Shown here: in pieces, positions 1 through 64,000 of the stretch | Layout of the letters: every line of letters starts with the position of its first letter | Numbering within the stretch: position 1 is the stretch's first letter | Notes under the pieces: generated by a model | Seen by the model: the letters and a program-made list of their open reading frames with translations, nothing else | Told to the model about the DNA's origin: nothing | The model's database searches: none | Made by a program: the position numbers and the translations under genes | Virus genome (UHGV): UHGV-0021337 | Source of the DNA: a virus | Direction: 5' to 3' (one strand) | DNA: 64,000 bases

Positions 1-1
1 G

Positions 2-253
2 TTGTTTAACTTAAAGAAAAGCATAGAACTAATTGATAATATGCACTATGATTATGCAAAATTAGATTATTTTTTGAAAAAACTTCCAATGAGAGACACT
101 AATATTTTATTACAGTCTATCACTAAATTAAATGATGGGATAGGAGTTAACACTTCATTCACTGAAAAGTGTGATAATCCTGCGTGTGAGTTAGAATATC
201 AGACATCCTTTCGCATCACACAAGAATTTTTTAGACCCACAATACAATTCTGA
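2..253 (+). CDS. tail assembly chaperone, G-like frame (5' partial; open from window start)
   Basis: Open from window edge to TGA 251-253; lies just upstream of the tape measure gene; overlaps a +1-frame ORF (195-452). Confidence 0.4.
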   Translation: MFNLKKSIELIDNMHYDYAKLDYFLKKLPMRDTNILLQSITKLNDGIGVNTSFTEKCDNPACELEYQTSFRITQEFFRPTIQF

Positions 254-452
254 TGGAACACTATATGCTCCTGTCAGATTTAAGCAGATAACATTAGAAC
301 GTTTTTACATAACAAAAAACTCTAACATAAGTTTTTATGACACTGGGAAAATGACCCCTGAAGAAAGAAAACTTGTACTAGGTTGGATTAAAGACCAACT
401 TGATGCTCAACAAAAAGCAATAGAAGAAGCAAAACAAAAGTCTCGTAAGTAG
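195..452 (+). CDS. +1-frame extension of tail assembly chaperone (GT-like frameshift product)
   Basis: Frame 3 open 195-452 with no start codon until a 34-codon ATG at 351; ends 10 nt before TMP start; overlaps frame-2 ORF across the U-rich GAATTTTTTAGA (224-235); the -1 frame is closed by TAG 232-234. Confidence 0.35.
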   Translation, partial: NIRHPFASHKNFLDPQYNSDGTLYAPVRFKQITLERFYITKNSNISFYDTGKMTPEERKLVLGWIKDQLDAQQKAIEEAKQKSRK

Positions 453-461
453 AGGAATTAG

Positions 462-2423
462 ATGGCAAAAACACTCATTGGGAAAGTTAGTGGATTAGGC
501 TCAACCGACCCCGCTTCTGCAAAACGTGTAGCAGAGCAAGTAAATGCATATAACAAAAAACTTCGCTTAGAGACTGAAAAAGCTGTTCAAGCTCTTCGTC
601 AGAAATATGATACTAAATTAGCTAATGCAGATGATAAGACTCGTATAAAACTCGAGAAAAAACGTGAAAACGAGATAATAAAACGTCGACAAGCTGCAGA
701 AGATGAGCTTGCTGCATATCAACTTCTTCTTTCTTATCAGAATCAAGAAGATGTTAAAAAGCGTAGAAGAGACATGGATAAAGAGCTAGCGAAGTATCAA
801 GCAGCTGATTTTTCAAAGGGTCTCAGTGCAAATGTTGATGCTCAGCTAAAAAATATCGGATATAATGCTGCAGAAGTTGGAAAACAAGCATTTAATGCTA
901 TTGCAGGAAGTGTTGAAAAATATTTAGATGTTTATGTTAAATACTATTCTGCAATAAATACACGGCTTCAAAATACCGGACTTACATATAATAAAATAAA
1001 TGACTTATTCAAAGGTCAGTCTGCAGCTAACCCGTACTTAAAATACGAAAGCTTACTAGAAAATTTGAACACACTTGTTGAGCTTGGTATTGCAGATAAC
1101 GTAACACAAAGAGCGTTCTTTGGGTCTATATCAGGCAAAATCGCTACAACGTTCAAAGTAGCTGAAGCTTCTATGCTCGAAATAATTCGTATACAGCAAA
1201 AAGATACAACTGCTGCTCGTTTAGGTATGGAAGCAAATTTAACACGTTTGTTCAATGCTTACTTTCACGACACTTCATACTTAAATCAAGTATATGACAC
1301 AGTTCAATCTGCGTTAATTGATACAAGCGCAATGTTTCCTTCAACAGAAGCGTCAGTCGAGTTTGAATATATAATTCAAAAATGGTTAGGTTCTCTTGGT
1401 TCAGTGGGGGTCAAAGAATCTACGCTAACTTCAATTGCACAAGGGATAAATGCACTCGCAACAGGTGATGTTGATTATTTATCCAGTAACGCTGCAATGC
1501 AAAATTTGTTAGTTATGTCTGCTTCCAGAGTTGGAAAGAACTATGGAGAGTTACTTTCAAAAGGGCTTTCCTCGTCCGATGCTAATTTGTTAATGAAGGG
1601 TGTAATTGAGTATATTCAAACAATTCTTCAGTCAAATAACAATGTTGTTAAAAAACAGTATGCGTCGTTATTTGGTGTAACAATATCTGACTTAGCAGCA
1701 TTCTCGAACTTAACAAACGATACAATCAACAATCTATACAACACAGTTCTTTCTTACGACGGCACATTAAAAGAAGTTACTGAACAACTTAAGCAAGTAG
1801 GTTCTAGAACACACATCTCAGAAATGATTGATAATGTGCTAGAAAATACTTTGATGGGCATAGGAACAGGAGTTGCAAACAACTCAATTATGTATGCCAC
1901 ATACAAAGCTGCTGATATGTTAGAGAAGATTACTGGAGGTATTCAACTTCCAACTATTGGTGCGTTCGGGAACTTCGTCGACTTAAACATGTCACTTGAA
2001 GGTATGATAAAAGGCGGAATTCTGGGTATATCAGCCGTAGGAAGTCTTGTTAGTGCTGTTAGTAACATGATTACTGGAGGATTCCTTGACCCTGAAAAAT
2101 ACAGATTAGAATCATCGGGAGAAGGATTTACAACCTGGAGTAAGCCTGGGGAACTAATTCAAACAACCTCTGCAACAACTGTTGTGTCGAATGTTAGCGA
2201 AACAGGTATGTCTCAAAGTTTAGTTCAACAACAAAAACAAACAGGCGAATCAGTAACAGGAACGCAACAAGAAACTGATATTGAAAAAGAATACTATCAA
2301 CCATATAAAACTTCTTTAGAAAGTATAATTGATTTATTGAAAGGAACATTATCCGTCAGCGTAACAAATGCTGTTCAAATCAGTAACATTTCACAGCCAG
2401 GAAGCCCTGGATTAGGACAATAG
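462..2423 (+). CDS. tail tape measure protein
   Basis: 653 aa; coiled-coil K/E/R-rich N-terminus; Gly-rich hydrophobic segments (GIGTGVANN...GGILGISAVGSLVSAV); sits after the chaperone and before baseplate genes; RBS GAGGAA. Confidence 0.6.
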   Translation: MAKTLIGKVSGLGSTDPASAKRVAEQVNAYNKKLRLETEKAVQALRQKYDTKLANADDKTRIKLEKKRENEIIKRRQAAEDELAAYQLLLSYQNQEDVKKRRRDMDKELAKYQAADFSKGLSANVDAQLKNIGYNAAEVGKQAFNAIAGSVEKYLDVYVKYYSAINTRLQNTGLTYNKINDLFKGQSAANPYLKYESLLENLNTLVELGIADNVTQRAFFGSISGKIATTFKVAEASMLEIIRIQQKDTTAARLGMEANLTRLFNAYFHDTSYLNQVYDTVQSALIDTSAMFPSTEASVEFEYIIQKWLGSLGSVGVKESTLTSIAQGINALATGDVDYLSSNAAMQNLLVMSASRVGKNYGELLSKGLSSSDANLLMKGVIEYIQTILQSNNNVVKKQYASLFGVTISDLAAFSNLTNDTINNLYNTVLSYDGTLKEVTEQLKQVGSRTHISEMIDNVLENTLMGIGTGVANNSIMYATYKAADMLEKITGGIQLPTIGAFGNFVDLNMSLEGMIKGGILGISAVGSLVSAVSNMITGGFLDPEKYRLESSGEGFTTWSKPGELIQTTSATTVVSNVSETGMSQSLVQQQKQTGESVTGTQQETDIEKEYYQPYKTSLESIIDLLKGTLSVSVTNAVQISNISQPGSPGLGQ

Positions 2424-2424
2424 T

Positions 2425-3609
2425 ATGCAAGCTTTTGACACTAATACATTAGAATATCAATATATCCAAGCATTGTTGTACGATACATATATACCTACAA
2501 TACCTGTATTTTCTTCTGCTCCAAATTCGGACACACTTAGAAGTTTGTATAGTAGTAATGTTAGGTCAATAATAGTTTCAAATTCAATTTTAAGAATAAC
2601 TGAAGAAATACCAAACAAACAATACGCTTTAACTACATTGCATCCTTATACATTTGGAAAATTTTATAAAGGATTTACAACAAACTTTATAAATAAGCAA
2701 AATTACTATAACACCGCATTACACGAGGCGTTAGGAAACTATCTTAGATTTTATAACGATTACTACAACATTGACTTGTTGCCTCTGTATAATTGTTTCT
2801 CAAACAGATATGTTGATAGTTTTTCGTTGCCTATAAGTTATAATGATTCACTCAACACGTTTGAAGGAGCTGCAGCAAAAGCTGCTACAAGAACACTTGC
2901 AGTGCCTGTTAAAAACAATAAAAGTTATCAGATAGCTATTGAAAGTTCTGGCACCGCACTAAATGCTCAACTTGCGTATTTCAATGGTTCAAAATTAGTA
3001 AGTTGTAACTCTACATCTGTTTTGCCTTCATACGTTATAGCATCGTCCTTCGATAACCCCGATGTTATAGATGTTAATATTGAAGGACTTGACTATACAT
3101 TTGAAAAGTACTTATATCTATTCATAGAGATACCTACTGAAAATACCTCTTCTATTGTTATTCTAGAACGGTACTCTAAAAATGATTTGTGTTTGAATCC
3201 AACATTGCTTAGGACAAACCTCTACTCTCAAAGAGCATTTAGTGATAAACTTATGCAGTATTTAACAAGTAATGCTATAACTCCTGTTTTTAATACACAA
3301 ACAAGTATTGCAGCATTACAGGATATTATGAGTTCTAAACAATTTGGAGAGATATATAAGGACCCTGAAGGGCATCCCAGAATTTTGTCAAACTTTAATC
3401 GAGGAACTTTTAACACCGGTTATGATAGTATGCATTCCTTCATTTACAATACGTTTAGAACTGTAAACATTACTTATCCTGGTAGCGTTGATCCTGAACC
3501 GATTCGAGATTTCATGGGATATATTGATAGCGATGTTGAGCAGTTAATACTCGACGCAAAGTCAATGCCACTTTGCAAAAGTAAGATAATTAGCACTACA
3601 GGATATTAA
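2425..3609 (+). CDS. tail/baseplate structural protein (distal tail protein-like position)
   Basis: 394 aa, directly downstream of TMP and translationally coupled (TAGTATG). Confidence 0.35.
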   Translation: MQAFDTNTLEYQYIQALLYDTYIPTIPVFSSAPNSDTLRSLYSSNVRSIIVSNSILRITEEIPNKQYALTTLHPYTFGKFYKGFTTNFINKQNYYNTALHEALGNYLRFYNDYYNIDLLPLYNCFSNRYVDSFSLPISYNDSLNTFEGAAAKAATRTLAVPVKNNKSYQIAIESSGTALNAQLAYFNGSKLVSCNSTSVLPSYVIASSFDNPDVIDVNIEGLDYTFEKYLYLFIEIPTENTSSIVILERYSKNDLCLNPTLLRTNLYSQRAFSDKLMQYLTSNAITPVFNTQTSIAALQDIMSSKQFGEIYKDPEGHPRILSNFNRGTFNTGYDSMHSFIYNTFRTVNITYPGSVDPEPIRDFMGYIDSDVEQLILDAKSMPLCKSKIISTTGY

Positions 3610-3611
3610 AC

Positions 3612-4208
3612 ATGGCAACTAAACAATTTGATTTAATTCAAAATTACATATACATATATCAATTAGATAAGTACTGTATCATTCCTTCTTATCCAGAGCA
3701 GTTAACTGACACGCTTGGGTCAACTTTTGCACAAACAAACGCATTAGCAAGAACAGCTCCTATATATTCGTATTCTTATTCAGGACCTAGAACAGTTCAG
3801 ATAACTCTCCAGTTGCATAGAGATATGCTAAATGATGTTAACAGAACAAACTTGGATTTTTCTGACAAAGTAATTGCACTTGATGATGATTATGTTGATA
3901 CACTTATCAAATATCTTCAAGCAATGGCATTACCTTCTTATAAAGCACAGGAAGTCTCTTCAAAGACTGTAAATCCTCCACTGGTCGCTATCAGGTTTGG
4001 CAATACATTATTTGTAAAGGGAATTGTTAGTGGTGATGTTCAAGTTACGTGGTCAGGGGGCTTAACACGAAATAATAAGTACCAAGAAGCTAATGTCACA
4101 TTCAGAGTTTTAGAAACCGACCCTCAAGACGCAGATTCAATTGCAAAGTGGGGTAGTTTCCGAGGACTTGAAACAGCTTTAACAAAAGGATTGCATAGGA
4201 AAGCGTAA
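3612..4208 (+). CDS. tail/baseplate structural protein
   Basis: 198 aa ORF inside the structural operon. Confidence 0.3.
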   Translation: MATKQFDLIQNYIYIYQLDKYCIIPSYPEQLTDTLGSTFAQTNALARTAPIYSYSYSGPRTVQITLQLHRDMLNDVNRTNLDFSDKVIALDDDYVDTLIKYLQAMALPSYKAQEVSSKTVNPPLVAIRFGNTLFVKGIVSGDVQVTWSGGLTRNNKYQEANVTFRVLETDPQDADSIAKWGSFRGLETALTKGLHRKA

Positions 4209-4525
4209 TGGAAACAGCTATTGATAAAACATATAAAAAGTATGATTATGTATCTAGATATGAAGCATTTCCATACTACTACAACAAACTCGACGAAAGG
4301 TATTTCTACGGAATTACTTCGTGGTTGGACACAACTGCTGGATATGCTCTTTACACAGTTCGACCTGGTGATACTTATGACAGTATTGCTCTTGATTATT
4401 ATGGAAGCCCTACTTTCTACTGGGCGATTTGTGACTTCAATAGAATTCTTGATTCTTTTTCAATTCCAGAAGTAGGCACAAAATTGAAACTTCCTGCGCT
4501 TAACGGACTGTCATTTGAGGAGTAA
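4208..4525 (+). CDS. LysM-domain baseplate protein
   Basis: C-terminal LysM consensus YTVRPGDTYDSIALDYYGSPTFYWAICDFNRILDSFSIPEVGTKLKLP; ATGA/TAATG coupling. Confidence 0.7.
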   Translation: METAIDKTYKKYDYVSRYEAFPYYYNKLDERYFYGITSWLDTTAGYALYTVRPGDTYDSIALDYYGSPTFYWAICDFNRILDSFSIPEVGTKLKLPALNGLSFEE

Positions 4526-4527
4526 TT

Positions 4528-5790
4528 GTGGCTGAATTATTATCTACAACTTCAAGAGTACAAGTACCTTACATTGTTGTTACAATAGGGAACTATACAT
4601 TTGGTTTATATGCTAAAACAAAAACAACAGTAGAAGTCGACAGAAAGTACTATACAGCAATTAAAACAACATATCCAAATTATATGAAATCTCTTGTTGT
4701 TAAGAAAGTCAACGGTACGCTTAATTCATATACTTTGACTATGGAGTATGGTATAACTCAAGCTGACGATCCAAATATGTTTGAAAAGGTTTTTGGGTCT
4801 GTATCAAAGTCAAGAAAGATCACGTTTACTTATGGAGACTGTGCAACTCCGTCGTATATGTACCGAAATGAAGAAGCACTTATAACAAATATAACATCTT
4901 CTTTAGACACAGCTAATGCAAAAATTACATACACGATACAAGCCGTCAGCTCGGCATTGAAAGCATCGGCCGGACTATTTAATTTTCCGTCTTACGCTAG
5001 TCGTAAACCTAGTGACGTTATTATCGAATTATTAAAGAATAAACAGTATGGATTGCAAGAAATATTCTATGGTATGCACGATGTATCAAGAGTGCTAAGT
5101 AAAGGCGTTATACTGCGTGATGATAAAGCAGTTTCTATTCCTGCACGTAGCAGTATAACACCTTGGGATTACATAGGATACCTTGTTACATGTATGGTGT
5201 GCAACACAGACTCTACAACAGGGATGAAAAATACTCGTTATACTCTTACAGTTCATGATGATGTTTCCGAGTTTTTGGACGGACCTTATTTTCAAATAAA
5301 CAGACTTACAACATCGCTTCAAAAATTGACATCAGTCGATTACTACACAATAAATGTTGGGTATCCTGATAAAGATTTTGTCTCGAGTTTTTCTGTAACT
5401 GACGACCAGTCATACGCACTTCTATATAACTATTCTGGTTCTATACAACAATCAAATTATGTGTATAGAATCGGTGATGATGGCAACGCAACTGAAATAT
5501 TTTCTCCTACATTGACAAATTCAAAATCTCTGTATAAAACAACTGAAGCTGATAGAACTTGGTGGACAGATTTAACACAGTTTCCAATCAAAGCAACTAT
5601 GACGATTCGAGGGCTTCTTAGAGCTATACTACTTATGTCTTACATAAAAGTAAATGTATACTATTATGGTAAAAAACACATCTCAAGTGGTGTATATGTA
5701 GTTACGCAGCAAGAAGACACTATAAATCAGCAAGGGTATTTTACAACACTTTCGTTACTAAGAGTTGGAGGAGACACTGATGGTAACTAG
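4528..5790 (+). CDS. baseplate/tail structural protein (hub-like position)
   Basis: 420 aa ORF between the LysM protein and the gpV-like spike. Confidence 0.3.
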   Translation: MAELLSTTSRVQVPYIVVTIGNYTFGLYAKTKTTVEVDRKYYTAIKTTYPNYMKSLVVKKVNGTLNSYTLTMEYGITQADDPNMFEKVFGSVSKSRKITFTYGDCATPSYMYRNEEALITNITSSLDTANAKITYTIQAVSSALKASAGLFNFPSYASRKPSDVIIELLKNKQYGLQEIFYGMHDVSRVLSKGVILRDDKAVSIPARSSITPWDYIGYLVTCMVCNTDSTTGMKNTRYTLTVHDDVSEFLDGPYFQINRLTTSLQKLTSVDYYTINVGYPDKDFVSSFSVTDDQSYALLYNYSGSIQQSNYVYRIGDDGNATEIFSPTLTNSKSLYKTTEADRTWWTDLTQFPIKATMTIRGLLRAILLMSYIKVNVYYYGKKHISSGVYVVTQQEDTINQQGYFTTLSLLRVGGDTDGN

Positions 5791-6193
5791 AGCATTTATT
5801 GAAGAAGTCGACTATGCTAACGCTAAACTTCGTGTTCGAATACCAACTTTGAATGGTGTTGAAGAAAGTACTACATCTACTCCTACTGACCAGTTGGAAT
5901 GGGCTTCCATCATTCAAATTCCTGGGGTGGACATAACATATGAAGTTGGAGATGTAGTTGTTGTAAGTTTCGAAGATAATGACTTGAGCTCACCTATTGT
6001 TTTAGGTTTTTTGAAGCTTGTTGAGAATAGTACAAAAAATCTACAAAATAGATTATTTCTAACAGCTGCAAATCTAACTGTTACAAATAACGTTACTTTA
6101 CCAACAAACATAGTTTTTAATAGCCCCACAACTGGAACACAAGCATTATCTTTTGAAGATTTGTGGGATTCTATACATAAGGAGACAAAATGA
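5780..6193 (+). CDS. baseplate spike/hub protein, P2 gpV-like OB fold
   Basis: VGDVVVVSFEDNDLSSPIVLGFL motif typical of gpV/gp5 N-domain; ATG 5780 follows GGAGGAG (track start 5765 is TTG). Confidence 0.45.
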   Translation: MVTRAFIEEVDYANAKLRVRIPTLNGVEESTTSTPTDQLEWASIIQIPGVDITYEVGDVVVVSFEDNDLSSPIVLGFLKLVENSTKNLQNRLFLTAANLTVTNNVTLPTNIVFNSPTTGTQALSFEDLWDSIHKETK

Positions 6194-6561
6194 ACGCAGT
6201 TCAGTTTCCAAATATGATATCTAATAATCAAACAAACATTGTGTACGATTACAACGCAACGTTACAAAATTTAACTGCATTGATATTATCTTCTAAGAAG
6301 ACGTTGTTCGGTGACCCTTATTTCGGAACAAACATAAAAAAACTTATATATGATAGAAATAGTGCTGTGCTAAGAGACATCGTTATTGATGACATTTTCA
6401 CAGCAATAACAATGTTTATGCCTCAAATAAGAGTTGAACGTAGAAATATAACAGTAGAGTCGTCAGGCTCTTCTTTGTATATAAATATAAAAGCTCAAAA
6501 TTTGTTAGATTACAGTTTTGACGATTACACAATAAATATGTTAAACATAGAGGAGTTATAA
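6190..6561 (+). CDS. baseplate wedge protein, gp25/GPW-like
   Basis: 123 aa; placed between the gpV-like and J-like genes as in P2/T4 baseplate clusters; ATGA coupling. Confidence 0.5.
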   Translation: MNAVQFPNMISNNQTNIVYDYNATLQNLTALILSSKKTLFGDPYFGTNIKKLIYDRNSAVLRDIVIDDIFTAITMFMPQIRVERRNITVESSGSSLYINIKAQNLLDYSFDDYTINMLNIEEL

Positions 6562-9500
6562 TGACCTCGAACGAAAAATCTCTTGCAAACATATCATTTA
6601 TAAATAAAGATTTTGAGTCTTTATGGACCGAGTTACTTGCATTAGTACCTAAATTAACACGTAAGTGGGATCCGAGTCAAGCGAACGAATCAGACCCACT
6701 TGCAGTATTACTTAAACTTATTGCAATAGCTCAAGATAAAGCAAACTACAACATCGATAAAAACATACTTGAGCTATATCCATTGTCTTTGACACAACAA
6801 TCTTCTGCATTTAATGTGTATGATGCTCTTGGGTACACTGTTGGGTGGTATAGAAGCGGCTCAGGACAAGTTTTATTGAAATATGTCGGCTCACTTGAAG
6901 CACCTCAAGGAGTTACAGTACCAAGATTTAGTCAAGTTAGTAATAACGATAGCTCTTTAGTTTATACTATAGTTAGTGACGATATTACATTTGCGGATAA
7001 GTCAGCTGCAGAAGATAGCAGAATTATTTCTACATTAGTTGACATACTACAAGGACGTTGTACCGACTTCTTAATAAACGGAGAATCAATCATTACTAGC
7101 AATAACCTCGACGCGAATAACCGACTTTATTTCATTGAGCCAAATATTGCTCAAAACGGCGTGTTTATTAAGTCAGCTGATAATACGACTTCTTGGAAAA
7201 AGGATGATGATTGGAAGAAAGTTTCAAACCTGTCTCAAGTTGCAAGTAACACAAAATGCTATCAATTTGGTGTAGACCCTAGAACTAGTTCTTGCTATAT
7301 TCAGTTTCCTGATGATATTGGGTCTTTGATTGGCGCTGGGTTGAAGATAAAGTATATTGTATCTGACGGGGAAAGTGGTAATGCACTTAGCAGAACCATA
7401 ACACAATTTTACAATAACTTGAAATTATCTTACATAAATAATGAAGGAAATGTTGACCAAGCAACTGCAAATGATATATTTTCCGTGTCTAATTCAAACG
7501 CTATTCTTGATGGTAAAAATCCAGACAACTTAGATACAACATATGATGATTATAAAAGAACTACAAATATTGTTAACACACTTGTTACATTACTAGACTA
7601 CAAGGAATATCTAAGAGACTATATACAGGATAATAGGAATATTGTTTCGAATGTTCAGGTTGCCGATAGAACTAACGATTTGTATTCTTCATATGCAGTT
7701 AAAACACTAGATGAAAATCATCAGTTCTCAACAGAGACACATTCTGCAACAGGTAATGAATTATCCGCATACGACCTCAGACTTTATCCACTTGCAAGTT
7801 CTTCAGATACTACTACAAAGTTAGGATATGACAATTCTTTCCAGTATCTCGATAACAACGAAGAACTGGTTACTGCATTAGATACTGCAAAAACTATAAA
7901 TCACAACTTTCAAGACCTGGGTTACCCGATAATACTTACTTACGACCTAGCGGGGCAAATATATCTCGATTCCAGAGTCACTGCTCAAGAAGCTCGTGAA
8001 ATACGCGCTAATGTTTTATCTGCACTATATCAATCATTTAGCGCATATAACGTGGATTTTGGTGCAGAACCGGACTACAAGAAATTAGTTGATACAATTA
8101 CAAATGCTGACAAGAGAATTCAATATGTAGCTTTACAACCTATTAGTGATTATACACAAACATCAAAAGATAACGACCCTATCGAACAAATTGATGTTAT
8201 TGAAAGGTCTGTATTAGCTGGAAAGACCCCGTGGGCAGTACTTCGCGATAAAGATAATACGACAACTATCTCAGACGCTTACAAAGATACAGTCAATATT
8301 GCTATGGGACAAGACGCTAAAGCTAACATCGTACTGAATAATAAAGTTGCATCATATCTACAAGCAGGTGTTGTGTTAACAGCAGTACAGGGAACAACTA
8401 CAACATTAGAAGTTGGCCCAAATGAACACATTAGTTTTTTAACACCTCAATATAAAGAGGACATAACTTACACTAACTACTTATACTACAAAGTGCAGTT
8501 AAGTAACGAAATTCCTGCTAACACTCCATATATATTGCAACCAGGAGAGGAAATAACATTTTACGAAACAACACAGGATTACGACGCTAACAATATTTAT
8601 GCTAAAATCTCTGCCGGAACTATTGTCAAATCAAACATATCTCTTGAAACAGATACATCTAATTATCTTACACTTAATGCAAAGAATACAATTTCTACAT
8701 TGAGTCCTGTCGAAGCATCTGATTGGGAACCTGGCGACTCTTTCTACTGCAGCTCAGAAAGTGTGTATAATCGAGTAATGGTTCCTCAAACATATTTTAT
8801 ACTACAATCTGGTGAGTATATTATATATTTGAAAGCATCAGGTGACTTCATAGTTTATGGCGAAGGAACCGCTGTTGCAACAAGCAATACACTAGACCCT
8901 AATGATTTTACTGAGTATCGTTCTGCTTCTAGTACTAACTTAGCATACTATCAAGAATCAGGTGATATATCCTCCTTGATGTCGTATTTCATACTTATCC
9001 AATACGAAAAAGACAAACTAATCTTTGGCGCAAATACAATACTTACATTCGGAGAAGGATACAAATTTATTTTTGGAAAGTCAAGTGACGAACCTCTTGA
9101 TAATTTCTGGGATACGAAATTCACGTCAAAAACGTTACAAACTATGTCGCCAGAATATGGATTCTATCGTATTACTTCTGCTGACTTACAAGGAACTACA
9201 TCAAGAAACAATGTCTACTATTCGAAAGATGGTAACAACTGGACTGCTCTTCCAACCGTTCTTTCATCTCAGACGTCAGGAGCTACGGGATGGAGATTTA
9301 TTGTGTACTTGTCTCTTGCAGTTTCTCCAAAATCTGAACAAACATTCTATACGTTCTGGTCTAAAGATTCTACACAAGCGGACGGAACATATAAACAAGA
9401 CAACACGTATGTTAAACACGTACAGTTACTAGGATACAAAAACCTTGCTAAAACATTAGTGTCAACATATGATAATACAACAAACATTCCTACTAGCACT

Positions 9501-10082
9501 TACACATTATCCGCAAGTAAGACCTTACTCAGTAGTGCTACTAGCATACCTGTCGACGAAGAAGTTGAATTGTATTCATTTATAATAGCTAATGATAAAG
9601 CTTATAACATACGTGACTCTTTTGTGTCAGTAGACGGATTAGGAACATTAAAAACTCCAAATATACGGAATGTGTACTACATATTGCCTGCAATCAAACG
9701 TGGTTCTTCCTCAGTCTCTTACTATTTATATAAACCAGGTAAAACGATAGTTACTACAAATATTGATAAAATATCTAGTTTAGTGGCAATATCCACACGC
9801 GATGGTAGTAATTTAACTCACTATTACGACGGAGCTGCAAATAAATATCAAACATTAGACACACTCTTTTCAACTGCAGGCGCTGATTTTGTTGAGCTCC
9901 AGTTAAACGCACGGTATGATGAATTGTTCTCTCCTGCATATATACCGTCCGAAACAGAAGAGATATTAAACCCTGCTCTTTTTACAACATTTTTCAATAA
10001 AAATCACGTGTTCAATAGATATGTAATATCAAAGATAGGAAATACAGATTCCCTTATTATAAGTTCCTTGTCAGTACAGTGA
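6561..10082 (+). CDS. large baseplate protein (baseplate J/gp6-like, possibly fused to a fibre/receptor-binding region)
   Basis: 1173 aa, immediately after the gp25-like gene; Ser/Thr/Asn-rich C-terminal half. Confidence 0.45.
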   Translation: MTSNEKSLANISFINKDFESLWTELLALVPKLTRKWDPSQANESDPLAVLLKLIAIAQDKANYNIDKNILELYPLSLTQQSSAFNVYDALGYTVGWYRSGSGQVLLKYVGSLEAPQGVTVPRFSQVSNNDSSLVYTIVSDDITFADKSAAEDSRIISTLVDILQGRCTDFLINGESIITSNNLDANNRLYFIEPNIAQNGVFIKSADNTTSWKKDDDWKKVSNLSQVASNTKCYQFGVDPRTSSCYIQFPDDIGSLIGAGLKIKYIVSDGESGNALSRTITQFYNNLKLSYINNEGNVDQATANDIFSVSNSNAILDGKNPDNLDTTYDDYKRTTNIVNTLVTLLDYKEYLRDYIQDNRNIVSNVQVADRTNDLYSSYAVKTLDENHQFSTETHSATGNELSAYDLRLYPLASSSDTTTKLGYDNSFQYLDNNEELVTALDTAKTINHNFQDLGYPIILTYDLAGQIYLDSRVTAQEAREIRANVLSALYQSFSAYNVDFGAEPDYKKLVDTITNADKRIQYVALQPISDYTQTSKDNDPIEQIDVIERSVLAGKTPWAVLRDKDNTTTISDAYKDTVNIAMGQDAKANIVLNNKVASYLQAGVVLTAVQGTTTTLEVGPNEHISFLTPQYKEDITYTNYLYYKVQLSNEIPANTPYILQPGEEITFYETTQDYDANNIYAKISAGTIVKSNISLETDTSNYLTLNAKNTISTLSPVEASDWEPGDSFYCSSESVYNRVMVPQTYFILQSGEYIIYLKASGDFIVYGEGTAVATSNTLDPNDFTEYRSASSTNLAYYQESGDISSLMSYFILIQYEKDKLIFGANTILTFGEGYKFIFGKSSDEPLDNFWDTKFTSKTLQTMSPEYGFYRITSADLQGTTSRNNVYYSKDGNNWTALPTVLSSQTSGATGWRFIVYLSLAVSPKSEQTFYTFWSKDSTQADGTYKQDNTYVKHVQLLGYKNLAKTLVSTYDNTTNIPTSTYTLSASKTLLSSATSIPVDEEVELYSFIIANDKAYNIRDSFVSVDGLGTLKTPNIRNVYYILPAIKRGSSSVSYYLYKPGKTIVTTNIDKISSLVAISTRDGSNLTHYYDGAANKYQTLDTLFSTAGADFVELQLNARYDELFSPAYIPSETEEILNPALFTTFFNKNHVFNRYVISKIGNTDSLIISSLSVQ

Positions 10083-10089
10083 GGTATAT

Positions 10090-10602
10090 ATGTTTACTAC
10101 AACACAAAATGTTCCTGCAATATATGTAGAAAAGTCTAGAGATTTTCAACTTCTTTGTAACATTGTTGACGTTTTTGTTAATTCAGTTACAGGAAACGCT
10201 AATAAAATGCAACTACAAAATTCAGCACAATTCTGTGATGAACGTATGTTGCCATTACTTGCTACATATGTTGGATTCTTCACACAAGAATATCTACCTG
10301 CAGCTGTGCAAAGGAACATTATCTCCGTTTTTCCATTTATCATAAAGAATAAAGGAAATAAACAAAGTATAGATGTAGCTGCAAAAGCTGCTTTACGAGT
10401 TTATCCTCTTATAAATAGTATTACTACTAACATCAAGAACGACACTTACACTGTGTTCATACTCTGCAATTGTCAGAACTGGTTTGATATTGATGAACGG
10501 TATATTCGAGAAGTTATGAAATACACGTTGCCTACAGGTTATCTGCTTGCACTTATTCAAAAAGTTGGAGCGGAAGAGCGGGTACGCTACATAACATTGT
10601 AA
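10090..10602 (+). CDS. baseplate/tail fibre-associated protein (gpI-like position)
   Basis: 170 aa ORF following the J-like gene. Confidence 0.3.
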   Translation: MFTTTQNVPAIYVEKSRDFQLLCNIVDVFVNSVTGNANKMQLQNSAQFCDERMLPLLATYVGFFTQEYLPAAVQRNIISVFPFIIKNKGNKQSIDVAAKAALRVYPLINSITTNIKNDTYTVFILCNCQNWFDIDERYIREVMKYTLPTGYLLALIQKVGAEERVRYITL

Positions 10603-10632
10603 ATAAACTCAGAAACATATTGTATAACATGT

Positions 10633-11043
10633 ATGAATCTATTAGATAGCACCGTACATAATGACACTGTTGTGTGCAGGTTTATGCGAAATACGTACAA
10701 AGAGGATGAATTTTCAAGAGTTGTCAATGACCTGCTACAAGTACCAAGCTTTGTAATCAAGCTAACATCTTTTGAGATACATTTTAATTATTGTAGCAAA
10801 TATTTTGTACTACCGTTATCTTTATTTGATAAGTTTAGTTCTGTGTATGTTAGTCAAGCTTATAGCCGCGATGACATGGCAGCAAACAAGAACGATGTAG
10901 AAACACTAGTTATTGCACAAAAACATAAACCTAAATCGTTGCATCTACTAGAAAAAGTTAACAATAAATGGTGTGTACCATTACATAGTCAAATACGAAT
11001 TACAAAGTCAAAAGATATCGTATTAGATGACGGCGAATTATAA
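10633..11043 (+). CDS. hypothetical protein
   Basis: 136 aa ORF; TTGTATAACA leader motif upstream; followed by a terminator. Confidence 0.3.
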   Translation: MNLLDSTVHNDTVVCRFMRNTYKEDEFSRVVNDLLQVPSFVIKLTSFEIHFNYCSKYFVLPLSLFDKFSSVYVSQAYSRDDMAANKNDVETLVIAQKHKPKSLHLLEKVNNKWCVPLHSQIRITKSKDIVLDDGEL

Positions 11044-11070
11044 GAGCAGATTTACTGCTCTTATTTTTTT
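11042..11070 (+). terminator. rho-independent terminator closing the tail module
   Basis: AAGAGCAG-ATTTA-CTGCTCTT perfect 8-bp stem followed by ATTTTTTT. Confidence 0.55.
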
Positions 11071-11097
11071 GATTCTTTACACTTTGTATATTATAAT
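11069..11097 (+). promoter_or_regulatory. sigma-A-like promoter upstream of the methyltransferase gene
   Basis: TTGATT (-35), 17-nt spacer, TATAAT (-10) 11092-11097. Confidence 0.35.
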
Positions 11098-11103
11098 GTA
11101 AGT

Positions 11104-11847
11104 ATGAACGAAAACAACATTGAACTTTATTTAGGTAACTGGAAAGAACGATTTAAAACAATTCCCGACAAATCTATTGATTTGATTTATACCGACCCAC
11201 CGTATGATATAGGCATATTTAGACCAGGTTCAGGTGGCAGCGTTAACAACATAATGAAGTTAGATAAGACGTTGTTGCCTATAAATCAAATAACCGAAAC
11301 AAAATACAATCTAACAGAATTCTGCGACGAAGCAGTTCGAGTTATGAAAGATATCAATATTTATATATGGTGTAACAAGCCTCAGATAATTCATTACTTC
11401 AATTACTTTGTTAACGAGTTAGGATGCAAGTATGATATTCTATTCTGGAATAAAACAAATGCTCTACCGACATATTCAAATAAATACTTAACGGATTGTG
11501 AGTATCTATTAGTTTTTCGTAAAGGGAAAGCAGCGTTACATCCAGAATGTTATGAAGATGCAAAAACTGTTTTTCAAAGTCCTATAAATCGAGAAAACAA
11601 GATTTATAAACACCCTAACATAAAACCTCTTGAATTAGTTCTACGTGGTATTAAAAATTCATCAAAGGAAGGCGATATAGTTCTAGACCCATTCATGGGA
11701 AGTGGAACCACTGGCGTTGCATGTAAACAAACCGGCAGGAAATTCATTGGATGTGAGATAAATCCAGAATTCTTTGAAACAGCACAGCAACGAATACTTG
11801 GAACTGAGTATCAAGTTACGTCTACCAAAGGAGGTTTGTGGGATTGA
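11104..11847 (+). CDS. DNA methyltransferase, beta-class (N6-adenine or N4-cytosine)
   Basis: Motif IV IYTDPPYDIG precedes motif I FMGSGTTGVAC (beta order); no restriction enzyme nearby. Confidence 0.7.
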   Translation: MNENNIELYLGNWKERFKTIPDKSIDLIYTDPPYDIGIFRPGSGGSVNNIMKLDKTLLPINQITETKYNLTEFCDEAVRVMKDINIYIWCNKPQIIHYFNYFVNELGCKYDILFWNKTNALPTYSNKYLTDCEYLLVFRKGKAALHPECYEDAKTVFQSPINRENKIYKHPNIKPLELVLRGIKNSSKEGDIVLDPFMGSGTTGVACKQTGRKFIGCEINPEFFETAQQRILGTEYQVTSTKGGLWD

Positions 11848-12908
11848 AGATTGTTTTTTATAGCGATGTACATTTTAGTACTTACTCAAGTATTTTTCGC
11901 AAACGTGGAAAAACATATTCTGCAAGACTTGAGAGTTGCATAAACAGCGTCGGATGGGCAGAAGACTACGCAGAGCGGATAGGAGCCGATTTAATTGTAA
12001 TAGGTGGAGACTTTTTTGATAAAAGTGATTTAAGCGCCGAAGAATTAACTGCGTTGAAAGAGGTCTATTTCAGTCAAAAAATAAACCACACTGTACTTGT
12101 AGGAAATCATGAGATGAAAACTAGAAACAGGTCTCTTACAAGCGCACATCTATTTCAAACCCTACACGGTACGTTTGATGTTTTTGATACTCCTGTTGTC
12201 TGGAAAGGTCTTGAAATTAACAAAAATTTTAACTATGTTTTTCTACCTTATATAAATGAAGAAGAAAGGCACGCATTTGTTGAGTATCTTCCAAACAATG
12301 ATTTACCTTCAATTGTATTCAGTCACAACGACATTGCAGGAATCCAACTAGGTCAGTTTACCTCAAAAGAAGGATTTGAAATAAAAGATGTTGAACAATC
12401 TTCTGCATTATTCATAAACGGACATCTTCATAACGGAACTTTCCTAAATCAAAAGCATACTATTTGTAACGTAGGTAATCTAACAGGAAAAGATTTCGGA
12501 GAAAACGGATTTCAGTTTAAGCATCAACTTGCAGTAATTGACACTGATACAATGAGCGTTGAGTTAGTAGATAATCCTTATGCAGCATATTTCTATAAAT
12601 TTGAATTTCATAAAAGTATATCCGAAAGTGAAATACAGAATATTTGTAGTTCTCTTGCTCCTATTTCGTGTATTACATGTAAAGTAGAAATCGACGATGT
12701 ACAAGTAGTAAAATCCGCACTAGACAATTTACCTTGGGTAGTGGACTATCGCCTGATTGCGACTAAAGCACAAGGCGAGCAACCCGAAAGTGACAATGTT
12801 GTTGACACATTTGCATCAATTGACCACATAGCAGCATTCAAGACTTATATTAAGTCACAAATCGGTAACTCTGAGTTATTAGAAAAGGAGTTACAAGAAT
12901 TAGTATGA
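11838..12908 (+). CDS. sbcD: SbcD/Mre11-like nuclease
   Basis: Calcineurin-like motifs FYSDVHF, VIGGDFFD, LVGNHE; paired with the downstream SbcC homologue. Confidence 0.75.
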   Translation: MGLKIVFYSDVHFSTYSSIFRKRGKTYSARLESCINSVGWAEDYAERIGADLIVIGGDFFDKSDLSAEELTALKEVYFSQKINHTVLVGNHEMKTRNRSLTSAHLFQTLHGTFDVFDTPVVWKGLEINKNFNYVFLPYINEEERHAFVEYLPNNDLPSIVFSHNDIAGIQLGQFTSKEGFEIKDVEQSSALFINGHLHNGTFLNQKHTICNVGNLTGKDFGENGFQFKHQLAVIDTDTMSVELVDNPYAAYFYKFEFHKSISESEIQNICSSLAPISCITCKVEIDDVQVVKSALDNLPWVVDYRLIATKAQGEQPESDNVVDTFASIDHIAAFKTYIKSQIGNSELLEKELQELV

Positions 12909-14773
12909 AATTACAATTTACACGTATACAGATACACAATTTTATGTCATTTAGTGACGCCGACATTAGCTTATCCGACCGAGGCTACGTTTTAGTCCGA
13001 GGTGAAAACAATAACCCTGTAGATAATGCACAAAGCAACGGTGCAGGAAAAACAACGATATTTCACGCATTATCTTGGTGTTTAACGGGACTAACGCTTT
13101 CTGGGATTAAAAGCAATGTAGCAAACATAAAGCTCGACGATGGATGCTGGGTAAGAGTTGAATTCAGGAATGAAGGACATATATATAGTATTCTTAGGTC
13201 AAAAGATTCATCCGAGTATAAGACTGATTTGAAAATTTTTATCGATAACGAAGATAAATCAGGCAAGGGAATACGTGATTCCGAAAAACTACTTGAACAA
13301 TACTTGCCAGACTTAACTTATCAGCTTCTAGGGTCAGTCATTCTTCTTGGTCAAGGGCTACCTCAACGTTTTACAAACAACACACCTTCGGGTCGTAAGG
13401 AAGTTTTAGAGAAACTATCTAAATCTGACTTTATGATTGAAGACTTAAAGTCAAAATTAACATCACGTAAATCCACATTACAGAATGATTTACGACAAGT
13501 TGAAGATGCTATACTAACAAAAACTGCAACTATAACCACAAAAGAACAATTCAAGCAACAGTTAGAAGCTTCAAATGCTACACTTGATTCTTCCGTAATA
13601 GCGGCAGAAGTAGAAGCAGTACAAAAAAGCCAAAAAGAATTGTCTGAAAAGATTTCTTATTATGACGAACAATTTTCAGAATGTGGTGTTAAAGACCAAG
13701 AGCTGCTTAATCAAAAAGATGCTGCGTATTCTGATTACTTGTCTGAGTTGCTAGGGCTACAACATCGTTATGACCCTCAAATTGACGCTGCTCAAAAAGA
13801 ATTTCAATCCGCTCAGATTTTATACGCTACACAGAGTGCAGAGTTAACACGACTCAAATCAATAAAAGATGTTTGCCCTACTTGTGGTCAACATATACCT
13901 GGTGTTAGCCGTCCTGACACTTCCGAGCTAGAAGTTATTGTTAACAATCTGTCGCGAGAAGTTCAACAGATTTCTGACAAATTATCTACGCTAAAAGACG
14001 CTCTCAATAAAGAAAAATCAAGCATTACCTCTAGTTATGATACCAAAGCTCGTGAGTTAACTATGTTACGCTCTCAGCTCCAGTTTAAGTGCACTGACAT
14101 TAGAGGAACTCGAGAATTACTTCAATCTCAGTACTCCATTGGAGCAACACGTTTAACATCCTTGCAAGGACAACTAGCATCTTTGAACGAAACAAAGATT
14201 AAAAATGAAACAACAATACGCACTATAGCTCAAGAAATTGAAGATCTACATTCTGAAATCTTGTATAACAATACGAAAAAAGAAGAGTTAACAACACGAT
14301 TGAGTTTAGTTACAAAAATGTTAACTATTGCAACAAGAGATTTCCGAGGATTCCTACTAACTAATGTTATTGACTACATTGACTCTTGTGCAAAAAACTA
14401 TTGTCAACAGATATTTGAAACTGATAAACTTAATTTTTACCTCGATAGTAACAATTTAGACATAACGTATGACGGTAAACTATATGAAGGATTATCAACA
14501 GGTGAAAAACAAAAAGTCGACGTAATAATACAACTATCGTTGCGTGATATGCTCTGCAAGTATATGAATTTCAATTGCAACATTCTTGCTCTTGATGAGG
14601 TGTTTGATGGCCTTGATAGCGTGGGGTGCGAAAGAATTGTTAATTTAATAAACAACATAACTGACATTGAGAGCATCTTTATCATAACGCATCATTGTAA
14701 CGATATTGAGTTAAGTTATGATGATGAAATCGTTGTTGTTAAAAATAAAGATGGAATAAGTGAGATTAAATAG
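12905..14773 (+). CDS. sbcC: SbcC/Rad50-like ATPase
   Basis: Walker A NGAGKTT; CxxC zinc-hook VCPTCGQ inside a coiled coil; signature LSTGEKQKV; Walker B ILALDEVFDGLD. Confidence 0.8.
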   Translation: MKLQFTRIQIHNFMSFSDADISLSDRGYVLVRGENNNPVDNAQSNGAGKTTIFHALSWCLTGLTLSGIKSNVANIKLDDGCWVRVEFRNEGHIYSILRSKDSSEYKTDLKIFIDNEDKSGKGIRDSEKLLEQYLPDLTYQLLGSVILLGQGLPQRFTNNTPSGRKEVLEKLSKSDFMIEDLKSKLTSRKSTLQNDLRQVEDAILTKTATITTKEQFKQQLEASNATLDSSVIAAEVEAVQKSQKELSEKISYYDEQFSECGVKDQELLNQKDAAYSDYLSELLGLQHRYDPQIDAAQKEFQSAQILYATQSAELTRLKSIKDVCPTCGQHIPGVSRPDTSELEVIVNNLSREVQQISDKLSTLKDALNKEKSSITSSYDTKARELTMLRSQLQFKCTDIRGTRELLQSQYSIGATRLTSLQGQLASLNETKIKNETTIRTIAQEIEDLHSEILYNNTKKEELTTRLSLVTKMLTIATRDFRGFLLTNVIDYIDSCAKNYCQQIFETDKLNFYLDSNNLDITYDGKLYEGLSTGEKQKVDVIIQLSLRDMLCKYMNFNCNILALDEVFDGLDSVGCERIVNLINNITDIESIFIITHHCNDIELSYDDEIVVVKNKDGISEIK

Positions 14774-15624
14774 TGCAAACATTTTTTAAGCCAAAAGACA
14801 AACGTTGGGTTGACTTAGCAATTTGGTGCGACCAAAATGCTTACAAGACAGATTGTGACAATAATACTTTATATCAATATCTATATCTTTTGTTTTGGAT
14901 GTTGTCACATAAGTGGAACTACTTCCACAAAGAATCTGACTATGACGAATTTTGTCTTCTTGGTGCTCAAACAGTTTATATGCGATTGAAAAATCCTAAA
15001 CAATTTGACGGAAGTGGTAAGCTACAACCAGTTAAGTCAGTATTGAATTACATAAAGAATGTTATATACCCCATATCTGTAACATTTCAAATGCAATCCT
15101 TTGCCCAAGGATTTACAATTGAAGATGATTACAATGCGGCATTACGAGCTCAACATATGCTTAATGAAAAAGCTCGTCACTATAGCGATGACACAATGCG
15201 CATGGAATTTGAGCATTGTTTATCTTGTATAACAAATACGATAAAAACATTAGTAAAAGAACTTCCATATCGTAATGACAAACTAACAACTCACAATATT
15301 TATATAAGTTGTTTACTTACAATACTAAACTATTTGAAACTCGACAAAATTAAACTTGCCCGTCTTAATTATCGAGATAATAAAGGTATGAACAACGAAT
15401 GGGTAATAAATGAGTTGTATAGAGACACACGATATCAGAAAGCACTCTTATTCCATCTACCAGACTCTATGAGCAACTATGTGTCTGTTATTGTTAATAG
15501 AGCACTTGCTCTTATGTCAGCTGATTTGATTGGTGTTATTGGAAGTTATCAACCCTCTGATGCTATTGTAAAGGCAATCATTGCTTCTCCGTTAGAGGAT
15601 TATGTGGAGCCAAATAATGACTAA
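14773..15624 (+). CDS. hypothetical protein
   Basis: 283 aa ORF with ATGA coupling. Confidence 0.35.
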   Translation: MQTFFKPKDKRWVDLAIWCDQNAYKTDCDNNTLYQYLYLLFWMLSHKWNYFHKESDYDEFCLLGAQTVYMRLKNPKQFDGSGKLQPVKSVLNYIKNVIYPISVTFQMQSFAQGFTIEDDYNAALRAQHMLNEKARHYSDDTMRMEFEHCLSCITNTIKTLVKELPYRNDKLTTHNIYISCLLTILNYLKLDKIKLARLNYRDNKGMNNEWVINELYRDTRYQKALLFHLPDSMSNYVSVIVNRALALMSADLIGVIGSYQPSDAIVKAIIASPLEDYVEPNND

Positions 15625-16012
15625 CAACCAGATTAAAAACTTGAAAGATACCGACTGTTATAGTTTAATCTTATTTTGTTTATATAAGCTTTTAGATGTA
15701 CCAGAATATTCTTCTTTAAGCGAACTAGTATATGTTTTAGATAAACAAAATTTACTCAATTTATGTGAGTATTTTGGGGGGCAAACAATTACAATACCCA
15801 CTATTGAAGAATTAGAGACATTAACATATTCATTACTTCTTTATCAATACGTGAATGTCGAAAAGAAAGACTACACAGAAGCTCTTGAACTTATAGGACA
15901 CGAATCAAAAGATTTGCGAAGAGTAAAAAAATTCTACACAAAACTTTGCGAAGTTCTTGAAAAGTATAGTTTTCTGCCTCGAGATCCTGCACATAAATCG
16001 GTGGCTCTATGA
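15602..16012 (+). CDS. hypothetical protein (an alternative start at ATG 15617 has better RBS spacing)
   Basis: 136 aa ORF. Confidence 0.35.
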   Translation: MWSQIMTNNQIKNLKDTDCYSLILFCLYKLLDVPEYSSLSELVYVLDKQNLLNLCEYFGGQTITIPTIEELETLTYSLLLYQYVNVEKKDYTEALELIGHESKDLRRVKKFYTKLCEVLEKYSFLPRDPAHKSVAL

Positions 16013-16206
16013 CACAGGCAGGCATATACAAAATGCTCGAAGAGCTTAGCGAGCATAAGAGAGACAGACGATACTTGACTCAAATATTCATTCAAGACCG
16101 ACTTAATAAATCTATAGAAACTTACTATGACGATTTAACGCGTTCATATAATTCATTAAAACATAAAAATGAATTACACGTTTTAAGAAAATTAAACAAG
16201 GCATAA
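16009..16206 (+). CDS. hypothetical small protein
   Basis: 65 aa ORF coupled to its neighbours. Confidence 0.3.
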   Translation: MTQAGIYKMLEELSEHKRDRRYLTQIFIQDRLNKSIETYYDDLTRSYNSLKHKNELHVLRKLNKA

Positions 16207-16211
16207 ATATC

Positions 16212-16538
16212 ATGACAAATGTTGTTGAAGATTTGAATACAATTACATCGATACCTCGAGCAAATATTTCAAAACTATTTCAAAGAGTGGAGTGGCTTAT
16301 TTGCAATGCCATATATGAGGCATATATATCGGGAAATGACCTCGCGGAAATAAACTTAGGATTCGGCAAAATTTCTGTGCTGATAACAGGAAATGAGCTT
16401 AAGTATAGATTCCAGCCCTCAAGAAAAACAGAAGCTATGTTACGTGAGATATTTGAAAAGGGTTATGACCCTATCGCAGCGGAAGCAGAAAAAGCTGTCG
16501 TGGGCACAACTTTGAAAGCATATAAGGATTTATTGTGA
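16212..16538 (+). CDS. possible HU/TF1-like DNA-binding protein
   Basis: About 100 aa; AEINLGFGKISVL resembles the HU beta-arm motif (xLxGFGxF). Confidence 0.3.
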   Translation: MTNVVEDLNTITSIPRANISKLFQRVEWLICNAIYEAYISGNDLAEINLGFGKISVLITGNELKYRFQPSRKTEAMLREIFEKGYDPIAAEAEKAVVGTTLKAYKDLL

Positions 16539-17077
16539 GCGAAGAAACTCGTGTAGCGTTGTCTGATGCTACAACAAAACTAGATAATGAGTCTAATGAT
16601 ATCGTCAATGAACTTGTAGAAACCAAAGACCCGCAACAAATTCAGGACCTTACTGCATTATTTAATATAACAAATACTAAAAAGAATGCTTTACGAATAA
16701 TGCGGTTAGGGGAATTATGGGACGCGTCTTCGTCTGAGTTGTTAAAACGTGTTTCAGAGCATCCGGATATGCATTCTAATGAAGACTTGGTTAAATACTT
16801 ATCTATTGCAGAGAGCGGAATGGACCGAGCTGCTAAGACGCTCGGCAATGTGGATGTAACACCGATAATCCAAATAAACCAACAAAACAACACTGTAAAT
16901 ATAAACAATGACAATGAATTAAGCCGTGATGACCGCTTGAAAGTTATGGATGTTGTAAATAGCATCCTTAAAAAAGTTAAAACAGAAGAATTATTTGATA
17001 AAGATAACGATATAACAGATAATTCTACTGTATTAAATAACAATAATGAATTAGGAGATGACGATGCCAGTGTCTGA
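16535..17077 (+). CDS. acidic hypothetical protein
   Basis: 180 aa; Asn/Asp-rich low-complexity C-terminus. Confidence 0.3.
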   Translation: MSEETRVALSDATTKLDNESNDIVNELVETKDPQQIQDLTALFNITNTKKNALRIMRLGELWDASSSELLKRVSEHPDMHSNEDLVKYLSIAESGMDRAAKTLGNVDVTPIIQINQQNNTVNINNDNELSRDDRLKVMDVVNSILKKVKTEELFDKDNDITDNSTVLNNNNELGDDDASV

Positions 17078-17261
17078 TGATACAATAAAAGCAACAAAAG
17101 CAGACCTCGAAGCTGAACTTACTCAGTTACGAAATGAAAACAACAACTTAAATAAGCAACTAGAGGAAACACGTAGAGAAGTACAAAACCTAAATGCTCG
17201 TTATAACAAGCTTTTTGGACTTTTCGCAAATAACATAGATTACTACCTCGGTAATAAATAA
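17058..17261 (+). CDS. small coiled-coil protein
   Basis: 67 aa with a heptad-like region LEAELTQLRNENNNLNKQLEETRREVQNL. Confidence 0.3.
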   Translation: MTMPVSDDTIKATKADLEAELTQLRNENNNLNKQLEETRREVQNLNARYNKLFGLFANNIDYYLGNK

Positions 17262-17270
17262 AGGTGACTA

Positions 17271-18461
17271 ATGGTTAACGACACACTTGCACAGGAACTT
17301 ATCAATGTAGACATTCATAATTTTGAAGATTATGTAGGATTTCTAGTAGACTCAAAATTTGACGGAACAGCCGATATTAGCTATCAGGATATTTCGGACC
17401 TAGTTTATGATAAACTTGGAATCAAGTATGGTAAAGACTGGTATCGAATTCACGCACATGAATTCTTAAAATCAGATGATGTATGTGTAGATGCAGAAGA
17501 AAACAACACTGATATTTATGACGCTATTCAAGATTTGAAAAAAGAACGTGTCAAACTATCAGATGAACGAATTCAAAATAACGCATACATACGTAGACTT
17601 GCTCGTGAAGATACTCTAAAAGAAATTGCCAGAGATGCAGTAGCAGCAATGAACGATAAATTCATCCTTCCGTGCCTTGCTAAGAACCTCTCTAATTCTA
17701 ACACTGAAGGAATTTTATGTCTGAGCGATTGGCACTATGGGTTTGATTTCGTAAATGCATTCAATACATATAACCCCGAAGTTGCAGTCGAAAGAGTTGC
17801 TAAACTTAGAGATAAGGTAATAGATTACATACAGAAAGAGCACATATCTAAACTTCACGTCCTCAACTTAGGTGACTTAATTGCAGGAAGAATACATCTT
17901 ACAATAAGACTAGAAAGTAGGTTTGATGTAATAACACAGATAATTCAAGTTTCTGAAATTCTTGCCGAATTGCTACACTCTTTCACACCTTATTGTGAAG
18001 TTGATTACTATTCCGCAATAGACAATCACTCGAGACTTGAACCCAAAAAATCAGATTCTTTAGATCTTGAATCTCTCGCACGTATAACTGATTGGTATAT
18101 AAAAGACCGTCTGTACGGACAGATAACTGTTCACGAAAATAAATTCGGTAAAGATATAATAACACTTGAATGCTTAGGGCATAAAATAATGGGTGTACAT
18201 GGAGACAAAGATAATCACGTTACAATGATTGATAAATTGTCGATGATGACCCGTGATTCTTATGACTTAGTACTCGCGGCCCATCTTCACCATTACTCGA
18301 GCGACGAGAAAAATATGTGTGTTTCAATTGGTAACGGAACACTTATGGGTGTTGACTCGTACGCCGAAAGTTTACGTTTAACTAGTACTCCTTCGCAAAA
18401 TTTAATTGTTGTAACTCCTGAAAATGTTACAGAAAGTATTCATAGAATCATATTAGATTAA
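17271..18461 (+). CDS. calcineurin-like metallophosphoesterase (nuclease- or phosphatase-like)
   Basis: Motifs LSDWHYGFD, LGDLIAG, DNHSR, GVHGDKD, AHLHH. Confidence 0.55.
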   Translation: MVNDTLAQELINVDIHNFEDYVGFLVDSKFDGTADISYQDISDLVYDKLGIKYGKDWYRIHAHEFLKSDDVCVDAEENNTDIYDAIQDLKKERVKLSDERIQNNAYIRRLAREDTLKEIARDAVAAMNDKFILPCLAKNLSNSNTEGILCLSDWHYGFDFVNAFNTYNPEVAVERVAKLRDKVIDYIQKEHISKLHVLNLGDLIAGRIHLTIRLESRFDVITQIIQVSEILAELLHSFTPYCEVDYYSAIDNHSRLEPKKSDSLDLESLARITDWYIKDRLYGQITVHENKFGKDIITLECLGHKIMGVHGDKDNHVTMIDKLSMMTRDSYDLVLAAHLHHYSSDEKNMCVSIGNGTLMGVDSYAESLRLTSTPSQNLIVVTPENVTESIHRIILD

Positions 18462-18522
18462 CTTGAAATCTTAAAGTCCAACACATAAGTCAAATAAGTA
18501 AGGGTGTTGGTAAGGAGAATAT

Positions 18523-18960
18523 ATGAAAATTTATGGTAACGATGGTAATGCTTATGCAACCGTCAAAGAAGCAAAAGAAGCAGATGAACGTTTTGAATTA
18601 GCACAAAAAGAAGCAGCTATCAAAAAAGAACAATCTGAAAAATGTGTTGTTAACGAAAAGAAAGAACTTTCAAATAAAATTCAAGTGGCTGAGCAGAAAT
18701 ATCAAGACGCTCTTGCTAACTACACGCAACTTAAGAAAGATGCTGAAGATTTAATACGGGAAGCCAACAAGAAAGCATACAACATTCTTCTTGAAGGCGC
18801 AAAAGAAGTAGAAAAGTATTCTAATGAACGTATGAATTTGATAAAAGAATTCAACGATAAATATGACAGGCCCTTCACACAATTTTACACAGGTAAAGAT
18901 GCAGAAGAGCAATACAATAAGGTTATTAAGCAGTTTGCAGAAATATTCAAACTATTCTAA
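18523..18960 (+). CDS. coiled-coil hypothetical protein
   Basis: 145 aa, K/E-rich; strong RBS AAGGAGAA. Confidence 0.35.
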   Translation: MKIYGNDGNAYATVKEAKEADERFELAQKEAAIKKEQSEKCVVNEKKELSNKIQVAEQKYQDALANYTQLKKDAEDLIREANKKAYNILLEGAKEVEKYSNERMNLIKEFNDKYDRPFTQFYTGKDAEEQYNKVIKQFAEIFKLF

Positions 18961-18977
18961 TTAAATCTATTTATGCT

Positions 18978-19013
18978 AATAACTGCAATTATTTTGTTGC
19001 AGTTATTTTTTTT
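18978..19013 (+). terminator. rho-independent terminator
   Basis: AATAACTGCAA / TTGCAGTTATT 11-bp stem plus T8. Confidence 0.6.
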
Positions 19014-19024
19014 GTATATAATAT

Positions 19025-19372
19025 ATGAAACAATTTGAAACATTACATTTGACAGACTTCGCTATTCAATTTTTATATGATGAAGCAGCACCGATAGTAG
19101 CTCACGATTTTGTAGGGTACATTACAAAATATTCAACTCACAGTAAGGTCGGCATTGGAGTAACAATATCAGGAGACATACTGGTATTTTCAATGACCTC
19201 TAAACCTTTGTCTGCTCGAAAAATTACACGTATATTGAATAAACTGATTAAAAAGCAATTTCTTGAAGTATCAATTGAGCCCTTTCCTGAGTTTTCTGAA
19301 AAATTTAATCTGCAATTTGATTTGTCGAAAGCATTTATATTAGACGGCCCATATTTTAGGAGAGCGTCGTGA
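19025..19372 (+). CDS. hypothetical protein
   Basis: 115 aa ORF. Confidence 0.3.
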   Translation: MKQFETLHLTDFAIQFLYDEAAPIVAHDFVGYITKYSTHSKVGIGVTISGDILVFSMTSKPLSARKITRILNKLIKKQFLEVSIEPFPEFSEKFNLQFDLSKAFILDGPYFRRAS

Positions 19373-20085
19373 AAAAGTATTTTTGTTTCGGAGACGTACA
19401 CAGTTTTTATACTGAACTCAAAGCTTCATTAGAAACTGCAGGATATGATAAAAATAACAAAGACCATATAATTGTAAGTTGTGGTGACCTTCTAGACAGA
19501 GGCAATGAGTCAATAGAATGTCTAAACTTTGTTAATTCTCTTCCTAAAAATAGGAAAATCTTGATTAGAGGTAATCACGAAGACTTACTAGAAGAGTGTA
19601 TAGATAGAAAAGAGTTCTTATCACATGATTTGCATAACGGGACTCTAAAAACCATCTTTCAACTGTGTGGTAAAGATGACTCTGAATTTTGGTTTAATGA
19701 TAACTATAAAATTGTATTTGACCTTATAAAACAATGCAAGCCCTTGTATAAATACTTGAATAGTTTACAAGATTACGCAGAAGTTGGTCCATACTTATTT
19801 GTTCATGGATGGTTTCCTTTATGTTTAGATTGGACACCCGAAGCTTGGAATAAAGCAAGGTGGTTGAATGGTATGGCTCAATGGCAAACAGGCCAACGCT
19901 ATCCTGAAAAAACAGTTGTTTGTGGACATTGGCATACTAGTTGGGGAAATAGCAAACTTCATAACATCGGAGTTGAATGGGGACAAGATGCATCGTTTGA
20001 ACCTTTTGTTGATGAAGGCATAATTGCCCTAGATGGTTGCGTTGCATATTCTAAAACAATAAATGTAGTTGTATTGGAGATATAA
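19369..20085 (+). CDS. PPP-family Ser/Thr protein phosphatase or ApaH-like metallophosphatase
   Basis: GDVHS, GDLLDRG, RGNHE signature motifs. Confidence 0.6.
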   Translation: MKKYFCFGDVHSFYTELKASLETAGYDKNNKDHIIVSCGDLLDRGNESIECLNFVNSLPKNRKILIRGNHEDLLEECIDRKEFLSHDLHNGTLKTIFQLCGKDDSEFWFNDNYKIVFDLIKQCKPLYKYLNSLQDYAEVGPYLFVHGWFPLCLDWTPEAWNKARWLNGMAQWQTGQRYPEKTVVCGHWHTSWGNSKLHNIGVEWGQDASFEPFVDEGIIALDGCVAYSKTINVVVLEI

Positions 20086-20474
20086 TGAATAACGATATAG
20101 TTAATTTTCTATACCAGAATGGTTGTGTTCAAGATGCTAGCGGACATATCACAACAGCTTGTGGTGATTATGTTACATATGCTAAACTTGATTCTGAACC
20201 AATCGCGAATTTTATATATAAACATAAGTTAACTGATTTACAATCAATTTCTACAGCACGCGGAGAAGGTTGCGGAGGAGCAGTCGGTATCGGGTTCAAT
20301 GCTGACGAGCAAAAATGGTATGGATTCACACATCGCGGATTTGGTTCGTTTGGAATTGGATTCAAAGTAAAACCTCAATATGCAATTGCTTCTTCTTTAC
20401 CTGAAGGATTTGAATGCAAAACTCTTGAAGATTGTAAACAAGCCGCTATTGCAATGAGTGAGTATCTTGATTAG
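20085..20474 (+). CDS. hypothetical protein
   Basis: 129 aa ORF. Confidence 0.3.
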   Translation: MNNDIVNFLYQNGCVQDASGHITTACGDYVTYAKLDSEPIANFIYKHKLTDLQSISTARGEGCGGAVGIGFNADEQKWYGFTHRGFGSFGIGFKVKPQYAIASSLPEGFECKTLEDCKQAAIAMSEYLD

Positions 20475-20482
20475 AGGAAAAT

Positions 20483-20797
20483 ATGGCAGTTAAAGATTTA
20501 GAAAAATACTATGAGAAACTAACAAAACAACATATAGAGTTGAATGAAGAATATCTAGACTATGCAAGAAACAATGTGTTAACAGAAGCTGATGAAAAGG
20601 AACATCAAGTCGAAGATACAAACTGGAAACGTGTTACTTATCTAATGTATCTTCTACATAAACCTACAAAGAAATGCAAGCATAAAAAATATGAATTGAT
20701 GAATAAAAAATTGCTGGCGACTGTTGGAAAAGAAAATACTGCAGAAGCCGTATTAAAAGAAAATAAAGACGCTATATCGAGAGTAACCCATGATTGA
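20483..20797 (+). CDS. hypothetical protein
   Basis: 104 aa ORF. Confidence 0.3.
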   Translation: MAVKDLEKYYEKLTKQHIELNEEYLDYARNNVLTEADEKEHQVEDTNWKRVTYLMYLLHKPTKKCKHKKYELMNKKLLATVGKENTAEAVLKENKDAISRVTHD

Positions 20798-21065
20798 AGA
20801 TGTTGCAAAGATACTAAAAATTGATAACTTTAACAGTAATGCTAGTGGCGATTCCATAACATACACGCTTGACACAGACAACGATTTTGGTTCAGTTTAT
20901 ACTGTATTAGAATCAAACGATGATTTTCAAGAATCACAAGATAACTATATGTTGAATCCTACGATAGCCAACCTTGAATATGTATATAATAATGATTATA
21001 GAATTGAGTTGAAAGGAAATTTTGACTCGAACACATATTCAGTAACAATTACGGAGAAACAATGA
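20790..21065 (+). CDS. hypothetical protein
   Basis: 91 aa ORF. Confidence 0.3.
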   Translation: MIEDVAKILKIDNFNSNASGDSITYTLDTDNDFGSVYTVLESNDDFQESQDNYMLNPTIANLEYVYNNDYRIELKGNFDSNTYSVTITEKQ

Positions 21066-21718
21066 ATATAATAACAGACATCGAAAAACTGTCAAACAGA
21101 TGTGATGAAGTTCTTGATTTAAGAAAAGAGAATAAAATAGTTCAACAAATAATCTTAGCTCTTAAGTCTAAGATTAGAGAAGATAAACTTGTAGGTCTAG
21201 CCGCTAACCAGCTCGGGTTCGATAAAAGAATAGTTGTTGTCGCATTTGGAGACGATTTAAGGACTTTCATAAATCCTATAATATCAAATGCAGAAGGATT
21301 AACTGTGTCAATTGAAACCTGTCCAAGTTTACCTGACAAGAAATTTTTGCGTTTACGAAACCAGAAAGTTTCCGTAACATATACAGACCCTCTCGGTAAA
21401 ATACTGACTGCAAAAGATTTGATTGGTAAAGCTGCGTTTGTAATGCAAGAACTCATAGAACACTTAGATGGAGTAGTTCTTTCGGATATAGGTATGGAAC
21501 TAGAAAAAGATTTTGACGAAGCGCCTATCGAAGAAAAAGAAGAGCTAATAAAAGCATATTGTGACACAATGGATGTAAAATTACGTGATGTTAAGAAAGA
21601 AATCGAAGACACTCCAGAACTAAAGAAAATTTCCGATGCTGCTAATTTAATAAATAAAATTCAAACAGGCAATGTTAAAGTAGAGCTTGTTGACAAGAGT
21701 ATAAAGAAAGCCAAATAA
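21062..21718 (+). CDS. def: peptide deformylase-like protein with a diverged metal/catalytic motif
   Basis: PDF motif 1 GLAANQLG and motif 2 ETCPS are present; motif 3 reads QELIEHLDG instead of QHEIDHLNG; acidic/Lys-rich C-terminal tail. Confidence 0.45.
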   Translation: MNIITDIEKLSNRCDEVLDLRKENKIVQQIILALKSKIREDKLVGLAANQLGFDKRIVVVAFGDDLRTFINPIISNAEGLTVSIETCPSLPDKKFLRLRNQKVSVTYTDPLGKILTAKDLIGKAAFVMQELIEHLDGVVLSDIGMELEKDFDEAPIEEKEELIKAYCDTMDVKLRDVKKEIEDTPELKKISDAANLINKIQTGNVKVELVDKSIKKAK

Positions 21719-21742
21719 TTTTTATATAAACCTTAGTATCTA

Positions 21743-21777
21743 ACTCCTTACTGATTGTATATATGATGTAAGGAGTT
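21743..21777 (+). promoter_or_regulatory. hairpin whose 3' arm contains the Shine-Dalgarno sequence of the downstream gene
   Basis: AACTCCTTAC ... GTAAGGAGTT, 10-bp stem; AAGGAG lies in the 3' arm 6 nt before ATG 21783. Confidence 0.3.
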
Positions 21778-21782
21778 TTATT

Positions 21783-22109
21783 ATGATTGAAGATAAAGAA
21801 GTTCAAACATTGAAGTGCCCTAAATGTGGATATGAATACTTGCCAGGAGAAATTTTTATACCAAACAATTTTGTAGGTAAGCCAACAGATATTTCTAGAA
21901 CATTTGATGGCAAGATTAAATACTTTGATGGTCTTGATATGGACCCTGATGAAACATACGTGTGTGACCATTGTGGGACACCTCTGAAAATACACGCAGA
22001 AGTTTCTTTCAAGGTGTCTGTTGATAGTAAAAGAGATTTTTCTAGCGACTATACATCGTCATTGAAACAAAAGAAAGCTGTTCTTTGGGAAGGCCCTGAC
22101 AGTGATTAG
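21783..22109 (+). CDS. zinc-ribbon protein
   Basis: CPKCGYEY ... CDHCGTP, two CxxC pairs. Confidence 0.35.
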   Translation: MIEDKEVQTLKCPKCGYEYLPGEIFIPNNFVGKPTDISRTFDGKIKYFDGLDMDPDETYVCDHCGTPLKIHAEVSFKVSVDSKRDFSSDYTSSLKQKKAVLWEGPDSD

Positions 22110-23772
22110 TATAGAAGAAAAACAACCTAAGAAATGTCCAGGACTGACATCGTTGTTTGTTTCTTTTGATTATCGACCTCAGATTGTTGAAACATTGAAA
22201 CAAGTTGACGGTGCACAGTATGACAGTAAAAATAAAACTTGGGAAGTACCTCTTCTGGGATTACAACAATTACTTGATGCGTTTGCTAATATAGATGATG
22301 TTCAAGTTAAACTGTTGAAATCAAAAGCAAAAGAACAACATACATATAGACTTAAGAAATACAAAACTGAAGCATTTAAGCATCAAAAAGAAGCAATTCA
22401 ATTTGGACTAAACAACGAACGATTCTTACTAAATGATGCTCCCGGGTTAGGCAAAACTGCAACCATAATACATCTTGCTGAAGAGCTTAAATCCAGAGAA
22501 AACTTAAAACATTGTTTAGTTGTTTGTGGAATAAATGCTCTAAAGTCAAACTGGGCAAAAGAAATTGCTAAGCATTGTGACCTTGATTCTATAATAGTTG
22601 GGCAGAAAATTACTAAAACAGGTAAAACTGTTGTAACTTCTGTAAAAGAACGCTTGGAGCAATTTAAGCAAAAGATTACCGAATTTTTTGTCATCATAAA
22701 CATTGAGTCGTTGAGAGAAGATGCTATTGTAAAGGCAATAAATAATGGCCCTAATAAGTTTGACATGATCGTCATAGATGAATGCCATAAAGTAAAAAAT
22801 CCGCAAGCTCAACAGTCAAAAAACTTTCTTAAATTAACAAAAGCAGAACATCGTATAGGATTAACAGGAACTGTAATGGTCAATAGTCCTCTCGATTGTT
22901 ATATGCCATTAAAGTGGATTGGAGCTGAACATTCAGCATTTACTAACTTCAGATATTTCTATTGTATATATGATGACAAATTTCATAACATACTGATGGG
23001 GTATAAGAATACCAAGTTGCTTAAAAACCAACTAGACAATTACTCTTTAAGACGAACAAAAGACTTACTTGAGTTACCTCCTAAAACTATTATAAAAGAG
23101 ATAGTAGAAATGGAACCTACACAAGTAATATTCTATGACCAAGTTAAAAAAGGAATAAAGGACCAAGTAGATAAAGTTAAGTTAACAACAGCAAACGTTT
23201 TAGCATTATCTGCAAGATTGAGGCAAGCAACTGTTTGTCCTTCTATTTTAACAACAGAAAACATTCCTTCTGCAAAACTTGACCGTTGCGTCGATTTAGT
23301 TGAGGAAATAGTAGAAAGTGGAAGTAAGGTAGTTATCTTTTCAGTTTTCAAAGAACCATTAAATGTTCTACAAAAATTGTTAGCTAAGTATAATCCACTT
23401 ATTGGAACTGGTGATCTGCCTGACGATGTCGTTTCTAAAAACATCGATAAATTTCAAAATGACTCAAAATATAAAGTATTTCTTGGTACACATAGTAAGA
23501 TGGGGACAGGTGTTACACTTACAGCAGCATCTTATGCCATAATGCTCGACCAGTTGTGGACTCCTGCTGATAACTTACAGTCAGAAGATAGGATATACCG
23601 TATAGGAACAACAAAGGGTGTTTTCATCTACTATTTGATAACAAAAGACACAATTGATGAACACGTGGATAAAGTTGTAAACGATAAATCCATAGTTGTT
23701 GATTACATTGTTGACGGACAAGTTCCTGCAAAAGCAGTCGACAGACTACGTGAGTTGATTACGGATTTATGA
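22102..23772 (+). CDS. SNF2/DEAD-like helicase
   Basis: Motif I DAPGLGKT, motif II DECH, C-terminal helicase domain. Confidence 0.75.
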   Translation: MISIEEKQPKKCPGLTSLFVSFDYRPQIVETLKQVDGAQYDSKNKTWEVPLLGLQQLLDAFANIDDVQVKLLKSKAKEQHTYRLKKYKTEAFKHQKEAIQFGLNNERFLLNDAPGLGKTATIIHLAEELKSRENLKHCLVVCGINALKSNWAKEIAKHCDLDSIIVGQKITKTGKTVVTSVKERLEQFKQKITEFFVIINIESLREDAIVKAINNGPNKFDMIVIDECHKVKNPQAQQSKNFLKLTKAEHRIGLTGTVMVNSPLDCYMPLKWIGAEHSAFTNFRYFYCIYDDKFHNILMGYKNTKLLKNQLDNYSLRRTKDLLELPPKTIIKEIVEMEPTQVIFYDQVKKGIKDQVDKVKLTTANVLALSARLRQATVCPSILTTENIPSAKLDRCVDLVEEIVESGSKVVIFSVFKEPLNVLQKLLAKYNPLIGTGDLPDDVVSKNIDKFQNDSKYKVFLGTHSKMGTGVTLTAASYAIMLDQLWTPADNLQSEDRIYRIGTTKGVFIYYLITKDTIDEHVDKVVNDKSIVVDYIVDGQVPAKAVDRLRELITDL

Positions 23773-23842
23773 AGTTGATTGTTATTTACTTCTACAATAT
23801 AATCATTGTATCAACGTTGCACACAATGATTTGTAAACTAAA

Positions 23843-23878
23843 GAGAATCGAGTGTCAAGCACTTGATTCTTTTATTGT
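23843..23878 (+). terminator. rho-independent terminator
   Basis: GAGAATCGAGTG / CACTTGATTCTT 12-bp stem (two G-U pairs), loop TCAAG, then TTTATT. Confidence 0.55.
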
Positions 23879-23884
23879 ATTACC

Positions 23885-23908
23885 ATATAATATAACTGTA
23901 AATTGAAT
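23885..23908 (+). promoter_or_regulatory. copy of a recurring phage promoter-like motif
   Basis: ATATAATATAACTGTAAATTGAAT; near-identical copies at 54171, 59664 and 63106. Confidence 0.4.
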
Positions 23909-23924
23909 TATCTGAGGAGATTGA

Positions 23925-24764
23925 ATGTTAGATGACTTGCGAAGAAGTTTAGAGTCTCATGCGGACGCTACAATACCTGGTTGGAGACAGCTTTCTAAAA
24001 TAGAGCTATGTAATAAGTATATAGACATTGATGGTGATAAAGATGCTTATCTTGAGTGTAGGAATAATCCACAAAAGTCAGCTTATTTTGCAGCAATAAT
24101 AGCGAAGTATTGGAATTCTATCAATAGGTGTTATAGTAAGGTTTATAAAACTGCGTCTGTACAAGATTGTTACGATATGGTTGTAGACGGGATTATGTGT
24201 GCGTTAAAACTTGCACCTTGGAGAAACCCAAATAACAAGCTATATAACGACCCTAAAGGTCCAGATAAAGCGATAAATGTATCTATTTCGTCTGCAATTC
24301 TTGTGTACTACCAGTTTTCAAATACTTTGAAACGAAGGGCAAACGTTGCGGCAATCAGTGTCGAATATCTACAAGATGAATTTGGAGATACAGCATTCAA
24401 AGAGGCAAATGAATTAGATGAAGAAAAAGACATTGTTGTTGAAACATTAGTTCGACAGAATTTTCAAAAACAGAACTATATCGCATCTTTTGTTATTGAT
24501 GGTGCAGCGTATGGTGACTGTTTGAAATTTACAAAAGAACATAGTGGGTATATAACGTCTCAGTTTAGTAAACGATTACTTCTAAGACATTTGAGAGCGT
24601 TAGATTCAGACTATGTTTCTATTTTTTCAAAAAGATATAGCTTAGATAAAACAAAAGTACAGGAAGCAGCAGATATTTGTTTATCTACTTCATCTTCCAG
24701 AATTGACACAGTTATTAGAAAAACATTTGAGTCATTACGTCATAGTAATTATTTTGAGGTGTAG
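23925..24764 (+). CDS. hypothetical protein
   Basis: 279 aa ORF with RBS GAGGAG. Confidence 0.35.
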   Translation: MLDDLRRSLESHADATIPGWRQLSKIELCNKYIDIDGDKDAYLECRNNPQKSAYFAAIIAKYWNSINRCYSKVYKTASVQDCYDMVVDGIMCALKLAPWRNPNNKLYNDPKGPDKAINVSISSAILVYYQFSNTLKRRANVAAISVEYLQDEFGDTAFKEANELDEEKDIVVETLVRQNFQKQNYIASFVIDGAAYGDCLKFTKEHSGYITSQFSKRLLLRHLRALDSDYVSIFSKRYSLDKTKVQEAADICLSTSSSRIDTVIRKTFESLRHSNYFEV

Positions 24765-25493
24765 ATGTTAGTGGATTTATTATCAACAGATTGTCAAGTT
24801 AGTTATAATTGTAATCTAGCACAGGTTATAGGACTACATGCGTCGATTTATGTTACAGAGCTAATAAACATAAGTCGTAAAGCAGCACAGAAAAAGAAGT
24901 TGTTTGATGATAGGTATTTTGTTGTTGATAGAAAATATATAACAGCTAGAACAACTTTAGCTCCTGCAGAACAGAAATCAATTGAAAAAGGTCTTGAAGA
25001 GTTAAACATTGTTTCGTTTGGAAAAGTTCCGGATTCTGTTTACATTGATTTGACAACATTATCTGGCGTTATGATTGGTGATGCAGATATTCAGGAAAAA
25101 GCAAAGAAAGCTGCACAAAATCTTGCAACAAAGTCAAAACCTATGACAGCAAAACAGCGTTGTGCTATTGATATGAAAAAGTATATCTATACTACAAATT
25201 CTGAGTTATATTCTGCGTATAGTGAGTGGATTGATGCTGTTTGTGATAAACTCGGATGGATGTCTCAAAAAGCCGTAACAGTTGGACAACAAACAGTCGA
25301 TAATTACGCTAAAGGCGATTTAGACGTAGCGTTGAAGATAATTGAACTTGCAACAGCAGCTGGGTATCGAGATGTTAATTGGGCAATAAGTGCATTTGAA
25401 AAAGATTATAAGTCAAGATTTGAAGCAGAACGAAAAGAGGCGAGTAAGCCAACATTGCGGATTCGAAAAGAAGTTGGTAACGAGGTGTTCTAA
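24765..25493 (+). CDS. hypothetical protein
   Basis: 242 aa ORF coupled to the loader gene. Confidence 0.35.
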   Translation: MLVDLLSTDCQVSYNCNLAQVIGLHASIYVTELINISRKAAQKKKLFDDRYFVVDRKYITARTTLAPAEQKSIEKGLEELNIVSFGKVPDSVYIDLTTLSGVMIGDADIQEKAKKAAQNLATKSKPMTAKQRCAIDMKKYIYTTNSELYSAYSEWIDAVCDKLGWMSQKAVTVGQQTVDNYAKGDLDVALKIIELATAAGYRDVNWAISAFEKDYKSRFEAERKEASKPTLRIRKEVGNEVF

Positions 25494-26170
25494 TGATTGA
25501 AGTAAATGATTGCTGGATGAAAGGGCGTTGTCCTAAATTTAATCGTTGCCCCGAATTTTGCATGAAGTTATTTAAGCTATCCGAATTGTACGATAAAGCT
25601 CTAATTTCGTTAAAACAACGACAGCATATTAACCTTAGAGTTGATGCAGATGGAACTGACAGTGACAAGTTTGTTCAGCTCAAAGATATTGCAAACGATA
25701 TAGATAAGTTTGTAGATAACGGAAAAACGTTGTATATTCATTCAAGAAATACAGGAAATGGAAAAACTTCGTGGGCCTTACGTTTTGTTGAGAATTACTT
25801 TGAAAGTATTTGGTGGAAATCTGATTTAACGTGTAAAGCACTATACATTAGTGTTCCACGGTACATATTAGCTCTGAAAGCGAGTATAAGCAAACCTGAT
25901 GAATATATCAACTATATTCACGAAAATATCTTCAAAGCAGATTTAGTAATTCTCGATGAAATAGGAATTAAAGCAGCGACAACGTTCGAAATGGAACATT
26001 TGTTAGACTTTGTAAATCATAGAATTGAGTTAGGTAAGTCAACAATTTACACTTCGAATTTGACAGACAACGAATTACAAGAACGTTTAGGAGATAGGTT
26101 GTATAGTCGTATTGCAAATAGTACGTATAACGTTGAATTTTTAGGTCAGGATAAGAGGTATTTGAAATGA
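25493..26170 (+). CDS. DnaC/DnaI-like helicase loader (IstB-like AAA+)
   Basis: Walker A RNTGNGKTS, Walker B LVILDEIG; N-terminal Cys cluster; coupled to the DnaB-like gene. Confidence 0.65.
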   Translation: MIEVNDCWMKGRCPKFNRCPEFCMKLFKLSELYDKALISLKQRQHINLRVDADGTDSDKFVQLKDIANDIDKFVDNGKTLYIHSRNTGNGKTSWALRFVENYFESIWWKSDLTCKALYISVPRYILALKASISKPDEYINYIHENIFKADLVILDEIGIKAATTFEMEHLLDFVNHRIELGKSTIYTSNLTDNELQERLGDRLYSRIANSTYNVEFLGQDKRYLK

Positions 26171-27447
26171 TTCAGTTACAAGTTTTAAATCGTGTTCTAA
26201 GTAATCATGATGCATCAATGTTATTAACAAATAACTTGAATCAAGAGTTCTTTAGCGATTACATTTCTGAATATAACTTTATTCAAGAGCACTTACGAAA
26301 ATACGGAACGGTCCCGGACGAAGTAACATTTCTTGCTAAGTTTCCTGACTTTGATGTTATAAATGTAACAGAGACAGACAGTTATCTTGTTGATGCATTG
26401 TTTGAAGATAGAAATAAACGAATGCTTGCAAGAGTATTTAATCGTGTTCGTGAACTCCTTAATGCAGGAAAAGTTGACGAAGCGATGAAAACATATATGG
26501 CAGCGTCAAATGATGTTGTTAAAGCAACACATCTTGATTGTGTAGACATTTTAACAGACACTTCAAGATATGACGCATATGTTGAACGAACAGAATATTA
26601 TAACAAGTATTACGTTAAAACAGGCATAAAAGAACTAGATGATGTTATTGGTGGTTGGGATAGGAAAGAAGAACTTGCAACAATAGCTGCACGAACAAAC
26701 GTTGGTAAGTCTTGGATACTTTTGAAAGTAGCAATTGCAGCAGCACAACAAGGGTTAAATGTTGGTATATATTCAGGCGAGATGACAGAAAATAAAGTTG
26801 GATATAGAATTGACACTCTAGTTTCACATATTTCAAACGGTAAGTTAATTCACGGCGACAGCTCAATTGAAAATGATTATAAAAGATATCTTGAAGGATT
26901 AAAAGATAAGATTCCCGGCTCTATAAAAGTTTTAACTCCTGCAATGATAGGGTGTACTCCTGGTGTTACAGCATTAAGGGCGTTTATTGAAAAGGAAAAA
27001 CTGGATATGTTATGCATTGACCAACATTCTTTGTTAGAAGATGACAGAGGTGCTAGAGACCCTGTCCAAAAAGCAGCAGATATATCCAAAGATTTGAAAA
27101 CACTACAAGTATTAAAACAGATACCTATTATTGCAGTTTCGCAATTAAATAGAACAGCAGTAAATTCAGAGACTGGGCTTGATCCCTCGCACATTGCACA
27201 ATCGGACAGAATTGCTCAAGATAGTACGATAATCATAGGGCTCGAGAAGAAAGAAAATGTTATGACATTAACACTGTTGAAATCAAGAGATAGTTTAGTT
27301 GGTGCAAGATTAAAATACGCTCTTGATTTAGATAAAGGTATGTTTATTTTTATTCCGAACGAAGATGACGCGACAAACGGACAGGGTTGTGAAGAACTTA
27401 AAAAACAATTTGAAGCAGTTGAAAGTACAGGGACGGACGTTTTTTAA
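26167..27447 (+). CDS. dnaB: DnaB-like replicative helicase
   Basis: RecA-fold C-domain with Walker A ARTNVGKSW and LCIDQHSLL (Walker B-like). Confidence 0.7.
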   Translation: MIQLQVLNRVLSNHDASMLLTNNLNQEFFSDYISEYNFIQEHLRKYGTVPDEVTFLAKFPDFDVINVTETDSYLVDALFEDRNKRMLARVFNRVRELLNAGKVDEAMKTYMAASNDVVKATHLDCVDILTDTSRYDAYVERTEYYNKYYVKTGIKELDDVIGGWDRKEELATIAARTNVGKSWILLKVAIAAAQQGLNVGIYSGEMTENKVGYRIDTLVSHISNGKLIHGDSSIENDYKRYLEGLKDKIPGSIKVLTPAMIGCTPGVTALRAFIEKEKLDMLCIDQHSLLEDDRGARDPVQKAADISKDLKTLQVLKQIPIIAVSQLNRTAVNSETGLDPSHIAQSDRIAQDSTIIIGLEKKENVMTLTLLKSRDSLVGARLKYALDLDKGMFIFIPNEDDATNGQGCEELKKQFEAVESTGTDVF

Positions 27448-28388
27448 TGGAGTTAGTAATCAACAACAAACTAATAGACACACCCATAACAACTATACTA
27501 GAGACATTAAGAGAAGAAAGTAACAGAGGTTTATTTGCTCAAATCCACAACAAAGGTGACAATATAATGACGAATTGTCCGTGTCACAAAAATGGACTAG
27601 AGAGAAAGCCTTCTTGTAGTATTTATAACTCCACAAGTGGTAGCACTCAATACGGTTGGGTCCACTGTTTTGCTTGCGGGTATAATGTTCCACTATATAA
27701 AATGGTCGGAGATGTTTTTGGCGAAGACGAGAATTTTGGTAAAGACTGGTTATTAAATCGGTTCGGAAATACATTAGTTGAAAACATAAAAATACTTGAT
27801 GAGATAAAGTTAGAAAAACCTAAACAAGAATTTTTAGATGATTCTGTTCTTAGACAGTACAACTACCACACTAATTATTGGGCTACCAGACAGATAAGCG
27901 ATGAGGTCATACAAAAATTTGAGCTCGGCTACGATATTCAGAACGATATGGTAGTTTTTCCTATGCGTAACGCACAAGGAAAATTGGTTATGTTAACAAA
28001 ACGTAGTACAAAAACAAAATTTTTTCAAATCGATGAAGATAAAGAAAAACCTGTTTATTTGTTGTACTATTGTATTAAAAATAATATAGATACAGTTGTT
28101 GTTTGTGAGTCTCAGATCAATGCATTAACATTGTGGAGCTGGGGTATTCCTGCTGTAGCGTTAGTGGGGACAGGCTCAGTTTCGCAGTATAAAGTTCTTA
28201 AACGCAGTGGAATAAGACATTACATTTTAGCATTTGACGGAGACAACGCAGGAGATAAAGGAACACAACGATTCATATCGAATATGCCAAAAGACATTTT
28301 GATAAGTATTAAACGAATACCTCGTGGTAAAGATGTTAACGATTTATCTAAAGAGCTTTTTGAATCTTTACCTGAAGATATCATATAA
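27447..28388 (+). CDS. DNA primase (zinc-binding plus Toprim)
   Basis: CPCHKNG...CFACG zinc motif; Toprim residues VCESQ ... FDGDNAG. Confidence 0.7.
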   Translation: MELVINNKLIDTPITTILETLREESNRGLFAQIHNKGDNIMTNCPCHKNGLERKPSCSIYNSTSGSTQYGWVHCFACGYNVPLYKMVGDVFGEDENFGKDWLLNRFGNTLVENIKILDEIKLEKPKQEFLDDSVLRQYNYHTNYWATRQISDEVIQKFELGYDIQNDMVVFPMRNAQGKLVMLTKRSTKTKFFQIDEDKEKPVYLLYYCIKNNIDTVVVCESQINALTLWSWGIPAVALVGTGSVSQYKVLKRSGIRHYILAFDGDNAGDKGTQRFISNMPKDILISIKRIPRGKDVNDLSKELFESLPEDII

Positions 28389-28428
28389 TAATTGTATAAA
28401 TAAACGTAATAAATTGGAGGATCCTTAG

Positions 28429-29391
28429 ATGGGAAGAATTTCCGAAGAAGAACTCAATGCTACTTCCAGTAGCAATACTAATCAGAACGACTCTCCTTAC
28501 TATTGGTATTTTGGTCTCGCAAAAGAAGGCGATAGTGCAATAGTAAGAATAATGGACAACTCTCGAGAGGATTTAGAGCCTCTTGCTACGCACCCTGTAA
28601 AGATTAAGGGTAAGTATCGCAGAGTAAGTTGTTTACGCGACACAAAAGAACCTCTTGAATTGTGTCCACTTTGTGCGGCTGAAGCTCCAAGAGAGAAAAA
28701 AGTTTATATTCATTTAATCGAATACATAACTGCAGCTGACGGGTCTGTAATTCCTACACCAAGAGTTTGGGAAAGACCTACTGGGTATATAAACGAATTA
28801 AACGAGTATATGGCAGACTATGCTCCTTTATCTGATAATGTATTTAAGATAAAAAGAACAGGTCAAGGTGCAGGAACCAGATATGCATTGATTCCGCTCA
28901 ATCCTGCAACTGTGAATATATCTAAATATCCAAAAGACGAATCATTCTTTGCAAACTATAAAGCGCTCGGTGTGAATGTTCAAGTAAGAGATGCCGAAAA
29001 CATCATAAAGGGTATGTCAGATGGAACACTTACGTTTGAAGTGAAACAAGCGGAAGCTCAAGCTACTCCGGATGCAACAACGTTAACACCTAACGCTGTG
29101 CCTGAAGCTCCTGTCCAGCAAACTGTAGAAACTCCTGTGTCGAGTGTTGTTCCCCCCGTTATAACACCTTCAGCAACAGTAGCTACTCATAACCAAGACA
29201 ATATATCTATCGCTCCTGTAACACCTGTTGCTCCGCCTGTTGCGCCTGTTGTACCACCCGTTACGCCGGTAGCTCCTGCTACAAATAATAATCCTTGGGC
29301 GCAACCTGCTCCAAGAAGGACATATACTCCCTCTACTCCTGTAAATAATTCAGCTCCTGCATCTGGTTTTAGACCTATTCGTAATGTATAA
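28429..29391 (+). CDS. ssDNA-binding protein, T4 gp32-like, with a Pro/Val/Ala-rich C-terminal tail
   Basis: Core resembles the gp32 Zn/OB region (AIVRIMDNS..., KGKYRRVSCLRDTKEPLELCPLCAA, KKVYIHLIEY); position matches the replication module. Confidence 0.45.
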   Translation: MGRISEEELNATSSSNTNQNDSPYYWYFGLAKEGDSAIVRIMDNSREDLEPLATHPVKIKGKYRRVSCLRDTKEPLELCPLCAAEAPREKKVYIHLIEYITAADGSVIPTPRVWERPTGYINELNEYMADYAPLSDNVFKIKRTGQGAGTRYALIPLNPATVNISKYPKDESFFANYKALGVNVQVRDAENIIKGMSDGTLTFEVKQAEAQATPDATTLTPNAVPEAPVQQTVETPVSSVVPPVITPSATVATHNQDNISIAPVTPVAPPVAPVVPPVTPVAPATNNNPWAQPAPRRTYTPSTPVNNSAPASGFRPIRNV

Positions 29392-29445
29392 CACTTGCAC
29401 TAATAGTTTAACGAATAAGTGTTAAGTTTATAAAACAAGTGTTAG
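29391..29445 (+). promoter_or_regulatory. inverted and direct repeat cluster in the polA leader
   Basis: ACACTTG (29391) is the reverse complement of CAAGTGT (29436); AAGTGTTAAG (29417) and CAAGTGTTAG (29436) are direct repeats; RBS GGAGG 29448. Confidence 0.25.
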
Positions 29446-29456
29446 ATGGAGGATAG

Positions 29457-31955
29457 ATGGCAGGATCATTGTGGGGCGAGAGTTTCGAGATTCCTGAAAC
29501 TCCAAAAGTTGTTAAAAAAGTACTTGAGAAAGTAAATCATCCGAAAGATACAAAAGTTTCAGTTACAAAGACTATTAAATCTAACAAAGTTTCCGACAGA
29601 GATAAGTTGGTTTTAATTCGTGAAAATGTCAACAGAATTTTAGGCAAGTATGGTGATGATACTCAGTTAATAAAAACAAGAGAAGAGTTAACAAAGTACA
29701 TTGACTTTGCAATAAATTGTAGTGAGATAGCAATCGATACAGAAACAGATAATAGTTTGGACCCGATAACGTGTAAGTTAATGGGTGCGTGTATCTATTC
29801 TCCTGGACTTAAAAATGTTTATATTCCTGTAAATCACGTAGATATAAATACTCGTGAACGATTTGATTGGCAGCTTACAGAGGCAGATATCAAAGAAGAA
29901 TTTGACCGTTTAACAGCTGCCAAAACAAAAGTCATAACGCACCATGGAAAGTTCGATTATGAAGTTCTAAAAATGACTACAGGTTATGTAATGTCTGTTT
30001 ATTGGGATACTCTTGTTGGTGAAAAAATACTTGATGAAAACAAGCATGAATACGGCTTGAAACATCTTTATAGAGATAAATTTGACCCCGAACAAGAAAA
30101 GTATGACATAGAAGAATTGTTTGAAGGTGTCGAGTATGCAATAGTGGAGCCTGAGTTGTTTGCGTTATATGCAGCAACAGATGCTTACATGACTTACAAG
30201 TTATATAAATGGCAATTAGAACAATTTGACATTCCTGACCATAGCAGAATTAAGAATTTATTTCTTAGCATTGAAATGCCTGTCTTACAAGTTTCCGCAG
30301 AAATGGAACTTGCAGGTATATGCTTAGATCAAGAATATGCAAAGAGGTTAAGTGCTAAGTACGCAAAGAAGCTTGAAGATATTGACGAAAAAACAGAAAC
30401 GGAAGTTGCTAAATACGAAGACATCATATCTCAGTGGCGATTAACTACAGACGCAAACGAACATCCTATCAAGAACGGTAAGATGCAGAGGTCAAAAAGT
30501 GAACAATTAAAGTTTCCTGTAAACCTTGATAGTCCAACACAGCTCGCTATCTTATTGTATGATGTTCTTAAATGTGGTGTTGTAAATAAGAAAAAGCCCA
30601 GAGGAACTGGAGAAGAAGAACTTACAGCTATTTATGCAAAGTACAAGATAGAACTTTGTAACATAATACTAGAGAGAAGAGGTCTTCTTAAGTTGATTAC
30701 AACATATATAGATAAACTTCCACAGTGTGTAAATCCAGCAGACGGAAAACTCCACGCTAAGTTTAATCAGCTCGGCGCGGGCACAGGCAGGTTTAGTTCT
30801 AGTGACCCAAATCTTCAAAACATTCCGTCTCACGAAAAATCAATAAGAATGTTATTCGAAGCAAGTCCAGGGTGTTGCCTTTGTGGTGCGGATTTCTCGG
30901 CCCAAGAACCTCGTCTTTTAACACAGTTCAGCCAGGATTCTAAGATGCTTAACGCATACAAAGAAGGAAAAGACTTGTATGCAATAATAGCTCAACAAGC
31001 CTTTCATAATGGATACTGGGATAACATGGAGCATTACGAAGATGGTTCTCCTAATCCAGAAGGCAAGAAAAGACGTGGTATCGCAAAAACTTTGCTCTTA
31101 GGAATAATGTACGGAAGAGGTTGTGCATCTATTGCAGACCAAATAGGGTGTAGTATTCCCGAAGCTCAAAAAATCATTGATACATTCTTCGAAAGTTTTC
31201 CTAAAGTAAGGGATTGGGTGACTAAAACAGAACAAGATGCTAAAAAACTAGGTTATGTTGAAGACTATTGGGGACGTAGAAGACGACTTCCTGATATTAT
31301 GAAGCCTAAGTATACAATAACTGCTAAGGGTGAAGACACATCTATTTCAAAAGATTTCAACCCGTTGTTAGGTGCATTAGGTCTCGTTAAAAATACACAG
31401 GGCACATTGACTGAAAAATGGCAGAATGCATTGTCAAAAATGAAAGGTCGTAAAGAGTACGAGCAGATAAAATTGAACGCTGCAAAAGAAGGTGTGACGA
31501 TAATCGATAATGGTGCATTTATAGCACAAGCAGAAAGGCAGTGTGTAAATGCACGTATTCAAGGTTCTGCTGCAACGTTAACTAAACTAGCAATGATTGA
31601 AGTATTCCACGATGAAGAACTTAGAACTCTTGGATTTAAACTTTTACTTGCAGTTCACGACGAGTTGATTGGAGAATGCCCGATTGAAAACGTGAAAAAA
31701 GCAGCTGAACGTTTGTCTTATGTTATGGTTAATGCTGGAGTTAAGAATAACGTCGATACACCTATGAAGTGTGATGCAGAAATAGAGGACCATTGGTATT
31801 TCAACGAATATAAAACATTGATTAGGAAGGAATACGCAAAATATATTAGTGCAGGAGATAGCAAAGAAGTTGCGTGGAGCAAACTTTGTGAGGAGCATTG
31901 TGAATCAACTCCTGAGCAGTTAAAAATAATTCTTGAAAGCGAGGAGGTAGCGTGA
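29457..31955 (+). CDS. polA: DNA polymerase I, family A, with 3'-5' exonuclease domain
   Basis: Motif A GADFSAQEPRLL, motif B RRGIAKTLLLGIMYG, motif C LLAVHDEL; N-terminal exonuclease signatures. Confidence 0.85.
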   Translation: MAGSLWGESFEIPETPKVVKKVLEKVNHPKDTKVSVTKTIKSNKVSDRDKLVLIRENVNRILGKYGDDTQLIKTREELTKYIDFAINCSEIAIDTETDNSLDPITCKLMGACIYSPGLKNVYIPVNHVDINTRERFDWQLTEADIKEEFDRLTAAKTKVITHHGKFDYEVLKMTTGYVMSVYWDTLVGEKILDENKHEYGLKHLYRDKFDPEQEKYDIEELFEGVEYAIVEPELFALYAATDAYMTYKLYKWQLEQFDIPDHSRIKNLFLSIEMPVLQVSAEMELAGICLDQEYAKRLSAKYAKKLEDIDEKTETEVAKYEDIISQWRLTTDANEHPIKNGKMQRSKSEQLKFPVNLDSPTQLAILLYDVLKCGVVNKKKPRGTGEEELTAIYAKYKIELCNIILERRGLLKLITTYIDKLPQCVNPADGKLHAKFNQLGAGTGRFSSSDPNLQNIPSHEKSIRMLFEASPGCCLCGADFSAQEPRLLTQFSQDSKMLNAYKEGKDLYAIIAQQAFHNGYWDNMEHYEDGSPNPEGKKRRGIAKTLLLGIMYGRGCASIADQIGCSIPEAQKIIDTFFESFPKVRDWVTKTEQDAKKLGYVEDYWGRRRRLPDIMKPKYTITAKGEDTSISKDFNPLLGALGLVKNTQGTLTEKWQNALSKMKGRKEYEQIKLNAAKEGVTIIDNGAFIAQAERQCVNARIQGSAATLTKLAMIEVFHDEELRTLGFKLLLAVHDELIGECPIENVKKAAERLSYVMVNAGVKNNVDTPMKCDAEIEDHWYFNEYKTLIRKEYAKYISAGDSKEVAWSKLCEEHCESTPEQLKIILESEEVA

Positions 31956-32218
31956 CTTTTACATTAGATGGCGTAGAGGCAATAGGACTAGTAGCTACAG
32001 TCATTCTTGTTGCTTCTATGTGTTTCAATACTAAAACTTTTATCGGAACATTACTTATGCGAGTTTTGAATCTTGTATGTAGTGTTGTGTGGATTATATA
32101 TGCCTGTGCTCATACGCCAGGACTTTTATCAACTTTGGTTTCAAACATTTTGTTAACAATTATCAATTTGTATTTTCTTATCATTGCCGTAAAAAATAAA
32201 GATAACTTTGGTAAGTAA
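31952..32218 (+). CDS. small 3-TM membrane protein, SemiSWEET/PQ-loop-like fold candidate
   Basis: 88 aa, three hydrophobic helices; layout resembles SemiSWEETs (TM3 LVSNILLTIINLYFLIIAVKNK) but lacks the PQ dipeptide. Confidence 0.3.
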   Translation: MTFTLDGVEAIGLVATVILVASMCFNTKTFIGTLLMRVLNLVCSVVWIIYACAHTPGLLSTLVSNILLTIINLYFLIIAVKNKDNFGK

Positions 32219-32242
32219 ACAAAATAGTTTGTATACATATAT

Positions 32243-32302
32243 AGAGGGATGTTCAGTTGTCTACTCCCGCCCTCTTAAAAATAAATTAAAACGGAGACTA
32301 TT
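32243..32302 (+). ncRNA. preQ1 riboswitch-like element in the transporter leader
   Basis: AGAGGG-21 nt-CCCTCT hairpin followed by the A-rich tail TAAAAATAAATTAAAAC and SD GGAG; the loop CTCC can pair with GGAG; compare B. subtilis preQ1-I AGAGG...CCCUCUAUAAAAAACUAAGG; sits just upstream of a COG1738 gene. Confidence 0.5.
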
Positions 32303-33022
32303 ATGAAGAAATTATTAAACGAATACAAAATTTTATTACGAAATGTACCTAGTCTAATTGTTGGCTTGTTTATTGTTGCAGTTGTTAGCTGTAATATACT
32401 TGCAAATAAAACAATTGTAAGTGTTGGAGATTGGTTCGCACTAGATGGAGGAATTGTTGTTAGTTGGCTTATATTCTTGTGTATGGATATGGTAACTAAA
32501 CGATTCGGACCAAAAGCAGCAACGCGTTTAACTTTAGTTGCAGCAGGTGTTAATTTACTTGTGTGTGGTTTATTCTACATTGTTAGCGTTATACCTTCTT
32601 CAGCTGATGACTATACAGCACTAAATGGAATTTTAGGCGGTACTTGGTTTATTCTGATGGATAGTACAATAGCATTTATTGTCTCAGGAATAATCAACAA
32701 TTTTGTAAACGCTGGTATAGGTAAAGCGTTCAGGAAAAATCCAGACGGAAAACTTGCATATGTTTCAAGAACTTATGTATCTACGTTTATTGGACAATTT
32801 ATTGACAACTTAATTTTTGCAGTTTTAACCTTTATGGTATTCAGCCCTATTTTCTGGGACGGATTTAGTTGGACATTCTTACAGTGTGTAACGTGTTCTT
32901 TAACAGGAGCAATTGCTGAATTATTGATGGAAATCATCTTCTCGCCTCTTGGATATAAAATTTGCAATAAATGGAAAGCAGAAGGCGTTGGCAATGAATA
33001 TCTTGAATTGGTAAAAGCCTAG
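32303..33022 (+). CDS. yhhQ: YhhQ/COG1738 (DUF165) queuosine-precursor (preQ0/preQ1) transporter
   Basis: 239 aa polytopic membrane protein; motifs CMDMVTKRFG and QFIDNLIFAVLTF align with E. coli YhhQ. Confidence 0.65.
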   Translation: MKKLLNEYKILLRNVPSLIVGLFIVAVVSCNILANKTIVSVGDWFALDGGIVVSWLIFLCMDMVTKRFGPKAATRLTLVAAGVNLLVCGLFYIVSVIPSSADDYTALNGILGGTWFILMDSTIAFIVSGIINNFVNAGIGKAFRKNPDGKLAYVSRTYVSTFIGQFIDNLIFAVLTFMVFSPIFWDGFSWTFLQCVTCSLTGAIAELLMEIIFSPLGYKICNKWKAEGVGNEYLELVKA

Positions 33023-33033
33023 TTCATACAGAG

Positions 33034-33070
33034 ACGACACGAAATACGGCATCGTGTCGTTTTCTTTTTG
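33034..33070 (+). terminator. rho-independent terminator after the transporter gene
   Basis: ACGACACGA / TCGTGTCGT 9-bp stem followed by TTTCTTTTT. Confidence 0.6.
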
Positions 33071-33199
33071 ATTTATTCTTTGATTACCTTTATAATAAAT
33101 GTATAAGTTAGGAGAAAGCTAACTTGAACATTGAAGAAATTAAAAAATCTAATCAAACAACCTGAAAAGGTGAATTTATGAGTAGAGTTGGAGGTAGAT

Positions 33200-33460
33200 A
33201 TGAACTGGAAAAAAGAATTTATCAAATTATTAGAATCGAGAGCCTTTGCGACTAATTCAGAAATCGATGATTACGCTGACGAACACAATTTGCCAGTAGC
33301 CGACGTTTGGCAGTGTTTCTCGGAATATATGGAAGATTGTTTAATTAAACAGTCAATCGGAACACCTTGCGAAGGTTGCAAATACGTTGTTCAAACAAAA
33401 GGCTCGATACCTTGTTATGAGTGTTGTCGAAATAAGGCTGATTTTTACAAAAAGATATAA
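33200..33460 (+). CDS. hypothetical small Cys-containing protein
   Basis: ATG 33200 lies behind GGAGG; the track start 33188 is TTG. Confidence 0.3.
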   Translation: MNWKKEFIKLLESRAFATNSEIDDYADEHNLPVADVWQCFSEYMEDCLIKQSIGTPCEGCKYVVQTKGSIPCYECCRNKADFYKKI

Positions 33461-33489
33461 CAGAAGACACGTTTCATTAGGGGGTAATT

Positions 33490-33651
33490 ATGCGTAAAGA
33501 ACACGACGGGAAGATTTACTTCCCACATTATGAAGAAATTTTGCTCGAGGATGCTTTGACCGCGATGGTTAAAATTATGCAGGAAACTGGACATTTGTAT
33601 TACGTTGAATGGAACGGAAAGTTCTATTACAGCGACGAGGTAAAAATATGA
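33490..33651 (+). CDS. hypothetical small protein (53 aa)
   Basis: RBS GGGGGT 4 nt upstream; ATGA-coupled to the next ORF; not in the supplied track (under 60 aa). Confidence 0.25.
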   Translation: MRKEHDGKIYFPHYEEILLEDALTAMVKIMQETGHLYYVEWNGKFYYSDEVKI

Positions 33652-33851
33652 GATTCAACGGACAAAATATGATATACACTGCAGACGACGAATTTCCCAA
33701 CTGTAGCGTGTGTGAAAAACAAGACTTCTGTTATTTATGCATGGAGTGCGGTCCAAGCTTTGCGTGGCAACACTACGAAAGATCTGAAGACAATGCTGAG
33801 CTGAATCGTCTGTACAAGGAGCTTGAGAGGTACAAGAAACAATATGATTAA
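33648..33851 (+). CDS. small zinc-finger protein
   Basis: CSVCEK ... CMECG; the coupled start at 33648 is preferred over the track start 33609. Confidence 0.3.
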   Translation: MRFNGQNMIYTADDEFPNCSVCEKQDFCYLCMECGPSFAWQHYERSEDNAELNRLYKELERYKKQYD

Positions 33852-34029
33852 ATACTACACCGAGCGTGAGCTTGATTACAACGAAATTGAAACTCCATCC
33901 TCATATCCAAAAGAAGTAGTCCTAGACAAAATCAAAAATCTAGATAAACGAGATATAAAGTTTAAGCCTGTACTCGATCCTCAGTGTGTTATAACTACAA
34001 CTTGGACTATAAGTAATGACGATAACTAA
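33844..34029 (+). CDS. hypothetical small protein
   Basis: ATGA coupling; the track start 33823 lies inside the upstream gene. Confidence 0.3.
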   Translation: MIKYYTERELDYNEIETPSSYPKEVVLDKIKNLDKRDIKFKPVLDPQCVITTTWTISNDDN

Positions 34030-34081
34030 TTGATTGTTTATATAAATTATATTATAATAAGCATATAAGAGAGGTGTATAT

Positions 34082-34306
34082 ATGAATAACGAGAAACACG
34101 AAGTAACAAAAGAAGAAGTTGGAGAACAGATCTGGGAACTTTTCAAAGGTGACTCTAAAAAACATAGAACGCATAACTATGAAAAAACATATGATGGAAT
34201 TAGTCAATGTTTCACGTTACGTAATAGTAAACGATATTTAATAACACAGAATTCAAAAGATAACAACGATATAAAAGTCGAAAGATATATAAAAAATCAT
34301 CACTAA
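34082..34306 (+). CDS. hypothetical small protein
   Basis: 74 aa ORF with RBS AGAGAGGTG. Confidence 0.3.
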   Translation: MNNEKHEVTKEEVGEQIWELFKGDSKKHRTHNYEKTYDGISQCFTLRNSKRYLITQNSKDNNDIKVERYIKNHH

Positions 34307-34320
34307 GGTTTAAGTTAATT

Positions 34321-34524
34321 ATGAACTGTCCTAGATATATAAAAGACAAAATTCTTTTACGAGCAAAATACGCTATGAAATTTATGAAATTAGATTGCGA
34401 TATATGCAATTGGATGCAGGCTAATAATATAGATAGTGAATACTCTCTTCCCGGATATGTAGAAAGTCTGTGTGGTGGTTACAGTGCAGCTGAAGAAACA
34501 CTTCAAGACATTGAAAATTCATAA
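34321..34524 (+). CDS. hypothetical small Cys-containing protein
   Basis: 67 aa ORF. Confidence 0.3.
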   Translation: MNCPRYIKDKILLRAKYAMKFMKLDCDICNWMQANNIDSEYSLPGYVESLCGGYSAAEETLQDIENS

Positions 34525-34579
34525 AATTCGTGTTAATTAGACATAAGTTATTGTATAACAAATACAAACAGGAGGTATT

Positions 34580-35530
34580 ATGCCATATTATTTTTCTGGA
34601 GCATATAATCAGGCCTTGAAAATACGGTTAAATGTTGACCAACTATTCTCAGTGTATCATGAGAAAAAATTGATTGAAAAAACAATCTTATATAAAAGAG
34701 AACATCCTGAATATACCGCAAAAATTTTCTTAGACAGTGGAGCTTTCACGCATTTCCAGAATATGAAGAAAAAGGGAATCACGCTTACTGACAACGACAT
34801 AAAGGACTACACAGATAAATATCTTTCTTTCTTAAATGAATGGGGCGAAGACTTGGAGTGCTTTGTTGGCGTCGATAGTGTACCAAATCCAGAACACGTT
34901 GACCCAACGTTTGTTCATAAAACTTGGGCAAATTATTTGTATATGTGGGAAAGGTTAAAACCGAGTATTCGTCATAAATTGATTCCTGTTTTCCACTTTG
35001 GGGAAGATTTCAATGAATTGAAGAAGTGGCTTGAATATAGACATCCAGATGGAAGTAAAGTTGAGTATCTTGGTCTTGCAATTTCGTTGGAAGGAAATCG
35101 AAAAGTAAGAATTGCTTGGGGACAAGAAGCCGAAAGAATAATCAAAGCATCTTCTAATCCAAATGTTAAGACTCACGCGTTTGGTGTTGGGGTTAAGAGC
35201 GTTATGGAAAATATAAACGTAACTTCGACGGATGCCACGAGTTGGTTGAAGCGTGCAGCATATGGAATGATTTCGGTAGACGATAAGACTGTATATATAA
35301 GTGACTTGCAAGAACAGAAGTCCGACGGCAGACATCTTAAAGATAAGTCACTAGCTTATCAAGAAGAAGTATTTAAGAAAATAAAAGAAAAAGGCTTTAC
35401 GCTTGAGCAGTTAGCTACAGACAATTACGCGAGAGCGGAATTTAACATTTTGGATACGTTAGAATGGTATAATAAATTAGAAGCATCAAAACGTATCGAA
35501 AAGGGCGCAAAGGTTGATTTAGGTTGGTAA
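34580..35530 (+). CDS. dpdA: DpdA-like DNA-guanine transglycosylase (TGT superfamily)
   Basis: TGT substrate-pocket motif KIFLDSGAFTHFQ (compare LDSGGFQ); HAFGVGV; TSTDATSWLKRAAYG matches the catalytic Asp region FDCVxPTRxARxG; no Zn-binding Cys cluster, as in DpdA. Confidence 0.55.
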   Translation: MPYYFSGAYNQALKIRLNVDQLFSVYHEKKLIEKTILYKREHPEYTAKIFLDSGAFTHFQNMKKKGITLTDNDIKDYTDKYLSFLNEWGEDLECFVGVDSVPNPEHVDPTFVHKTWANYLYMWERLKPSIRHKLIPVFHFGEDFNELKKWLEYRHPDGSKVEYLGLAISLEGNRKVRIAWGQEAERIIKASSNPNVKTHAFGVGVKSVMENINVTSTDATSWLKRAAYGMISVDDKTVYISDLQEQKSDGRHLKDKSLAYQEEVFKKIKEKGFTLEQLATDNYARAEFNILDTLEWYNKLEASKRIEKGAKVDLGW

Positions 35531-37428
35531 TCTCAGACGAGATGAAACAAGATGTTGTTGAGTTCTATAAAACAAACTCAACAACAATTACTTGTGAACA
35601 ATTTCATATAACTTGGGACAGGCTTAAAAAGATACTGGCTGAATATGATGTAGCTCCACACGATGCAAAAATTAATAGAGAACTGACATCGTTATACAGA
35701 TTCGGAGTTACTAATGCAGGAAAATCTGTAGAGTTACAGGAAAAAGCAAAACAAACAACAGCGTCAAGATATGGTAGTTCAAATTACAGGAATCACGACA
35801 AAGCTCGTCAGACCCGTATAAACAAAGATGGCTCATTAGAAGCATCATATAGAAAAGCTCAGAAAAGACAAGAAGAAACGAACTTGGCTAAGTATGGAGT
35901 TAAAAGTTATTTTCAAACTGAATTATTTCAAGAACAGTCTAAGGATACTTGCTTAGAACGTTACGGCAAAGAGTTCTATCGTCAAACTCAAGAATATCAG
36001 GACCGCGTTAAAGAAACATCTTTACAAAAATATGGAGTAGAACACTATACTCAATCTGACCAGTATAAAACAAAAGTAAGAGATACTTGCCAAGAAAGAT
36101 ACGGCAACGATTCGTGGTTTGGCTCGGAAGCTGGTAAGAATGCTATCAAAGACAGTTGTTTACAGAGGTATGGTGTTTCTAACGCTATGCAGTCGTATGA
36201 AGTGATAACGCGAGCAAAAGAAAAGCTTGTTCAGAAATATGGTGTTGACAACGTTATGAAATCTTCAGATATCAGAAGTAAGCAAGCACAGTCGAGTCGT
36301 TGTTCTAATTTTGAGCAAGAAGTTCAGCATTGGTTGTCAAATAGAAACGTTGCTTTTACTACTCACTATGTTATTAAACAAGGAGGTTTGATTCACGAGT
36401 TTGATATTGCTTTATACGAAGGTAATCAGCTCGTTTGTCTAGTAGATTGTGACGGGACTTACTATCATGGATACAACGACGATATAAATGGTAGATCTGT
36501 AAACCCATACATAGATGAATATAGAATGCTGCTTGTTCCTAAAGATGTTTTATTTCTTGTGTTACTTCCAGACACTTGGCAAGAGCAGCTTGAAGAATAC
36601 TTTAATAACAAACAAAGTTACGAGCAAGTCATATTCACCTGGTGTAAATCTATAGACTTTCCATATCCTAACATAGACAATGTTGAGGCTTCCTATAAGT
36701 CACTGGTAAAGGCAGATGTGAGTAAATTTTCGATGAACGCTCGATATGGAATGCGAGTTATCGACGCTTTTCATAAATCTATCTGGAAAGCAAATAGAAA
36801 AGGTTTCTTGAGCCCTTATGCTGCTTGGCGTGATGAAGAATTGCTACGCAGATGTATCAATAATCGTATAATTTATAAAGGTACTAACTTAGACCCTTCC
36901 AAGGTTCTATACGGTTTTAGTGCTGCAAAGATTGCTCCTAAAGTGTCGATATTTAATCCTTATCTGGCTAAGTATTTGATAAATAAGTACTTGAACGAAT
37001 TTACAACTGTTTTTGACCCTTGCTCTGGATATAGCGGCAGACTTTTAGGCGCAACATCATTGGGTAAACATTATGTAGGACAAGATATAAATGCTACAAC
37101 AGTTGAAGAATGTTTACAAATACGTGATAAGCTCAATCTCGACGCTGAATTATCTGTTGTTGATTCTTTGAGTACTACAGGAAGTTATGAGGCTTTATTT
37201 ACCTGTCCTCCTTATAGTGACAAAGAAAACTGGAACCAAGAAATTTTGAATCTAACATGCGATGAATGGATTACTCGATTTATAGAAAACTATAAATGTA
37301 AAAGATATTTATTCATTGTAGACAAAACAGAAAAGTATAAAGATTATATTGTTGAAGAAATAGAGAATAAATCACATTTTAGTGAGAATATTGAATATGT
37401 TATATTGATAAATAGAGGTAATATATGA
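35524..37428 (+). CDS. multidomain protein: about seven 23-aa [KR]YG repeats, a PD-(D/E)xK (Vsr/DUF559-like) nuclease-like domain, and a Dam-like (D12-class) methyltransferase with CPPY in place of DPPY
   Basis: Repeats aa 70-250 (AKYGV..., ERYGK..., QKYGV..., ERYGN..., QRYGV..., QKYGV...); EFDIAL...LVDCDGTYYH; motif I VFDPCSGYSGRLLG and motif IV FTCPPY; overlaps the dpdA stop by 4 nt. Confidence 0.5.
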   Translation: MVISDEMKQDVVEFYKTNSTTITCEQFHITWDRLKKILAEYDVAPHDAKINRELTSLYRFGVTNAGKSVELQEKAKQTTASRYGSSNYRNHDKARQTRINKDGSLEASYRKAQKRQEETNLAKYGVKSYFQTELFQEQSKDTCLERYGKEFYRQTQEYQDRVKETSLQKYGVEHYTQSDQYKTKVRDTCQERYGNDSWFGSEAGKNAIKDSCLQRYGVSNAMQSYEVITRAKEKLVQKYGVDNVMKSSDIRSKQAQSSRCSNFEQEVQHWLSNRNVAFTTHYVIKQGGLIHEFDIALYEGNQLVCLVDCDGTYYHGYNDDINGRSVNPYIDEYRMLLVPKDVLFLVLLPDTWQEQLEEYFNNKQSYEQVIFTWCKSIDFPYPNIDNVEASYKSLVKADVSKFSMNARYGMRVIDAFHKSIWKANRKGFLSPYAAWRDEELLRRCINNRIIYKGTNLDPSKVLYGFSAAKIAPKVSIFNPYLAKYLINKYLNEFTTVFDPCSGYSGRLLGATSLGKHYVGQDINATTVEECLQIRDKLNLDAELSVVDSLSTTGSYEALFTCPPYSDKENWNQEILNLTCDEWITRFIENYKCKRYLFIVDKTEKYKDYIVEEIENKSHFSENIEYVILINRGNI

Positions 37429-37721
37429 AAAGTTATTATCATTATTATGATGTATGTTTTACAAAAGATGCTGCTGTTTTTGATAGAGAATTTACAACTG
37501 ATGACTGTGAAGTAATTGAAGGTTTAGATGATGTTACATCAAATGAATTACAACTAATCATTAAAGTGATTGAATACGTTAGACCCGATATTGAAAGAAT
37601 ACGTGTATTATATAATGTATATGAACATGACGATGATGCTGAAGATGATATATGTTTAACATGCGATAGCATATTAGATGTTGTTAGAGATAATGAAGGT
37701 AAATTTGTTTTAAATTGCTGA
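37425..37721 (+). CDS. small highly acidic protein (possible DNA mimic)
   Basis: 98 aa, Asp/Glu-rich (HDDDAEDDI). Confidence 0.35.
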   Translation: MKSYYHYYDVCFTKDAAVFDREFTTDDCEVIEGLDDVTSNELQLIIKVIEYVRPDIERIRVLYNVYEHDDDAEDDICLTCDSILDVVRDNEGKFVLNC

Positions 37722-37745
37722 TATAATGAATTTATTACATTTTAG

Positions 37746-37774
37746 TTGATAAATATTTGTTTTTATGTTACAAT
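37746..37774 (+). promoter_or_regulatory. sigma-A-like promoter
   Basis: TTGATA, 17-nt spacer, TACAAT, 20 nt upstream of ATG 37795. Confidence 0.4.
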
Positions 37775-37794
37775 AAAATAAAAAGAGGTTTATT

Positions 37795-38196
37795 ATGTTA
37801 ACTAAAAATAATTGGCAAAACGCTTTTGATATGTTAAATGATTATGCTAATATTGATGATAGATTTTACGGTGGTGTATGTTCTTATAAATTTTTAAGTT
37901 TTGAAGGTGTTAAAAAGTTAGTTGAAAATAAGTATTTAAATTTAACTGAGAGACAAAACTATTCACCTATGGTTAAAAATTGGATTAAATTTATAGAGAC
38001 TAATAATTTACAAGACAAAATATTTTTTCATGGTTATATTGTAGAGAAAGGTAGATTTGATAGACGTATTTCTATAGAAGGTATACAAGCTAACGCCAAT
38101 ATTAAATTTTCAGAGGATGAATTAAAATCCATTGTAGATTTTTGTTATGGCGCAGATACACTTAGAATCTCTCCATTATATGTTTGGTGGGATTAA
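37795..38196 (+). CDS. hypothetical protein
   Basis: 133 aa ORF with RBS AAGAGG. Confidence 0.35.
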   Translation: MLTKNNWQNAFDMLNDYANIDDRFYGGVCSYKFLSFEGVKKLVENKYLNLTERQNYSPMVKNWIKFIETNNLQDKIFFHGYIVEKGRFDRRISIEGIQANANIKFSEDELKSIVDFCYGADTLRISPLYVWWD

Positions 38197-38287
38197 ATTA
38201 AACTATAATCATTATGTCTAATAACGATTGTAATGAATCTGATGACTTCTAGATAGCTGCTAAATTAAAAATATAGGAGATATAGTT

Positions 38288-38455
38288 ATGCCTAAATTAA
38301 ATATAAATGAAGGTTTTGATGAATTATATAATCATAAGTGTGCAGATGTTTTACGTGCTGAATTAGATGGAAATTATGATGATAATGTGCATGAAGATAA
38401 TTTATTACAAGATGTTTTATTTCATTTTGAAAACAGAGTAGATAAAAATAAATAA
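38288..38455 (+). CDS. hypothetical small acidic protein (55 aa)
   Basis: RBS GGAGATA upstream; not in the supplied track (under 60 aa). Confidence 0.3.
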   Translation: MPKLNINEGFDELYNHKCADVLRAELDGNYDDNVHEDNLLQDVLFHFENRVDKNK

Positions 38456-38538
38456 AACTTCGATGTTGTGTTATAATATAAGAAAGTAAGAAAATAAACT
38501 GAGAGTAAATATTTTGGAGACTTAAATAGGAGCAATTT

Positions 38539-38688
38539 ATGAGATATAGTAATTTTCACCGTCATTCCATGTACAGCAATTTGCCCGCCGGGATTATAAT
38601 GATTTGTTTAGGGATGTGTGAGCTCTTTCAAGGGCTATCATCGGAAGTACGCAAAAGAACAATAAGTCAGTATCACGTATTTAGTTGA
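38539..38688 (+). CDS. hypothetical small hydrophobic protein (49 aa)
   Basis: RBS TAGGAG; local GC content higher than surroundings. Confidence 0.2.
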   Translation: MRYSNFHRHSMYSNLPAGIIMICLGMCELFQGLSSEVRKRTISQYHVFS

Positions 38689-38713
38689 TTCTTCCTCGAT
38701 AATCCCTTATAAT
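38685..38713 (+). promoter_or_regulatory. strong sigma-A-like promoter
   Basis: TTGATT, 17-nt spacer, TATAAT, upstream of ATG 38741. Confidence 0.45.
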
Positions 38714-38740
38714 AAATGTAATAAATAAGAGGTAGATAGT

Positions 38741-39064
38741 ATGAAATTTTCAGATATGGATGCAAGACAACAAAAAGCTTTTCGCAACATTAAATACGCA
38801 GCAGATGATTTGTTAGGTGGTTTAGAAAACACGTTACTCGATTATGATGAACAAGATCAAGAATATATCGACGCCGAAAAATTACTCTCGAATCACTCCG
38901 AACTTGTTAATCAACTTTATAAGAAGGCTACTACAGAACTTTACGGGCCAGGTTTTTGTGGTTTTGGAAAAGAGGCTCAGATGATTATTCGGGATATAAA
39001 TTTCTGCGGCAAAGTGTGGTTGATGGAACGTTGTGAAAAACGAATAACAAAAGAAGGCTATTGA
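38741..39064 (+). CDS. hypothetical protein
   Basis: 107 aa ORF with RBS AAGAGG. Confidence 0.35.
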   Translation: MKFSDMDARQQKAFRNIKYAADDLLGGLENTLLDYDEQDQEYIDAEKLLSNHSELVNQLYKKATTELYGPGFCGFGKEAQMIIRDINFCGKVWLMERCEKRITKEGY

Positions 39065-39109
39065 TTGTAGCATAAACATTGTATAACATAAACATAACAG
39101 GAGGTATAA

Positions 39110-39832
39110 ATGGCAACAGCATTAGTTACAGGAACAAGCTCGGGAGTGGGTAAAGCAACAGCTCTTAAACTTCTAGCTATGGGAATAGATGTTATAGGTC
39201 TTGATTGGAAAGATAGTACAATTCATAGACCTCATTATTTTCACTTCAAATGTGATGTAAGCAAGTATGAAGAACTTCCTTCGCTTGACAGTTTAGGAGG
39301 CATTGAGTACATTGTTAACAATGCAGGAATAGTAACACCTAAAGCAGACGCTATCGCAGTTAATCAGATTGGATATATAAATGTATTGCAAAAATATGCG
39401 GATAACAATCCGAAGTTAAAAAGCATTGTAATTATTGGTTCATCTGCCTCGGTCAAGGGCTACGACAATCGAGAATATTGCACTTCGCAAGGTGCAAGAG
39501 ATGCATTAACCAAGTGGGCCGCTAACAACTATGGTAACGACCCTAGACACGTTTTAGTCAACGAACTTCGTCTCGATGGTATTGTAGCAGCAGACCCGGA
39601 AAAGGGTATTGAAGGTACTACTTTGGAACCTGAGCTTTATGCAGCAGATGGATTGATGGACCAAATAGCTAATCTGAGCATTTTAAAAAGGTTGGCTACT
39701 GTCGAAGAGATTGCAGAATGGATTTATTTTATTCTTGTAGTTAACACAATTGTAACTGGGCAGATAATAGATGTTGACGGAGAACTCATGGGAGCTTTCA
39801 AATTTGTTCCTTACAAAGGGTGGAATGACTAG
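39110..39832 (+). CDS. short-chain dehydrogenase/reductase (SDR) family protein
   Basis: Rossmann TGTSSGVGKA, NNAG motif; active-site region reads SS...YCTSQ (YxxxQ instead of YxxxK). Confidence 0.6.
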   Translation: MATALVTGTSSGVGKATALKLLAMGIDVIGLDWKDSTIHRPHYFHFKCDVSKYEELPSLDSLGGIEYIVNNAGIVTPKADAIAVNQIGYINVLQKYADNNPKLKSIVIIGSSASVKGYDNREYCTSQGARDALTKWAANNYGNDPRHVLVNELRLDGIVAADPEKGIEGTTLEPELYAADGLMDQIANLSILKRLATVEEIAEWIYFILVVNTIVTGQIIDVDGELMGAFKFVPYKGWND

Positions 39833-39833
39833 T

Positions 39834-40715
39834 ATGAAGATAATGTGCTTAACACCTTGTCTGATGTTAGATAATACCAGAGCAATAAACGCTAAGTCAA
39901 TACAAAATAACATAGATGTTCTTAAACTCGATGAATATGTAATCTATGACCAGATGTTTGCACCTAGCGATTTTAACTCGAAATGTACATATATAGGTCA
40001 CGCAGATAAACGAATGGGCTGGGCAGTACCAAGAAATGCTTTACTTAAGTATTTTTATGATTCTGACTTTGACTATGCGTTTTTTATTGATGCAAATTCT
40101 GTTCCGTCTAAACCTACGCTAAATGATTTACTGAGCATAATAAGAAGTCTTAGAGCAGGTGAGTTATCTTTCTGCGACGCTATTTTTAGCACATTAGGTA
40201 TGTGGGTAAGTCAAGAGCGTATAATGTGCAAATCCTTACCTGACCACCTCGAAAATGTTCATCTAGTACCCGCTCGTTGTGATAAAAGTTACAACTGGAT
40301 GCACGGATTATTTGTAAAGAATTTCAAGAAGTATTATGGCCAGGAATTCTATATGGATGAAAGATGTCATGTATTAGAAGGAACTCCAGAAGATGTATTC
40401 TTTGCTCGTCTATTAAGGAAGTATGCAAATTGTTGGGTTGCTCCTACAGTGGTAATCAACAAACCTTCTTCTAATGCTTCTTGTACAATGGCAAATGGTA
40501 AAGGTACTTATGATTATCCGCCTGTATTGTTTGATAAAGAAGATGAATACATTTCTGAACTCTCTCAGAAAAACGGATATCATCACTGTAATAGAAGTGT
40601 ACGACCTAGCGAAGTTGTTATACCTCGCGTTTCGGAGTATAAAGATTTAGTTACTCCGTATAAATCAAGACAAAAGAAAGTACAAGAAACTTCAAGAAAA
40701 CAAGTACTTTTTTAA
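39834..40715 (+). CDS. hypothetical protein, possibly glycosyltransferase-like
   Basis: Start MKIMCLTP directly after the SDR stop; FFIDANS is DXD-like; track start 39771 overlaps the SDR gene. Confidence 0.35.
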   Translation: MKIMCLTPCLMLDNTRAINAKSIQNNIDVLKLDEYVIYDQMFAPSDFNSKCTYIGHADKRMGWAVPRNALLKYFYDSDFDYAFFIDANSVPSKPTLNDLLSIIRSLRAGELSFCDAIFSTLGMWVSQERIMCKSLPDHLENVHLVPARCDKSYNWMHGLFVKNFKKYYGQEFYMDERCHVLEGTPEDVFFARLLRKYANCWVAPTVVINKPSSNASCTMANGKGTYDYPPVLFDKEDEYISELSQKNGYHHCNRSVRPSEVVIPRVSEYKDLVTPYKSRQKKVQETSRKQVLF

Positions 40716-40778
40716 CATATTCTTTAGTAATCACGAAAATGCTTTTGTATATAATTTCAAATGGAGGACAATTGAATA

Positions 40779-41900
40779 ATGATTATTAGAACTGAAAAAT
40801 TACAGCCTGCTTGTAGTAAGTTACTTCCTGCAGTAGACTCAACCGCTATTGCAGAAATAACCGATGTACTCGAGTTAAAAACTGTATGTAAGATGCTCTA
40901 TATAAATGTTACGAATAGAGAGTATTTTGCACAAGTTAAAATTGAACTTGACGATGTTGTTGATTTCCACGCAACTGTTAGTGCAAACCTGTTTTTAAGA
41001 CTTGTTGCTCAGATTACGACCGAAACCGTTGAGCTCAACATTTCAGACACAACTTTGAAAATGAAAGGTAATGGGTCTTATGACATTCCGTTGATATTTG
41101 ACAACGACAAGTTGATGGACCTTCCAGCAATCGAAATCAAAAATCCGACTGCAGAACTCTCTGTAGACAGTGACATTCTTCAAAGCATCATGAACTACAA
41201 CTCTAAAGAACTTATGAAGGATTTGATTCTTCAACCTGTTCAGAAAATGTATTACATTGACCAAGAAGGTTGTATTACATTCACGACTGGAGCGTGTGTA
41301 AATAACTTCCATCTTGACCAGCCGATAAAAGTACTTCTTAATCAGCGTCTTGTTAAACTTTTCAAGTTGTTTAACAATGGCAAAGTTAAAGTAACTCTCG
41401 GTCATGATCCGTTATCAGAAACGATAATTCAGACAAAGATTAGATTTGAATCAGATATGGTTTGTTTAACTGCAATACTTTCGTGTGATGACGATATGGT
41501 CAATAGAGTTCCGGCAGTAGCTATCAGAGGAAGAGCTAATAAAAAATATCCGTACAATATTACTATTAGTAAAGCTGAATTGAATGAAACGATAAACAGA
41601 CTTCTTCTTTTCTCGAGCACAAGTACTCTTAATAGAATTAAAGCAGATAGTAAATTTGTATTTGAAAATTCTTGTGTTAGAGTTTACGACGTTACTCAAG
41701 CAAATGTAGAAAAAGTTTACTATAAAACTGGTGTACTTCCCGAAGGTGAACAGTATGTAGCAACGTTTGACTTAAACGATTTAAAACACGCACTAGATAG
41801 CAGCGATGATGACTTCGTTACATTTGGTTTCGGAGACCACGCAGCTCTTGTAATTATTTCTAAATCAGTTAGACACGTTGTTCCGGAAGTAGCTGCTTAA
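40779..41900 (+). CDS. DNA polymerase sliding clamp (beta-clamp-like)
   Basis: 373 aa, the size of DnaN; sits in the replication-accessory region. Confidence 0.4.
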   Translation: MIIRTEKLQPACSKLLPAVDSTAIAEITDVLELKTVCKMLYINVTNREYFAQVKIELDDVVDFHATVSANLFLRLVAQITTETVELNISDTTLKMKGNGSYDIPLIFDNDKLMDLPAIEIKNPTAELSVDSDILQSIMNYNSKELMKDLILQPVQKMYYIDQEGCITFTTGACVNNFHLDQPIKVLLNQRLVKLFKLFNNGKVKVTLGHDPLSETIIQTKIRFESDMVCLTAILSCDDDMVNRVPAVAIRGRANKKYPYNITISKAELNETINRLLLFSSTSTLNRIKADSKFVFENSCVRVYDVTQANVEKVYYKTGVLPEGEQYVATFDLNDLKHALDSSDDDFVTFGFGDHAALVIISKSVRHVVPEVAA

Positions 41901-42382
41901 TGGTAAATCGTGGTAAGCAGTGGGAAAAACGGTTTGAAGAAGATTGGCGGCGCTGTTATCCAAACGGCGTCGTCATACGTATACCTGACCAACAAAGTGG
42001 ATTAAGAGGCAGTAAAAATCTTTGCGATTTTATATGTTTTGACGGTGAGCATCTATACTTAAACGAGTGTAAGACTATCACAGGTAATACGTTCCCAATC
42101 GGAGGATTTACCCAGTTAGAAGCCTTGTTGCCCTATTGTAACTACCATAATATTCGGGCAGGGGTCGTAATATGGTATAACCAGCACAATCGTGTAGTTT
42201 ATGTTCCTGCAAAAGCATTTAAGAAAGCTATTGATGACGGGTTAAAATCAATCAATATAAACAAGACTGATTTTGCGAAATACAGGATTGTTGAAATTCC
42301 TTCGATAACAAAAAGAGTTTTTCCAACGTGCGATTATAAAATACTACAAACTTTAGGAGATGATTATGGAGAATGTAGTTAA
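41900..42382 (+). CDS. PD-(D/E)xK nuclease (Holliday-junction resolvase-like)
   Basis: CDFICFDGEHLYLNECKT (D...ExK). Confidence 0.35.
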   Translation: MVNRGKQWEKRFEEDWRRCYPNGVVIRIPDQQSGLRGSKNLCDFICFDGEHLYLNECKTITGNTFPIGGFTQLEALLPYCNYHNIRAGVVIWYNQHNRVVYVPAKAFKKAIDDGLKSININKTDFAKYRIVEIPSITKRVFPTCDYKILQTLGDDYGECS

Positions 42383-42920
42383 TCAAGATGATAAATTGAT
42401 AGCAACATTAAACGAAACAGACGTTGCTACAGAACAACTTACACAGATTGCTGACCAGATAGTTCAGTCATATTCTTACACATTAGATAATTTAATGCAA
42501 AGGATATATCAAGATATCGTTAGTAATAAAGACTCTTCAGACCAAACACTTGAAAAGTATTTTCTTGAATTATCTAGCACTTTGTATTTCATAGGCGAAC
42601 AGGTCGAGCACCTTGGCATAAGTAATGACTATGCAGAAGCAAATTTCAAAGAAAAGTTCAACCGTGCATATCTGAATTGTGCTGCAGAAAAAGACGAAAA
42701 AGGAAAGTCTCTTAGAACTGTCAACGAAAACAATGCATTAGCCGCTGAAAATTCAAAATATGAAAGTACTGTATCAAATTTACAGTCAAGAGCATTAGAC
42801 CTACTTAAGTATAAAGTTACTTCTGCTCAGACAATGGTTGGCACACTAAGTAAGATGATTTCGAAGAAGATGAGTGATGCATCGTTGACAATGACTTCAA
42901 GTAGAGGAACAGCTGAATGA
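42366..42920 (+). CDS. hypothetical protein
   Basis: ATG 42366 has proper spacing from GGAG; the track start 42360 lies too close to the SD. Confidence 0.3.
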   Translation: MENVVNQDDKLIATLNETDVATEQLTQIADQIVQSYSYTLDNLMQRIYQDIVSNKDSSDQTLEKYFLELSSTLYFIGEQVEHLGISNDYAEANFKEKFNRAYLNCAAEKDEKGKSLRTVNENNALAAENSKYESTVSNLQSRALDLLKYKVTSAQTMVGTLSKMISKKMSDASLTMTSSRGTAE

Positions 42921-43441
42921 TAAAATTTGAAAAAGTTTCGTGGAACGAGTATCTTAGTTCATATAAAGAATTCGTGGAAATAAATTGTCTTAACAAGGAT
43001 ATCGACGAAACCGTTTTGAAAATTGAGTATGACTATATGAAATTACCGAAGCGTAGTACTTCCGGTAGTGCTGGGTACGATTTCTTCGCTCCGTTCGCCA
43101 TAAGTGTGCTTACTCATGATATGCCTGCTGTAGCGTACCCTACAGGTATACGTTTTGTTACAGATAGAGATGATGTGTTTCTTGCTTGTGTACCCAGAAG
43201 TGGGTTAGGGTTCAAGTATAATTTAGCGTTAAAGAATACCCTAGGCATAATTGATGCAGATTATCAAAACTCTGACAACGAAGGGCATATAAAAGTTAAA
43301 CTTTCTGCACAAACTCCACTAACGATTGAACCTGGAAAAGCATTTATGCAAGGAATTATCTTGCCCTTCCTTAAAACTGATGATGATTATTGTATAAATA
43401 CTCGTAATGGTGGATTTGGTAGCACCGATAAACAAAATTGA
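42917..43441 (+). CDS. dut: dUTPase (dUTP pyrophosphatase)
   Basis: SGSAGYDF, RSGLGFKYN, GIIDADYQ motifs. Confidence 0.6.
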   Translation: MIKFEKVSWNEYLSSYKEFVEINCLNKDIDETVLKIEYDYMKLPKRSTSGSAGYDFFAPFAISVLTHDMPAVAYPTGIRFVTDRDDVFLACVPRSGLGFKYNLALKNTLGIIDADYQNSDNEGHIKVKLSAQTPLTIEPGKAFMQGIILPFLKTDDDYCINTRNGGFGSTDKQN

Positions 43442-43449
43442 GGTATTAA

Positions 43450-44595
43450 GTGGCAAAATTAAGTGAACTTGTAACAATTGTTTGTAAAGAGTATAAAGAT
43501 CAAAATCTAATTGTAAAAAGCACAGTCAATCCGAAGCATAGAAAATTAGCTTGTGGTGCATTTGGAATGGACTATCCTCTGTTTGGAGGATTACCTTATG
43601 GTAGAATCTGTACATATTCAGGCCAAAATCATTCTGGTAAAACCACAGCTGCGTGTGTTGAATTAGCTGCATACCAGAGAGCTAACCCGGATAAAATGTG
43701 TGTTTACGTAGATGTAGAACACTCTCTTGACTTAAAATTCCAAGCAAATATGACAGGGTTAGATTTAGACAAGTTGTATTACATGAACCCAACGCAGCTT
43801 TCTGGTGAACAAATACTTGATGTTATCGTTGACTTGCAGAAAGACGCTGATGACATTGGTATGATTGTTTTAGATTCTATTCCTGCACTTCTTCCTGCTG
43901 ATGTTTTAGAAAATGATATAAGTAAAGACGTGGGAATGAGAGGAACTATTGCAAAGCCTTTGCATAAATTCTTGATTGAAATGTCAGCATTGTTAAACAA
44001 ACGCGATAACATTCTTATTCTTATAAATCAGGTCCGTCAGGTCGGAACTACGTTTACTGGAGCTCCGATATATAAAGAACCAGGTGGAGATGCTCCGAGA
44101 TACTACTCTTCCGTTAGCGTTAGATTCGGCACAAGAACATTTACGCTTGGAGATAACGTGGATGCGTGTAAACCCGATGGTGAAGGAGCTGACGGGTTCA
44201 GGCTTAGATTTAAGATTGTTAAAAATAAGGTTTCCCCTTGCAATAGAGGTGGCGGATTTATTACATTCAGATATTCTACAGGGCTTGATTGGATTCACGA
44301 CTTACTCGAAATTGCAGTTCAGTTTGACTTCATTCAGCGTTTGAATAACATTACATATCAGTTGATTGATTTAGAGACTGGTGAGGTTTTGAAGGATGAA
44401 AATGGAAAAGAGCTTAAAGGTAAGAAAGCAGACCTTGTAGATTATATAAAAACAAATATCGACTTCCAAGTTAAGTATTTGAATATGCTAACTAAATACA
44501 TCTCTGCAGACGATACTTCTTACGGCTCTTTGCTTGACGAAAGAACTTCTAAAGAGATTGACCAAGAAGATGCTTCAGTTGATAGCGGTAAATAA
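43450..44595 (+). CDS. RecA/UvsX-like recombinase
   Basis: 381 aa; Walker A GQNHSGKTT; RecA-fold core. Confidence 0.6.
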   Translation: MAKLSELVTIVCKEYKDQNLIVKSTVNPKHRKLACGAFGMDYPLFGGLPYGRICTYSGQNHSGKTTAACVELAAYQRANPDKMCVYVDVEHSLDLKFQANMTGLDLDKLYYMNPTQLSGEQILDVIVDLQKDADDIGMIVLDSIPALLPADVLENDISKDVGMRGTIAKPLHKFLIEMSALLNKRDNILILINQVRQVGTTFTGAPIYKEPGGDAPRYYSSVSVRFGTRTFTLGDNVDACKPDGEGADGFRLRFKIVKNKVSPCNRGGGFITFRYSTGLDWIHDLLEIAVQFDFIQRLNNITYQLIDLETGEVLKDENGKELKGKKADLVDYIKTNIDFQVKYLNMLTKYISADDTSYGSLLDERTSKEIDQEDASVDSGK

Positions 44596-44597
44596 CA

Positions 44598-44975
44598 ATG
44601 GCATTTGGACTGGTTACAAGAGAAAAGAACGGTCAAAAGAAACCTACTCGATATTACAGTAGTAAACAAGAAAAAGCTGTAGCAGAGGCAACAGGTGGTA
44701 AACAAACTTCTAACTCCGGAGCAACAAACTTTGGAGGAAAGGGGGATGTTCTACTTCCTGGTCACAGCTTTCTTATTGAGTGTAAAACAAAAACAACTCC
44801 ATCTGACTCTATATCGATTAGAAAAGAATGGATTGAAAAGAATGCTCAAGAAGCTGTATTTGAAGGCAAGGCATATAGTGCTATTGCATTTAATTTTGGG
44901 CCAGGAGAGCGAAGTTACTACATAATCGATGAATTTTTATTTCAAGACTTACTAGAATATAAGAAAAATAACTAA
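44598..44975 (+). CDS. small PD-(D/E)xK / VRR-NUC-like nuclease
   Basis: GDVLLPGHSFLIECKT (D...ExK). Confidence 0.3.
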   Translation: MAFGLVTREKNGQKKPTRYYSSKQEKAVAEATGGKQTSNSGATNFGGKGDVLLPGHSFLIECKTKTTPSDSISIRKEWIEKNAQEAVFEGKAYSAIAFNFGPGERSYYIIDEFLFQDLLEYKKNN

Positions 44976-44983
44976 AGAATTTT

Positions 44984-45014
44984 AGAGCTAGCCCTTGTGA
45001 CTAGCTCTTTTTTA
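44984..45014 (+). terminator. rho-independent terminator
   Basis: AGAGCTAG / CTAGCTCT 8-bp stem followed by TTTTTT. Confidence 0.6.
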
Positions 45015-45028
45015 TAGTATAACAATAT

Positions 45029-46162
45029 ATGAAAGATACGATTAAATGGTCACACAGTAAACTTGCAACAATTTTAAGCTGCCCGATGTCTTATTACTTG
45101 AATTACATACAAGGTATTCAACCTAAGAAAACAAAGCCTGCTTTTGAAATAGGAAGTGCAGTCCATTGGGGTATAGAACACAATACATACGACTTGAGGG
45201 AATACTACATTGAAGAAGAAGCACTTGGAGAAGAATTTACTCAAGAGCAGCTTCTTGCACAAGCAATGGATTACTTTTATTTATCTTTTAAAGACAGCAT
45301 CTATGGAATGATTCTATGTGACAATAAAACTGGTGAAAGATACAATTTATTAGAAGAAAAGCACGAAGGTTTTATGAATGCAAAGTTAGACTCTTATATA
45401 GATGAATTAGAGCCGCACAATTTCTTGGGAATTGTCGATTTGCTTTTTAGAACAGACAAAGGATTCATCATAATTGACTTCAAGACTTCTAGCGCAGAAC
45501 CAGACTGGAGCACATATTTAGAACAGCTTTATAGGTACATATATCTTGTTAAATCTCGTTATCCAGATGTTCCTATTTTGAAAATAGGTATTGTAAATAT
45601 TCGTAAAGCTCAGATATACAAAAGAAAGGATACGCCAAGTCAAGACTATTTTAACATTCTGTGCGAAGAATACTTTAAGCATCCGGAACAGTATTTAGAC
45701 TATCATGAGTTTCCTACCGAAACAATAAACGAAAAGTTTATGGAAGAATATATAAAGAATTTATCTCGAATGGTAGATACTGCATATACTATTGATAAAA
45801 ACGCTGCTTGGTATATAAACTTTGCAGAGGCTGAGGGAAAATATGGAAAATCAGATTACTATGATATTTTCTATAAAACAAAAAATGCGTATAAGAAATA
45901 CAAAATAAAAGATAAAGTCTGGTCTGAAGAGAAACAAGCCCTTGTAAAGTTTAGAGAGTGTATTCCACTAGATATGGAAGTTATCGACAATAGAAAAATT
46001 GTAAATCATTATAACGATTATGTTAAACTAGAAAAAGAACATCCTGATAATTTTATAGAGTGGATTAAAGAAAATTACATCATTGACGACAGTCTAATTC
46101 GACTATATGAATTGACAAAATTAAAAATAAAAGAAAAGAAACTAGAGGAAGAACGAATATGA
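45029..46162 (+). CDS. PD-(D/E)xK exonuclease (RecB/Cas4-like fold, no Fe-S cysteines)
   Basis: GIVDLLFRTDKGFIIIDFKTS (D...D/ExK). Confidence 0.45.
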   Translation: MKDTIKWSHSKLATILSCPMSYYLNYIQGIQPKKTKPAFEIGSAVHWGIEHNTYDLREYYIEEEALGEEFTQEQLLAQAMDYFYLSFKDSIYGMILCDNKTGERYNLLEEKHEGFMNAKLDSYIDELEPHNFLGIVDLLFRTDKGFIIIDFKTSSAEPDWSTYLEQLYRYIYLVKSRYPDVPILKIGIVNIRKAQIYKRKDTPSQDYFNILCEEYFKHPEQYLDYHEFPTETINEKFMEEYIKNLSRMVDTAYTIDKNAAWYINFAEAEGKYGKSDYYDIFYKTKNAYKKYKIKDKVWSEEKQALVKFRECIPLDMEVIDNRKIVNHYNDYVKLEKEHPDNFIEWIKENYIIDDSLIRLYELTKLKIKEKKLEEERI

Positions 46163-46473
46163 TAAGTAAAGAACTATATGACACTTCCACAAGATACGCT
46201 TCTGATGGGTATAGTTTTAAAGCAAACAACACTGAAACTCTTCTAAGAATGATTAAACTTGAAAGAAAGCATAGAGACGTTCTTGATGTAGTTGAAGATA
46301 AGCTAATGGAAATTAGAGATACAGACTCAGAATCTATTCATTTTGATTGTCCTAAGACGGATTATGAAGAAGTCAAAGAAATGCTGAAGTGGTATAGATT
46401 TGGTTATTATGATAAAAACATTAAAATAATAAGTAAAGATACTTTTACTTATGATGTAGAATTATTTGTGTGA
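46159..46473 (+). CDS. hypothetical protein
   Basis: 104 aa ORF with ATGA coupling. Confidence 0.3.
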   Translation: MISKELYDTSTRYASDGYSFKANNTETLLRMIKLERKHRDVLDVVEDKLMEIRDTDSESIHFDCPKTDYEEVKEMLKWYRFGYYDKNIKIISKDTFTYDVELFV

Positions 46474-46482
46474 GGAAATAAG

Positions 46483-46740
46483 ATGTTAAATAAATCAACA
46501 ACTATTAAACTAATAACTCAAATTCGAGCTCTTGATAAGTTAGAGCAAAATATATCTAAGTTATTTGATTGCAGTATAAGTCAAGTAATGTCGAACATAA
46601 TCGATGAATTATCGGCTGCACTTGAAATTGGATTTGATGTTAACTGGACCGACGAGTTATATGATAAGATATATAACAAAGATATTTCGGAGTATGACTT
46701 GTATGATACTCTATGTCAGTTAGAAGAAGACGATATATGA
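46483..46740 (+). CDS. hypothetical protein
   Basis: 85 aa ORF. Confidence 0.3.
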   Translation: MLNKSTTIKLITQIRALDKLEQNISKLFDCSISQVMSNIIDELSAALEIGFDVNWTDELYDKIYNKDISEYDLYDTLCQLEEDDI

Positions 46741-46952
46741 AAAACTATAAAGTTGTGTCTGTGATACTGCCTGTACTTAAAAATAAAGAATTAGCGTTAG
46801 AACAGGTATTAACCTACTTGGAAGAAAAACTATCAGAAGGTTTCAAAGTTGAACAAATACTCGTGTATACAGATAAAGAAATACAGTTGTTGTGTTCAGA
46901 AACCGGATCATATCATATAGAAGATGATATCTTTTTTAATCATTTAATTTAA
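46737..46952 (+). CDS. hypothetical protein
   Basis: ATGA-coupled start at 46737; the track start 46713 lies inside the upstream gene. Confidence 0.3.
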   Translation: MKNYKVVSVILPVLKNKELALEQVLTYLEEKLSEGFKVEQILVYTDKEIQLLCSETGSYHIEDDIFFNHLI

Positions 46953-47013
46953 TTGATTCATTTGTTAAAATATCTTACAATATAGACATAAAATAAATTG
47001 GAGGTGTTCTTAG

Positions 47014-47352
47014 ATGAGAACCAAATTAACGGATTTTGAAGTAGACAAAAAGGTAAGACTTGCTTATACGCAGTATGACAGAAAAAGAAAGCTTTCTGAC
47101 AGGAATGTTGAAACGATTAAACGTAATCTTATGAAAGGCAAAAAGACTATTGCTCAACTTGCAAAGAAATACAAGGTTACGGAACATACGATTCGTTATA
47201 ACATAGATCCTGAATATCGTCAGAATGCCATCAATATTCGTAGCGGTAAACATTACGGCGAAGGTCATATAACTGTCGAGAACAGAATTGCGTATAAAAG
47301 AAAACTTCTTAGAAACAGAACTTATCTCAGAAAAGTAGGAGTTAGAGGTTAA
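47014..47352 (+). CDS. HTH DNA-binding protein (sigma region-4-like)
   Basis: TIAQLAKKYKVTEHTIRYNI helix-turn-helix; basic C-terminus. Confidence 0.35.
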   Translation: MRTKLTDFEVDKKVRLAYTQYDRKRKLSDRNVETIKRNLMKGKKTIAQLAKKYKVTEHTIRYNIDPEYRQNAINIRSGKHYGEGHITVENRIAYKRKLLRNRTYLRKVGVRG

Positions 47353-47987
47353 TGTTAACTACCGAACAGATTGAACAAAATAAACAAACATTTATAAGTA
47401 TACTTCGTTCTATAAACAGAGAAGGAGCAAACATCGAAGGAATGATCTATAAACTTGAACATTCCGACTTCTTTGACGCTCCGGCAAGCGTGCAGTATCA
47501 CAACTCCTTCAAGGGAGGACTTTGTCAACACTCTTTGAATGTACGTAATGCTTTATTTCAGTTTGTAGCGTCTGCATACCCAGAAGGCAGCCCCTGGAGT
47601 GAGGACACACTTAACATCGTTTCGTTGTGTCACGATTTAGCAAAAATGAATTTTTACGAGTCCTATCTTAAGAATGTAAAAGTTTATTGCGAAAACGGTT
47701 CTAAACGTGATAACATGGGTAAATTTGAGTGGACGTCTGAAGAACAATTTAAGATGCGTGATGCAAGCGAAAGGTTTATGCTTGGCTCTCACGGACAGAA
47801 TTCTGAATACATTACAGGAACCTTTATTCCTCTGGCGTTCGAAGAAAGCGTTGCAATAGTAAATCATATGGGTTGGGAGCCTACTGCAAACATGGACCTT
47901 ACTGGAATTTACAATAAATACGCTCTCGCAGTTATGCTTCACTTGGCAGATATGTATAGTACTTATGTCCTAGAAAAGATGTACTAA
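47352..47987 (+). CDS. HD-domain phosphohydrolase
   Basis: H...HD...D pattern (QHSLNV ... CHDLAK ... LHLAD). Confidence 0.45.
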   Translation: MLTTEQIEQNKQTFISILRSINREGANIEGMIYKLEHSDFFDAPASVQYHNSFKGGLCQHSLNVRNALFQFVASAYPEGSPWSEDTLNIVSLCHDLAKMNFYESYLKNVKVYCENGSKRDNMGKFEWTSEEQFKMRDASERFMLGSHGQNSEYITGTFIPLAFEESVAIVNHMGWEPTANMDLTGIYNKYALAVMLHLADMYSTYVLEKMY

Positions 47988-48367
47988 TGAATGAAATCAT
48001 AAAAGAACAGTTGTCAAAGTGTAAAATAGCACAAGTTCCTTCTTTTGACGACAACACAACAATTCTTGTATTAAATAAGCGTGAACCCGAAAAAGATCCG
48101 GAATTAAATCATTACTATATAATTGAATTAGAAGATTATATAGTTAACGAACCGGCAGGGTTCACGCTTAGTTCGAATTGGAATAAAGGCACAAAACCTA
48201 AATATTCGTACTACAGAGTTGAAGTTATTCAGTTAATGGGCAAGATGATTAAAGTTCGTGGAATCGGTTATAATCCAGTTGATGATGTAGATTATCCTGA
48301 ACCTTGGGCAGGTTGGTTACCTAGAAGTGGGTTTCATATAAGGAGAGAGCTGAATGTACGAGTTTGA
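47987..48367 (+). CDS. hypothetical protein
   Basis: 126 aa ORF. Confidence 0.3.
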   Translation: MNEIIKEQLSKCKIAQVPSFDDNTTILVLNKREPEKDPELNHYYIIELEDYIVNEPAGFTLSSNWNKGTKPKYSYYRVEVIQLMGKMIKVRGIGYNPVDDVDYPEPWAGWLPRSGFHIRRELNVRV

Positions 48368-48770
48368 ATTCAGAAAGCTTAATCAAATTCAAATAGAAGA
48401 AGAACTAGCTAAAATTGGGGAAACACCAGAAACACTTCTTGAGATGTCTCAAGTAGGTATTGTGGATAATACCATATATATAAAGATATATAGTAAAGAA
48501 GGACCTGTTCCACATTTTCATTTTTATGAGACACAAAGTCATCGCGCAGGGTGTATTAAAATTTTAGAAGCAGCTTATTTTGCTCATGGTAATTACTTAG
48601 ATGATTTAAAACGTGACGAGCGAAAAGAACTTGTTAAGTGGTTGAACGCGTGGAATGATGACTTTGATAAAACTAATTGGGAAGTTATTTGTAGACTTTG
48701 GAATATGAATAATCCCTTGTATAAATTGAAAAACACAAATCCGCCTATACCGGATTACATGAAATTATAA
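48354..48770 (+). CDS. hypothetical protein
   Basis: 138 aa ORF. Confidence 0.3.
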   Translation: MYEFEFRKLNQIQIEEELAKIGETPETLLEMSQVGIVDNTIYIKIYSKEGPVPHFHFYETQSHRAGCIKILEAAYFAHGNYLDDLKRDERKELVKWLNAWNDDFDKTNWEVICRLWNMNNPLYKLKNTNPPIPDYMKL

Positions 48771-48781
48771 GAGAGAGGGTT

Positions 48782-49801
48782 ATGGCAGAGAGCTTAGCAA
48801 CAAAATATAGGCCCAGAGAATTTGAAAATGTTTGTTCTCAGACAAGTGTAATTCAAATACTTCAGAAAATGCTTGATAAAAATGAAATCAAGAATTGTTA
48901 TCTTTTTGCAGGTGCTAGCGGGTGCGGTAAAACGACTTTAGCAAGAATCTTTGCTAACAAAATAAATGGCGGAGTTGGTAGTCCGATTGAAATTGACGGA
49001 GCTTCGAATTCTGGTGTAGAAAATGTTAGACAGATAATAAAAGCAGCACAAGAAAGGTCATTACAAGGAAAGTATAAAGTATATATTATCGACGAATGTC
49101 ACGCACTTAGTAATGCTGCGTGGCAAGCATTTTTGAAATGTATTGAAGAACCTCCGAAGTACACAATCTTTATGTTTTGTACGACAGATCCGCAGAAAAT
49201 TCCTCAAACAATTCTAAACAGAGTTTGTAGATTCAACATAAGTAAGATTCCAACCGAACAACTTCGAGATAGACTTATGTATGTTTGTCAACAAGAAGGG
49301 TTTACAAATTACGAACAAGCGTGCGATTACATTGCAAAGATATCTAATGGGGGAGCTAGAGATAGTTTAGCAAATCTTGAAAAAGCAGCTGCGTATAATA
49401 CGGACCTCAGCATTGAAAATGTTCTTGCAGCATTAGGTAACTATTCATATAGCACGTTTTTTGATTTGATAAATGGTTTTATAGACGGTGACCAAGCACG
49501 AATTCTTGAAATCGTGGCTCAGTATTACGAAGCAGGCAATGATTTGAAATTGTTTATAGACCAACTTTTATCATTTACAATAGATGTTACAAAGTATTCG
49601 ATATTTAAATCATTTACTATGATAAAGATACCTTCGAATATGCAAGCAGATTTAGACAACGTTGTAAATATTCAGAATGCAAGTCAGTACTTTACATATG
49701 TAATTGACAGACTTCTTGATACAAAAAATATGATAAAGAACGATAGTCAAATTCGTTCATCAATTGAAGTGATGTTTTTAAGGATAGCAAGAGGACAATG
49801 A
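48782..49801 (+). CDS. clamp loader ATPase subunit (DnaX gamma/tau-like, AAA+)
   Basis: Walker A GASGCGKTT, box II IIDECHALS, sensor-1 region TTDPQKIPQTILNRVCRF. Confidence 0.7.
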   Translation: MAESLATKYRPREFENVCSQTSVIQILQKMLDKNEIKNCYLFAGASGCGKTTLARIFANKINGGVGSPIEIDGASNSGVENVRQIIKAAQERSLQGKYKVYIIDECHALSNAAWQAFLKCIEEPPKYTIFMFCTTDPQKIPQTILNRVCRFNISKIPTEQLRDRLMYVCQQEGFTNYEQACDYIAKISNGGARDSLANLEKAAAYNTDLSIENVLAALGNYSYSTFFDLINGFIDGDQARILEIVAQYYEAGNDLKLFIDQLLSFTIDVTKYSIFKSFTMIKIPSNMQADLDNVVNIQNASQYFTYVIDRLLDTKNMIKNDSQIRSSIEVMFLRIARGQ

Positions 49802-50598
49802 ATATAGTAGGACAAGATAAAATTCTAAATTCAATAAAAGAATTAAATCTTGACACTTTTCCTAGGTCTGTGATGCTTGTAGGTCCAGAAGGGTCAGGAA
49901 AACATTCTATTGCGTGTTTTATAGCTCGTCATCTTGGTATTACAATGGAAGATATATCTGACAAACTAACACTGGAAACAATAGACGATATTTCAACACG
50001 CGTAGAACCAAGCGTGTATTTAATTGACACAAAAAAGATAACTGTTAAAGAGCAAAACACAATTCTTAAGTTTGTTGAAGAACCACTTAAGAATGCTTAC
50101 ATAATCATAATAACAGAAAGTAAGAATAGACTTCTGGACACTGTCTTGAACAGGTGTTTAGTTTGGACATTGTCAAATTATTCAAAATCTACGTTAGAGG
50201 TATTCCTGAATAGTGTTACACAAGATAATGAGTTGATTCTTGAAATTGCTACTACTCCAGGTCAAGTTATAAAATATCGAGACGCTCAGCTTAAGGAATA
50301 TGTTGAATTAGCAAGAAAAATTATAAATTGTATTGATATAGCTTCTGTTCCTAACACTTTAACCTTAGTAGATAAGTTACAGTATAAAGACGAAAAAGAT
50401 AAGCTTACTGCAGATATTTTCTTTTCAGTGCTGTTGCACGAATCTTGGAAAGCAGTTAAAGAATCGACAAAGCCTTATGCAGACAGACTTTATATTTTGA
50501 CAGATCAACTTAAGAATGATTTGTTAATTGCAAATGTTGATAAAAAGACACTTTTTGAAAACTATTTGGTACGACTTTGGTCTGAGGTGAGAATATGA
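49798..50598 (+). CDS. clamp loader delta-prime-like subunit
   Basis: P-loop-like GPEGSGKHS; coupled between the ATPase and delta-like genes. Confidence 0.45.
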   Translation: MNIVGQDKILNSIKELNLDTFPRSVMLVGPEGSGKHSIACFIARHLGITMEDISDKLTLETIDDISTRVEPSVYLIDTKKITVKEQNTILKFVEEPLKNAYIIIITESKNRLLDTVLNRCLVWTLSNYSKSTLEVFLNSVTQDNELILEIATTPGQVIKYRDAQLKEYVELARKIINCIDIASVPNTLTLVDKLQYKDEKDKLTADIFFSVLLHESWKAVKESTKPYADRLYILTDQLKNDLLIANVDKKTLFENYLVRLWSEVRI

Positions 50599-51497
50599 AT
50601 ATAGAAGATTTCAAAAAAGATGTTCTACAACATACAGTTAAGCCAGGAATCATAATCTTTGAAAATTCGGACAATAGTTTTGTAGCAAATCAATACATAG
50701 AGGAAATTGCAAAACAACGACATATGTCAGTTGAGCAGATTGACGATATATCAGAAATTTCAGGAAGAAGTAATGATATATTCGGTATGACTTCATTAGA
50801 CTCTGTTTTGCATATTTGTAGAGTAAAAGAATTTGATGCATTTGCATATGATATAAGTTTAATTGACCGAGACGATATCGTAATTGTTTGCGATAAAGCA
50901 CTAGGTGCTCCGCGTTGGGATGATAAAATTGTTAAAATACCCAGACTTGAACAGTGGCAGATAAAAGATTATTTATATTCTAAAGTCGAGGGTGTTGATA
51001 GAAAACAGCTAGATTGGTTACAAGAACTTTGTGGTAATGATATATATCGTATAAACGAAGAAATAGACAAGATTGTTTTGTTTGATAAAAAAGAGCAAAA
51101 TAAGATGTTTTCAAAATTTATTGATGATAATGTGTTTAGTGATTTAAGCACTTATAATATCTTCAATATGTCTAATGCAATACTAAGTAAAGATTTAATA
51201 ACATTGCAAAAAATTTGGTCTGAAATTGATAGAATTGACGTATCTGCATTAGGCCTAGTAAAGATACTGCAGAACAGTTTTAGACTTATTCTGATTGTAA
51301 AGGGAAGCTCTAACTGCCCAGATAATATATCACCTAAACAGTTTTGGATACTTCGCAAACAATCTCAGATGTACACAAACAAACAACTACTCAGTGGTTT
51401 AGAATTATTAACCTCCATTGACTTACGTCTAAAAACAGGCTTGATAGAAGCTTCTATTATACTAGATTTTGTTATTTTACATATTTTGTCTTTATAG
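50595..51497 (+). CDS. clamp loader delta (HolA-like) subunit
   Basis: 300 aa; its C-terminus is paralogous to the relic at 52753-52920. Confidence 0.4.
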   Translation: MNIEDFKKDVLQHTVKPGIIIFENSDNSFVANQYIEEIAKQRHMSVEQIDDISEISGRSNDIFGMTSLDSVLHICRVKEFDAFAYDISLIDRDDIVIVCDKALGAPRWDDKIVKIPRLEQWQIKDYLYSKVEGVDRKQLDWLQELCGNDIYRINEEIDKIVLFDKKEQNKMFSKFIDDNVFSDLSTYNIFNMSNAILSKDLITLQKIWSEIDRIDVSALGLVKILQNSFRLILIVKGSSNCPDNISPKQFWILRKQSQMYTNKQLLSGLELLTSIDLRLKTGLIEASIILDFVILHILSL

Positions 51498-51536
51498 CTC
51501 TACTAAATTATTTAGTAAGACTATAAGGATACCCAG

Positions 51537-52700
51537 ATGCTTCTTGAAAAATTGATTAACTTGAAATTAGTAGTAGACAACGAACATGCTAGAAAATATT
51601 GTAATTTGATTGAACTAAATCTAAACAACTCACATAAACCTTTTGAAACTCAACGCCATCCTCAGTATTGGTTTACACAGAATAGTAAAACTGTAATTGA
51701 TAACGACAACATTGTTAATTTGACTCATCGAGATCACTTACTAGCACATTATTATCTATCTTTATGTGCGTATGACGAATACGGCAGGAACTGCAATAGT
51801 TACGCAGCATATCTAATGCTTCAGCGTACGGGGTCAACTAAGCCTGGTGATATAACGGCAAAAGAGCTAGATCAATATAGCGAATTGTACGCTCAGTATA
51901 CTGCAGCGGCTTCCAAACGAATGTCTAACTCAGTTTTCATGAATAAAGACGGTAAAAATACTACTGTTTTAAGGTCAAACATTTCCTCAATGGAGGCTGA
52001 AGGTTGGGTGTTAGGAAGATACTGGTCTGAAGACGAAAAACTACGATTTTCAGAAGCTGTGAAGAACGGTATGAAAAATGTGACGTACGATCATGCACAG
52101 GTATCTGAGAGGGCAAGACGCTCGGCGGCAACAATTAGATCGAACCCAACATTGCAAAAAGAGATATCAAAGAAAATCAGTGAAAAGTTGAGAGGCAGAA
52201 CACTGTCTGATACTACCGTGTCTTTACTGCGTGAAAAAGCAAAGCAGCTCAGATGGGTAACAAACGGTATTGAAACGTTACGAGTCACAGTCGATGAATT
52301 AGAGGCATATTTGTCACAAGGGTATCGACAAGGTCGCTCAAACCAACCTAATTCTTTTGCCTCAATGTCAGAAGAAACAAAAGCTGAGAGAGCTAAAAAG
52401 ATAAGTGCATCATTGAAGGGAAGAGAATTTACAGCTGAGCACAGAAGAAAGTTGGGAGAAGCTACCCGTAAACTAAAGGGAACACGTATGCATATAAAGC
52501 GGCAAATGAACGATTCATCTTGGGAGTACAAGTTCATACGAATATCAGAGTTTGACTGCTACTCTTCTCAAGGTTGGGTGCCGGGCAGTGCTCCGCGACC
52601 AGGCGCCAGAGGTAGAAAATGCTCTGAGGAACAAATCAAAAAACAAAAAGCTACAATTGCTGCTAGAAGACAGGTAGGATTGAGCTCAAAACAACATTAG
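51537..52700 (+). mobile_element. free-standing HNH homing endonuclease with NUMOD3 DNA-binding repeats
   Basis: NIVNLTHRDHLLAH (HNH-like C-half); repeated SEETKAERAKKISASLKGR-type NUMOD3 units; inserted between clamp-loader genes and flanked by duplicated holA 3' ends. Confidence 0.65.
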
Positions 52701-52752
52701 AAATATCATAAAAATTCAACTAAATAGTTGTCCTACAGCTGAAAATACTGGA

Positions 52753-52920
52753 ATGAGTTCAAAACAATTCTACGCAGTATCGAGGAGTTGTGGTAGATAT
52801 ACAAAAGAACGTTTATTAGAAATTTTTACAATGCTAACAGACGTTGATAAACAACTTAAAAGTGGAACATTGCCTGCTGATTTAATCCTTGATTATATCG
52901 TATTAAATATGCTCAAGTAA
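52753..52920 (+). pseudogene. displaced, diverged duplicate of the holA-like gene 3' end (55 codons)
   Basis: SKQFYAVSRSCGRYTKERLLEIFTMLTDVDKQLKSGTLPADLILDYIVLNMLK aligns with the C-terminus of ORF 50595-51497 (PKQFWILRKQSQMYTNKQLLSGLELLTSIDLRLKTGLIEASIILDFVILHILSL). Confidence 0.45.
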
Positions 52921-52952
52921 AATAATAAATACATAACATAATCGCCTGTTTT

Positions 52953-52986
52953 AACCGGGTAGCACACGGTTGAGCGGGTATTTTTA
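52953..52986 (+). terminator. possible terminator hairpin
   Basis: AACCG-9 nt-CGGTT then GAGCGGGTATTTTTAT. Confidence 0.25.
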
Positions 52987-52999
52987 TAAGGAGAATTAT

Positions 53000-53221
53000 A
53001 TGAATGATGCTGTGAATCATCCTTCGCATTACACTTTTGGAAAGTACGAAACTATACAAGTTATTGAGGATTGGAAACTTCCTTATCATCTTGGAAATGC
53101 AGTTAAATACATATCTAGAGCTGGACGTAAAGACCCTACAAAAACTATTGAAGATTTGAAGAAGGCTCGCTGGTATTTGAATAGATATATTAAGTTATTA
53201 CAAAAAGAGGCAAAGAATTGA
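53000..53221 (+). CDS. conserved small phage protein (SHY...GNAVKYISR motif; resembles a DUF3310-type family)
   Basis: ATG 53000 follows AAGGAG; 73 aa; coupled to thyX. Confidence 0.4.
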   Translation: MNDAVNHPSHYTFGKYETIQVIEDWKLPYHLGNAVKYISRAGRKDPTKTIEDLKKARWYLNRYIKLLQKEAKN

Positions 53222-53886
53222 ACGTAGAACTTATTTCATACACTAAAGACCCAGTTAACATGATAGAGACCGCAGCGTCTACTTGTTATGACTCTGAACC
53301 TACTAATGGTAAGATAATGAATCATTGTTATAAATCTGGTCATCATTCAGTATTAGAGTTTGCAGAATTTACATTTAAGATAACAGGTGTAAGTAGAGCT
53401 TTAACACACCAACTTGTTAGACATAGATGTGCAAGTTATGCACAAAGAAGCCAACGTTATTGTAAAGAAGATGGATTTAAGTATGTTATTCCACAATCAA
53501 TAAGAAATAATCCTGATTTGTTGTACTCATATGAAATGTTAATGAATCAAATTAAACTTATGTATAACAATTTGATACTGAGTAACATACCTAATGAAGA
53601 TGCTCGCTACATTCTTCCTAATGCGTGCGAAACTGAAATATGCGTTAAGATGAATTTAAGAGAGTTAATTCATTTCTGTAACGAACGGTTGTGTACCTGC
53701 GCGCAATGGGAAATCCGTCAACTTGCACGTAAGATAAAAGAATGTGTTGAAAGCGTTAGCCCAGAATGTGCAAAGTATCTTGTACCTAAATGTGAAGCTC
53801 ACAGTCCGTATAACTTCTGCACCGAAACAAAGAAGAGAAGTTGTGGGAAACATAAAGTAATATCAGAGGTTATTCAAAATGTATGA
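53218..53886 (+). CDS. thyX: flavin-dependent thymidylate synthase ThyX
   Basis: ThyX signature VRHRCASYAQRSQRY (RHRxxxxxxxSxR). Confidence 0.75.
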   Translation: MNVELISYTKDPVNMIETAASTCYDSEPTNGKIMNHCYKSGHHSVLEFAEFTFKITGVSRALTHQLVRHRCASYAQRSQRYCKEDGFKYVIPQSIRNNPDLLYSYEMLMNQIKLMYNNLILSNIPNEDARYILPNACETEICVKMNLRELIHFCNERLCTCAQWEIRQLARKIKECVESVSPECAKYLVPKCEAHSPYNFCTETKKRSCGKHKVISEVIQNV

Positions 53887-54163
53887 TATAACATATTGGC
53901 AAGTAAAACGATTGTCTGACTGCTATGTCGATATTCCTAAGAACCGAATAACAAAAGACACACGATTTAATCTCGGGGTCTACACAGTGTTTGGAAACCA
54001 TTTCAGTCAACTTAATGATATGACTCAATTTCTATCGAGTGTAAAAACAGACCAAGTATTTGCAAGTGAGTTGGAAGCGTTCAAAACTGCGTTAGACTTG
54101 AATCAAAGAATGATTGAACAGTATACTGATATAGTAACTAATTCATTTGATTCCTTTGACTAA
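53879..54163 (+). CDS. hypothetical protein
   Basis: 94 aa ORF. Confidence 0.3.
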   Translation: MYDITYWQVKRLSDCYVDIPKNRITKDTRFNLGVYTVFGNHFSQLNDMTQFLSSVKTDQVFASELEAFKTALDLNQRMIEQYTDIVTNSFDSFD

Positions 54164-54170
54164 CTTTAAT

Positions 54171-54192
54171 ATAATATAGTTGTAAATTAAAT
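54171..54192 (+). promoter_or_regulatory. copy of the recurring 22-nt promoter-like motif
   Basis: ATAATATAGTTGTAAATTAAAT is identical to 63106-63127; lies upstream of the S21 gene. Confidence 0.4.
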
Positions 54193-54256
54193 TTACATAA
54201 AATACTACTTATTGTTATCTCTATAACAAAATAAAATAAAAGGTGGTGATGAATGA

Positions 54257-54556
54257 ATGGCAAAAGTAGTAGCAAAAGAATTCAGAAATGATAAAGGATA
54301 CAAGTCGGTCGAATCACTTGACAGCTTGTTAAGACGCTTTAAGCGTAAAGTTGCAAACGAAGGTATTATTCAGTCCTTAAAGGAACAGGAATACTACGTC
54401 AGTCACGGACAGCAACGCAGACTTGAAAAAGAAGCCGCTGTTAGACGTATTCAACGTAACAATGCTAAACAGCAACTTAAAGAAGACGTTTTAGCTGGAA
54501 AAGTCCATTTAAGTAAAACTCAAACGAAAAAGCTTGGACTTGGAGGTAAACGATGA
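54257..54556 (+). CDS. rpsU: ribosomal protein S21 homologue with a basic C-terminal extension
   Basis: LDSLLRRFKRKVANEGIIQSLKEQEYYVSHGQQRRLEKEAAVRR matches the bS21 core (LRRFKR ... EfYEKP ... R.K). Confidence 0.55.
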   Translation: MAKVVAKEFRNDKGYKSVESLDSLLRRFKRKVANEGIIQSLKEQEYYVSHGQQRRLEKEAAVRRIQRNNAKQQLKEDVLAGKVHLSKTQTKKLGLGGKR

Positions 54557-54888
54557 AAGAAAGATCCATGTTGGATGTTATGAAAGAGTACACGGCGGAG
54601 GTTAACACTTGTACGCGTTATAAACTCCCTGGAGCATTAGATAATGATTGCGTTATAACTCGTGTACTTTTCAATAAACCTGCTACGATTGTATTTTGGA
54701 ACGATGGTACTAAAACTATTACAAAATGTAACGAAGACGATACTTATAGTAAGGAAGCAGGACTTGCAATATGCTGTCTTAAAAAAGCATTTGGTAAAAA
54801 GGCAAACGAATGTTTGAGAGCCTTTATCGAAGTAGGCAAGAATGATGTTAATATGAATGACATTCGTAAATTACTTAAAAATAAATAA
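54553..54888 (+). CDS. hypothetical protein
   Basis: 111 aa ORF with ATGA coupling. Confidence 0.3.
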   Translation: MKERSMLDVMKEYTAEVNTCTRYKLPGALDNDCVITRVLFNKPATIVFWNDGTKTITKCNEDDTYSKEAGLAICCLKKAFGKKANECLRAFIEVGKNDVNMNDIRKLLKNK

Positions 54889-54920
54889 GCTCACATTTTA
54901 GACACTTAAAATATTCATAA

Positions 54921-54950
54921 AAAAGCATCAATTTCGGTTGATGCTTTTTT
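54921..54950 (+). terminator. rho-independent terminator
   Basis: AAAAGCATCAA / TTGATGCTTTT 11-bp stem followed by TTTTTT. Confidence 0.6.
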
Positions 54951-54966
54951 ATGTATACCTTATAAT
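54938..54966 (+). promoter_or_regulatory. possible promoter overlapping the terminator's 3' arm
   Basis: TTGATG, 17-nt spacer, TATAAT 54961-54966. Confidence 0.3.
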
Positions 54967-54989
54967 AAGAGTGTAAGGAGGAAGTTACT

Positions 54990-55094
54990 ATGTTTTGGCT
55001 TGGGTTAAGTATCGGATTAGTTGTAGGAGCTCATCTTGGAGTGTTTATAATTTGTGCGTGTGTACTTGCAAAAGATAACAGAGAGGACGAATAA
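54990..55094 (+). CDS. possible 34-aa hydrophobic peptide
   Basis: MFWLGLSIGLVVGAHLGVFIICACVLAKDNREDE; RBS AAGGAGGAAG; TAAATG coupling to the next gene. Confidence 0.2.
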   Translation: MFWLGLSIGLVVGAHLGVFIICACVLAKDNREDE

Positions 55095-55472
55095 ATGGTA
55101 ATTGCAGTTGATTTTGATGGAACTATTGTTGAAAATATGTATCCTGAAATAGGTGCTCCAAAATATGACGTAGTATACGCTCTTAAAGATTTTCGAGCAG
55201 CTGGAAATAAACTTATACTCTGGACCTGCAGAGACGGGATTGATTTAGAAAGAGCGGTTAACTATTGCGAAAAAATACTCGGTCTACACTTTGATTATAT
55301 CAATACAGACACCGATGAAGCACTGAAAAAATATCCTGGTCGAGGTAGAAAAGTAGGAGCAGATTTATACATTGATGATAAAGCGTTATCTCCTGATCAG
55401 TTCGTTTGCTTGGCCACTGCTGCAATTCAAGATTTGAAAAAAGAAATTAACAAACGTATGTTAATTAGTTAA
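55095..55472 (+). CDS. HAD-family phosphatase (minimal; polynucleotide 3'-phosphatase-like DxDGT)
   Basis: Motif I AVDFDGTIV, motif II LWTCR, motif IV YIDDK. Confidence 0.5.
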   Translation: MVIAVDFDGTIVENMYPEIGAPKYDVVYALKDFRAAGNKLILWTCRDGIDLERAVNYCEKILGLHFDYINTDTDEALKKYPGRGRKVGADLYIDDKALSPDQFVCLATAAIQDLKKEINKRMLIS

Positions 55473-55501
55473 CTTAGCTTGTATAATCAATTGGAGGAAA
55501 T

Positions 55502-55714
55502 ATGAATTCGACATTTGAAATAACATATGTAAATGAAAGTGGTTGTCCTTGTACAGCTATTATTCACGATCAAGATTACTATTACTGGTCACATAACAGA
55601 GACTTGACTGGAAAATTCTACAAAGTAAGAAGAACTATTGTGGGAAAATTCTTAGATAAGCTTAAAAGTTGTACCAACATTGTAATAAAGGAGGTTTGCA
55701 CGAATGCTAAATAA
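55502..55714 (+). CDS. hypothetical small protein
   Basis: 70 aa ORF with RBS GGAGGAAATATG. Confidence 0.3.
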   Translation: MNSTFEITYVNESGCPCTAIIHDQDYYYWSHNRDLTGKFYKVRRTIVGKFLDKLKSCTNIVIKEVCTNAK

Positions 55715-56921
55715 ACGTGGTGAACGCGAACTTGCGTATATAGCTCAAGTGACTGACATTGTTCCTATTGAAGGAGCAGACAAAGTAGAACTTGCTTATG
55801 TAAATGGATGGACTGTAATGGTCCGTAAAGGTCAGTTCAAAGTAGGTGATCCTTGCGTGTACTTTGAAATAGACTCCAAAGTCCCTGAAACTGAACAGTT
55901 TGAATTTCTGAGCAAATATAAGTACAAAATTAAGACTCAAAGATTTATAAAAGGTAAAGTTCTTAGTCAAGGTCTTATAATGACCTTAGAAGAATTAGGG
56001 CTGCAAGACTGCAAGGTTGGCGACTTTGTAACTGAACGACTCGGAGTAACTTACTACGAACCGGAAGATAACACTCGTAAAGCAGACAACAAGAAACTTG
56101 CACAGATAAAACTTGAAAGGTTTATAGAACGTTGGACACGTAAGCATAGAATACTTTCAAAGATAAAGTTTATTGTAAAACTTCGCAAAAAGATTTGGTT
56201 GAGAACGTATTTCAAGAATCAGAAAAAGAAAAAGACCGATTGGCCTTACTGGGTTGTTAAAACTGACGAAGAAAGGTGTCAGAATCTACCAAAGCTTTTC
56301 ATGGATAATGACAAAGAATATATGGGTACAGAAAAGATAGACGGAACTTCAACAACGTTTACAATGTATCAGGCTCGAAAGAAAAAGCGTAGAGCAATAG
56401 TTTGTTCAAGAAATGTAGTATTCAACACTCCTGAAAAAGAAGAAAGAAATTACTACAAGGATACAGACGGTAATGTTTATCTGGAGATGTACGAAAAATA
56501 TAACATAGAAAAAGTACTTAACTATGTACTAGATGAACACCCAGAATATGAATTTATAACTATCCAAGGCGAAAGTTACGGTGGAACGATTCAAAAACGA
56601 AATTACGGTCCGGAACACAGACTTGCAATATTCAACTACATATATAAAGAAAATGGTCAAGCTCCTGTTCGGCTTAATCCTGTTGAAATGAATGAGCAAA
56701 TTGATTGTCTAAATCAACGTTTGAATACTGCTTTAGAAACTGTCCCACTTCTTTACATCGGATTTAAGCTTCCTGATACTTGCGAAGAACTTCTTAAAAT
56801 TGCGGAAGGGCCTTCAAGAATTGATGGAAAACCTCGTGAAGGAATTGTTTTTAGAGACAACAACGGACAGGAAAGTTTTAAGGCTGTCTCAAATTCCTTC
56901 TTAGAAGCTTATCACAACTAG
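55704..56921 (+). CDS. ATP-dependent RNA ligase-like nucleotidyltransferase (an ATP-dependent DNA ligase is not excluded)
   Basis: Lysine motif I TEKIDGTST (KxDG); downstream ITIQGESYGG; N-terminal OB-like extension. Confidence 0.5.
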   Translation: MLNKRGERELAYIAQVTDIVPIEGADKVELAYVNGWTVMVRKGQFKVGDPCVYFEIDSKVPETEQFEFLSKYKYKIKTQRFIKGKVLSQGLIMTLEELGLQDCKVGDFVTERLGVTYYEPEDNTRKADNKKLAQIKLERFIERWTRKHRILSKIKFIVKLRKKIWLRTYFKNQKKKKTDWPYWVVKTDEERCQNLPKLFMDNDKEYMGTEKIDGTSTTFTMYQARKKKRRAIVCSRNVVFNTPEKEERNYYKDTDGNVYLEMYEKYNIEKVLNYVLDEHPEYEFITIQGESYGGTIQKRNYGPEHRLAIFNYIYKENGQAPVRLNPVEMNEQIDCLNQRLNTALETVPLLYIGFKLPDTCEELLKIAEGPSRIDGKPREGIVFRDNNGQESFKAVSNSFLEAYHN

Positions 56922-56948
56922 AACAAATAAATTAAATGGAGTAATAAA

Positions 56949-57362
56949 ATGATACAAGCAAGAGTAAATGTTTTTGAAACAAACTCAAGTTCTACACACA
57001 ACTGTACAATTATGTCAGACAAAGATTATCAAGCTTTTATAAACGGTGACGTATACATAAACAAAGGTTGGGCAGCTAGTACATCTAAGTATATGGACAA
57101 CGATTATGTAACAAGAGAACAAATAATTGACATCTATGAAAATGCAGAATATGAAGAAGATCGTGAATATGTTGAAGGTCTTAAGCTGCGTGTTAATAAC
57201 GACGACGGCAGTTTCGATGAATATCTTTATGAAAATGATCTCACAAGTCAGTTTGTACCTTATTCTTACTGGGGTAACGATTTAGAAACAGATGAAACTA
57301 CATTTGCAACGGAACACGGAGATTTAATTCATGTTTTGTGCGAATATGGTTATGATGGTTAA
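56949..57362 (+). CDS. hypothetical acidic protein
   Basis: 137 aa ORF. Confidence 0.3.
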   Translation: MIQARVNVFETNSSSTHNCTIMSDKDYQAFINGDVYINKGWAASTSKYMDNDYVTREQIIDIYENAEYEEDREYVEGLKLRVNNDDGSFDEYLYENDLTSQFVPYSYWGNDLETDETTFATEHGDLIHVLCEYGYDG

Positions 57363-57459
57363 TCTATAACAAACAATGTAAAGAGTCGGCTAGAAATAGT
57401 TGACTCTTTCTTTATACTCCATTATAATATAAGTATAAGATAAGTTAGAGGTGCACAAT

Positions 57460-57759
57460 ATGAATAAACAAGAATTTCTCGACAGAATAAAAAGTACTAA
57501 TATACCTACGTTTGAACAATATGAAGAAATACAGTATGTTTATACTTGGTGCCCATTTATAAACGAAGTGACTGGTAAAGACCAAATTGCAAAGTTATGG
57601 GATATTGGTGGAATAAGACTTATAAGAGATATGAAGGCGACTGCAGAAAAGGCTCAAGCTCTTGAACATCAAATTGCTATTGCAGACGCTAAAGTTCAAA
57701 AGTTACGTAATGCACTGATGGACTTAGCAATAGGGGGAAATGGAGAAGTAGATGAATAA
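57460..57759 (+). CDS. hypothetical protein
   Basis: ATG 57460 follows AGAGGTG; the track start 57451 is GTG. Confidence 0.3.
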   Translation: MNKQEFLDRIKSTNIPTFEQYEEIQYVYTWCPFINEVTGKDQIAKLWDIGGIRLIRDMKATAEKAQALEHQIAIADAKVQKLRNALMDLAIGGNGEVDE

Positions 57760-58690
57760 TTGGGTATCATATAAAAACGGAAATTATCAAGTTCAGCTAA
57801 ACCTGAAGAATGGTACTAAGATACGACTTATAGAAGGCAATAAACCTGTTGCAGATACGATAGAGTCAATGGACTTGAAGATAACTAATATGTGCGATGT
57901 GGGTTGCCCTATGTGTCACGAAAATAGCTTGCCCACTGGAGCACACGCTGATTTATTTGCTCCTTCCTTCTTAGATACTTTGCACCCTTACACCGAGTTA
58001 GCAATAGGTGGTGGGAATCCTCTTGCTCATCCTGACCTCTATAAATTTCTGTGCTTATGTAAAGAGCGTAAATTTGTTCCTTCTATGACTGTTAATCAAA
58101 AACATTTTATGGAACAGTTTGAGTTCTTAAAACAACTTAGAGACGAGGGTCTTATATATGGCTTGGGAGTATCCTTAATAGATGCAAACGCAGAATTCAT
58201 AGATATGTGTAAAGAGTATGGTCCTAATCTTGTTATACATGTGATAAATGGTATTGTGTCTACGGCTGAGCTATTCAAGCTTGCACATAAACAGTTGAAA
58301 GTGTTGATACTGGGGTATAAAGTTTTTCGTCGTGGAGGAAAACTTTATTGTAAGGATAAAGTAAAAATTGAAGAGGCAAAGAAAACACTTAAATCCCTCT
58401 TACCCGTAATGCTTAAGACAAAGTGGTTTGATGTTGTAAGTTTTGATAATCTTGCACTTAAACAACTCGATGTTAAATCAATTTTATCAGAAAAAGAGTG
58501 GCAGCAGTTTTACATGGGAGATGACGGTTTAGAAGGCGAACAAACTTCTGCAACGATGTTTGTGGACTTAGTAGAAAGAGAGTTCGCTAAAAACTCTTGC
58601 TCAAAAGAACGTTATCCACTTATGAATACAGTAGAAGATATGTATAACTATTTGCGAGGTAAATATGAAGATATCATACAAACTGTTTAA
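57752..58690 (+). CDS. radical SAM enzyme of unknown specificity
   Basis: CxxxCxxC cluster ITNMCDVGCPMCHEN; downstream AIGGGNPLAHPD (GGEP-like). Confidence 0.5.
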   Translation: MNNWVSYKNGNYQVQLNLKNGTKIRLIEGNKPVADTIESMDLKITNMCDVGCPMCHENSLPTGAHADLFAPSFLDTLHPYTELAIGGGNPLAHPDLYKFLCLCKERKFVPSMTVNQKHFMEQFEFLKQLRDEGLIYGLGVSLIDANAEFIDMCKEYGPNLVIHVINGIVSTAELFKLAHKQLKVLILGYKVFRRGGKLYCKDKVKIEEAKKTLKSLLPVMLKTKWFDVVSFDNLALKQLDVKSILSEKEWQQFYMGDDGLEGEQTSATMFVDLVEREFAKNSCSKERYPLMNTVEDMYNYLRGKYEDIIQTV

Positions 58691-59024
58691 GGAAGCAATA
58701 GAATTCATAGACAAACGTGAGCAGCAATATATGCAGCTCGATGAAATGATAAAGGAGATTGAACCAGATTCATGGATTTTTCCTGACTCGGGTTATAATC
58801 TAATGTTACAAAAATTACTTGTAGATGCTACAAATGATGAGTATGGGTACATTAGTTACTTTATGTGGGAACTTGATTTTGGAAGAAAGTGGGAACCGGG
58901 AACAATAACAAATCCCGACGGAACAGATGTGCCTCTTGGAACTATTGAAGATTTATGGAACTTGCTCAAAGACAACTCGAACCATAAAACTACAAATGAG
59001 GAGTTAGGAATTCTTGGATACTAA
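58665..59024 (+). CDS. hypothetical protein
   Basis: 119 aa ORF. Confidence 0.3.
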   Translation: MKISYKLFKEAIEFIDKREQQYMQLDEMIKEIEPDSWIFPDSGYNLMLQKLLVDATNDEYGYISYFMWELDFGRKWEPGTITNPDGTDVPLGTIEDLWNLLKDNSNHKTTNEELGILGY

Positions 59025-59472
59025 GTATTGTTATCTAAATTGTTCAAACCGCAAATATTCTAGCACAGACCGCAGACATTATCTTTGTTGTAATTCTTGT
59101 GATAAGCAAGGTTGTTATGCCAGATGTATGGAAGACGCTACTAAATGCAAGTATTGTGCAGATGTTAAATGGGTGGATGAAACAATTGACCATAATCTAA
59201 ATCCTTGGCACACGATTAACAACACTGCACCTATAAAACCTATGAAAAAACAAGAAGAGTCATACGTAGATATATTGAATAAGCGTAAACAACAAACCAG
59301 TGCAACACCTATTGCACAAGGGCAAACACCTAAAGCTCAAGAAGTTTTAACAATTCCACATAATAAGAAAGAGCTTGCACAGATGCTCGGTGTTAGTTAT
59401 GATAAAGTTGCTTATAGAATTGAAGTAAAACATAAAACATATGAAGAAGTCTATAAGGAGTTAAAGAAATGA
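59014..59472 (+). CDS. Cys-rich zinc-binding protein
   Basis: CYLNCSN ... CCNSCDKQGCYARCMEDATKCKYC. Confidence 0.35.
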   Translation: MDTKYCYLNCSNRKYSSTDRRHYLCCNSCDKQGCYARCMEDATKCKYCADVKWVDETIDHNLNPWHTINNTAPIKPMKKQEESYVDILNKRKQQTSATPIAQGQTPKAQEVLTIPHNKKELAQMLGVSYDKVAYRIEVKHKTYEEVYKELKK

Positions 59473-59645
59473 TGTATACGTTGATGATACAACAATCGGT
59501 GTACAATCACGGATACTCTGACGGTATTCAAGACGTTTTGAAAGACATTGAAAAGTTGTGTCAATCGAATACACCCACAATTCAGATTGAAGACTTACGT
59601 AAACTTTGTGATAAATTTACTCCTAGATTAACTAAAAATACTTGA
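59469..59645 (+). CDS. hypothetical small protein (58 aa)
   Basis: ATGA-coupled; not in the supplied track. Confidence 0.25.
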   Translation: MMYTLMIQQSVYNHGYSDGIQDVLKDIEKLCQSNTPTIQIEDLRKLCDKFTPRLTKNT

Positions 59646-59663
59646 TTCATACATAAACATATA

Positions 59664-59683
59664 CTATAATATATAGTGTTAAC
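59664..59683 (+). promoter_or_regulatory. variant copy of the recurring promoter-like motif
   Basis: CTATAATATATAGTGTTAAC, 13 nt upstream of ATG 59696. Confidence 0.3.
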
Positions 59684-59695
59684 AAAGGTAGATAA

Positions 59696-60049
59696 ATGTA
59701 CACGATTCCTTTTGCTCCTGTTTCTGTAAACAGTAATGAGTTAAACATTGAAAACATCGGCGATTTTGCGGTGTGTGGCACAAATGAAGTTGGGCAAGAA
59801 TACTATATGATTGTACAAACAGAGCTGGGTCTAACAAGGATTCTGACTTATGGTCCAGCAATACATGAAATACCGCTTATTCCTTGTAAATCAAAAATGT
59901 CGTTTGTAACTATCTTATATGATTCGAAGAAAATCACAGGTGCAGTTTCGCAATTTCTACTGATTAACGGCTGCATTGAAGCAGAGGTAAAAGATAAAGA
60001 CGAAATTCTAAAATTTGTACTTTCTTCAATTGGAGGTTTAATAAGATGA
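59696..60049 (+). CDS. hypothetical protein
   Basis: 117 aa ORF. Confidence 0.3.
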   Translation: MYTIPFAPVSVNSNELNIENIGDFAVCGTNEVGQEYYMIVQTELGLTRILTYGPAIHEIPLIPCKSKMSFVTILYDSKKITGAVSQFLLINGCIEAEVKDKDEILKFVLSSIGGLIR

Positions 60050-60240
60050 AAGAAAGACTTGCAGACAGATATGGTAAATTGATTGGATATAGAGAAGAGA
60101 TGCATAACGGTGAAGTTTGGTACCAAGACGCTGTGGGCAGACTCAAAGCTCGTTATATAAAAGAAACTAATAGCACGTTTGACGACAAAGGTCGTTTCCA
60201 AGGATTTGGAGACCTCGGCGCTTCTTTTATATATAGATAA
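60046..60240 (+). CDS. hypothetical small protein
   Basis: 64 aa ORF with ATGA coupling. Confidence 0.3.
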   Translation: MKERLADRYGKLIGYREEMHNGEVWYQDAVGRLKARYIKETNSTFDDKGRFQGFGDLGASFIYR

Positions 60241-60341
60241 TTTTGCTACTATACAGGATGTAAGTTATCTTTTTCTCCTTTTGAACTTACAGCAAGTCTT
60301 GTATATGAATATAGATAGAGGAGGGTAAAACTTCCTCTTAC

Positions 60342-60410
60342 CGAGAAGCAGTGGCGTGACCTGACAGCTAAATGAGTTAATCAGTTGATAGTTCGAATCT
60401 ATCCTTCTCG
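60342..60410 (+). tRNA. tRNA-like element with aberrant D/anticodon region
   Basis: Perfect 7-bp acceptor CGAGAAG/CTTCTCG and canonical T-arm GATAG-TTCGAAT-CTATC, but no canonical D or anticodon arm and no encoded CCA. Confidence 0.25.
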
Positions 60411-60500
60411 ACAATTAAATTTATGTTCTTCATAACTGGTGCTTGCTTAGAACACAAGTTAAATGGATTACCAGCCTAGTATCTTAGACAGGAGAAAGTT

Positions 60501-60590
60501 ATGATGGACAATATGCAACTTGAGATGCTCGCTTATGCGCTTATTCTTACGCACGGTTCGTGGAAAGATATGTTTAAGTTGGGCAAATAA
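60501..60590 (+). CDS. possible 29-aa peptide
   Basis: Strong RBS ACAGGAGAAAGTT before ATG; MMDNMQLEMLAYALILTHGSWKDMFKLGK. Confidence 0.25.
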   Translation: MMDNMQLEMLAYALILTHGSWKDMFKLGK

Positions 60591-60669
60591 TCTCATAACT
60601 GACATTTGTACTTGAGGTGAGTACAACTATTAGTTATAAAATCCACAGCGTATGCTGTTTTATATAGAT

Positions 60670-60760
60670 GGAAGCTTGGGGGAGCGGTTAAACTCAACGC
60701 TCTTGAAAAGCGTCGAAGGTGAGTAGCCTTCCGTCCGTTCGAATCGGACAGCTTCCGCCA
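60670..60760 (+). tRNA. tRNA-Ser (anticodon UGA), class II with long variable arm, CCA encoded
   Basis: Acceptor GGAAGCT/AGCTTCC; anticodon arm ACGCT-CTTGAAA-AGCGT; long variable arm CGAAGGTGAGTAGCCTTCCG; T-arm GTCCG-TTCGAAT-CGGAC; 3' GCCA. Confidence 0.7.
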
Positions 60761-60846
60761 TTTAGGAGTCGTAGAAATGCGACTCTTTCTTTTTGATTGT
60801 TTGTATAAAATACTATACAATATATGTAAATTAAAGAGGTACGAAT

Positions 60847-62772
60847 ATGACTGAATTTGAAATGTGGAATGAAATAAGTAAATACTCTCAATCCTACTAT
60901 GAAGGGCATCCTGAAATCAGCGATGCTGAATTTGACAAGCTGTACGATAGTTTTAAGCAGGAGTTTCCAGATTCAAAATACTTAAAACTTCCTGCAAAAG
61001 GATTTAATCCTGCAGCGACAAATTTACAAAAATTTAAGCATAAATACAGCACTGTTGGCAGTATTGAAAAAATTCATTCTGTTGACGAGTGGGAAAAAGG
61101 TCTTTGCACAGCATATGACTTGTCTACTAAACTGGATGGAAGTTCTCTTGTTGTTTACTATAAAGATGGTATTGTTGAAAGAGCACTTTCTAGGGGTAAT
61201 GGTATTGAAGGTCTTGACATAACAAGCAAATTAAAGTATATAGCTCCGGAAGCTTATAATGGAATAAAGTACTCTAGAGAAGGTCTACCTTTTACAGGAG
61301 CGATTAGGGGCGAAGTTGTTATGTCAAATGATAATTTTGAAGAATATAAACGTACTCATCCTGAAGCACGAATGGCTCGAAACGTTTCAACAGGCATGAT
61401 GATGCGTAAAGACGCTTCTGCTGACGATCTTAAATACTGCGATTATGTAGTTTATAAAATACTGGCTGATGAGAATATACCAGACCACCACAATGTCGCG
61501 TCGGTTTCTATCGAGGATATGAGAGATACACTTTATGATTGGGGCTTTAGAGTTGTCGAGTCTGTCGAAGTTGTTGGTTCACAAATCACCGATGAATTCT
61601 TAAAAGAACTGTATGAAAACGATAAATTTAACAAATATCCGACTGACGGTATTGTTATTGAAAAATTCTTACAAACAGTTGATTATGATACAGGAATATA
61701 CCAGTTTGAAGAATTAGCATATAAATTTGCTGCAGAAACAAAAGAATGCAAAGTTATTGATGTAAAGTGGAATTTTTCGCCTAAAGGTAAACTTGTTCCT
61801 GTTATCCAAATAGAACCTACGATGATGTCAGGAGCATTAGTAAATAATGTTTCAGGATTTAACTATAAATTCATAATGGATAATAACATTGGGCCAGGAG
61901 CAGTAATAACTGTACGCAGAAGTGGTGAAGTAATACCAGATGTTCAAGAAGTGCTAGTTCCATCAACTGAAGTTAGTTCTCCTTATATATGTCCTGAATG
62001 TGGTGAACTACTTGAATTAACTAAAACAGGTGTAGACCTTATTTGTTCAAATCCTGATTGTACAGGAAGAAAGTTTTATAACAGATACACCTTTATCGAA
62101 AAGATGGCGGAAGATATAAAAGGCTTTGGAGAAGTGCTTATACAACAACTTGTTGAGGCAATGACGGAATGTTCTCCTATTCCTGAAGCTTACACAGAAG
62201 CGAGCCTGTTCTTTGATATACAACACGCAGAAGACAGTTTCTTTCATAGCGTATTTACGCCATCAAATGCAGAAAAATGTGTCAAGCTAAAACAACTATT
62301 TCAAAAACCATTAAGTAAAGAAAAATTCTTACGAGCAATGAACATTGACCTGCTGGGAGAAGTTGCTGCAAAGCAGATTTCAAGTAACACAGAGTTGTTT
62401 AACGCACTGTTCACTTGTGATAAGGCGCAACTACCCGCTCAACTTAGTGCTTTAGGTGTTGCTCCGGTGTTAGCAAATAACATAATAAAGAATATATATC
62501 GTATAAGAAAATTCAATGCTCTTAGGATTACGTGGGAAGAAAAGAACGTTAAAAATATAAGTAGATTTGTTGCTGTTACAGGAAGTTTATCAATTCCGAG
62601 AAAAGAGTTTGAAGCAAAACTTGCACAAAAGGGCTATGGAATTACAGAAAACATGAACAAAGCGGAATGCTTGATTACGAACGACCCTAATAGTGGGAGT
62701 TCTAAGAACAAGAAGGCAAAAGAACTCGGTATCCACGTAATTACTGAAAACGATTTTTGGAGTAACATATGA
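60847..62772 (+). CDS. ligA: NAD-dependent DNA ligase (LigA)
   Basis: Adenylation lysine motif KLDGSS; Cys4 zinc finger CPECG...CSNPDC; C-terminal BRCT-like region; 641 aa. Confidence 0.8.
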   Translation: MTEFEMWNEISKYSQSYYEGHPEISDAEFDKLYDSFKQEFPDSKYLKLPAKGFNPAATNLQKFKHKYSTVGSIEKIHSVDEWEKGLCTAYDLSTKLDGSSLVVYYKDGIVERALSRGNGIEGLDITSKLKYIAPEAYNGIKYSREGLPFTGAIRGEVVMSNDNFEEYKRTHPEARMARNVSTGMMMRKDASADDLKYCDYVVYKILADENIPDHHNVASVSIEDMRDTLYDWGFRVVESVEVVGSQITDEFLKELYENDKFNKYPTDGIVIEKFLQTVDYDTGIYQFEELAYKFAAETKECKVIDVKWNFSPKGKLVPVIQIEPTMMSGALVNNVSGFNYKFIMDNNIGPGAVITVRRSGEVIPDVQEVLVPSTEVSSPYICPECGELLELTKTGVDLICSNPDCTGRKFYNRYTFIEKMAEDIKGFGEVLIQQLVEAMTECSPIPEAYTEASLFFDIQHAEDSFFHSVFTPSNAEKCVKLKQLFQKPLSKEKFLRAMNIDLLGEVAAKQISSNTELFNALFTCDKAQLPAQLSALGVAPVLANNIIKNIYRIRKFNALRITWEEKNVKNISRFVAVTGSLSIPRKEFEAKLAQKGYGITENMNKAECLITNDPNSGSSKNKKAKELGIHVITENDFWSNI

Positions 62773-62984
62773 GATACTACAACGTAACCATTAAACATAG
62801 AAAGTTTCCTGATGACGGAACATTAGAGTTGAAGTGTTTAGGTAATTCTGTGTTTGACGTAAACAAAGCTGTCTGTGAGCAAATACAGCTTTCGGGAAAT
62901 ACAACAGACGATTATCTTATAAGAATAAAGGAGTTGATCGGTGAAAAAGATTTCGATAAAAATTCCGAGTCCTGTAAGAGTTAA
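62769..62984 (+). CDS. hypothetical small protein
   Basis: 71 aa ORF with ATGA coupling. Confidence 0.3.
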   Translation: MRYYNVTIKHRKFPDDGTLELKCLGNSVFDVNKAVCEQIQLSGNTTDDYLIRIKELIGEKDFDKNSESCKS

Positions 62985-63105
62985 AGAGACAGAAGAAGAG
63001 CGGAAGGAACGACTTAAATACTGGAGATGCACTACAACTAGAGTTAAAGAAAGTAAAAAAGTTTATAATCGTAAAAAATTACAAAATCCACTTGATTCTA
63101 TTTAT
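62941..63105 (+). CDS. possible small, very basic protein (GTG start; overlaps the previous ORF out of frame)
   Basis: AAAGGAG 7 nt upstream of GTG 62941; KKISIKIPSPVRVKETEEERKERLKYWRCTTTRVKESKKVYNRKKLQNPLDSIY. Confidence 0.2.
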
Positions 63106-63127
63106 TGATTACCTTATAATATAGTTG
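63106..63127 (+). promoter_or_regulatory. copy of the recurring 22-nt promoter-like motif
   Basis: ATAATATAGTTGTAAATTAAAT, identical to 54171-54192. Confidence 0.4.
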
Positions 63128-63153
63128 TAAATTAAATAAAGAGGGTAAACGAT

Positions 63154-63420
63154 ATGGAACGTAGAGACTATGAACTTAGCACAGATATAGCAAATTTTGC
63201 TAGTGCAACATATGTGACAACTAAAGATATCAATATAGCAGTTGAAAAAGCTGCTACGAAGTTTCATATAACAAATGAGCAAGTTATAAAGGTCCTTCCT
63301 TTAGAGTTGTATATTAAGGTTCTTATAGTTAATAAAGCGATTCCTGATATCGAAAACTATAAAGTCCTTCGCGATATCTTTAGCGATGAATGGTTGGACG
63401 CAGTTGGAAATATCGATTAA
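63154..63420 (+). CDS. hypothetical protein
   Basis: 88 aa ORF with RBS AAGAGGGT. Confidence 0.3.
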   Translation: MERRDYELSTDIANFASATYVTTKDINIAVEKAATKFHITNEQVIKVLPLELYIKVLIVNKAIPDIENYKVLRDIFSDEWLDAVGNID

Positions 63421-63479
63421 ACGCTTGATTCTTATACAAAAATATAATATAATAATTGTATAATAAATATAAAGGTGAT

Positions 63480-64000
63480 ACGAAGCCAGATACAGCAGCG
63501 TTTTGTTAGAGCGTGTGGCTGGTCAGGGATAAGCGACGTACACGTGGAAGTCCTTAGAAGCAGTATTAGTGGAAAGAATTAAACAGCCTTTAACATCGAG
63601 AATGTGGTGTAGTAGGAACACGCCTGCTTTGGGAGCAGGAGTCGCAGTGCAAATCTGACATTTTCGACCAACATGGGGATAAGAAAGGTTTCGATTGCAG
63701 TTAAATCCAAAGTGAACCTGCAAGACTCGAGTTCAATTCTCAATATCTTCTCCAAACCAGCTCTTTTGCTGGAACATCTGTACAGAGGTAAGCAGTAACA
63801 CGTCCTAAATTACTGCACTCCAAATTGCTGAGAGTATAAAACAAGGCAAGCGTTGGCAGGCTACGCTACTTGCCCAAAGCCGCTGCTAATTGACGGCACG
63901 GAGAGGTGATTATGCTAGTCCTCTCAAAATGATTGAATAGCTCAATTTGGTAGAGCTTAAAGACTTAGGAAAGAAACTTCTTGATATCCGAAGCCTCAGG
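63480..64000 (+). ncRNA. GC-enriched, ORF-free structured RNA region (tRNA-like pieces within a larger ornate structure); runs off the window edge
   Basis: No ORF over 30 codons; GC content jumps relative to flanks; many perfect hairpins (GCAGTAA/TTACTGC, GGCAAG/CTTGCC, GAGAGG/CCTCTC, TTGCAG/CTGCAA); tRNA-like acceptor/T-arm/CCA segments. Confidence 0.3.
63597..63670 (+). tRNA. tRNA-Pro(UGG)-like gene with a degenerate T-arm (possible non-canonical or pseudo-tRNA)
   Basis: Acceptor CGAGAAT/ATTTTCG (one G-U), discriminator A, encoded CCA; D-arm GTGT-AGTAGGA-ACAC; anticodon arm CCTGC-TTTGGGA-GCAGG (U33, G37); the T-stem has only 3 bp and the loop reads TGCAAAT. Confidence 0.35.

Follow-up and report, generated by a model that had tools for sequence, protein, structure and literature searches.

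In the 64,000-nucleotide stretch of virus DNA that we analyzed (UHGV-0021337; hereafter the window), a gene joining presumed DNA-binding repeats, a nuclease domain and a methyltransferase-like domain lies directly behind a homologue of dpdA, raising the question of whether it takes part in 7-deazaguanine DNA modification or is there for reasons of its own. The gene (35524..37428; like all features described here, on the plus strand) was taken from the list of open reading frames and encodes a 634-aa protein composed of an HTH, DUF7487 repeats, a Vsr-like (EDxHD-type) nuclease, a helical linker and a CPPY methyltransferase. The three-part fusion described in an earlier sequence-only reading is confirmed, with all three parts well beyond chance, and full-length homologues share 43-92% identity over 99% coverage. 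The upstream neighbor (34580..35530) is a dpdA homologue, as had been proposed: it matches PHROG 887 (E 2.5e-38), and its predicted 7-deazaguanine DNA transglycosylase product is 32% identical to Dp-1 and 9g-type DpdA. The two genes overlap by 7 nt (TTGGTAA), not by 4 nt as had been reported, with the TTG start lying within the end of dpdA. A border alignment shows that this TTG is kept in relatives L001 and L008, where the window's downstream ATG (35542) is ACG or ACA.

The protein begins with a three-helix HTH-like bundle (residues 5-40; 35536..35643), modeled by AlphaFold2 with helices at 5-17, 20-27 and 31-40 (pLDDT ~90), where paralogues have HTH_28, HTH_23 or Sigma70_r4. Behind it, Pfam and PHROG matches, anchor spacing and the structural model define 8-9 tandem 23-aa helical YG repeats (residues ~48-257; 35665..36294). 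The earlier reading had the repeat length and YG motif right, and its count of about seven too low: [YF]G anchors fall at residues 60, 83, 124, 147, 170, 193, 216 and 239 with a spacing of exactly 23 aa, except for a 41-aa interval from the second to the third that probably hides one degenerate unit, and the AlphaFold2 model (pLDDT 86) has one ~15-residue helix per unit following the HTH-like bundle. That reading had not recognized the repeats as a named domain; they belong to DUF7487 in Pfam (PF24308; E 3.5e-45, 155 bits, cut-off 27) and match PHROGs 12131 and 3339, both annotated as 'homing endonuclease'. Paralogues swap the DUF7487 array for NUMOD3, HTH or zinc-finger modules, and the array is presumably the sequence-reading DNA-binding part. 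From this module swapping and the annotations of the homologues, we infer that the HTH and repeats together bind a long DNA target.

The middle of the protein (residues ~262-375; 36307..36648), delimited by invariant columns, Foldseek, Pfam and profile alignment, is a Vsr-like PD-(D/E)xK nuclease domain, in agreement with the earlier reading. It contains the signatures HEFD (residues 291-294) and DCDGTYYH (308-315); E264, D294, D310, G311, H315 and R334 are invariant among 38 homologues, and D331 is near-invariant in that alignment and invariant in another alignment subset. The domain has an alpha/beta fold with weak Foldseek matches, mostly to PD-(D/E)xK structures, and no Vsr structure is among the top 50. 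In 5-7 of 51 family members, Pfam gives Vsr, MTES_1575 and PvuRts1I-like_N below threshold, and the nuclease profile can be aligned on I-Bth0305I (3r3p) with an E value of 0.38, not significant alone, such that the E264/D294/D310/H315 columns fall on E170/D196/N208/H213. None of the matches to Vsr and I-Bth0305I is significant by itself (E 2e-3 to 0.4); the invariant residues fit the EDxHD/Hef homing-endonuclease pattern. Hef-type phage endonucleases are members of the Vsr-like EDxHD family, whose enzymes are phage-borne, either free-standing or within introns, and lie near or in recA, nrd and structural genes (PMC3239194). As in the window protein, a modular N-terminal DNA-binding region precedes the Vsr-like nuclease in I-Bth0305I (3R3P) and Hef, and their E...D...x...H...D residues align with those seen here. 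The window protein differs in presumably binding through DUF7487 23-aa helical repeats and an HTH instead of NUMOD2/HTH, and in having an extra C-terminal helical and methyltransferase module of ~260 aa; the literature that we searched has no report of a homing endonuclease with such a module.

This C-terminal module starts with a conserved helical domain (residues 376-470; 36649..36933) with the alignment consensus FPYP, ARYG, SPYxAW, NRxIYKG and LDPSKVL, which is all-helical in the AlphaFold2 model (pLDDT >90), is always N-terminal to the methyltransferase fold, and possibly constitutes its substrate-binding (TRD-like) part; together, the two domains form the constant module of the family. 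The remainder (residues 471-634; 36934..37425) was examined by AlphaFold2, Foldseek and Pfam, and the model is of a compact class I Rossmann methyltransferase (pLDDT 86, pTM 0.81), upholding the methyltransferase fold that had been proposed, with motif order X-I-II-III-IV and beta5-7 at the C terminus. The more specific assignment to a Dam-like D12 family did not stand, the only sequence links being weak ones to N6_N4_Mtase (PF01555; 32/51 family members, best E 5e-7) and to the Trm11 family (TIGR01177); a PADLOC MTase_II match is also weak, and no Pfam or NCBIfam DNA-methyltransferase match to the window protein reaches its curated threshold. Foldseek searches of the PDB returned Trm11 (6zxw, E 5.5e-8), METTL5, RsmD, RlmKL and TGS1. 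Since these nearest solved structures are RNA methyltransferases, DNA is a presumed substrate.

The SAM-binding glycine-rich loop of motif I (VFDPCSGYSGRLLG; residues 496-509, 37009..37050) was located by its invariant columns, with no variation at D498, P499, G502, G505, R506 or G509 among 64 sequences (FDPxSGxSGR); motif II has D521 as its acidic residue, and D521, E529, P563 and Y564 are invariant across 64 copies. Motif IV is TCPPY (residues 560-564; 37201..37215), and the replacement of its Asp by Cys (C561), which the earlier reading had pointed out, extends across the family (consensus T-C-[PST]-P-Y). The Cys is present in 51/51 sequences in one alignment and 63/64 locus copies in another, and in nearly all of the 128/150 cluster representatives in which the motif could be located; TSPPY in L045 and P0204 is the rare exception. 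The Cys is thus a family hallmark, replaced only rarely, and then by Ser. The family alignment has no PCQ or ENV motifs in this domain, and by its modeled fold, with a loop of the (D/N/S)PPY type, the methyltransferase is predicted to be of the amino type and not a C5-cytosine enzyme. Known amino-methyltransferases with (D/N/S)PP(Y/F/W) motifs (Trm11 m2G10, RsmD, RlmKL, TGS1 and METTL5; PF01555) are likewise class I Rossmann enzymes with motif IV in the loop that follows beta4, and the motif X-I-II stretch of the window protein aligns with PF01555 and an N4C methyltransferase (8s9m). The natural Cys-to-Ser variants parallel the SPPY or SPPF motifs of N4C enzymes. Unlike these relatives, the family begins motif IV with a near-invariant Cys followed by P, S or T, and places a conserved helical domain of its own before the methyltransferase fold; relative to beta-class N6A/N4C enzymes the motif order is permuted (X-I-II-III-IV-...). 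We found no report of a CPPY methyltransferase in the literature.

The substitution of the canonical D/N/S of motif IV, together with scores below the curated threshold of every DNA methyltransferase family, would also be expected if the domain were catalytically dead and served the endonuclease as an additional DNA-recognition, base-flipping or clamp module, a version of which (an inactive recognition module) was offered in the sequence-only reading. We consider this quite improbable, because all SAM-contacting motif residues are invariant across the 64 copies, the near-invariant Cys does not resemble a decayed site, and the module persists, conserved, in proteins lacking the nuclease. Every domain is under purifying selection (dN/dS 0.05-0.27), including in the nuclease-less lineage L008. 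We propose instead that the helical and Rossmann domains form an active SAM-dependent amino-methyltransferase in which T-C-[PST]-P-Y replaces (D/N/S)PP(Y/F), the Cys doing the job of the Ser in SPPY enzymes.

What this enzyme might methylate bears directly on its position behind dpdA. The earlier reading had considered CPPY compatible with dPreQ1 methylation. On this idea in its full form, the C-terminal domain would methylate the exocyclic aminomethyl of DNA-borne preQ1 or another DpdA-inserted 7-deazaguanine, with the Cys adapting the pocket and the gene belonging to a dpdA module. The gene lies directly behind dpdA with the 7-nt overlap also in relatives at 55-92% identity (L004 being the 55% case), the nearest solved folds include the guanine-N2 methyltransferases Trm11, RsmD and TGS1, and mdPreQ1 does occur in phage DNA (PMC10516641). 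However, a sister genome (L088) retains dpdA and yhhQ and lacks the gene, and DpdA is absent within 10 kb of all 78 other family loci in IMG/VR, which nonetheless keep the Cys motif and have gp23, nrdD and terminase genes as neighbors. DpdM, to which experiments have linked mdPreQ1, is moreover a metalloprotein of the DUF3109 family, with a CxxxCxxCC metal-binding motif and no Rossmann fold (PMC10516641). DpdM is a phage gene found near dpdA that catalyzes the very reaction proposed for the window gene, and the two are unrelated in fold and sequence, the window gene's family having no such dpdA linkage. The window ORFs that we scanned include neither queF nor a gene for preQ0 synthesis, and a DNA-binding array and nuclease of homing-endonuclease type have no role in a dPreQ1 pathway. 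Given that the repeats recur as a module in proteins annotated as homing endonucleases, and that the modification genes persist in a closely related genome without the gene, a role in dPreQ1 methylation is very improbable. The constant place behind dpdA, with a start inside its stop codon down to 55% identity, could still reflect functional coupling.

To define the insertion we compared the window by blastn with L088, L001, L008 and L005. Its DpdA, YhhQ (Vut_1) and adh_short proteins are 86%, 95% and 78% identical to those of L088, where only 28 nt separate the dpdA stop codon from the next resident gene; blastn and border alignments show that a 3.15-kb segment (3,148 nt; 35532..38679) is absent there. 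The segment contains the endonuclease-methyltransferase gene, orf98, orf133 and ~480 nt. Its left border is the dpdA stop codon, and at its right border homology to the empty site resumes (38680..38740, aligned with L088, L001 and L008) with a conserved promoter-like TTGA...TATAAT and the ribosome binding site AAGAGGTA of a resident 107-aa ORF. Passenger gene orf98 (37425..37721), which has no Pfam or PHROG match, is translationally coupled to the endonuclease-methyltransferase gene through an ATGA overlap, and by nucleotide identity and protein comparison is common to a cassette in L005. A second passenger, orf133 (37795..38196), has no Pfam, PHROG or NCBIfam family and belongs to a small family of only 8 clusters; phmmer places it downstream of family members in gp23 contexts (L005, L006, L007 and L010). 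L001 carries the gene at 89% nucleotide identity with different DNA downstream. L088 is the single empty site, and it may have lost the segment by deletion instead of never having been invaded.

Signatures of mobility are also seen elsewhere. Window positions 36771-38404, spanning the methyltransferase half, orf98 and orf133, are 79.5% identical in nucleotide sequence to a cassette that immediately follows gp23 in L005, an unrelated phage in which TAG is read as sense and in which the N-terminal half of the protein is only 24-30% identical to that of the window. The family comprises 266 clusters at 50% identity (E <= 1e-30). Flanking genes (n=127, from about 65 non-redundant loci) include Gp23 (16), NrdD (4), terminase, portal, RNA polymerase beta and sheath, and the Cys motif is kept in members beside capsid, nrdD, terminase and portal genes alike. 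Only about 7/56 related gp23 loci have a family gene, and in several contigs the family is represented at least twice. In isolated phages, homologues with DUF7487 (for example Dickeya phage PP35 orf022, Klebsiella phage Muenster gp277 and Lak megaphage paralogues) lie between conserved structural genes, and their annotation is homing endonuclease or Vsr-like (HHpred 1CW0, 99.7%). Those of PHROGs 3339 and 12131 share the YG repeats and nuclease type of the window protein and are present in 3-20 places per genome, with a different C-terminal domain in place of the helical and methyltransferase module; in Lak phages, repeats plus nuclease and helical domain plus methyltransferase are encoded at separate places, unlike the fusion in the window.

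The comparative evidence therefore favors a suggestion also made in the earlier reading, that a selfish or homing nuclease has its own methylase as a fusion partner: the gene is probably a free-standing homing endonuclease (Vsr-like, EDxHD/Hef-type) with a fused, likely self-protective site-directed methyltransferase. This reading brings together the domain identities, the signatures of mobility, the dispensability of the gene, the family-wide conservation of the Cys and the purifying selection that we observed; we infer that DNA is the substrate, with a base within it as the target and protection as the purpose. The nuclease would cut gene-less alleles of related co-infecting phages near the dpdA 3' end, and during recombinational repair the gene, together with passengers (orf98 and orf133 among them), would be copied into the spacer between dpdA and orf107. 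The gene would thus adjoin dpdA, on the best reading, because this copy homes there, with no role in 7-deazaguanine chemistry.

A single-chain weapon of restriction-modification type, comparable to Type IIG/IIL enzymes, that methylates its own genome and, across whole genomes, degrades host or competitor DNA that is unmethylated, being kept for competition and not for homing, would share much of this architecture. Type IIG/IIL (MmeI) and Type IIC enzymes also combine a PD-(D/E)xK nuclease, a helical connector and an amino-methyltransferase in one polypeptide, and follow the same logic of cutting unmodified and modifying own DNA. The nuclease-helical-methyltransferase order recalls MmeI-type enzymes, with weak MmeI_Mtase matches in 3/51 members; there are weak PADLOC matches to a Type II methyltransferase and mad2; L077 and L079 encode the nuclease and methyltransferase as separate adjacent genes, like R and M; and selection is purifying on all domains. 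In the window protein, however, recognition resides in an N-terminal homing-endonuclease-type array and not a C-terminal TRD. Its methyltransferase, at ~165 aa, is far smaller and has the motif IV Cys, its nuclease is Vsr-like, and the element as a whole shows the behavior of a mobile phage gene. DUF7487, NUMOD3 and HTH are homing-type modules for long rare sites and not short-site TRDs, the sporadic, multi-copy distribution beside conserved essential genes is a product expected of homing, and one cassette recurs at 79% nucleotide identity in unrelated contexts. A weapon of this kind is therefore unlikely.

Proteins from giant viruses and a poxvirus (Pithovirus LCPAC102 A0A4D5XFF9 and A0A481Z6B6; Satyrvirus; salmon gill poxvirus) align in Foldseek with the nuclease, helical and methyltransferase domains together, over 358-394 of 399 core residues (E 1e-11 to 2e-9, TM about 0.5) at only 11-16% sequence identity; their labels, such as 'N4-cytosine methyltransferase' or 'Type I R-M methyltransferase', are automatic annotations.

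Clearly, the methyltransferase module can exist independently. Of 150 cluster representatives, 90 have the nuclease and 60 (40%) lack it, whereas the helical and methyltransferase domains are always present and strongly conserved; P0004/L008, 81% identical to the window protein, has an in-frame nuclease deletion and is still under purifying selection. The constant module could accordingly be an orphan site-directed DNA or RNA methyltransferase acting in anti-restriction or regulation, with the Vsr-like domain an accessory mismatch-repair nickase at the methylated base and not a homing nuclease. Vsr itself is among the nearest sequence families of the nuclease, and dcm-vsr is an established methyltransferase/Vsr pair in which Vsr corrects deamination for Dcm. 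We regard this as improbable: proteins with DUF7487 and a Vsr-like domain and no methyltransferase are common, free-standing and multi-copy in T4-like, Ackermannviridae and Lak phages and carry homing endonuclease annotation, and the active-site pattern agrees with the EDxHD homing family. Because the methyltransferase is predicted to be of the amino type and not a C5-cytosine enzyme, the T:G mismatch rationale for a Vsr-like nickase would fail.

For the homing endonuclease that we favor, some form of self-immunity is needed, since insertion of a free-standing endonuclease gene leaves its target intact. The fused methyltransferase would most likely methylate the enzyme's own recognition site, leaving the carrier genome uncut, and nuclease-less derivatives that retain the binding array and methyltransferase would be immunity-only alleles. 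The module may also have a primary function other than self-immunity, such as anti-restriction.

The 634-amino acid open reading frame (ORF) at 35524-37428 (plus strand) is confirmed as real. It starts with a TTG within the last codons of the upstream gene, dpdA (34580-35530, plus strand), which it overlaps by 7 nt (TTGGTAA). This is the likely start because the TTG is kept in the metagenomic phage loci L001 and L008, where the downstream ATG of the window (35542) becomes ACG or ACA. The upstream gene product is a DpdA homologue (PHROG 887, E 2.5e-38) with 32% identity to DpdA of Streptococcus phage Dp-1, and it also resembles 9g-type enzymes. The neighborhood is the replication module of a large phage, transcribed entirely from the plus strand and including genes for an SNF2 helicase, DnaB, primase, DNA polymerase A, dUTPase, RecA, a PD-(D/E)xK nuclease, and a clamp loader. 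A nucleotide search with 34000-39000 against 50,697 phage records gave zero matches, and the phage is thus absent from the deposited isolates.

Upstream of dpdA lies a gene (32303-33022) for a YhhQ/Vut_1 protein, of a preQ0/preQ1-type transporter family, and a scan of 20 window ORFs turned up no preQ0/preQ1 biosynthesis gene (FolE, QueD, QueE, QueC, or QueF). The presence of YhhQ/Vut_1 and DpdA without synthesis genes suggests salvage of a host 7-deazaguanine precursor; synthesis genes could also be encoded outside the window. The stretch between yhhQ and dpdA (33188-34524) holds several small ORFs in a row (67-90 amino acids) without family hits; two of them (33188-33460 and 33609-33851) are Cys-rich with CxxC pairs. 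In relatives this stretch has different small ORFs or is occupied by a DUF7487 gene. Downstream of the locus are genes for an SDR-family dehydrogenase (adh_short; 39110-39832) and for a protein with a weak glycosyltransferase PHROG match (39771-40715), and CofD-like and NTP_transf_3 genes are also present in locus L004 (13631-16058). Together these genes may constitute a nucleotide-sugar or DNA-hypermodification module adjoining dpdA.

In the closest lineage the gene has a positional tie to dpdA, with PolA, Vut_1, DpdA, the gene product, and adh_short encoded in this order in L001-L004 and L008-L009 (55-92% identity). The sequence-only reading had suggested a connection to 7-deazaguanine modification, with the methyltransferase as a candidate for methylating preQ1 in DNA (dPreQ1), but the connection fails on three counts. 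First, the dPreQ1 methyltransferase DpdM has a DUF3109 fold with a CxxxCxxCC metal-binding motif (PMC10516641), and our protein does not match DUF3109, does not contain the motif, and has a Rossmann fold. Second, phmmer, HMM search, and jackhmmer detected no DpdA homologue within 10 kb of any of 78 IMG/VR loci carrying the family, so that there is no family-wide co-occurrence; the homologues P0020 and P0051, for example, directly follow a T4-type major capsid gene. Third, the sister contig L088 (IMG/VR contig 3300045988_170194, 129 kb) keeps dpdA and lacks the gene. Methylation of dPreQ1 is therefore scarcely credible, and abutting dpdA is no ground for annotating the gene as part of the Dpd pathway, a useful negative for 7-deazaguanine biology.

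The sister contig also provides an empty site. Its DpdA, Vut_1, and adh_short are 86%, 95%, and 78% identical to those of the window, and the distance from the dpdA stop to the next resident gene is 28 nt, compared with 3,148 nt in the window (35532-38679). The segment is bordered on the left by the dpdA stop and on the right by a conserved promoter-like TTGA...TATAAT and a ribosome-binding site (RBS), and its absence from L088 with both flanks kept is the presence/absence polymorphism characteristic of homing endonucleases. The end of the segment (38196-38680, about 480 nt) has no ORF of 60 or more amino acids; it has short ORFs behind RBS-like sequences (e.g., ATGCCTAAATTAAAT...) and TATAAT-like elements of its own.

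We surveyed 127 flanking genes at about 65 non-redundant loci. Gp23 (16) and NrdD (4) are the families seen most often, and terminase, portal, RNA polymerase beta, and sheath come next. Of 56 related gp23 loci, only about 7 carry a family member, and several contigs have two or more copies of the family. The family is thus sporadic, often multi-copy, positioned beside conserved genes, and horizontally moved, as is typical of homing genes; comparable neighborhoods and a sporadic pattern are described for the free-standing homing endonuclease genes of T4 and LIMEstone phages (PMC3296691). Beside gp23 no further clean empty site was found; the closest relatives there share at most 72% MCP identity, and the evidence is of sporadic distribution only. 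We conclude that the gene is very probably a mobile and dispensable element of the homing endonuclease type whose adjacency to dpdA is one of position, not of function.

There is also a direct sign of movement. The segment at 36771-38404, comprising the methyltransferase half of the gene and the two ORFs directly downstream (orf98 and orf133), has 79.5% nucleotide identity to a cassette that follows gp23 in contig L005, and the N-terminal halves of the window and L005 proteins are only 24-30% identical. In L001 the gene is 89% identical in nucleotide sequence to that of the window and the downstream DNA is unrelated. Homologues of orf133 are found only with such cassettes (L005, L006, L007, and L010) and are absent from other related gp23 loci; with only eight clusters in 5.8 billion proteins, orf133 is a passenger rather than a general partner. 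We considered whether orf98 or orf133 could encode a Trm112-like activator, an idea arising from structural matches of the methyltransferase to Trm11-Trm112 and METTL5-TRMT112, but orf133 has few clusters and no family hits, and L001 has an unrelated 105-amino acid ORF in place of both; we therefore reject either as a general partner of this kind.

The L005 homologue of orf98 (9986-10282; GCA_963651305.1, CAVJOT010000022.1) has an in-frame TAG opposite a CAA (Gln) codon of the window ORF (37425-37721), and when TAG is read as sense many L005 and L006 ORFs lengthen, for example from 435 to 657 codons. From these comparisons, the phages with the gp23 context probably use TAG-to-Gln recoding and the window phage the standard code, which would mean that the cassette has crossed between phages whose genetic codes differ. 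DNA polymerase A, a single 832-amino acid ORF in the window (29457-31955), is encoded by two ORFs in L088 (3214-4824 and 4900-5979) and in at least three pieces in L004 (139-4920), with HNH_3 and NUMOD3-type genes between them. This splitting is further evidence of heavy homing endonuclease traffic in this phage group. In L130, L133, L135, L137, and L141-L143 the T4-type major capsid gene is in two to four pieces, 1-3 kb apart, which points to introns or inteins in gp23, or to endonuclease genes inserted there.

The protein begins with a three-helix HTH-like bundle (residues 5-40; AlphaFold2 model, pLDDT 86), followed at residues ∼48-257 by eight or nine [YF]G-anchored units with a strict 23-residue period, each modeled by AlphaFold2 as one helix of ∼15 residues and a turn. 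These repeats correspond to Pfam DUF7487 (PF24308; three stretches, 155 bits against a gathering cut-off of 27, E 3.5e-45), on which we found nothing relevant in the literature searched, and they also match PHROGs 12131 and 3339, both labeled 'homing endonuclease'.

Residues ∼262-375 form an alpha-beta-beta-beta-alpha-beta domain (helices 262-273 and 328-337, and strands 277-286, 289-299, 302-309, and 343-347 in the AlphaFold2 model), with D294 and D310 on the second and third strands, which is the core topology of the PD-(D/E)xK superfamily with acidic catalytic residues on beta2 and beta3. Residues E264, D294 (HEFD), D310/G311 (DCDG), H315, and R334 are invariant, and D320 and D331 are nearly so. 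Foldseek matches are weak (E 0.009-1), and most of the top ones are PD-(D/E)xK nucleases (R2 RLE domain, AF1548, XisH, Bax1, McrC, Hjc, and TnsA); neither Vsr nor 3r3p is among the top 50. When 51 family members were scanned singly against Pfam, Vsr was matched in seven (best E 2e-3), MTES_1575 in six (best E 3e-4), and PvuRts1I-like_N in five. A nuclease-only profile has the catalytic domain of I-Bth0305I (3r3p) as its second-best match in the PDB, and this weak alignment (E 0.38) places E264/D294/D310/H315 opposite E170/D196/N208/H213, an 'EDxHD' pattern. Phage Hef-type homing endonucleases have been assigned to a Vsr-like family in the description of I-Bth0305I (PMC3239194), and the depositors of a DUF7487 homologue from Klebsiella phage Muenster annotated it with a match to Vsr (HHpred 1CW0, 99.7%). 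The label 'Vsr-like' draws on several independent weak lines and on no single significant score. We regard the first two-thirds of the protein as a free-standing homing endonuclease, probably of the Hef/EDxHD type, with a DUF7487 reading array. The likeness to Vsr might otherwise point to a repair nickase of that type joined to an orphan methyltransferase, which we consider improbable.

The remainder of the protein consists of a strongly conserved all-helical domain (residues 376-470) and a compact Rossmann fold (residues 471-634; model pLDDT 86, pTM 0.81). The best solved structural neighbors of the latter in Foldseek are Trm11 (E 5.5e-8), METTL5, RsmD, RlmKL, and TGS1, all amino-methyltransferases with (D/N/S)PP(Y/F/W), and it has the features of the class I amino-methyltransferase fold, with a glycine-rich motif I (FDPxSGxSGR), an acidic motif II (D521), and motif IV (xPY) in the loop after beta4, each invariant. 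Sequence relationships are weak. N6_N4_Mtase (PF01555) is matched by 32 of the 51 members (best E 5e-7), and some paralogues reach its gathering threshold, but the 634-amino acid protein is below it (13.6-17.2 bits against a cut-off of 26.7); only profile positions 160-221 (motifs X-I-II) match, and the motif order is permuted relative to IV...TRD...X-I-II-III. There are other weak links to TIGR01177 (the Trm11 family) and to PADLOC Type II methyltransferases, and a whole-core profile gave only marginal matches to PDB sequences. The initial description of this domain as D12/Dam-like is not sustained: PF02086 is not matched by the protein at E ≤ 1 and does not figure among the 25 families that members match most often, out of 59 matched at E ≤ 0.1, and motif IV is only ∼50 residues past motif I with no TRD between, contrary to the alpha-class order of D12/Dam.

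We examined motif conservation in 64 non-identical copies from the fetched loci and in the best 150 cluster representatives at 50% identity. In all 64 copies D498, P499, G502, G505, R506, G509, Y517, G519, D521, E529, T560, P563, Y564, and E568 are invariant, and C561 is present in 63. Motif IV of the family is T-C-[PST]-P-Y; it could be located in 128 of the 150 representatives, and in nearly all its first residue is Cys rather than Asp, Asn, or Ser, with TSPPY (L045 and P0204) as a rare exception. A departure from the usual residue could reflect a dead methyltransferase serving as a clamp, but because the Cys is conserved family-wide it is a selected feature and not decay, and we think a dead enzyme very unlikely. 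The occasional Ser suggests that Cys may fill the role that Ser has in SPPY/SPPF enzymes, and the near-universal motif IV Cys is a candidate active-site variant of the amino-methyltransferases; we found no mention of a CPPY methyltransferase in the literature searched. Two other roles for C561 appear unlikely. An obligatory metal site with C579 and C592 is disfavored in that the latter two are Ala in several members keeping C561, and two further members have Ser in place of C561 itself. Action as a nucleophile of the C5-methyltransferase type does not fit with the absence of PCQ and ENV motifs, the amino-methyltransferase fold neighbors, or the Ser variants.

Homologues keep all three parts together (43-92% identity over 99% of length), and the constant unit of the family is the helical and methyltransferase module, which is PHROG 12517, labeled 'unknown function'. 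With residues 376-634 as the query, 1,897 clusters (at 50% identity) are matched at E ≤ 1e-3, of which 266 reach E ≤ 1e-30, with the module almost always at the C-terminus of 500-800-amino acid proteins. The family is frequent in large metagenomic phage contigs, Lak megaphages among them, and is without an assigned function in the sources searched. At the N-terminus, DUF7487, NUMOD3, HTH_28/HTH_23/Sigma70_r4, and zinc fingers replace one another. The Vsr-like nuclease is present in 90 and absent in 60 of the best 150 cluster representatives, so the module that makes up the last third of the protein also occurs where the nuclease domain is lacking. Lak megaphages encode the repeats plus nuclease (at as many as 12-15 sites per genome) apart from the helical-methyltransferase module, and L077 and L079 have the two as neighboring, separate genes. 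In P0004, the 81% identical allele at the same locus in L008, an in-frame deletion has removed exactly the nuclease domain. Purifying selection acts on every domain (dN/dS 0.05-0.27), also in the P0004 lineage. Against a viral structure library, Foldseek gives alignments of almost the entire nuclease-helical-methyltransferase core with giant-virus proteins from Pithovirus, Satyrvirus, and salmon gill poxvirus. Additional DUF7487 proteins are encoded near the locus in some relatives: L008 has a 539-amino acid protein inserted upstream of dpdA (5396-7015) and a 550-amino acid protein with a partial nuclease match (14639-16291), and L004 has, two genes downstream of the first copy, a 682-amino acid second copy with DUF7487, helical, and methyltransferase domains and no nuclease (10680-12728).

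Insertion of a free-standing homing endonuclease gene does not destroy its target and thus creates a problem of self-cleavage, for which target-site polymorphism is the known solution. Insertion in an intergenic spacer would similarly leave the recognition site in the neighboring conserved gene intact, and methylation of that site via the same DNA-binding array would render the carrier immune; nuclease-less copies would be immunity-only alleles. We propose such site-directed self-protection as the role of the methyltransferase, a plausible idea for which the odds are a little short of even, and it fits with the fusion, the split pairs resembling restriction and modification genes, the persistence of the array and methyltransferase where the nuclease has been lost, and the invariance of the catalytic motifs. 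The split pairs might also be expected of a restriction-modification-like weapon that does not home, which seems unlikely for genes with a sporadic distribution beside conserved genes. As a combined statement, a homing endonuclease element with a self-protective methyltransferase is the account that we favor, with some reserve.

Each part is of a kind already known, the first a probable Vsr-like homing endonuclease and the second a Rossmann amino-methyltransferase, and the repeats are in Pfam and PHROGs. In the literature searched we found no description of the fusion, of the family-wide Cys in motif IV, or of the helical and methyltransferase module, and nothing relevant on fusions of homing endonucleases with methyltransferases. 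A bolder reading, which we offer tentatively, is that this is the first recognized family of self-immunizing homing endonucleases, hybrids of homing endonuclease genes and restriction-modification systems in which one programmable array would direct both nuclease and methyltransferase to the same long target, such that carriers are protected by methylation, naive relatives are cut, and immunity alone persists where the nuclease is lost; the Cys would then be the sign of a catalytic variant not described before, whose acceptor atom may differ from N6 of adenine and N4 of cytosine. The 23-residue repeat array may be a modular DNA-reading code and is worth decoding. Homing endonucleases and restriction-modification systems have long been suspected of sharing ancestry; if the reading is true, a methyltransferase built into the protein and aimed at the same target would solve self-cleavage in another way, and the family would be a living intermediate between the two.

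What the first reader, a model, noticed from the sequence alone, without database searches (positions are those of the whole stretch)
63480..64000. Large GC-enriched, ORF-free, highly structured RNA candidate at the window edge (ornate ncRNA, tRNA array or tmRNA-like)
Over the last 520 nt the composition shifts sharply toward G+C, and there is no ORF longer than about 30 codons. The sequence is packed with perfect hairpins. It contains a nearly complete tRNA-Pro-like gene (63597-63670: acceptor, D and anticodon arms and CCA are fine, but the T-arm is degenerate). It also contains an 80-nt segment with a tRNA-like acceptor/T-arm/CCA but no anticodon arm (63675-63754), and a canonical D-arm motif TAGCTCAATTTGGTAGAGC at 63937. 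Large structured RNAs such as GOLLD and ROOL are known to sit beside tRNA genes in Firmicutes phages and prophages. That class or a tmRNA-like RNA are possibilities I cannot resolve by eye.
Basis: seen in the sequence. Interest (0 to 1): 0.6.

Follow-up and report, generated by a model that had tools for sequence, protein, structure and literature searches.

The report
Phage tRNA operon with headless tmRNA
The G+C-rich, gene-free stretch at the window edge is not one large ornate RNA but the start of a phage tRNA operon, and one of its units is a rare 80-nt "tmRNA without its message", a kind of RNA reported to block the bacterial ribosome-rescue system.

Summary
The single-large-RNA reading is wrong.

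Window 63480-64000 is the promoter-proximal part of a polycistronic tRNA operon of a new ~165-kb low-GC phage. The full contig was recovered as L001. A sigma-70-like promoter (63425-63453) is followed by:
- a non-conserved leader;
- an atypical tRNA-Pro(UGG) (63597-63670) with an 8-bp acceptor stem, a shortened T stem and an encoded CCA;
- an 80-nt tRNA-like-domain-only (TLD-only) tmRNA relative (63675-63754);
- hairpin spacers;
- the first 70 nt of a 130-nt tRNA-like gene (63931-64060).

No GOLLD, ROOL, RNase P or group I match exists. The region as a whole folds no better than shuffled sequence.

The TLD-only unit scores 57 bits against a covariance model built from 76 unrelated viral sequences; real tRNAs score 25 bits or less. 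Mycobacteriophage DS6A, the one published phage case and reported to inhibit E. coli tmRNA, scores 60 bits.

The family turns out to be common in viral contigs (at least 120, capped scan) and rare in bacterial genomes (about 17).

The window copy is divergent: U73 and G2:U71 replace the near-invariant A73 and G2:C71. Its most likely role is as an SmpB decoy or modulator of trans-translation. That role is inferred, not shown.

The parts
63425..63453 (+). Sigma-70-like promoter of the tRNA operon (TTGATT, 17-nt spacer, TATAAT)
   Evidence: Matches 10 of 12 consensus positions (L001 10272-10300 = window 63425-63453). The promoter block is almost identical in the related phage L122. It is a consensus match only; no transcription data exist.
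63454..63596 (+). 5' leader of the operon, probably discarded during processing
   Evidence: Fold z = -0.5. Only its first ~16 nt and last ~15 nt are shared with L122; the middle differs in sequence and length. No Rfam or R1 match.
63597..63670 (+). Atypical tRNA-Pro(UGG): 8-bp acceptor stem (C1:G72, discriminator A, CCA encoded), T stem reduced to 3-4 pairs, T loop UGCAAAU
   Evidence: Rfam tRNA 47.5 bits. The ortholog L122 12520-12593 is called tRNA-Pro(UGG) by ARAGORN. It carries two compensatory changes (acceptor A:U to U:A, T stem A:U to C:G) and the same T loop. Alignment with four canonical phage tRNA-Pro genes shows one extra acceptor nucleotide and two fewer before the T stem.
63675..63754 (+). 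TLD-only (CDS-less) tmRNA relative. It has a 7-bp acceptor stem with G3:U70, the D-loop analogue GGUUUCGA, a 6-bp P2 hairpin capped by 17 nt, a T arm, and a UCCA 3' end. It has no mRNA-like domain and no pseudoknots.
   Evidence: Rfam tmRNA model matched end to end, with 308 model positions replaced by 13 nt: 29.1 bits, below the gathering score of 47. Model R1, built without this sequence, gives 57.2 bits and E = 5e-12, against 25 bits or less for true tRNAs. DS6A scores 60.3 bits. It starts 4 nt after tRNA-Pro, as TLD units do in other phage arrays.
63755..63930 (+). Inter-unit spacer with four short hairpins (63757-63774, 63792-63816, 63845-63874, 63901-63925)
   Evidence: Hairpins listed. 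Fold z = -1.9 and -0.5 for the two halves. The whole cassette 63671-64060 is absent from L122. No Rfam match.
63931..64000 (+). First 70 nt of a 130-nt tRNA-like gene (63931-64060). Acceptor stem, D arm, T arm and ACCA are canonical. The anticodon arm is replaced by about 69 nt that fold into two hairpin domains.
   Evidence: Rfam tRNA 42.3 bits, with a 69-nt insertion in place of the 17 anticodon-arm positions. The minimum-energy fold keeps the acceptor, D and T arms; z = -2.0. ARAGORN in intron mode proposes tRNA-Leu(CAG) with a 32-nt insert at position 32/33, but the anticodon stem has only 3 Watson-Crick pairs of 5. No homologue was found in IMG/VR.

Best explanation
The region is the promoter-proximal part of a phage tRNA operon. 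One transcript starts at the promoter at 63425-63453. It is cut into separate small RNAs by the host tRNA-processing enzymes, with RNase P at the 5' ends; the CCA ends are already encoded.

The units are:
1. A working but architecturally unusual tRNA-Pro(UGG).
2. An 80-nt RNA that is the tRNA-like domain of tmRNA with the message part deleted.
3. A 130-nt tRNA-like RNA with an expanded anticodon region.

The TLD-only RNA most likely binds host SmpB. It may also be charged weakly, or not at all, with alanine through its G3:U70 pair. Either way it would compete with host tmRNA, so that trans-translation and the proteolysis tagging of unfinished proteins are damped or redirected during infection.

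Shown here: the identity and boundaries of the units, family membership, covariation, and embedding in tRNA arrays.
Inferred: transcription, processing, SmpB binding, charging, and the effect on trans-translation.
For: Operon:
- The promoter is conserved in the relative.
- No terminator-like site occurs before the next promoter at L001 11452.
- tRNA-Gly and tRNA-Leu follow in the same orientation.

TLD-only unit:
- End-to-end match to the Rfam tmRNA model with the mRNA-like domain deleted.
- 57.2 bits against an independent model of 76 viral TLD-only sequences. True tRNAs score 25 bits or less; DS6A scores 60.3.
- The family structure is supported by covariation: 96.2% of cells paired against 49-56% in slid controls, and 450 double-change cells against 54-72. 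G3:U70 is present in 81 of 81 sequences.
- Canonical members pass the Rfam tmRNA gathering score (72.2 and 69.4 bits).
- Units sit 2-5 nt after a tRNA gene inside arrays. Here the gap is 4 nt.
- The family is enriched in viruses: at least 120 IMG/VR contigs in a capped scan, against 53 pattern hits and about 17 true members in 185,579 species genomes.
- No SmpB gene was found in the window, L001, L122 or 1.1 Mb of flanks, so a host SmpB partner is implied.

Function:
[quoted passage not shown] This is stated in PMC4131195 and PMC11915505, citing Mao et al. 2009.
Against: - No expression or processing data exist.
- The window copy is the lowest-scoring full member.
- It is the only one of 81 with discriminator U instead of A, and the only one with G2:U71. 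It also has a C-A mismatch in the T stem. It could therefore be decaying.
- The closest related phage (L122) lacks the whole cassette, so the unit is dispensable in that lineage. No ortholog could be found to test purifying selection on this copy.
- The primary paper on DS6A inhibition (Mao 2009) could not be read here.
- Why a phage would gain from blocking ribosome rescue has not been established.
Confidence: 0.6

Rival explanations
1. Tag-less ribosome rescue. The TLD-only RNA is alanylated and delivered with SmpB and EF-Tu to stalled ribosomes, where it accepts the nascent chain. Because it has no message, the ribosome is then released by another factor. Phage proteins from broken mRNAs would escape the degradation tag. 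This is the role proposed for the message-less mitochondrial tmRNAs of jakobids.
For: - G3:U70, the acceptor stem, the T arm and the encoded CCA are all kept, which a pure protein decoy would not obviously need.
- A73, G1:C72 and G2:C71 are near-invariant across the family, suggesting that charging matters for the family as a whole.
- CDS-less tmRNAs that co-occur with SmpB are thought to help with incomplete mRNAs in mitochondria (PMC11915505).
Against: - This particular copy has U73 and G2:U71. From general knowledge of AlaRS identity elements, these should lower charging.
- No release factor or ArfB-like partner was looked for or found.
- The only experimental report on a phage form describes inhibition, not rescue (PMC4131195, PMC11915505).
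Confidence: 0.2
2. Decaying remnant. The unit was once a functional TLD-only gene, acquired as a cassette together with the spacer and the 130-nt tRNA-like gene. It is now drifting and does nothing.
For: - It is the lowest-scoring family member.
- It alone departs at two positions that are otherwise near-invariant, and it has a T-stem mismatch.
- The cassette is absent from the nearest relative.
Against: - All 7 acceptor pairs and all 6 P2 pairs are intact.
- The D-loop analogue, the T loop, the subclass loop motif (UAAAUCCAAAGUGAA) and the CCA are kept.
- Its score equals that of DS6A, the form reported to be active.
- It keeps tRNA-like spacing in the operon.
Confidence: 0.12
3. One large structured non-coding RNA spans the region (GOLLD/ROOL-like, or a full tmRNA).
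For: The G+C rise and the absence of called genes. Large RNAs are known to sit beside tRNA genes in phages (general knowledge).
Against: - No Rfam match other than tRNA and tmRNA models, at gathering and at E up to 10.
- Whole-region fold z = +0.12.
- The region resolves into separate units, each with its own acceptor stem and CCA.
- The leader and spacers are not conserved in L122.
- ARAGORN finds no tmRNA.
Confidence: 0.03
4. The tRNA-like RNAs without a normal anticodon arm are decoys or sponges for host tRNA-targeting defences or tRNA-processing enzymes. Candidates are the TLD-only unit, the 130-nt unit and several minihelices elsewhere in the array. Targets could be anticodon nucleases or the CCA-adding and repair enzymes, rather than ribosome rescue.
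For: - The same phage carries several acceptor/T-arm minihelices that lack anticodon arms.
- It also carries an RNA-repair gene set next to the array: Rnl1-type ligase, a second RNA ligase, and a kinase.
Against: - The TLD unit carries tmRNA-specific signatures: GGUUUCGA, P2 with GAC junctions, and G3:U70. A generic decoy would not need these.
- There is no evidence that the minihelices are expressed or conserved.
Confidence: 0.05

Closest known systems
TLD-only ('CDS-less') tmRNA of mycobacteriophage DS6A (tmRNA Website; Hudson, Lau & Williams 2014, PMC4131195; PMC11915505)
   Same: Both are phage-encoded. Both have the 5' and 3' halves of the tmRNA tRNA-like domain joined by a short P2 hairpin, with no tag reading frame and no pseudoknots. 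Length is ~80 nt in both, and both keep G3:U70. Scores against model R1 are nearly the same: 57.2 here and 60.3 for DS6A at NC_023744 28478-28560. Both fall below the Rfam tmRNA gathering score (29.1 and 43.2).
   Different: DS6A is a 60-kb GC-rich temperate mycobacteriophage, and its unit stands alone between protein genes. Here the unit is part of a tRNA operon in a ~165-kb AT-rich phage. DS6A keeps G2:C71 and discriminator A but ends in CUA rather than CCA. The window copy has G2:U71 and discriminator U and ends in CCA.
Bacterial tmRNA (Rfam RF00023)
   Same: The acceptor stem with G3:U70, the D-loop analogue GGNUUCGA, helix P2 flanked by GAC, and the T arm all align end to end to the model.
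   Different: The mRNA-like domain, the resume codon, the tag ORF and all pseudoknots are missing: 308 model positions are replaced by 13 nt. The score is below the gathering threshold. It cannot act as a template.
Message-less mitochondrial tmRNA of jakobids and ~65-nt plastid forms (Rfam RF02544; Jacob et al. 2004; PMC11915505)
   Same: These are also natural tmRNA derivatives reduced to the tRNA-like domain, presumed to work with SmpB.
   Different: They are organellar, not viral, and are thought to help rescue rather than inhibit it. In clan competition the Rfam tmRNA model, not the mt-tmRNA model, was the best match for the phage forms.
tRNAs with 8/4 or 9/3 acceptor/T-stem architecture and 8-bp-acceptor tRNAs (tRNA-Sec, tRNA-His). 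Recalled from the literature, not tested.
   Same: The tRNA-Pro at 63597-63670 has 8 (or 9) acceptor pairs and 4 (or 3) T-stem pairs. This keeps a roughly 12-pair coaxial stack.
   Different: It has a short variable loop, a Pro anticodon and the bacterial tRNA-Pro acceptor signature C1:G72/A73. It is not a Ser/Sec-type tRNA.
GOLLD / ROOL large phage-associated RNAs
   Same: Only the context: next to tRNA genes in a phage.
   Different: No match in any Rfam search. The region is a string of small units, not one fold.

Membership tests
Phage TLD-only (CDS-less) tmRNA, DS6A type | 5' and 3' halves of the tmRNA tRNA-like domain are contiguous, joined by a short P2 hairpin, and score well against a family covariance model | tested here: met
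   R1, built from 76 IMG/VR sequences with the window excluded, gives 57.2 bits and E = 5e-12. tRNAs score 25 bits or less and DS6A 60.3.
Phage TLD-only (CDS-less) tmRNA, DS6A type | G3:U70 wobble pair in a fully paired 7-bp acceptor stem | tested here: met
   GGGGAUA pairs with UAUCUUC, 7 of 7 positions, with G3:U70. G3:U70 occurs in 81 of 81 family rows.
Phage TLD-only (CDS-less) tmRNA, DS6A type | Near-invariant G2:C71 and discriminator A73 followed by CCA | tested here: not met
   The window has G2:U71 and UCCA. The family has G2:C71 in 80 of 81 rows and ACCA in 79 of 81. CCA itself is present.
Phage TLD-only (CDS-less) tmRNA, DS6A type | Binds SmpB and inhibits trans-translation | not testable with these tools
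   Known only from the literature on DS6A or a similar molecule (PMC4131195, PMC11915505). The primary paper is not held.
tmRNA (RF00023) | Reaches the Rfam gathering score | tested here: not met
   29.1 bits against 47. The hit was not reproduced in two other calls with different search spans.
tmRNA (RF00023) | mRNA-like domain with resume codon, tag ORF and stop, plus pseudoknots | tested here: not met
   Only 17 nt lie between the P2 strands. ARAGORN finds no tmRNA.
tRNA (RF00005), unit 63597-63670 | Cloverleaf above the gathering score, with an anticodon arm | tested here: met
   47.5 bits against 29, anticodon UGG. The ortholog carries compensatory changes.
tRNA (RF00005), unit 63597-63670 | Canonical 7-bp acceptor stem, 5-bp T stem and T loop UUCRANY | tested here: not met
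   8-bp acceptor stem, 3-4-bp T stem and T loop UGCAAAU, in both phages. ARAGORN misses the window copy.
tRNA (RF00005), unit 63931-64060 | Standard anticodon arm (17 nt) | tested here: not met
   Replaced by about 69 nt. The intron-mode model has a weak anticodon stem.
GOLLD / ROOL / RNase P RNA / group I intron | Match to the Rfam covariance model | tested here: not met
   No match, at gathering or at E up to 10, in the window or in L001.
YrlA (Y RNA-like, RF02553) | Ro-binding stem plus tRNA-like module above the gathering score | tested here: not met
   Only the 19-nt D arm matches: 15.3 bits against 69. The ends of the RNA form an acceptor stem with ACCA, not a Ro-binding helix.

The most novel reading that the evidence does not exclude
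TLD-only tmRNA genes may be a widespread weapon of phages against, or a hijack of, bacterial ribosome rescue, rather than a one-off oddity of phage DS6A. They would be delivered as ordinary-looking units of tRNA arrays. The weapon is largely unrecognised: ARAGORN misses most copies, and the literature searched names a single phage case. The window copy, with U73 and G2:U71, would then be a variant tuned to be a non-chargeable pure SmpB sponge. It sits in a phage that also carries other anticodon-less tRNA mimics.
Probability: 0.3. Interest if true: 0.7.

Novelty: new member of a known kind. Interest (0 to 1): 0.5.

Why it matters
Trans-translation is the main ribosome-rescue pathway of bacteria and is an antibiotic target. 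A natural 80-nt RNA that blocks or diverts it, carried by many phages, would have three consequences:
- It would be a new layer of phage-host conflict over the translation machinery.
- It would be a ready-made minimal inhibitor scaffold.
- It would be a caution for annotation. These genes look like degenerate tRNAs: ARAGORN called 4 of 102, and divergent copies fall below the Rfam tmRNA threshold.

For this window itself the practical message is more modest. The G+C-rich gene desert is a tRNA operon, and two of its three units in the window are non-standard.

Tried and rejected
- **GOLLD, ROOL, RNase P, group I intron, full tmRNA:** no Rfam hit in the window or in the downstream contig. No ARAGORN tmRNA.
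- **One large fold:** rejected, whole-region z = +0.12.
- **Close relatives by DNA or protein:**
  - BLAST of 63400-64000 against 50,697 phage records found nothing.
  - The 88-aa upstream protein and an exact 22-mer of the TLD unit found nothing in IMG/VR.
  - Patterns from tRNA-Pro and from the conserved downstream block found only the single relative contig, in IMG/VR and in JGI metagenomes. Covariation on this exact copy could therefore not be tested.
- **Cultured-phage examples by BLAST with a family member:** the hits in S-SSM7, SM1, Yeezy and S-CRM01 are 3'-end fragments or tRNAs, scoring 21-32 bits with R1. They are not TLD-only genes.
- **attP remnant of integration into host ssrA:** rejected. 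The unit carries the 5' half as well, sits inside a tRNA operon of a large phage, and no integrase is nearby.
- **Two-piece (permuted) tmRNA:** rejected. The halves are in standard order and are joined by P2.
- **Phage-encoded SmpB:** none by tblastn in the window, L001 or L122, or in 1.1 Mb of flanks of 120 viral loci.
- **YrlA reading of the 130-nt unit:** rejected, D-arm match only.
- **Homologues of the 130-nt unit:** the nine IMG/VR pattern hits are unrelated tRNAs or tRNA pairs.
- **Reproducibility of the Rfam tmRNA match:** it appeared but not. That is why an independent model was built.

Full report
**1. Where the window comes from**

All long ORFs of the window are on the + strand and G+C is about 35%. 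Its NAD-dependent DNA ligase (60847-62772) is under 30% identical to that of any of 50,697 deposited phages.

An exact-protein look-up of the 88-aa ORF at 63154-63420 recovered the source contig, ENA ERZ27287185 k141_1109836, of 164,672 bp. It was fetched as locus L001, with window coordinate = L001 coordinate + 53153. This gives about 9.4 kb beyond the window edge.

One related phage was found through the ligase (74% amino-acid identity): IMG/VR 3300045988_170194, 128,912 bp, locus L122.

**2. Check of the observation**

- G+C rises to 0.44-0.46 over 63500-64000, against 0.29-0.36 just upstream.
- No gene is called between L001 10268 and 11543. Mechanical ORFs of up to 66 aa do overlap the region, so the claim of no ORF above 30 codons is not literally true.
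- The region as one unit is not unusually stable: -140.5 kcal/mol against -141.3 +/- 6.4 for shuffles, z = +0.12.
- It contains five or six perfect 6-7-bp hairpins.

**3. What the region is**

On L001, ARAGORN finds 14 tRNA genes. Rfam finds 15 tRNA-model matches, in two gene-free blocks, 10268-11543 and 12460-16506. The finding is therefore the first 520 nt of a large phage tRNA array.

A sigma-70-like promoter (TTGATT, 17 nt, TATAAT; 10 of 12 matches) lies at window 63425-63453. It is nearly identical in L122. No terminator-like site occurs before the next promoter at L001 11452.

No GOLLD, ROOL, RNase P RNA, group I intron or any other non-tRNA family is detected. This holds at gathering scores and at E up to 10, in the window and in the downstream contig.

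**4. Unit 1: tRNA-Pro(UGG), 63597-63670**

Rfam scores it 47.5 bits against a gathering score of 29, with two non-standard T-stem positions. ARAGORN misses it.

The ortholog in L122 (12520-12593) is called tRNA-Pro(UGG) by ARAGORN. It differs by two compensatory pairs: acceptor A:U becomes U:A, and T-stem A:U becomes C:G. It keeps the odd T loop UGCAAAU.

Read from C63597, the acceptor stem has 8 pairs, or 9 in the minimum-energy fold of the L122 copy. It is followed by discriminator A and an encoded CCA. The T stem has only 3-4 pairs.

Aligned with four canonical phage tRNA-Pro genes, the odd pair has one extra nucleotide in the acceptor 5' strand and two fewer before the T stem. It keeps the C1:G72/A73 acceptor end of the canonical genes.

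From general knowledge, C1:G72 and A73 are bacterial ProRS determinants, and an 8+4 stack keeps the 12-pair length of the acceptor/T helix. I therefore read this as a functional tRNA-Pro with an 8/4 (or 9/3) architecture. This part is inference from two sequences.

**5. Unit 2: TLD-only tmRNA relative, 63675-63754**

*Match to tmRNA.* Rfam's tmRNA model matches it from model position 1 to 374, with 308 internal positions (the message and the pseudoknots) replaced by 13 nt. The score is 29.1 bits, below the gathering score of 47. The match was not reproduced in two other calls with different spans, so I tested the unit independently.

- Of 142 regex matches, 102 have 7 of 7 acceptor pairs. These give 76 unique sequences of 64-90 nt.
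- A covariance model (R1) built from these 76, with the window excluded, scores the window unit at 57.2 bits, E = 5e-12. Every true tRNA in the window, L001 and L122 scores 25 bits or less.

*Covariation.* On the model-based alignment of 81 sequences:
- 96.2% of cells pair, against 49-56% when partners are slid.
- There are 450 double-change cells, against 54-72 in the slid controls.
- G1:C72 and G3:U70 are invariant, and G2:C71 holds in 80 of 81 rows.
- The D-loop analogue and the T loop were imposed by the search pattern, so they are not independent evidence. The acceptor 3' strand and the discriminator were not imposed.

*Link to the literature.* The tmRNA database papers name one phage 'TLD only' tmRNA, in mycobacteriophage DS6A. 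They state that it, or a similar molecule, strongly inhibits endogenous tmRNA in E. coli whether or not it is chargeable, perhaps by titrating SmpB (PMC4131195, PMC11915505, citing Mao et al. 2009, which is not held).
- R1 finds exactly one hit in DS6A, at 28478-28560, an unannotated intergenic spot, scoring 60.3 bits.
- Rfam's tmRNA model scores canonical members above its threshold (L110 72.2, L024 69.4), DS6A at 43.2, and the window copy at 29.1.
- The window unit is therefore a divergent member of the DS6A-type class.

*Searches of the held literature* found no description of a widespread phage family. The terms used were tmRNA with phage and tRNA-like domain, DS6A, tmRNA-like, huge phages, and phage-encoded. 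Subscription journals are largely outside that library.

**6. Properties of the family that bear on function**

- ARAGORN calls only 4 of 102 copies.
- 28 of 102 loci have a tRNA gene within 300 nt on the same strand.
- In L024, L173, L180 and L165 the unit sits 2-5 nt after a tRNA gene inside an array. Here the gap is 4 nt after tRNA-Pro. This spacing and the encoded CCA suggest co-transcription and tRNA-type processing.
- The same pattern found only 53 stretches in one genome each of 185,579 bacterial and archaeal species. About 17 of them score above 50 bits, and most are on MAG contigs. The family is thus strongly virus-enriched.
- No SmpB homologue was found in the window, L001 or L122, or in 1.1 Mb flanking 120 viral copies.
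- The most similar copies (about 75% identity) include L024. L024 and a Christensenella MAG contig (L180) share two proteins at about 40% identity with the window phage. This is a faint hint of a gut Clostridia host.

**7. How the window copy differs**

It is the lowest-scoring full member. It is the only one with discriminator U (UCCA, against ACCA in 79 of 81) and the only one with G2:U71. Its T stem has a C-A mismatch.

From general knowledge, A73 and G2:C71 are secondary AlaRS determinants, so charging may be weak.

Everything else is intact: 7 of 7 acceptor pairs, 6 of 6 P2 pairs, GGUUUCGA, the T loop UUCAAUU, and the subclass loop motif UAAAUCCAAAGUGAA.

L122 lacks the whole cassette from L001 10518 to 10907: the TLD unit, the spacer and unit 3. 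The cassette is therefore an insertion or a loss, and is not essential in that lineage.

**8. Unit 3 and the non-unit sequence**

*Unit 3.* L001 10778-10907 (window 63931-64060) has a canonical acceptor stem, D arm, T arm and ACCA, with about 69 nt in place of the anticodon arm. Rfam tRNA gives 42.3 bits and the fold has z = -2.0.
- ARAGORN in intron mode proposes tRNA-Leu(CAG) with a 32-nt insert at position 32/33 and a long variable arm. However, the anticodon stem has only 3 Watson-Crick pairs of 5, and the D arm is of the class I type. I leave it as a tRNA-like RNA of unresolved nature.
- No homologue was found.

*Leader and spacer.* The leader (63454-63596) and the spacer (63755-63930) are not conserved and have no family match.

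**9. Mechanism and verdict**

The best-supported account has three parts:
- The region is a promoter-proximal tRNA operon whose transcript is cut into small RNAs.
- One product is a working but unusual tRNA-Pro.
- Another is a TLD-only tmRNA relative that engages host SmpB and competes with tmRNA.

Identity and anatomy are shown here. Expression, SmpB binding, charging and the effect on trans-translation are inferred from the family and from the DS6A report.

The rivals are tag-less rescue, a decaying remnant, a generic tRNA decoy, and the large-RNA reading. They are weighed in the structured fields.

The finding as framed, an ornate large RNA, is not supported. What is there is a new and divergent member of a known but barely described kind. 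As a by-product, that kind is shown to be common in viral metagenomes.

Noticed in passing
L001 11186-11365 (would be window 64339-64518, just past the edge); L122 12786-12965: A ~180-nt non-coding block directly after tRNA-Leu(UAG) is about 95% identical between the two phages, including a 76-nt perfect run. That is far more conserved than the neighbouring tRNAs or the ligase (74% aa). The fold of 11186-11420 has z = -3.2, with 0 of 200 shuffles as stable. There is no Rfam match. It is a candidate new structured RNA in the tRNA operon.
   Followed up: partly
window 60342-60414 (+): An unannotated tRNA-like unit lies upstream of tRNA-Ser. It has acceptor CGAGAAG/CTTCTCG and T arm GATAG-TTCGAAT-CTATC, but no normal anticodon arm and no CCA (ACAA). 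It scores 22 bits with R1. ARAGORN and Rfam do not call it.
   Followed up: partly
L001 12745-12794, 13179-13232, 14838-14893, 15029-15111: Four more acceptor/T-arm minihelices of 50-83 nt, with a small hairpin in place of the D and anticodon arms, lie in the tRNA-free gaps of the array. One has the same odd T loop UGCAAAU as the tRNA-Pro, and one has z = -2.9. The gaps L001 12460-13408 and 13734-15186 hold no called gene and no known RNA family.
   Followed up: partly
L001 10908-11029 and L122 12594-12711: The spacer after the cassette is conserved between the two phages. It contains a hairpin with compensatory changes (ACTCATTGTGCACAATGAGT against AATTCTTGTGCACAAGAATT).
   Followed up: no
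L001 15841-15931 and 15934-16024: The array encodes a long-variable-arm tRNA with anticodon CUA, an amber suppressor that ARAGORN labels 'Pyl'. It also encodes a tRNA with anticodon ACU. This hints at stop-codon reassignment or suppression late in infection.
   Followed up: no
L001 1104-1403, 17315-17539, 2551-3768, 18854-19987, 20021-20267: The phage carries two ribosomal protein S21 genes. Flanking the tRNA array are an RNA-ligase (PF09414) gene, a T4 Rnl1-type ligase gene and a kinase-family gene, that is, a tRNA-repair-like set.
   Followed up: no
IMG/VR loci L081, L089, L102, L106, L114, L005, L030, L066, L075: A second class of ~72-74-nt tRNA-like RNAs. They start GGGG, then have a GGATTCGAAATCC hairpin, a second hairpin and a T arm, and end in CTCTCC-GCCA. 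They have no anticodon arm. They score about 40 bits with R1, so they are distinct from the TLD-only family.
   Followed up: no
IMG/VR loci L133/L134/L136 and L138: These are tRNA genes with canonical acceptor, D and T arms but ~50-nt insertions in the anticodon region. In L138 a clear anticodon stem (UCAUU/AAUGA) encloses the insert. Expanded tRNA-like genes thus recur in viral contigs.
   Followed up: no
window 63840-63893 (+): A short frame inside the spacer reads NKASVGRLRYLPKAAAN-stop. The alanine-rich end recalls tmRNA tags. However, it lies after the CCA end of the TLD unit and partly inside a hairpin, so it is most likely chance (read).
   Followed up: no
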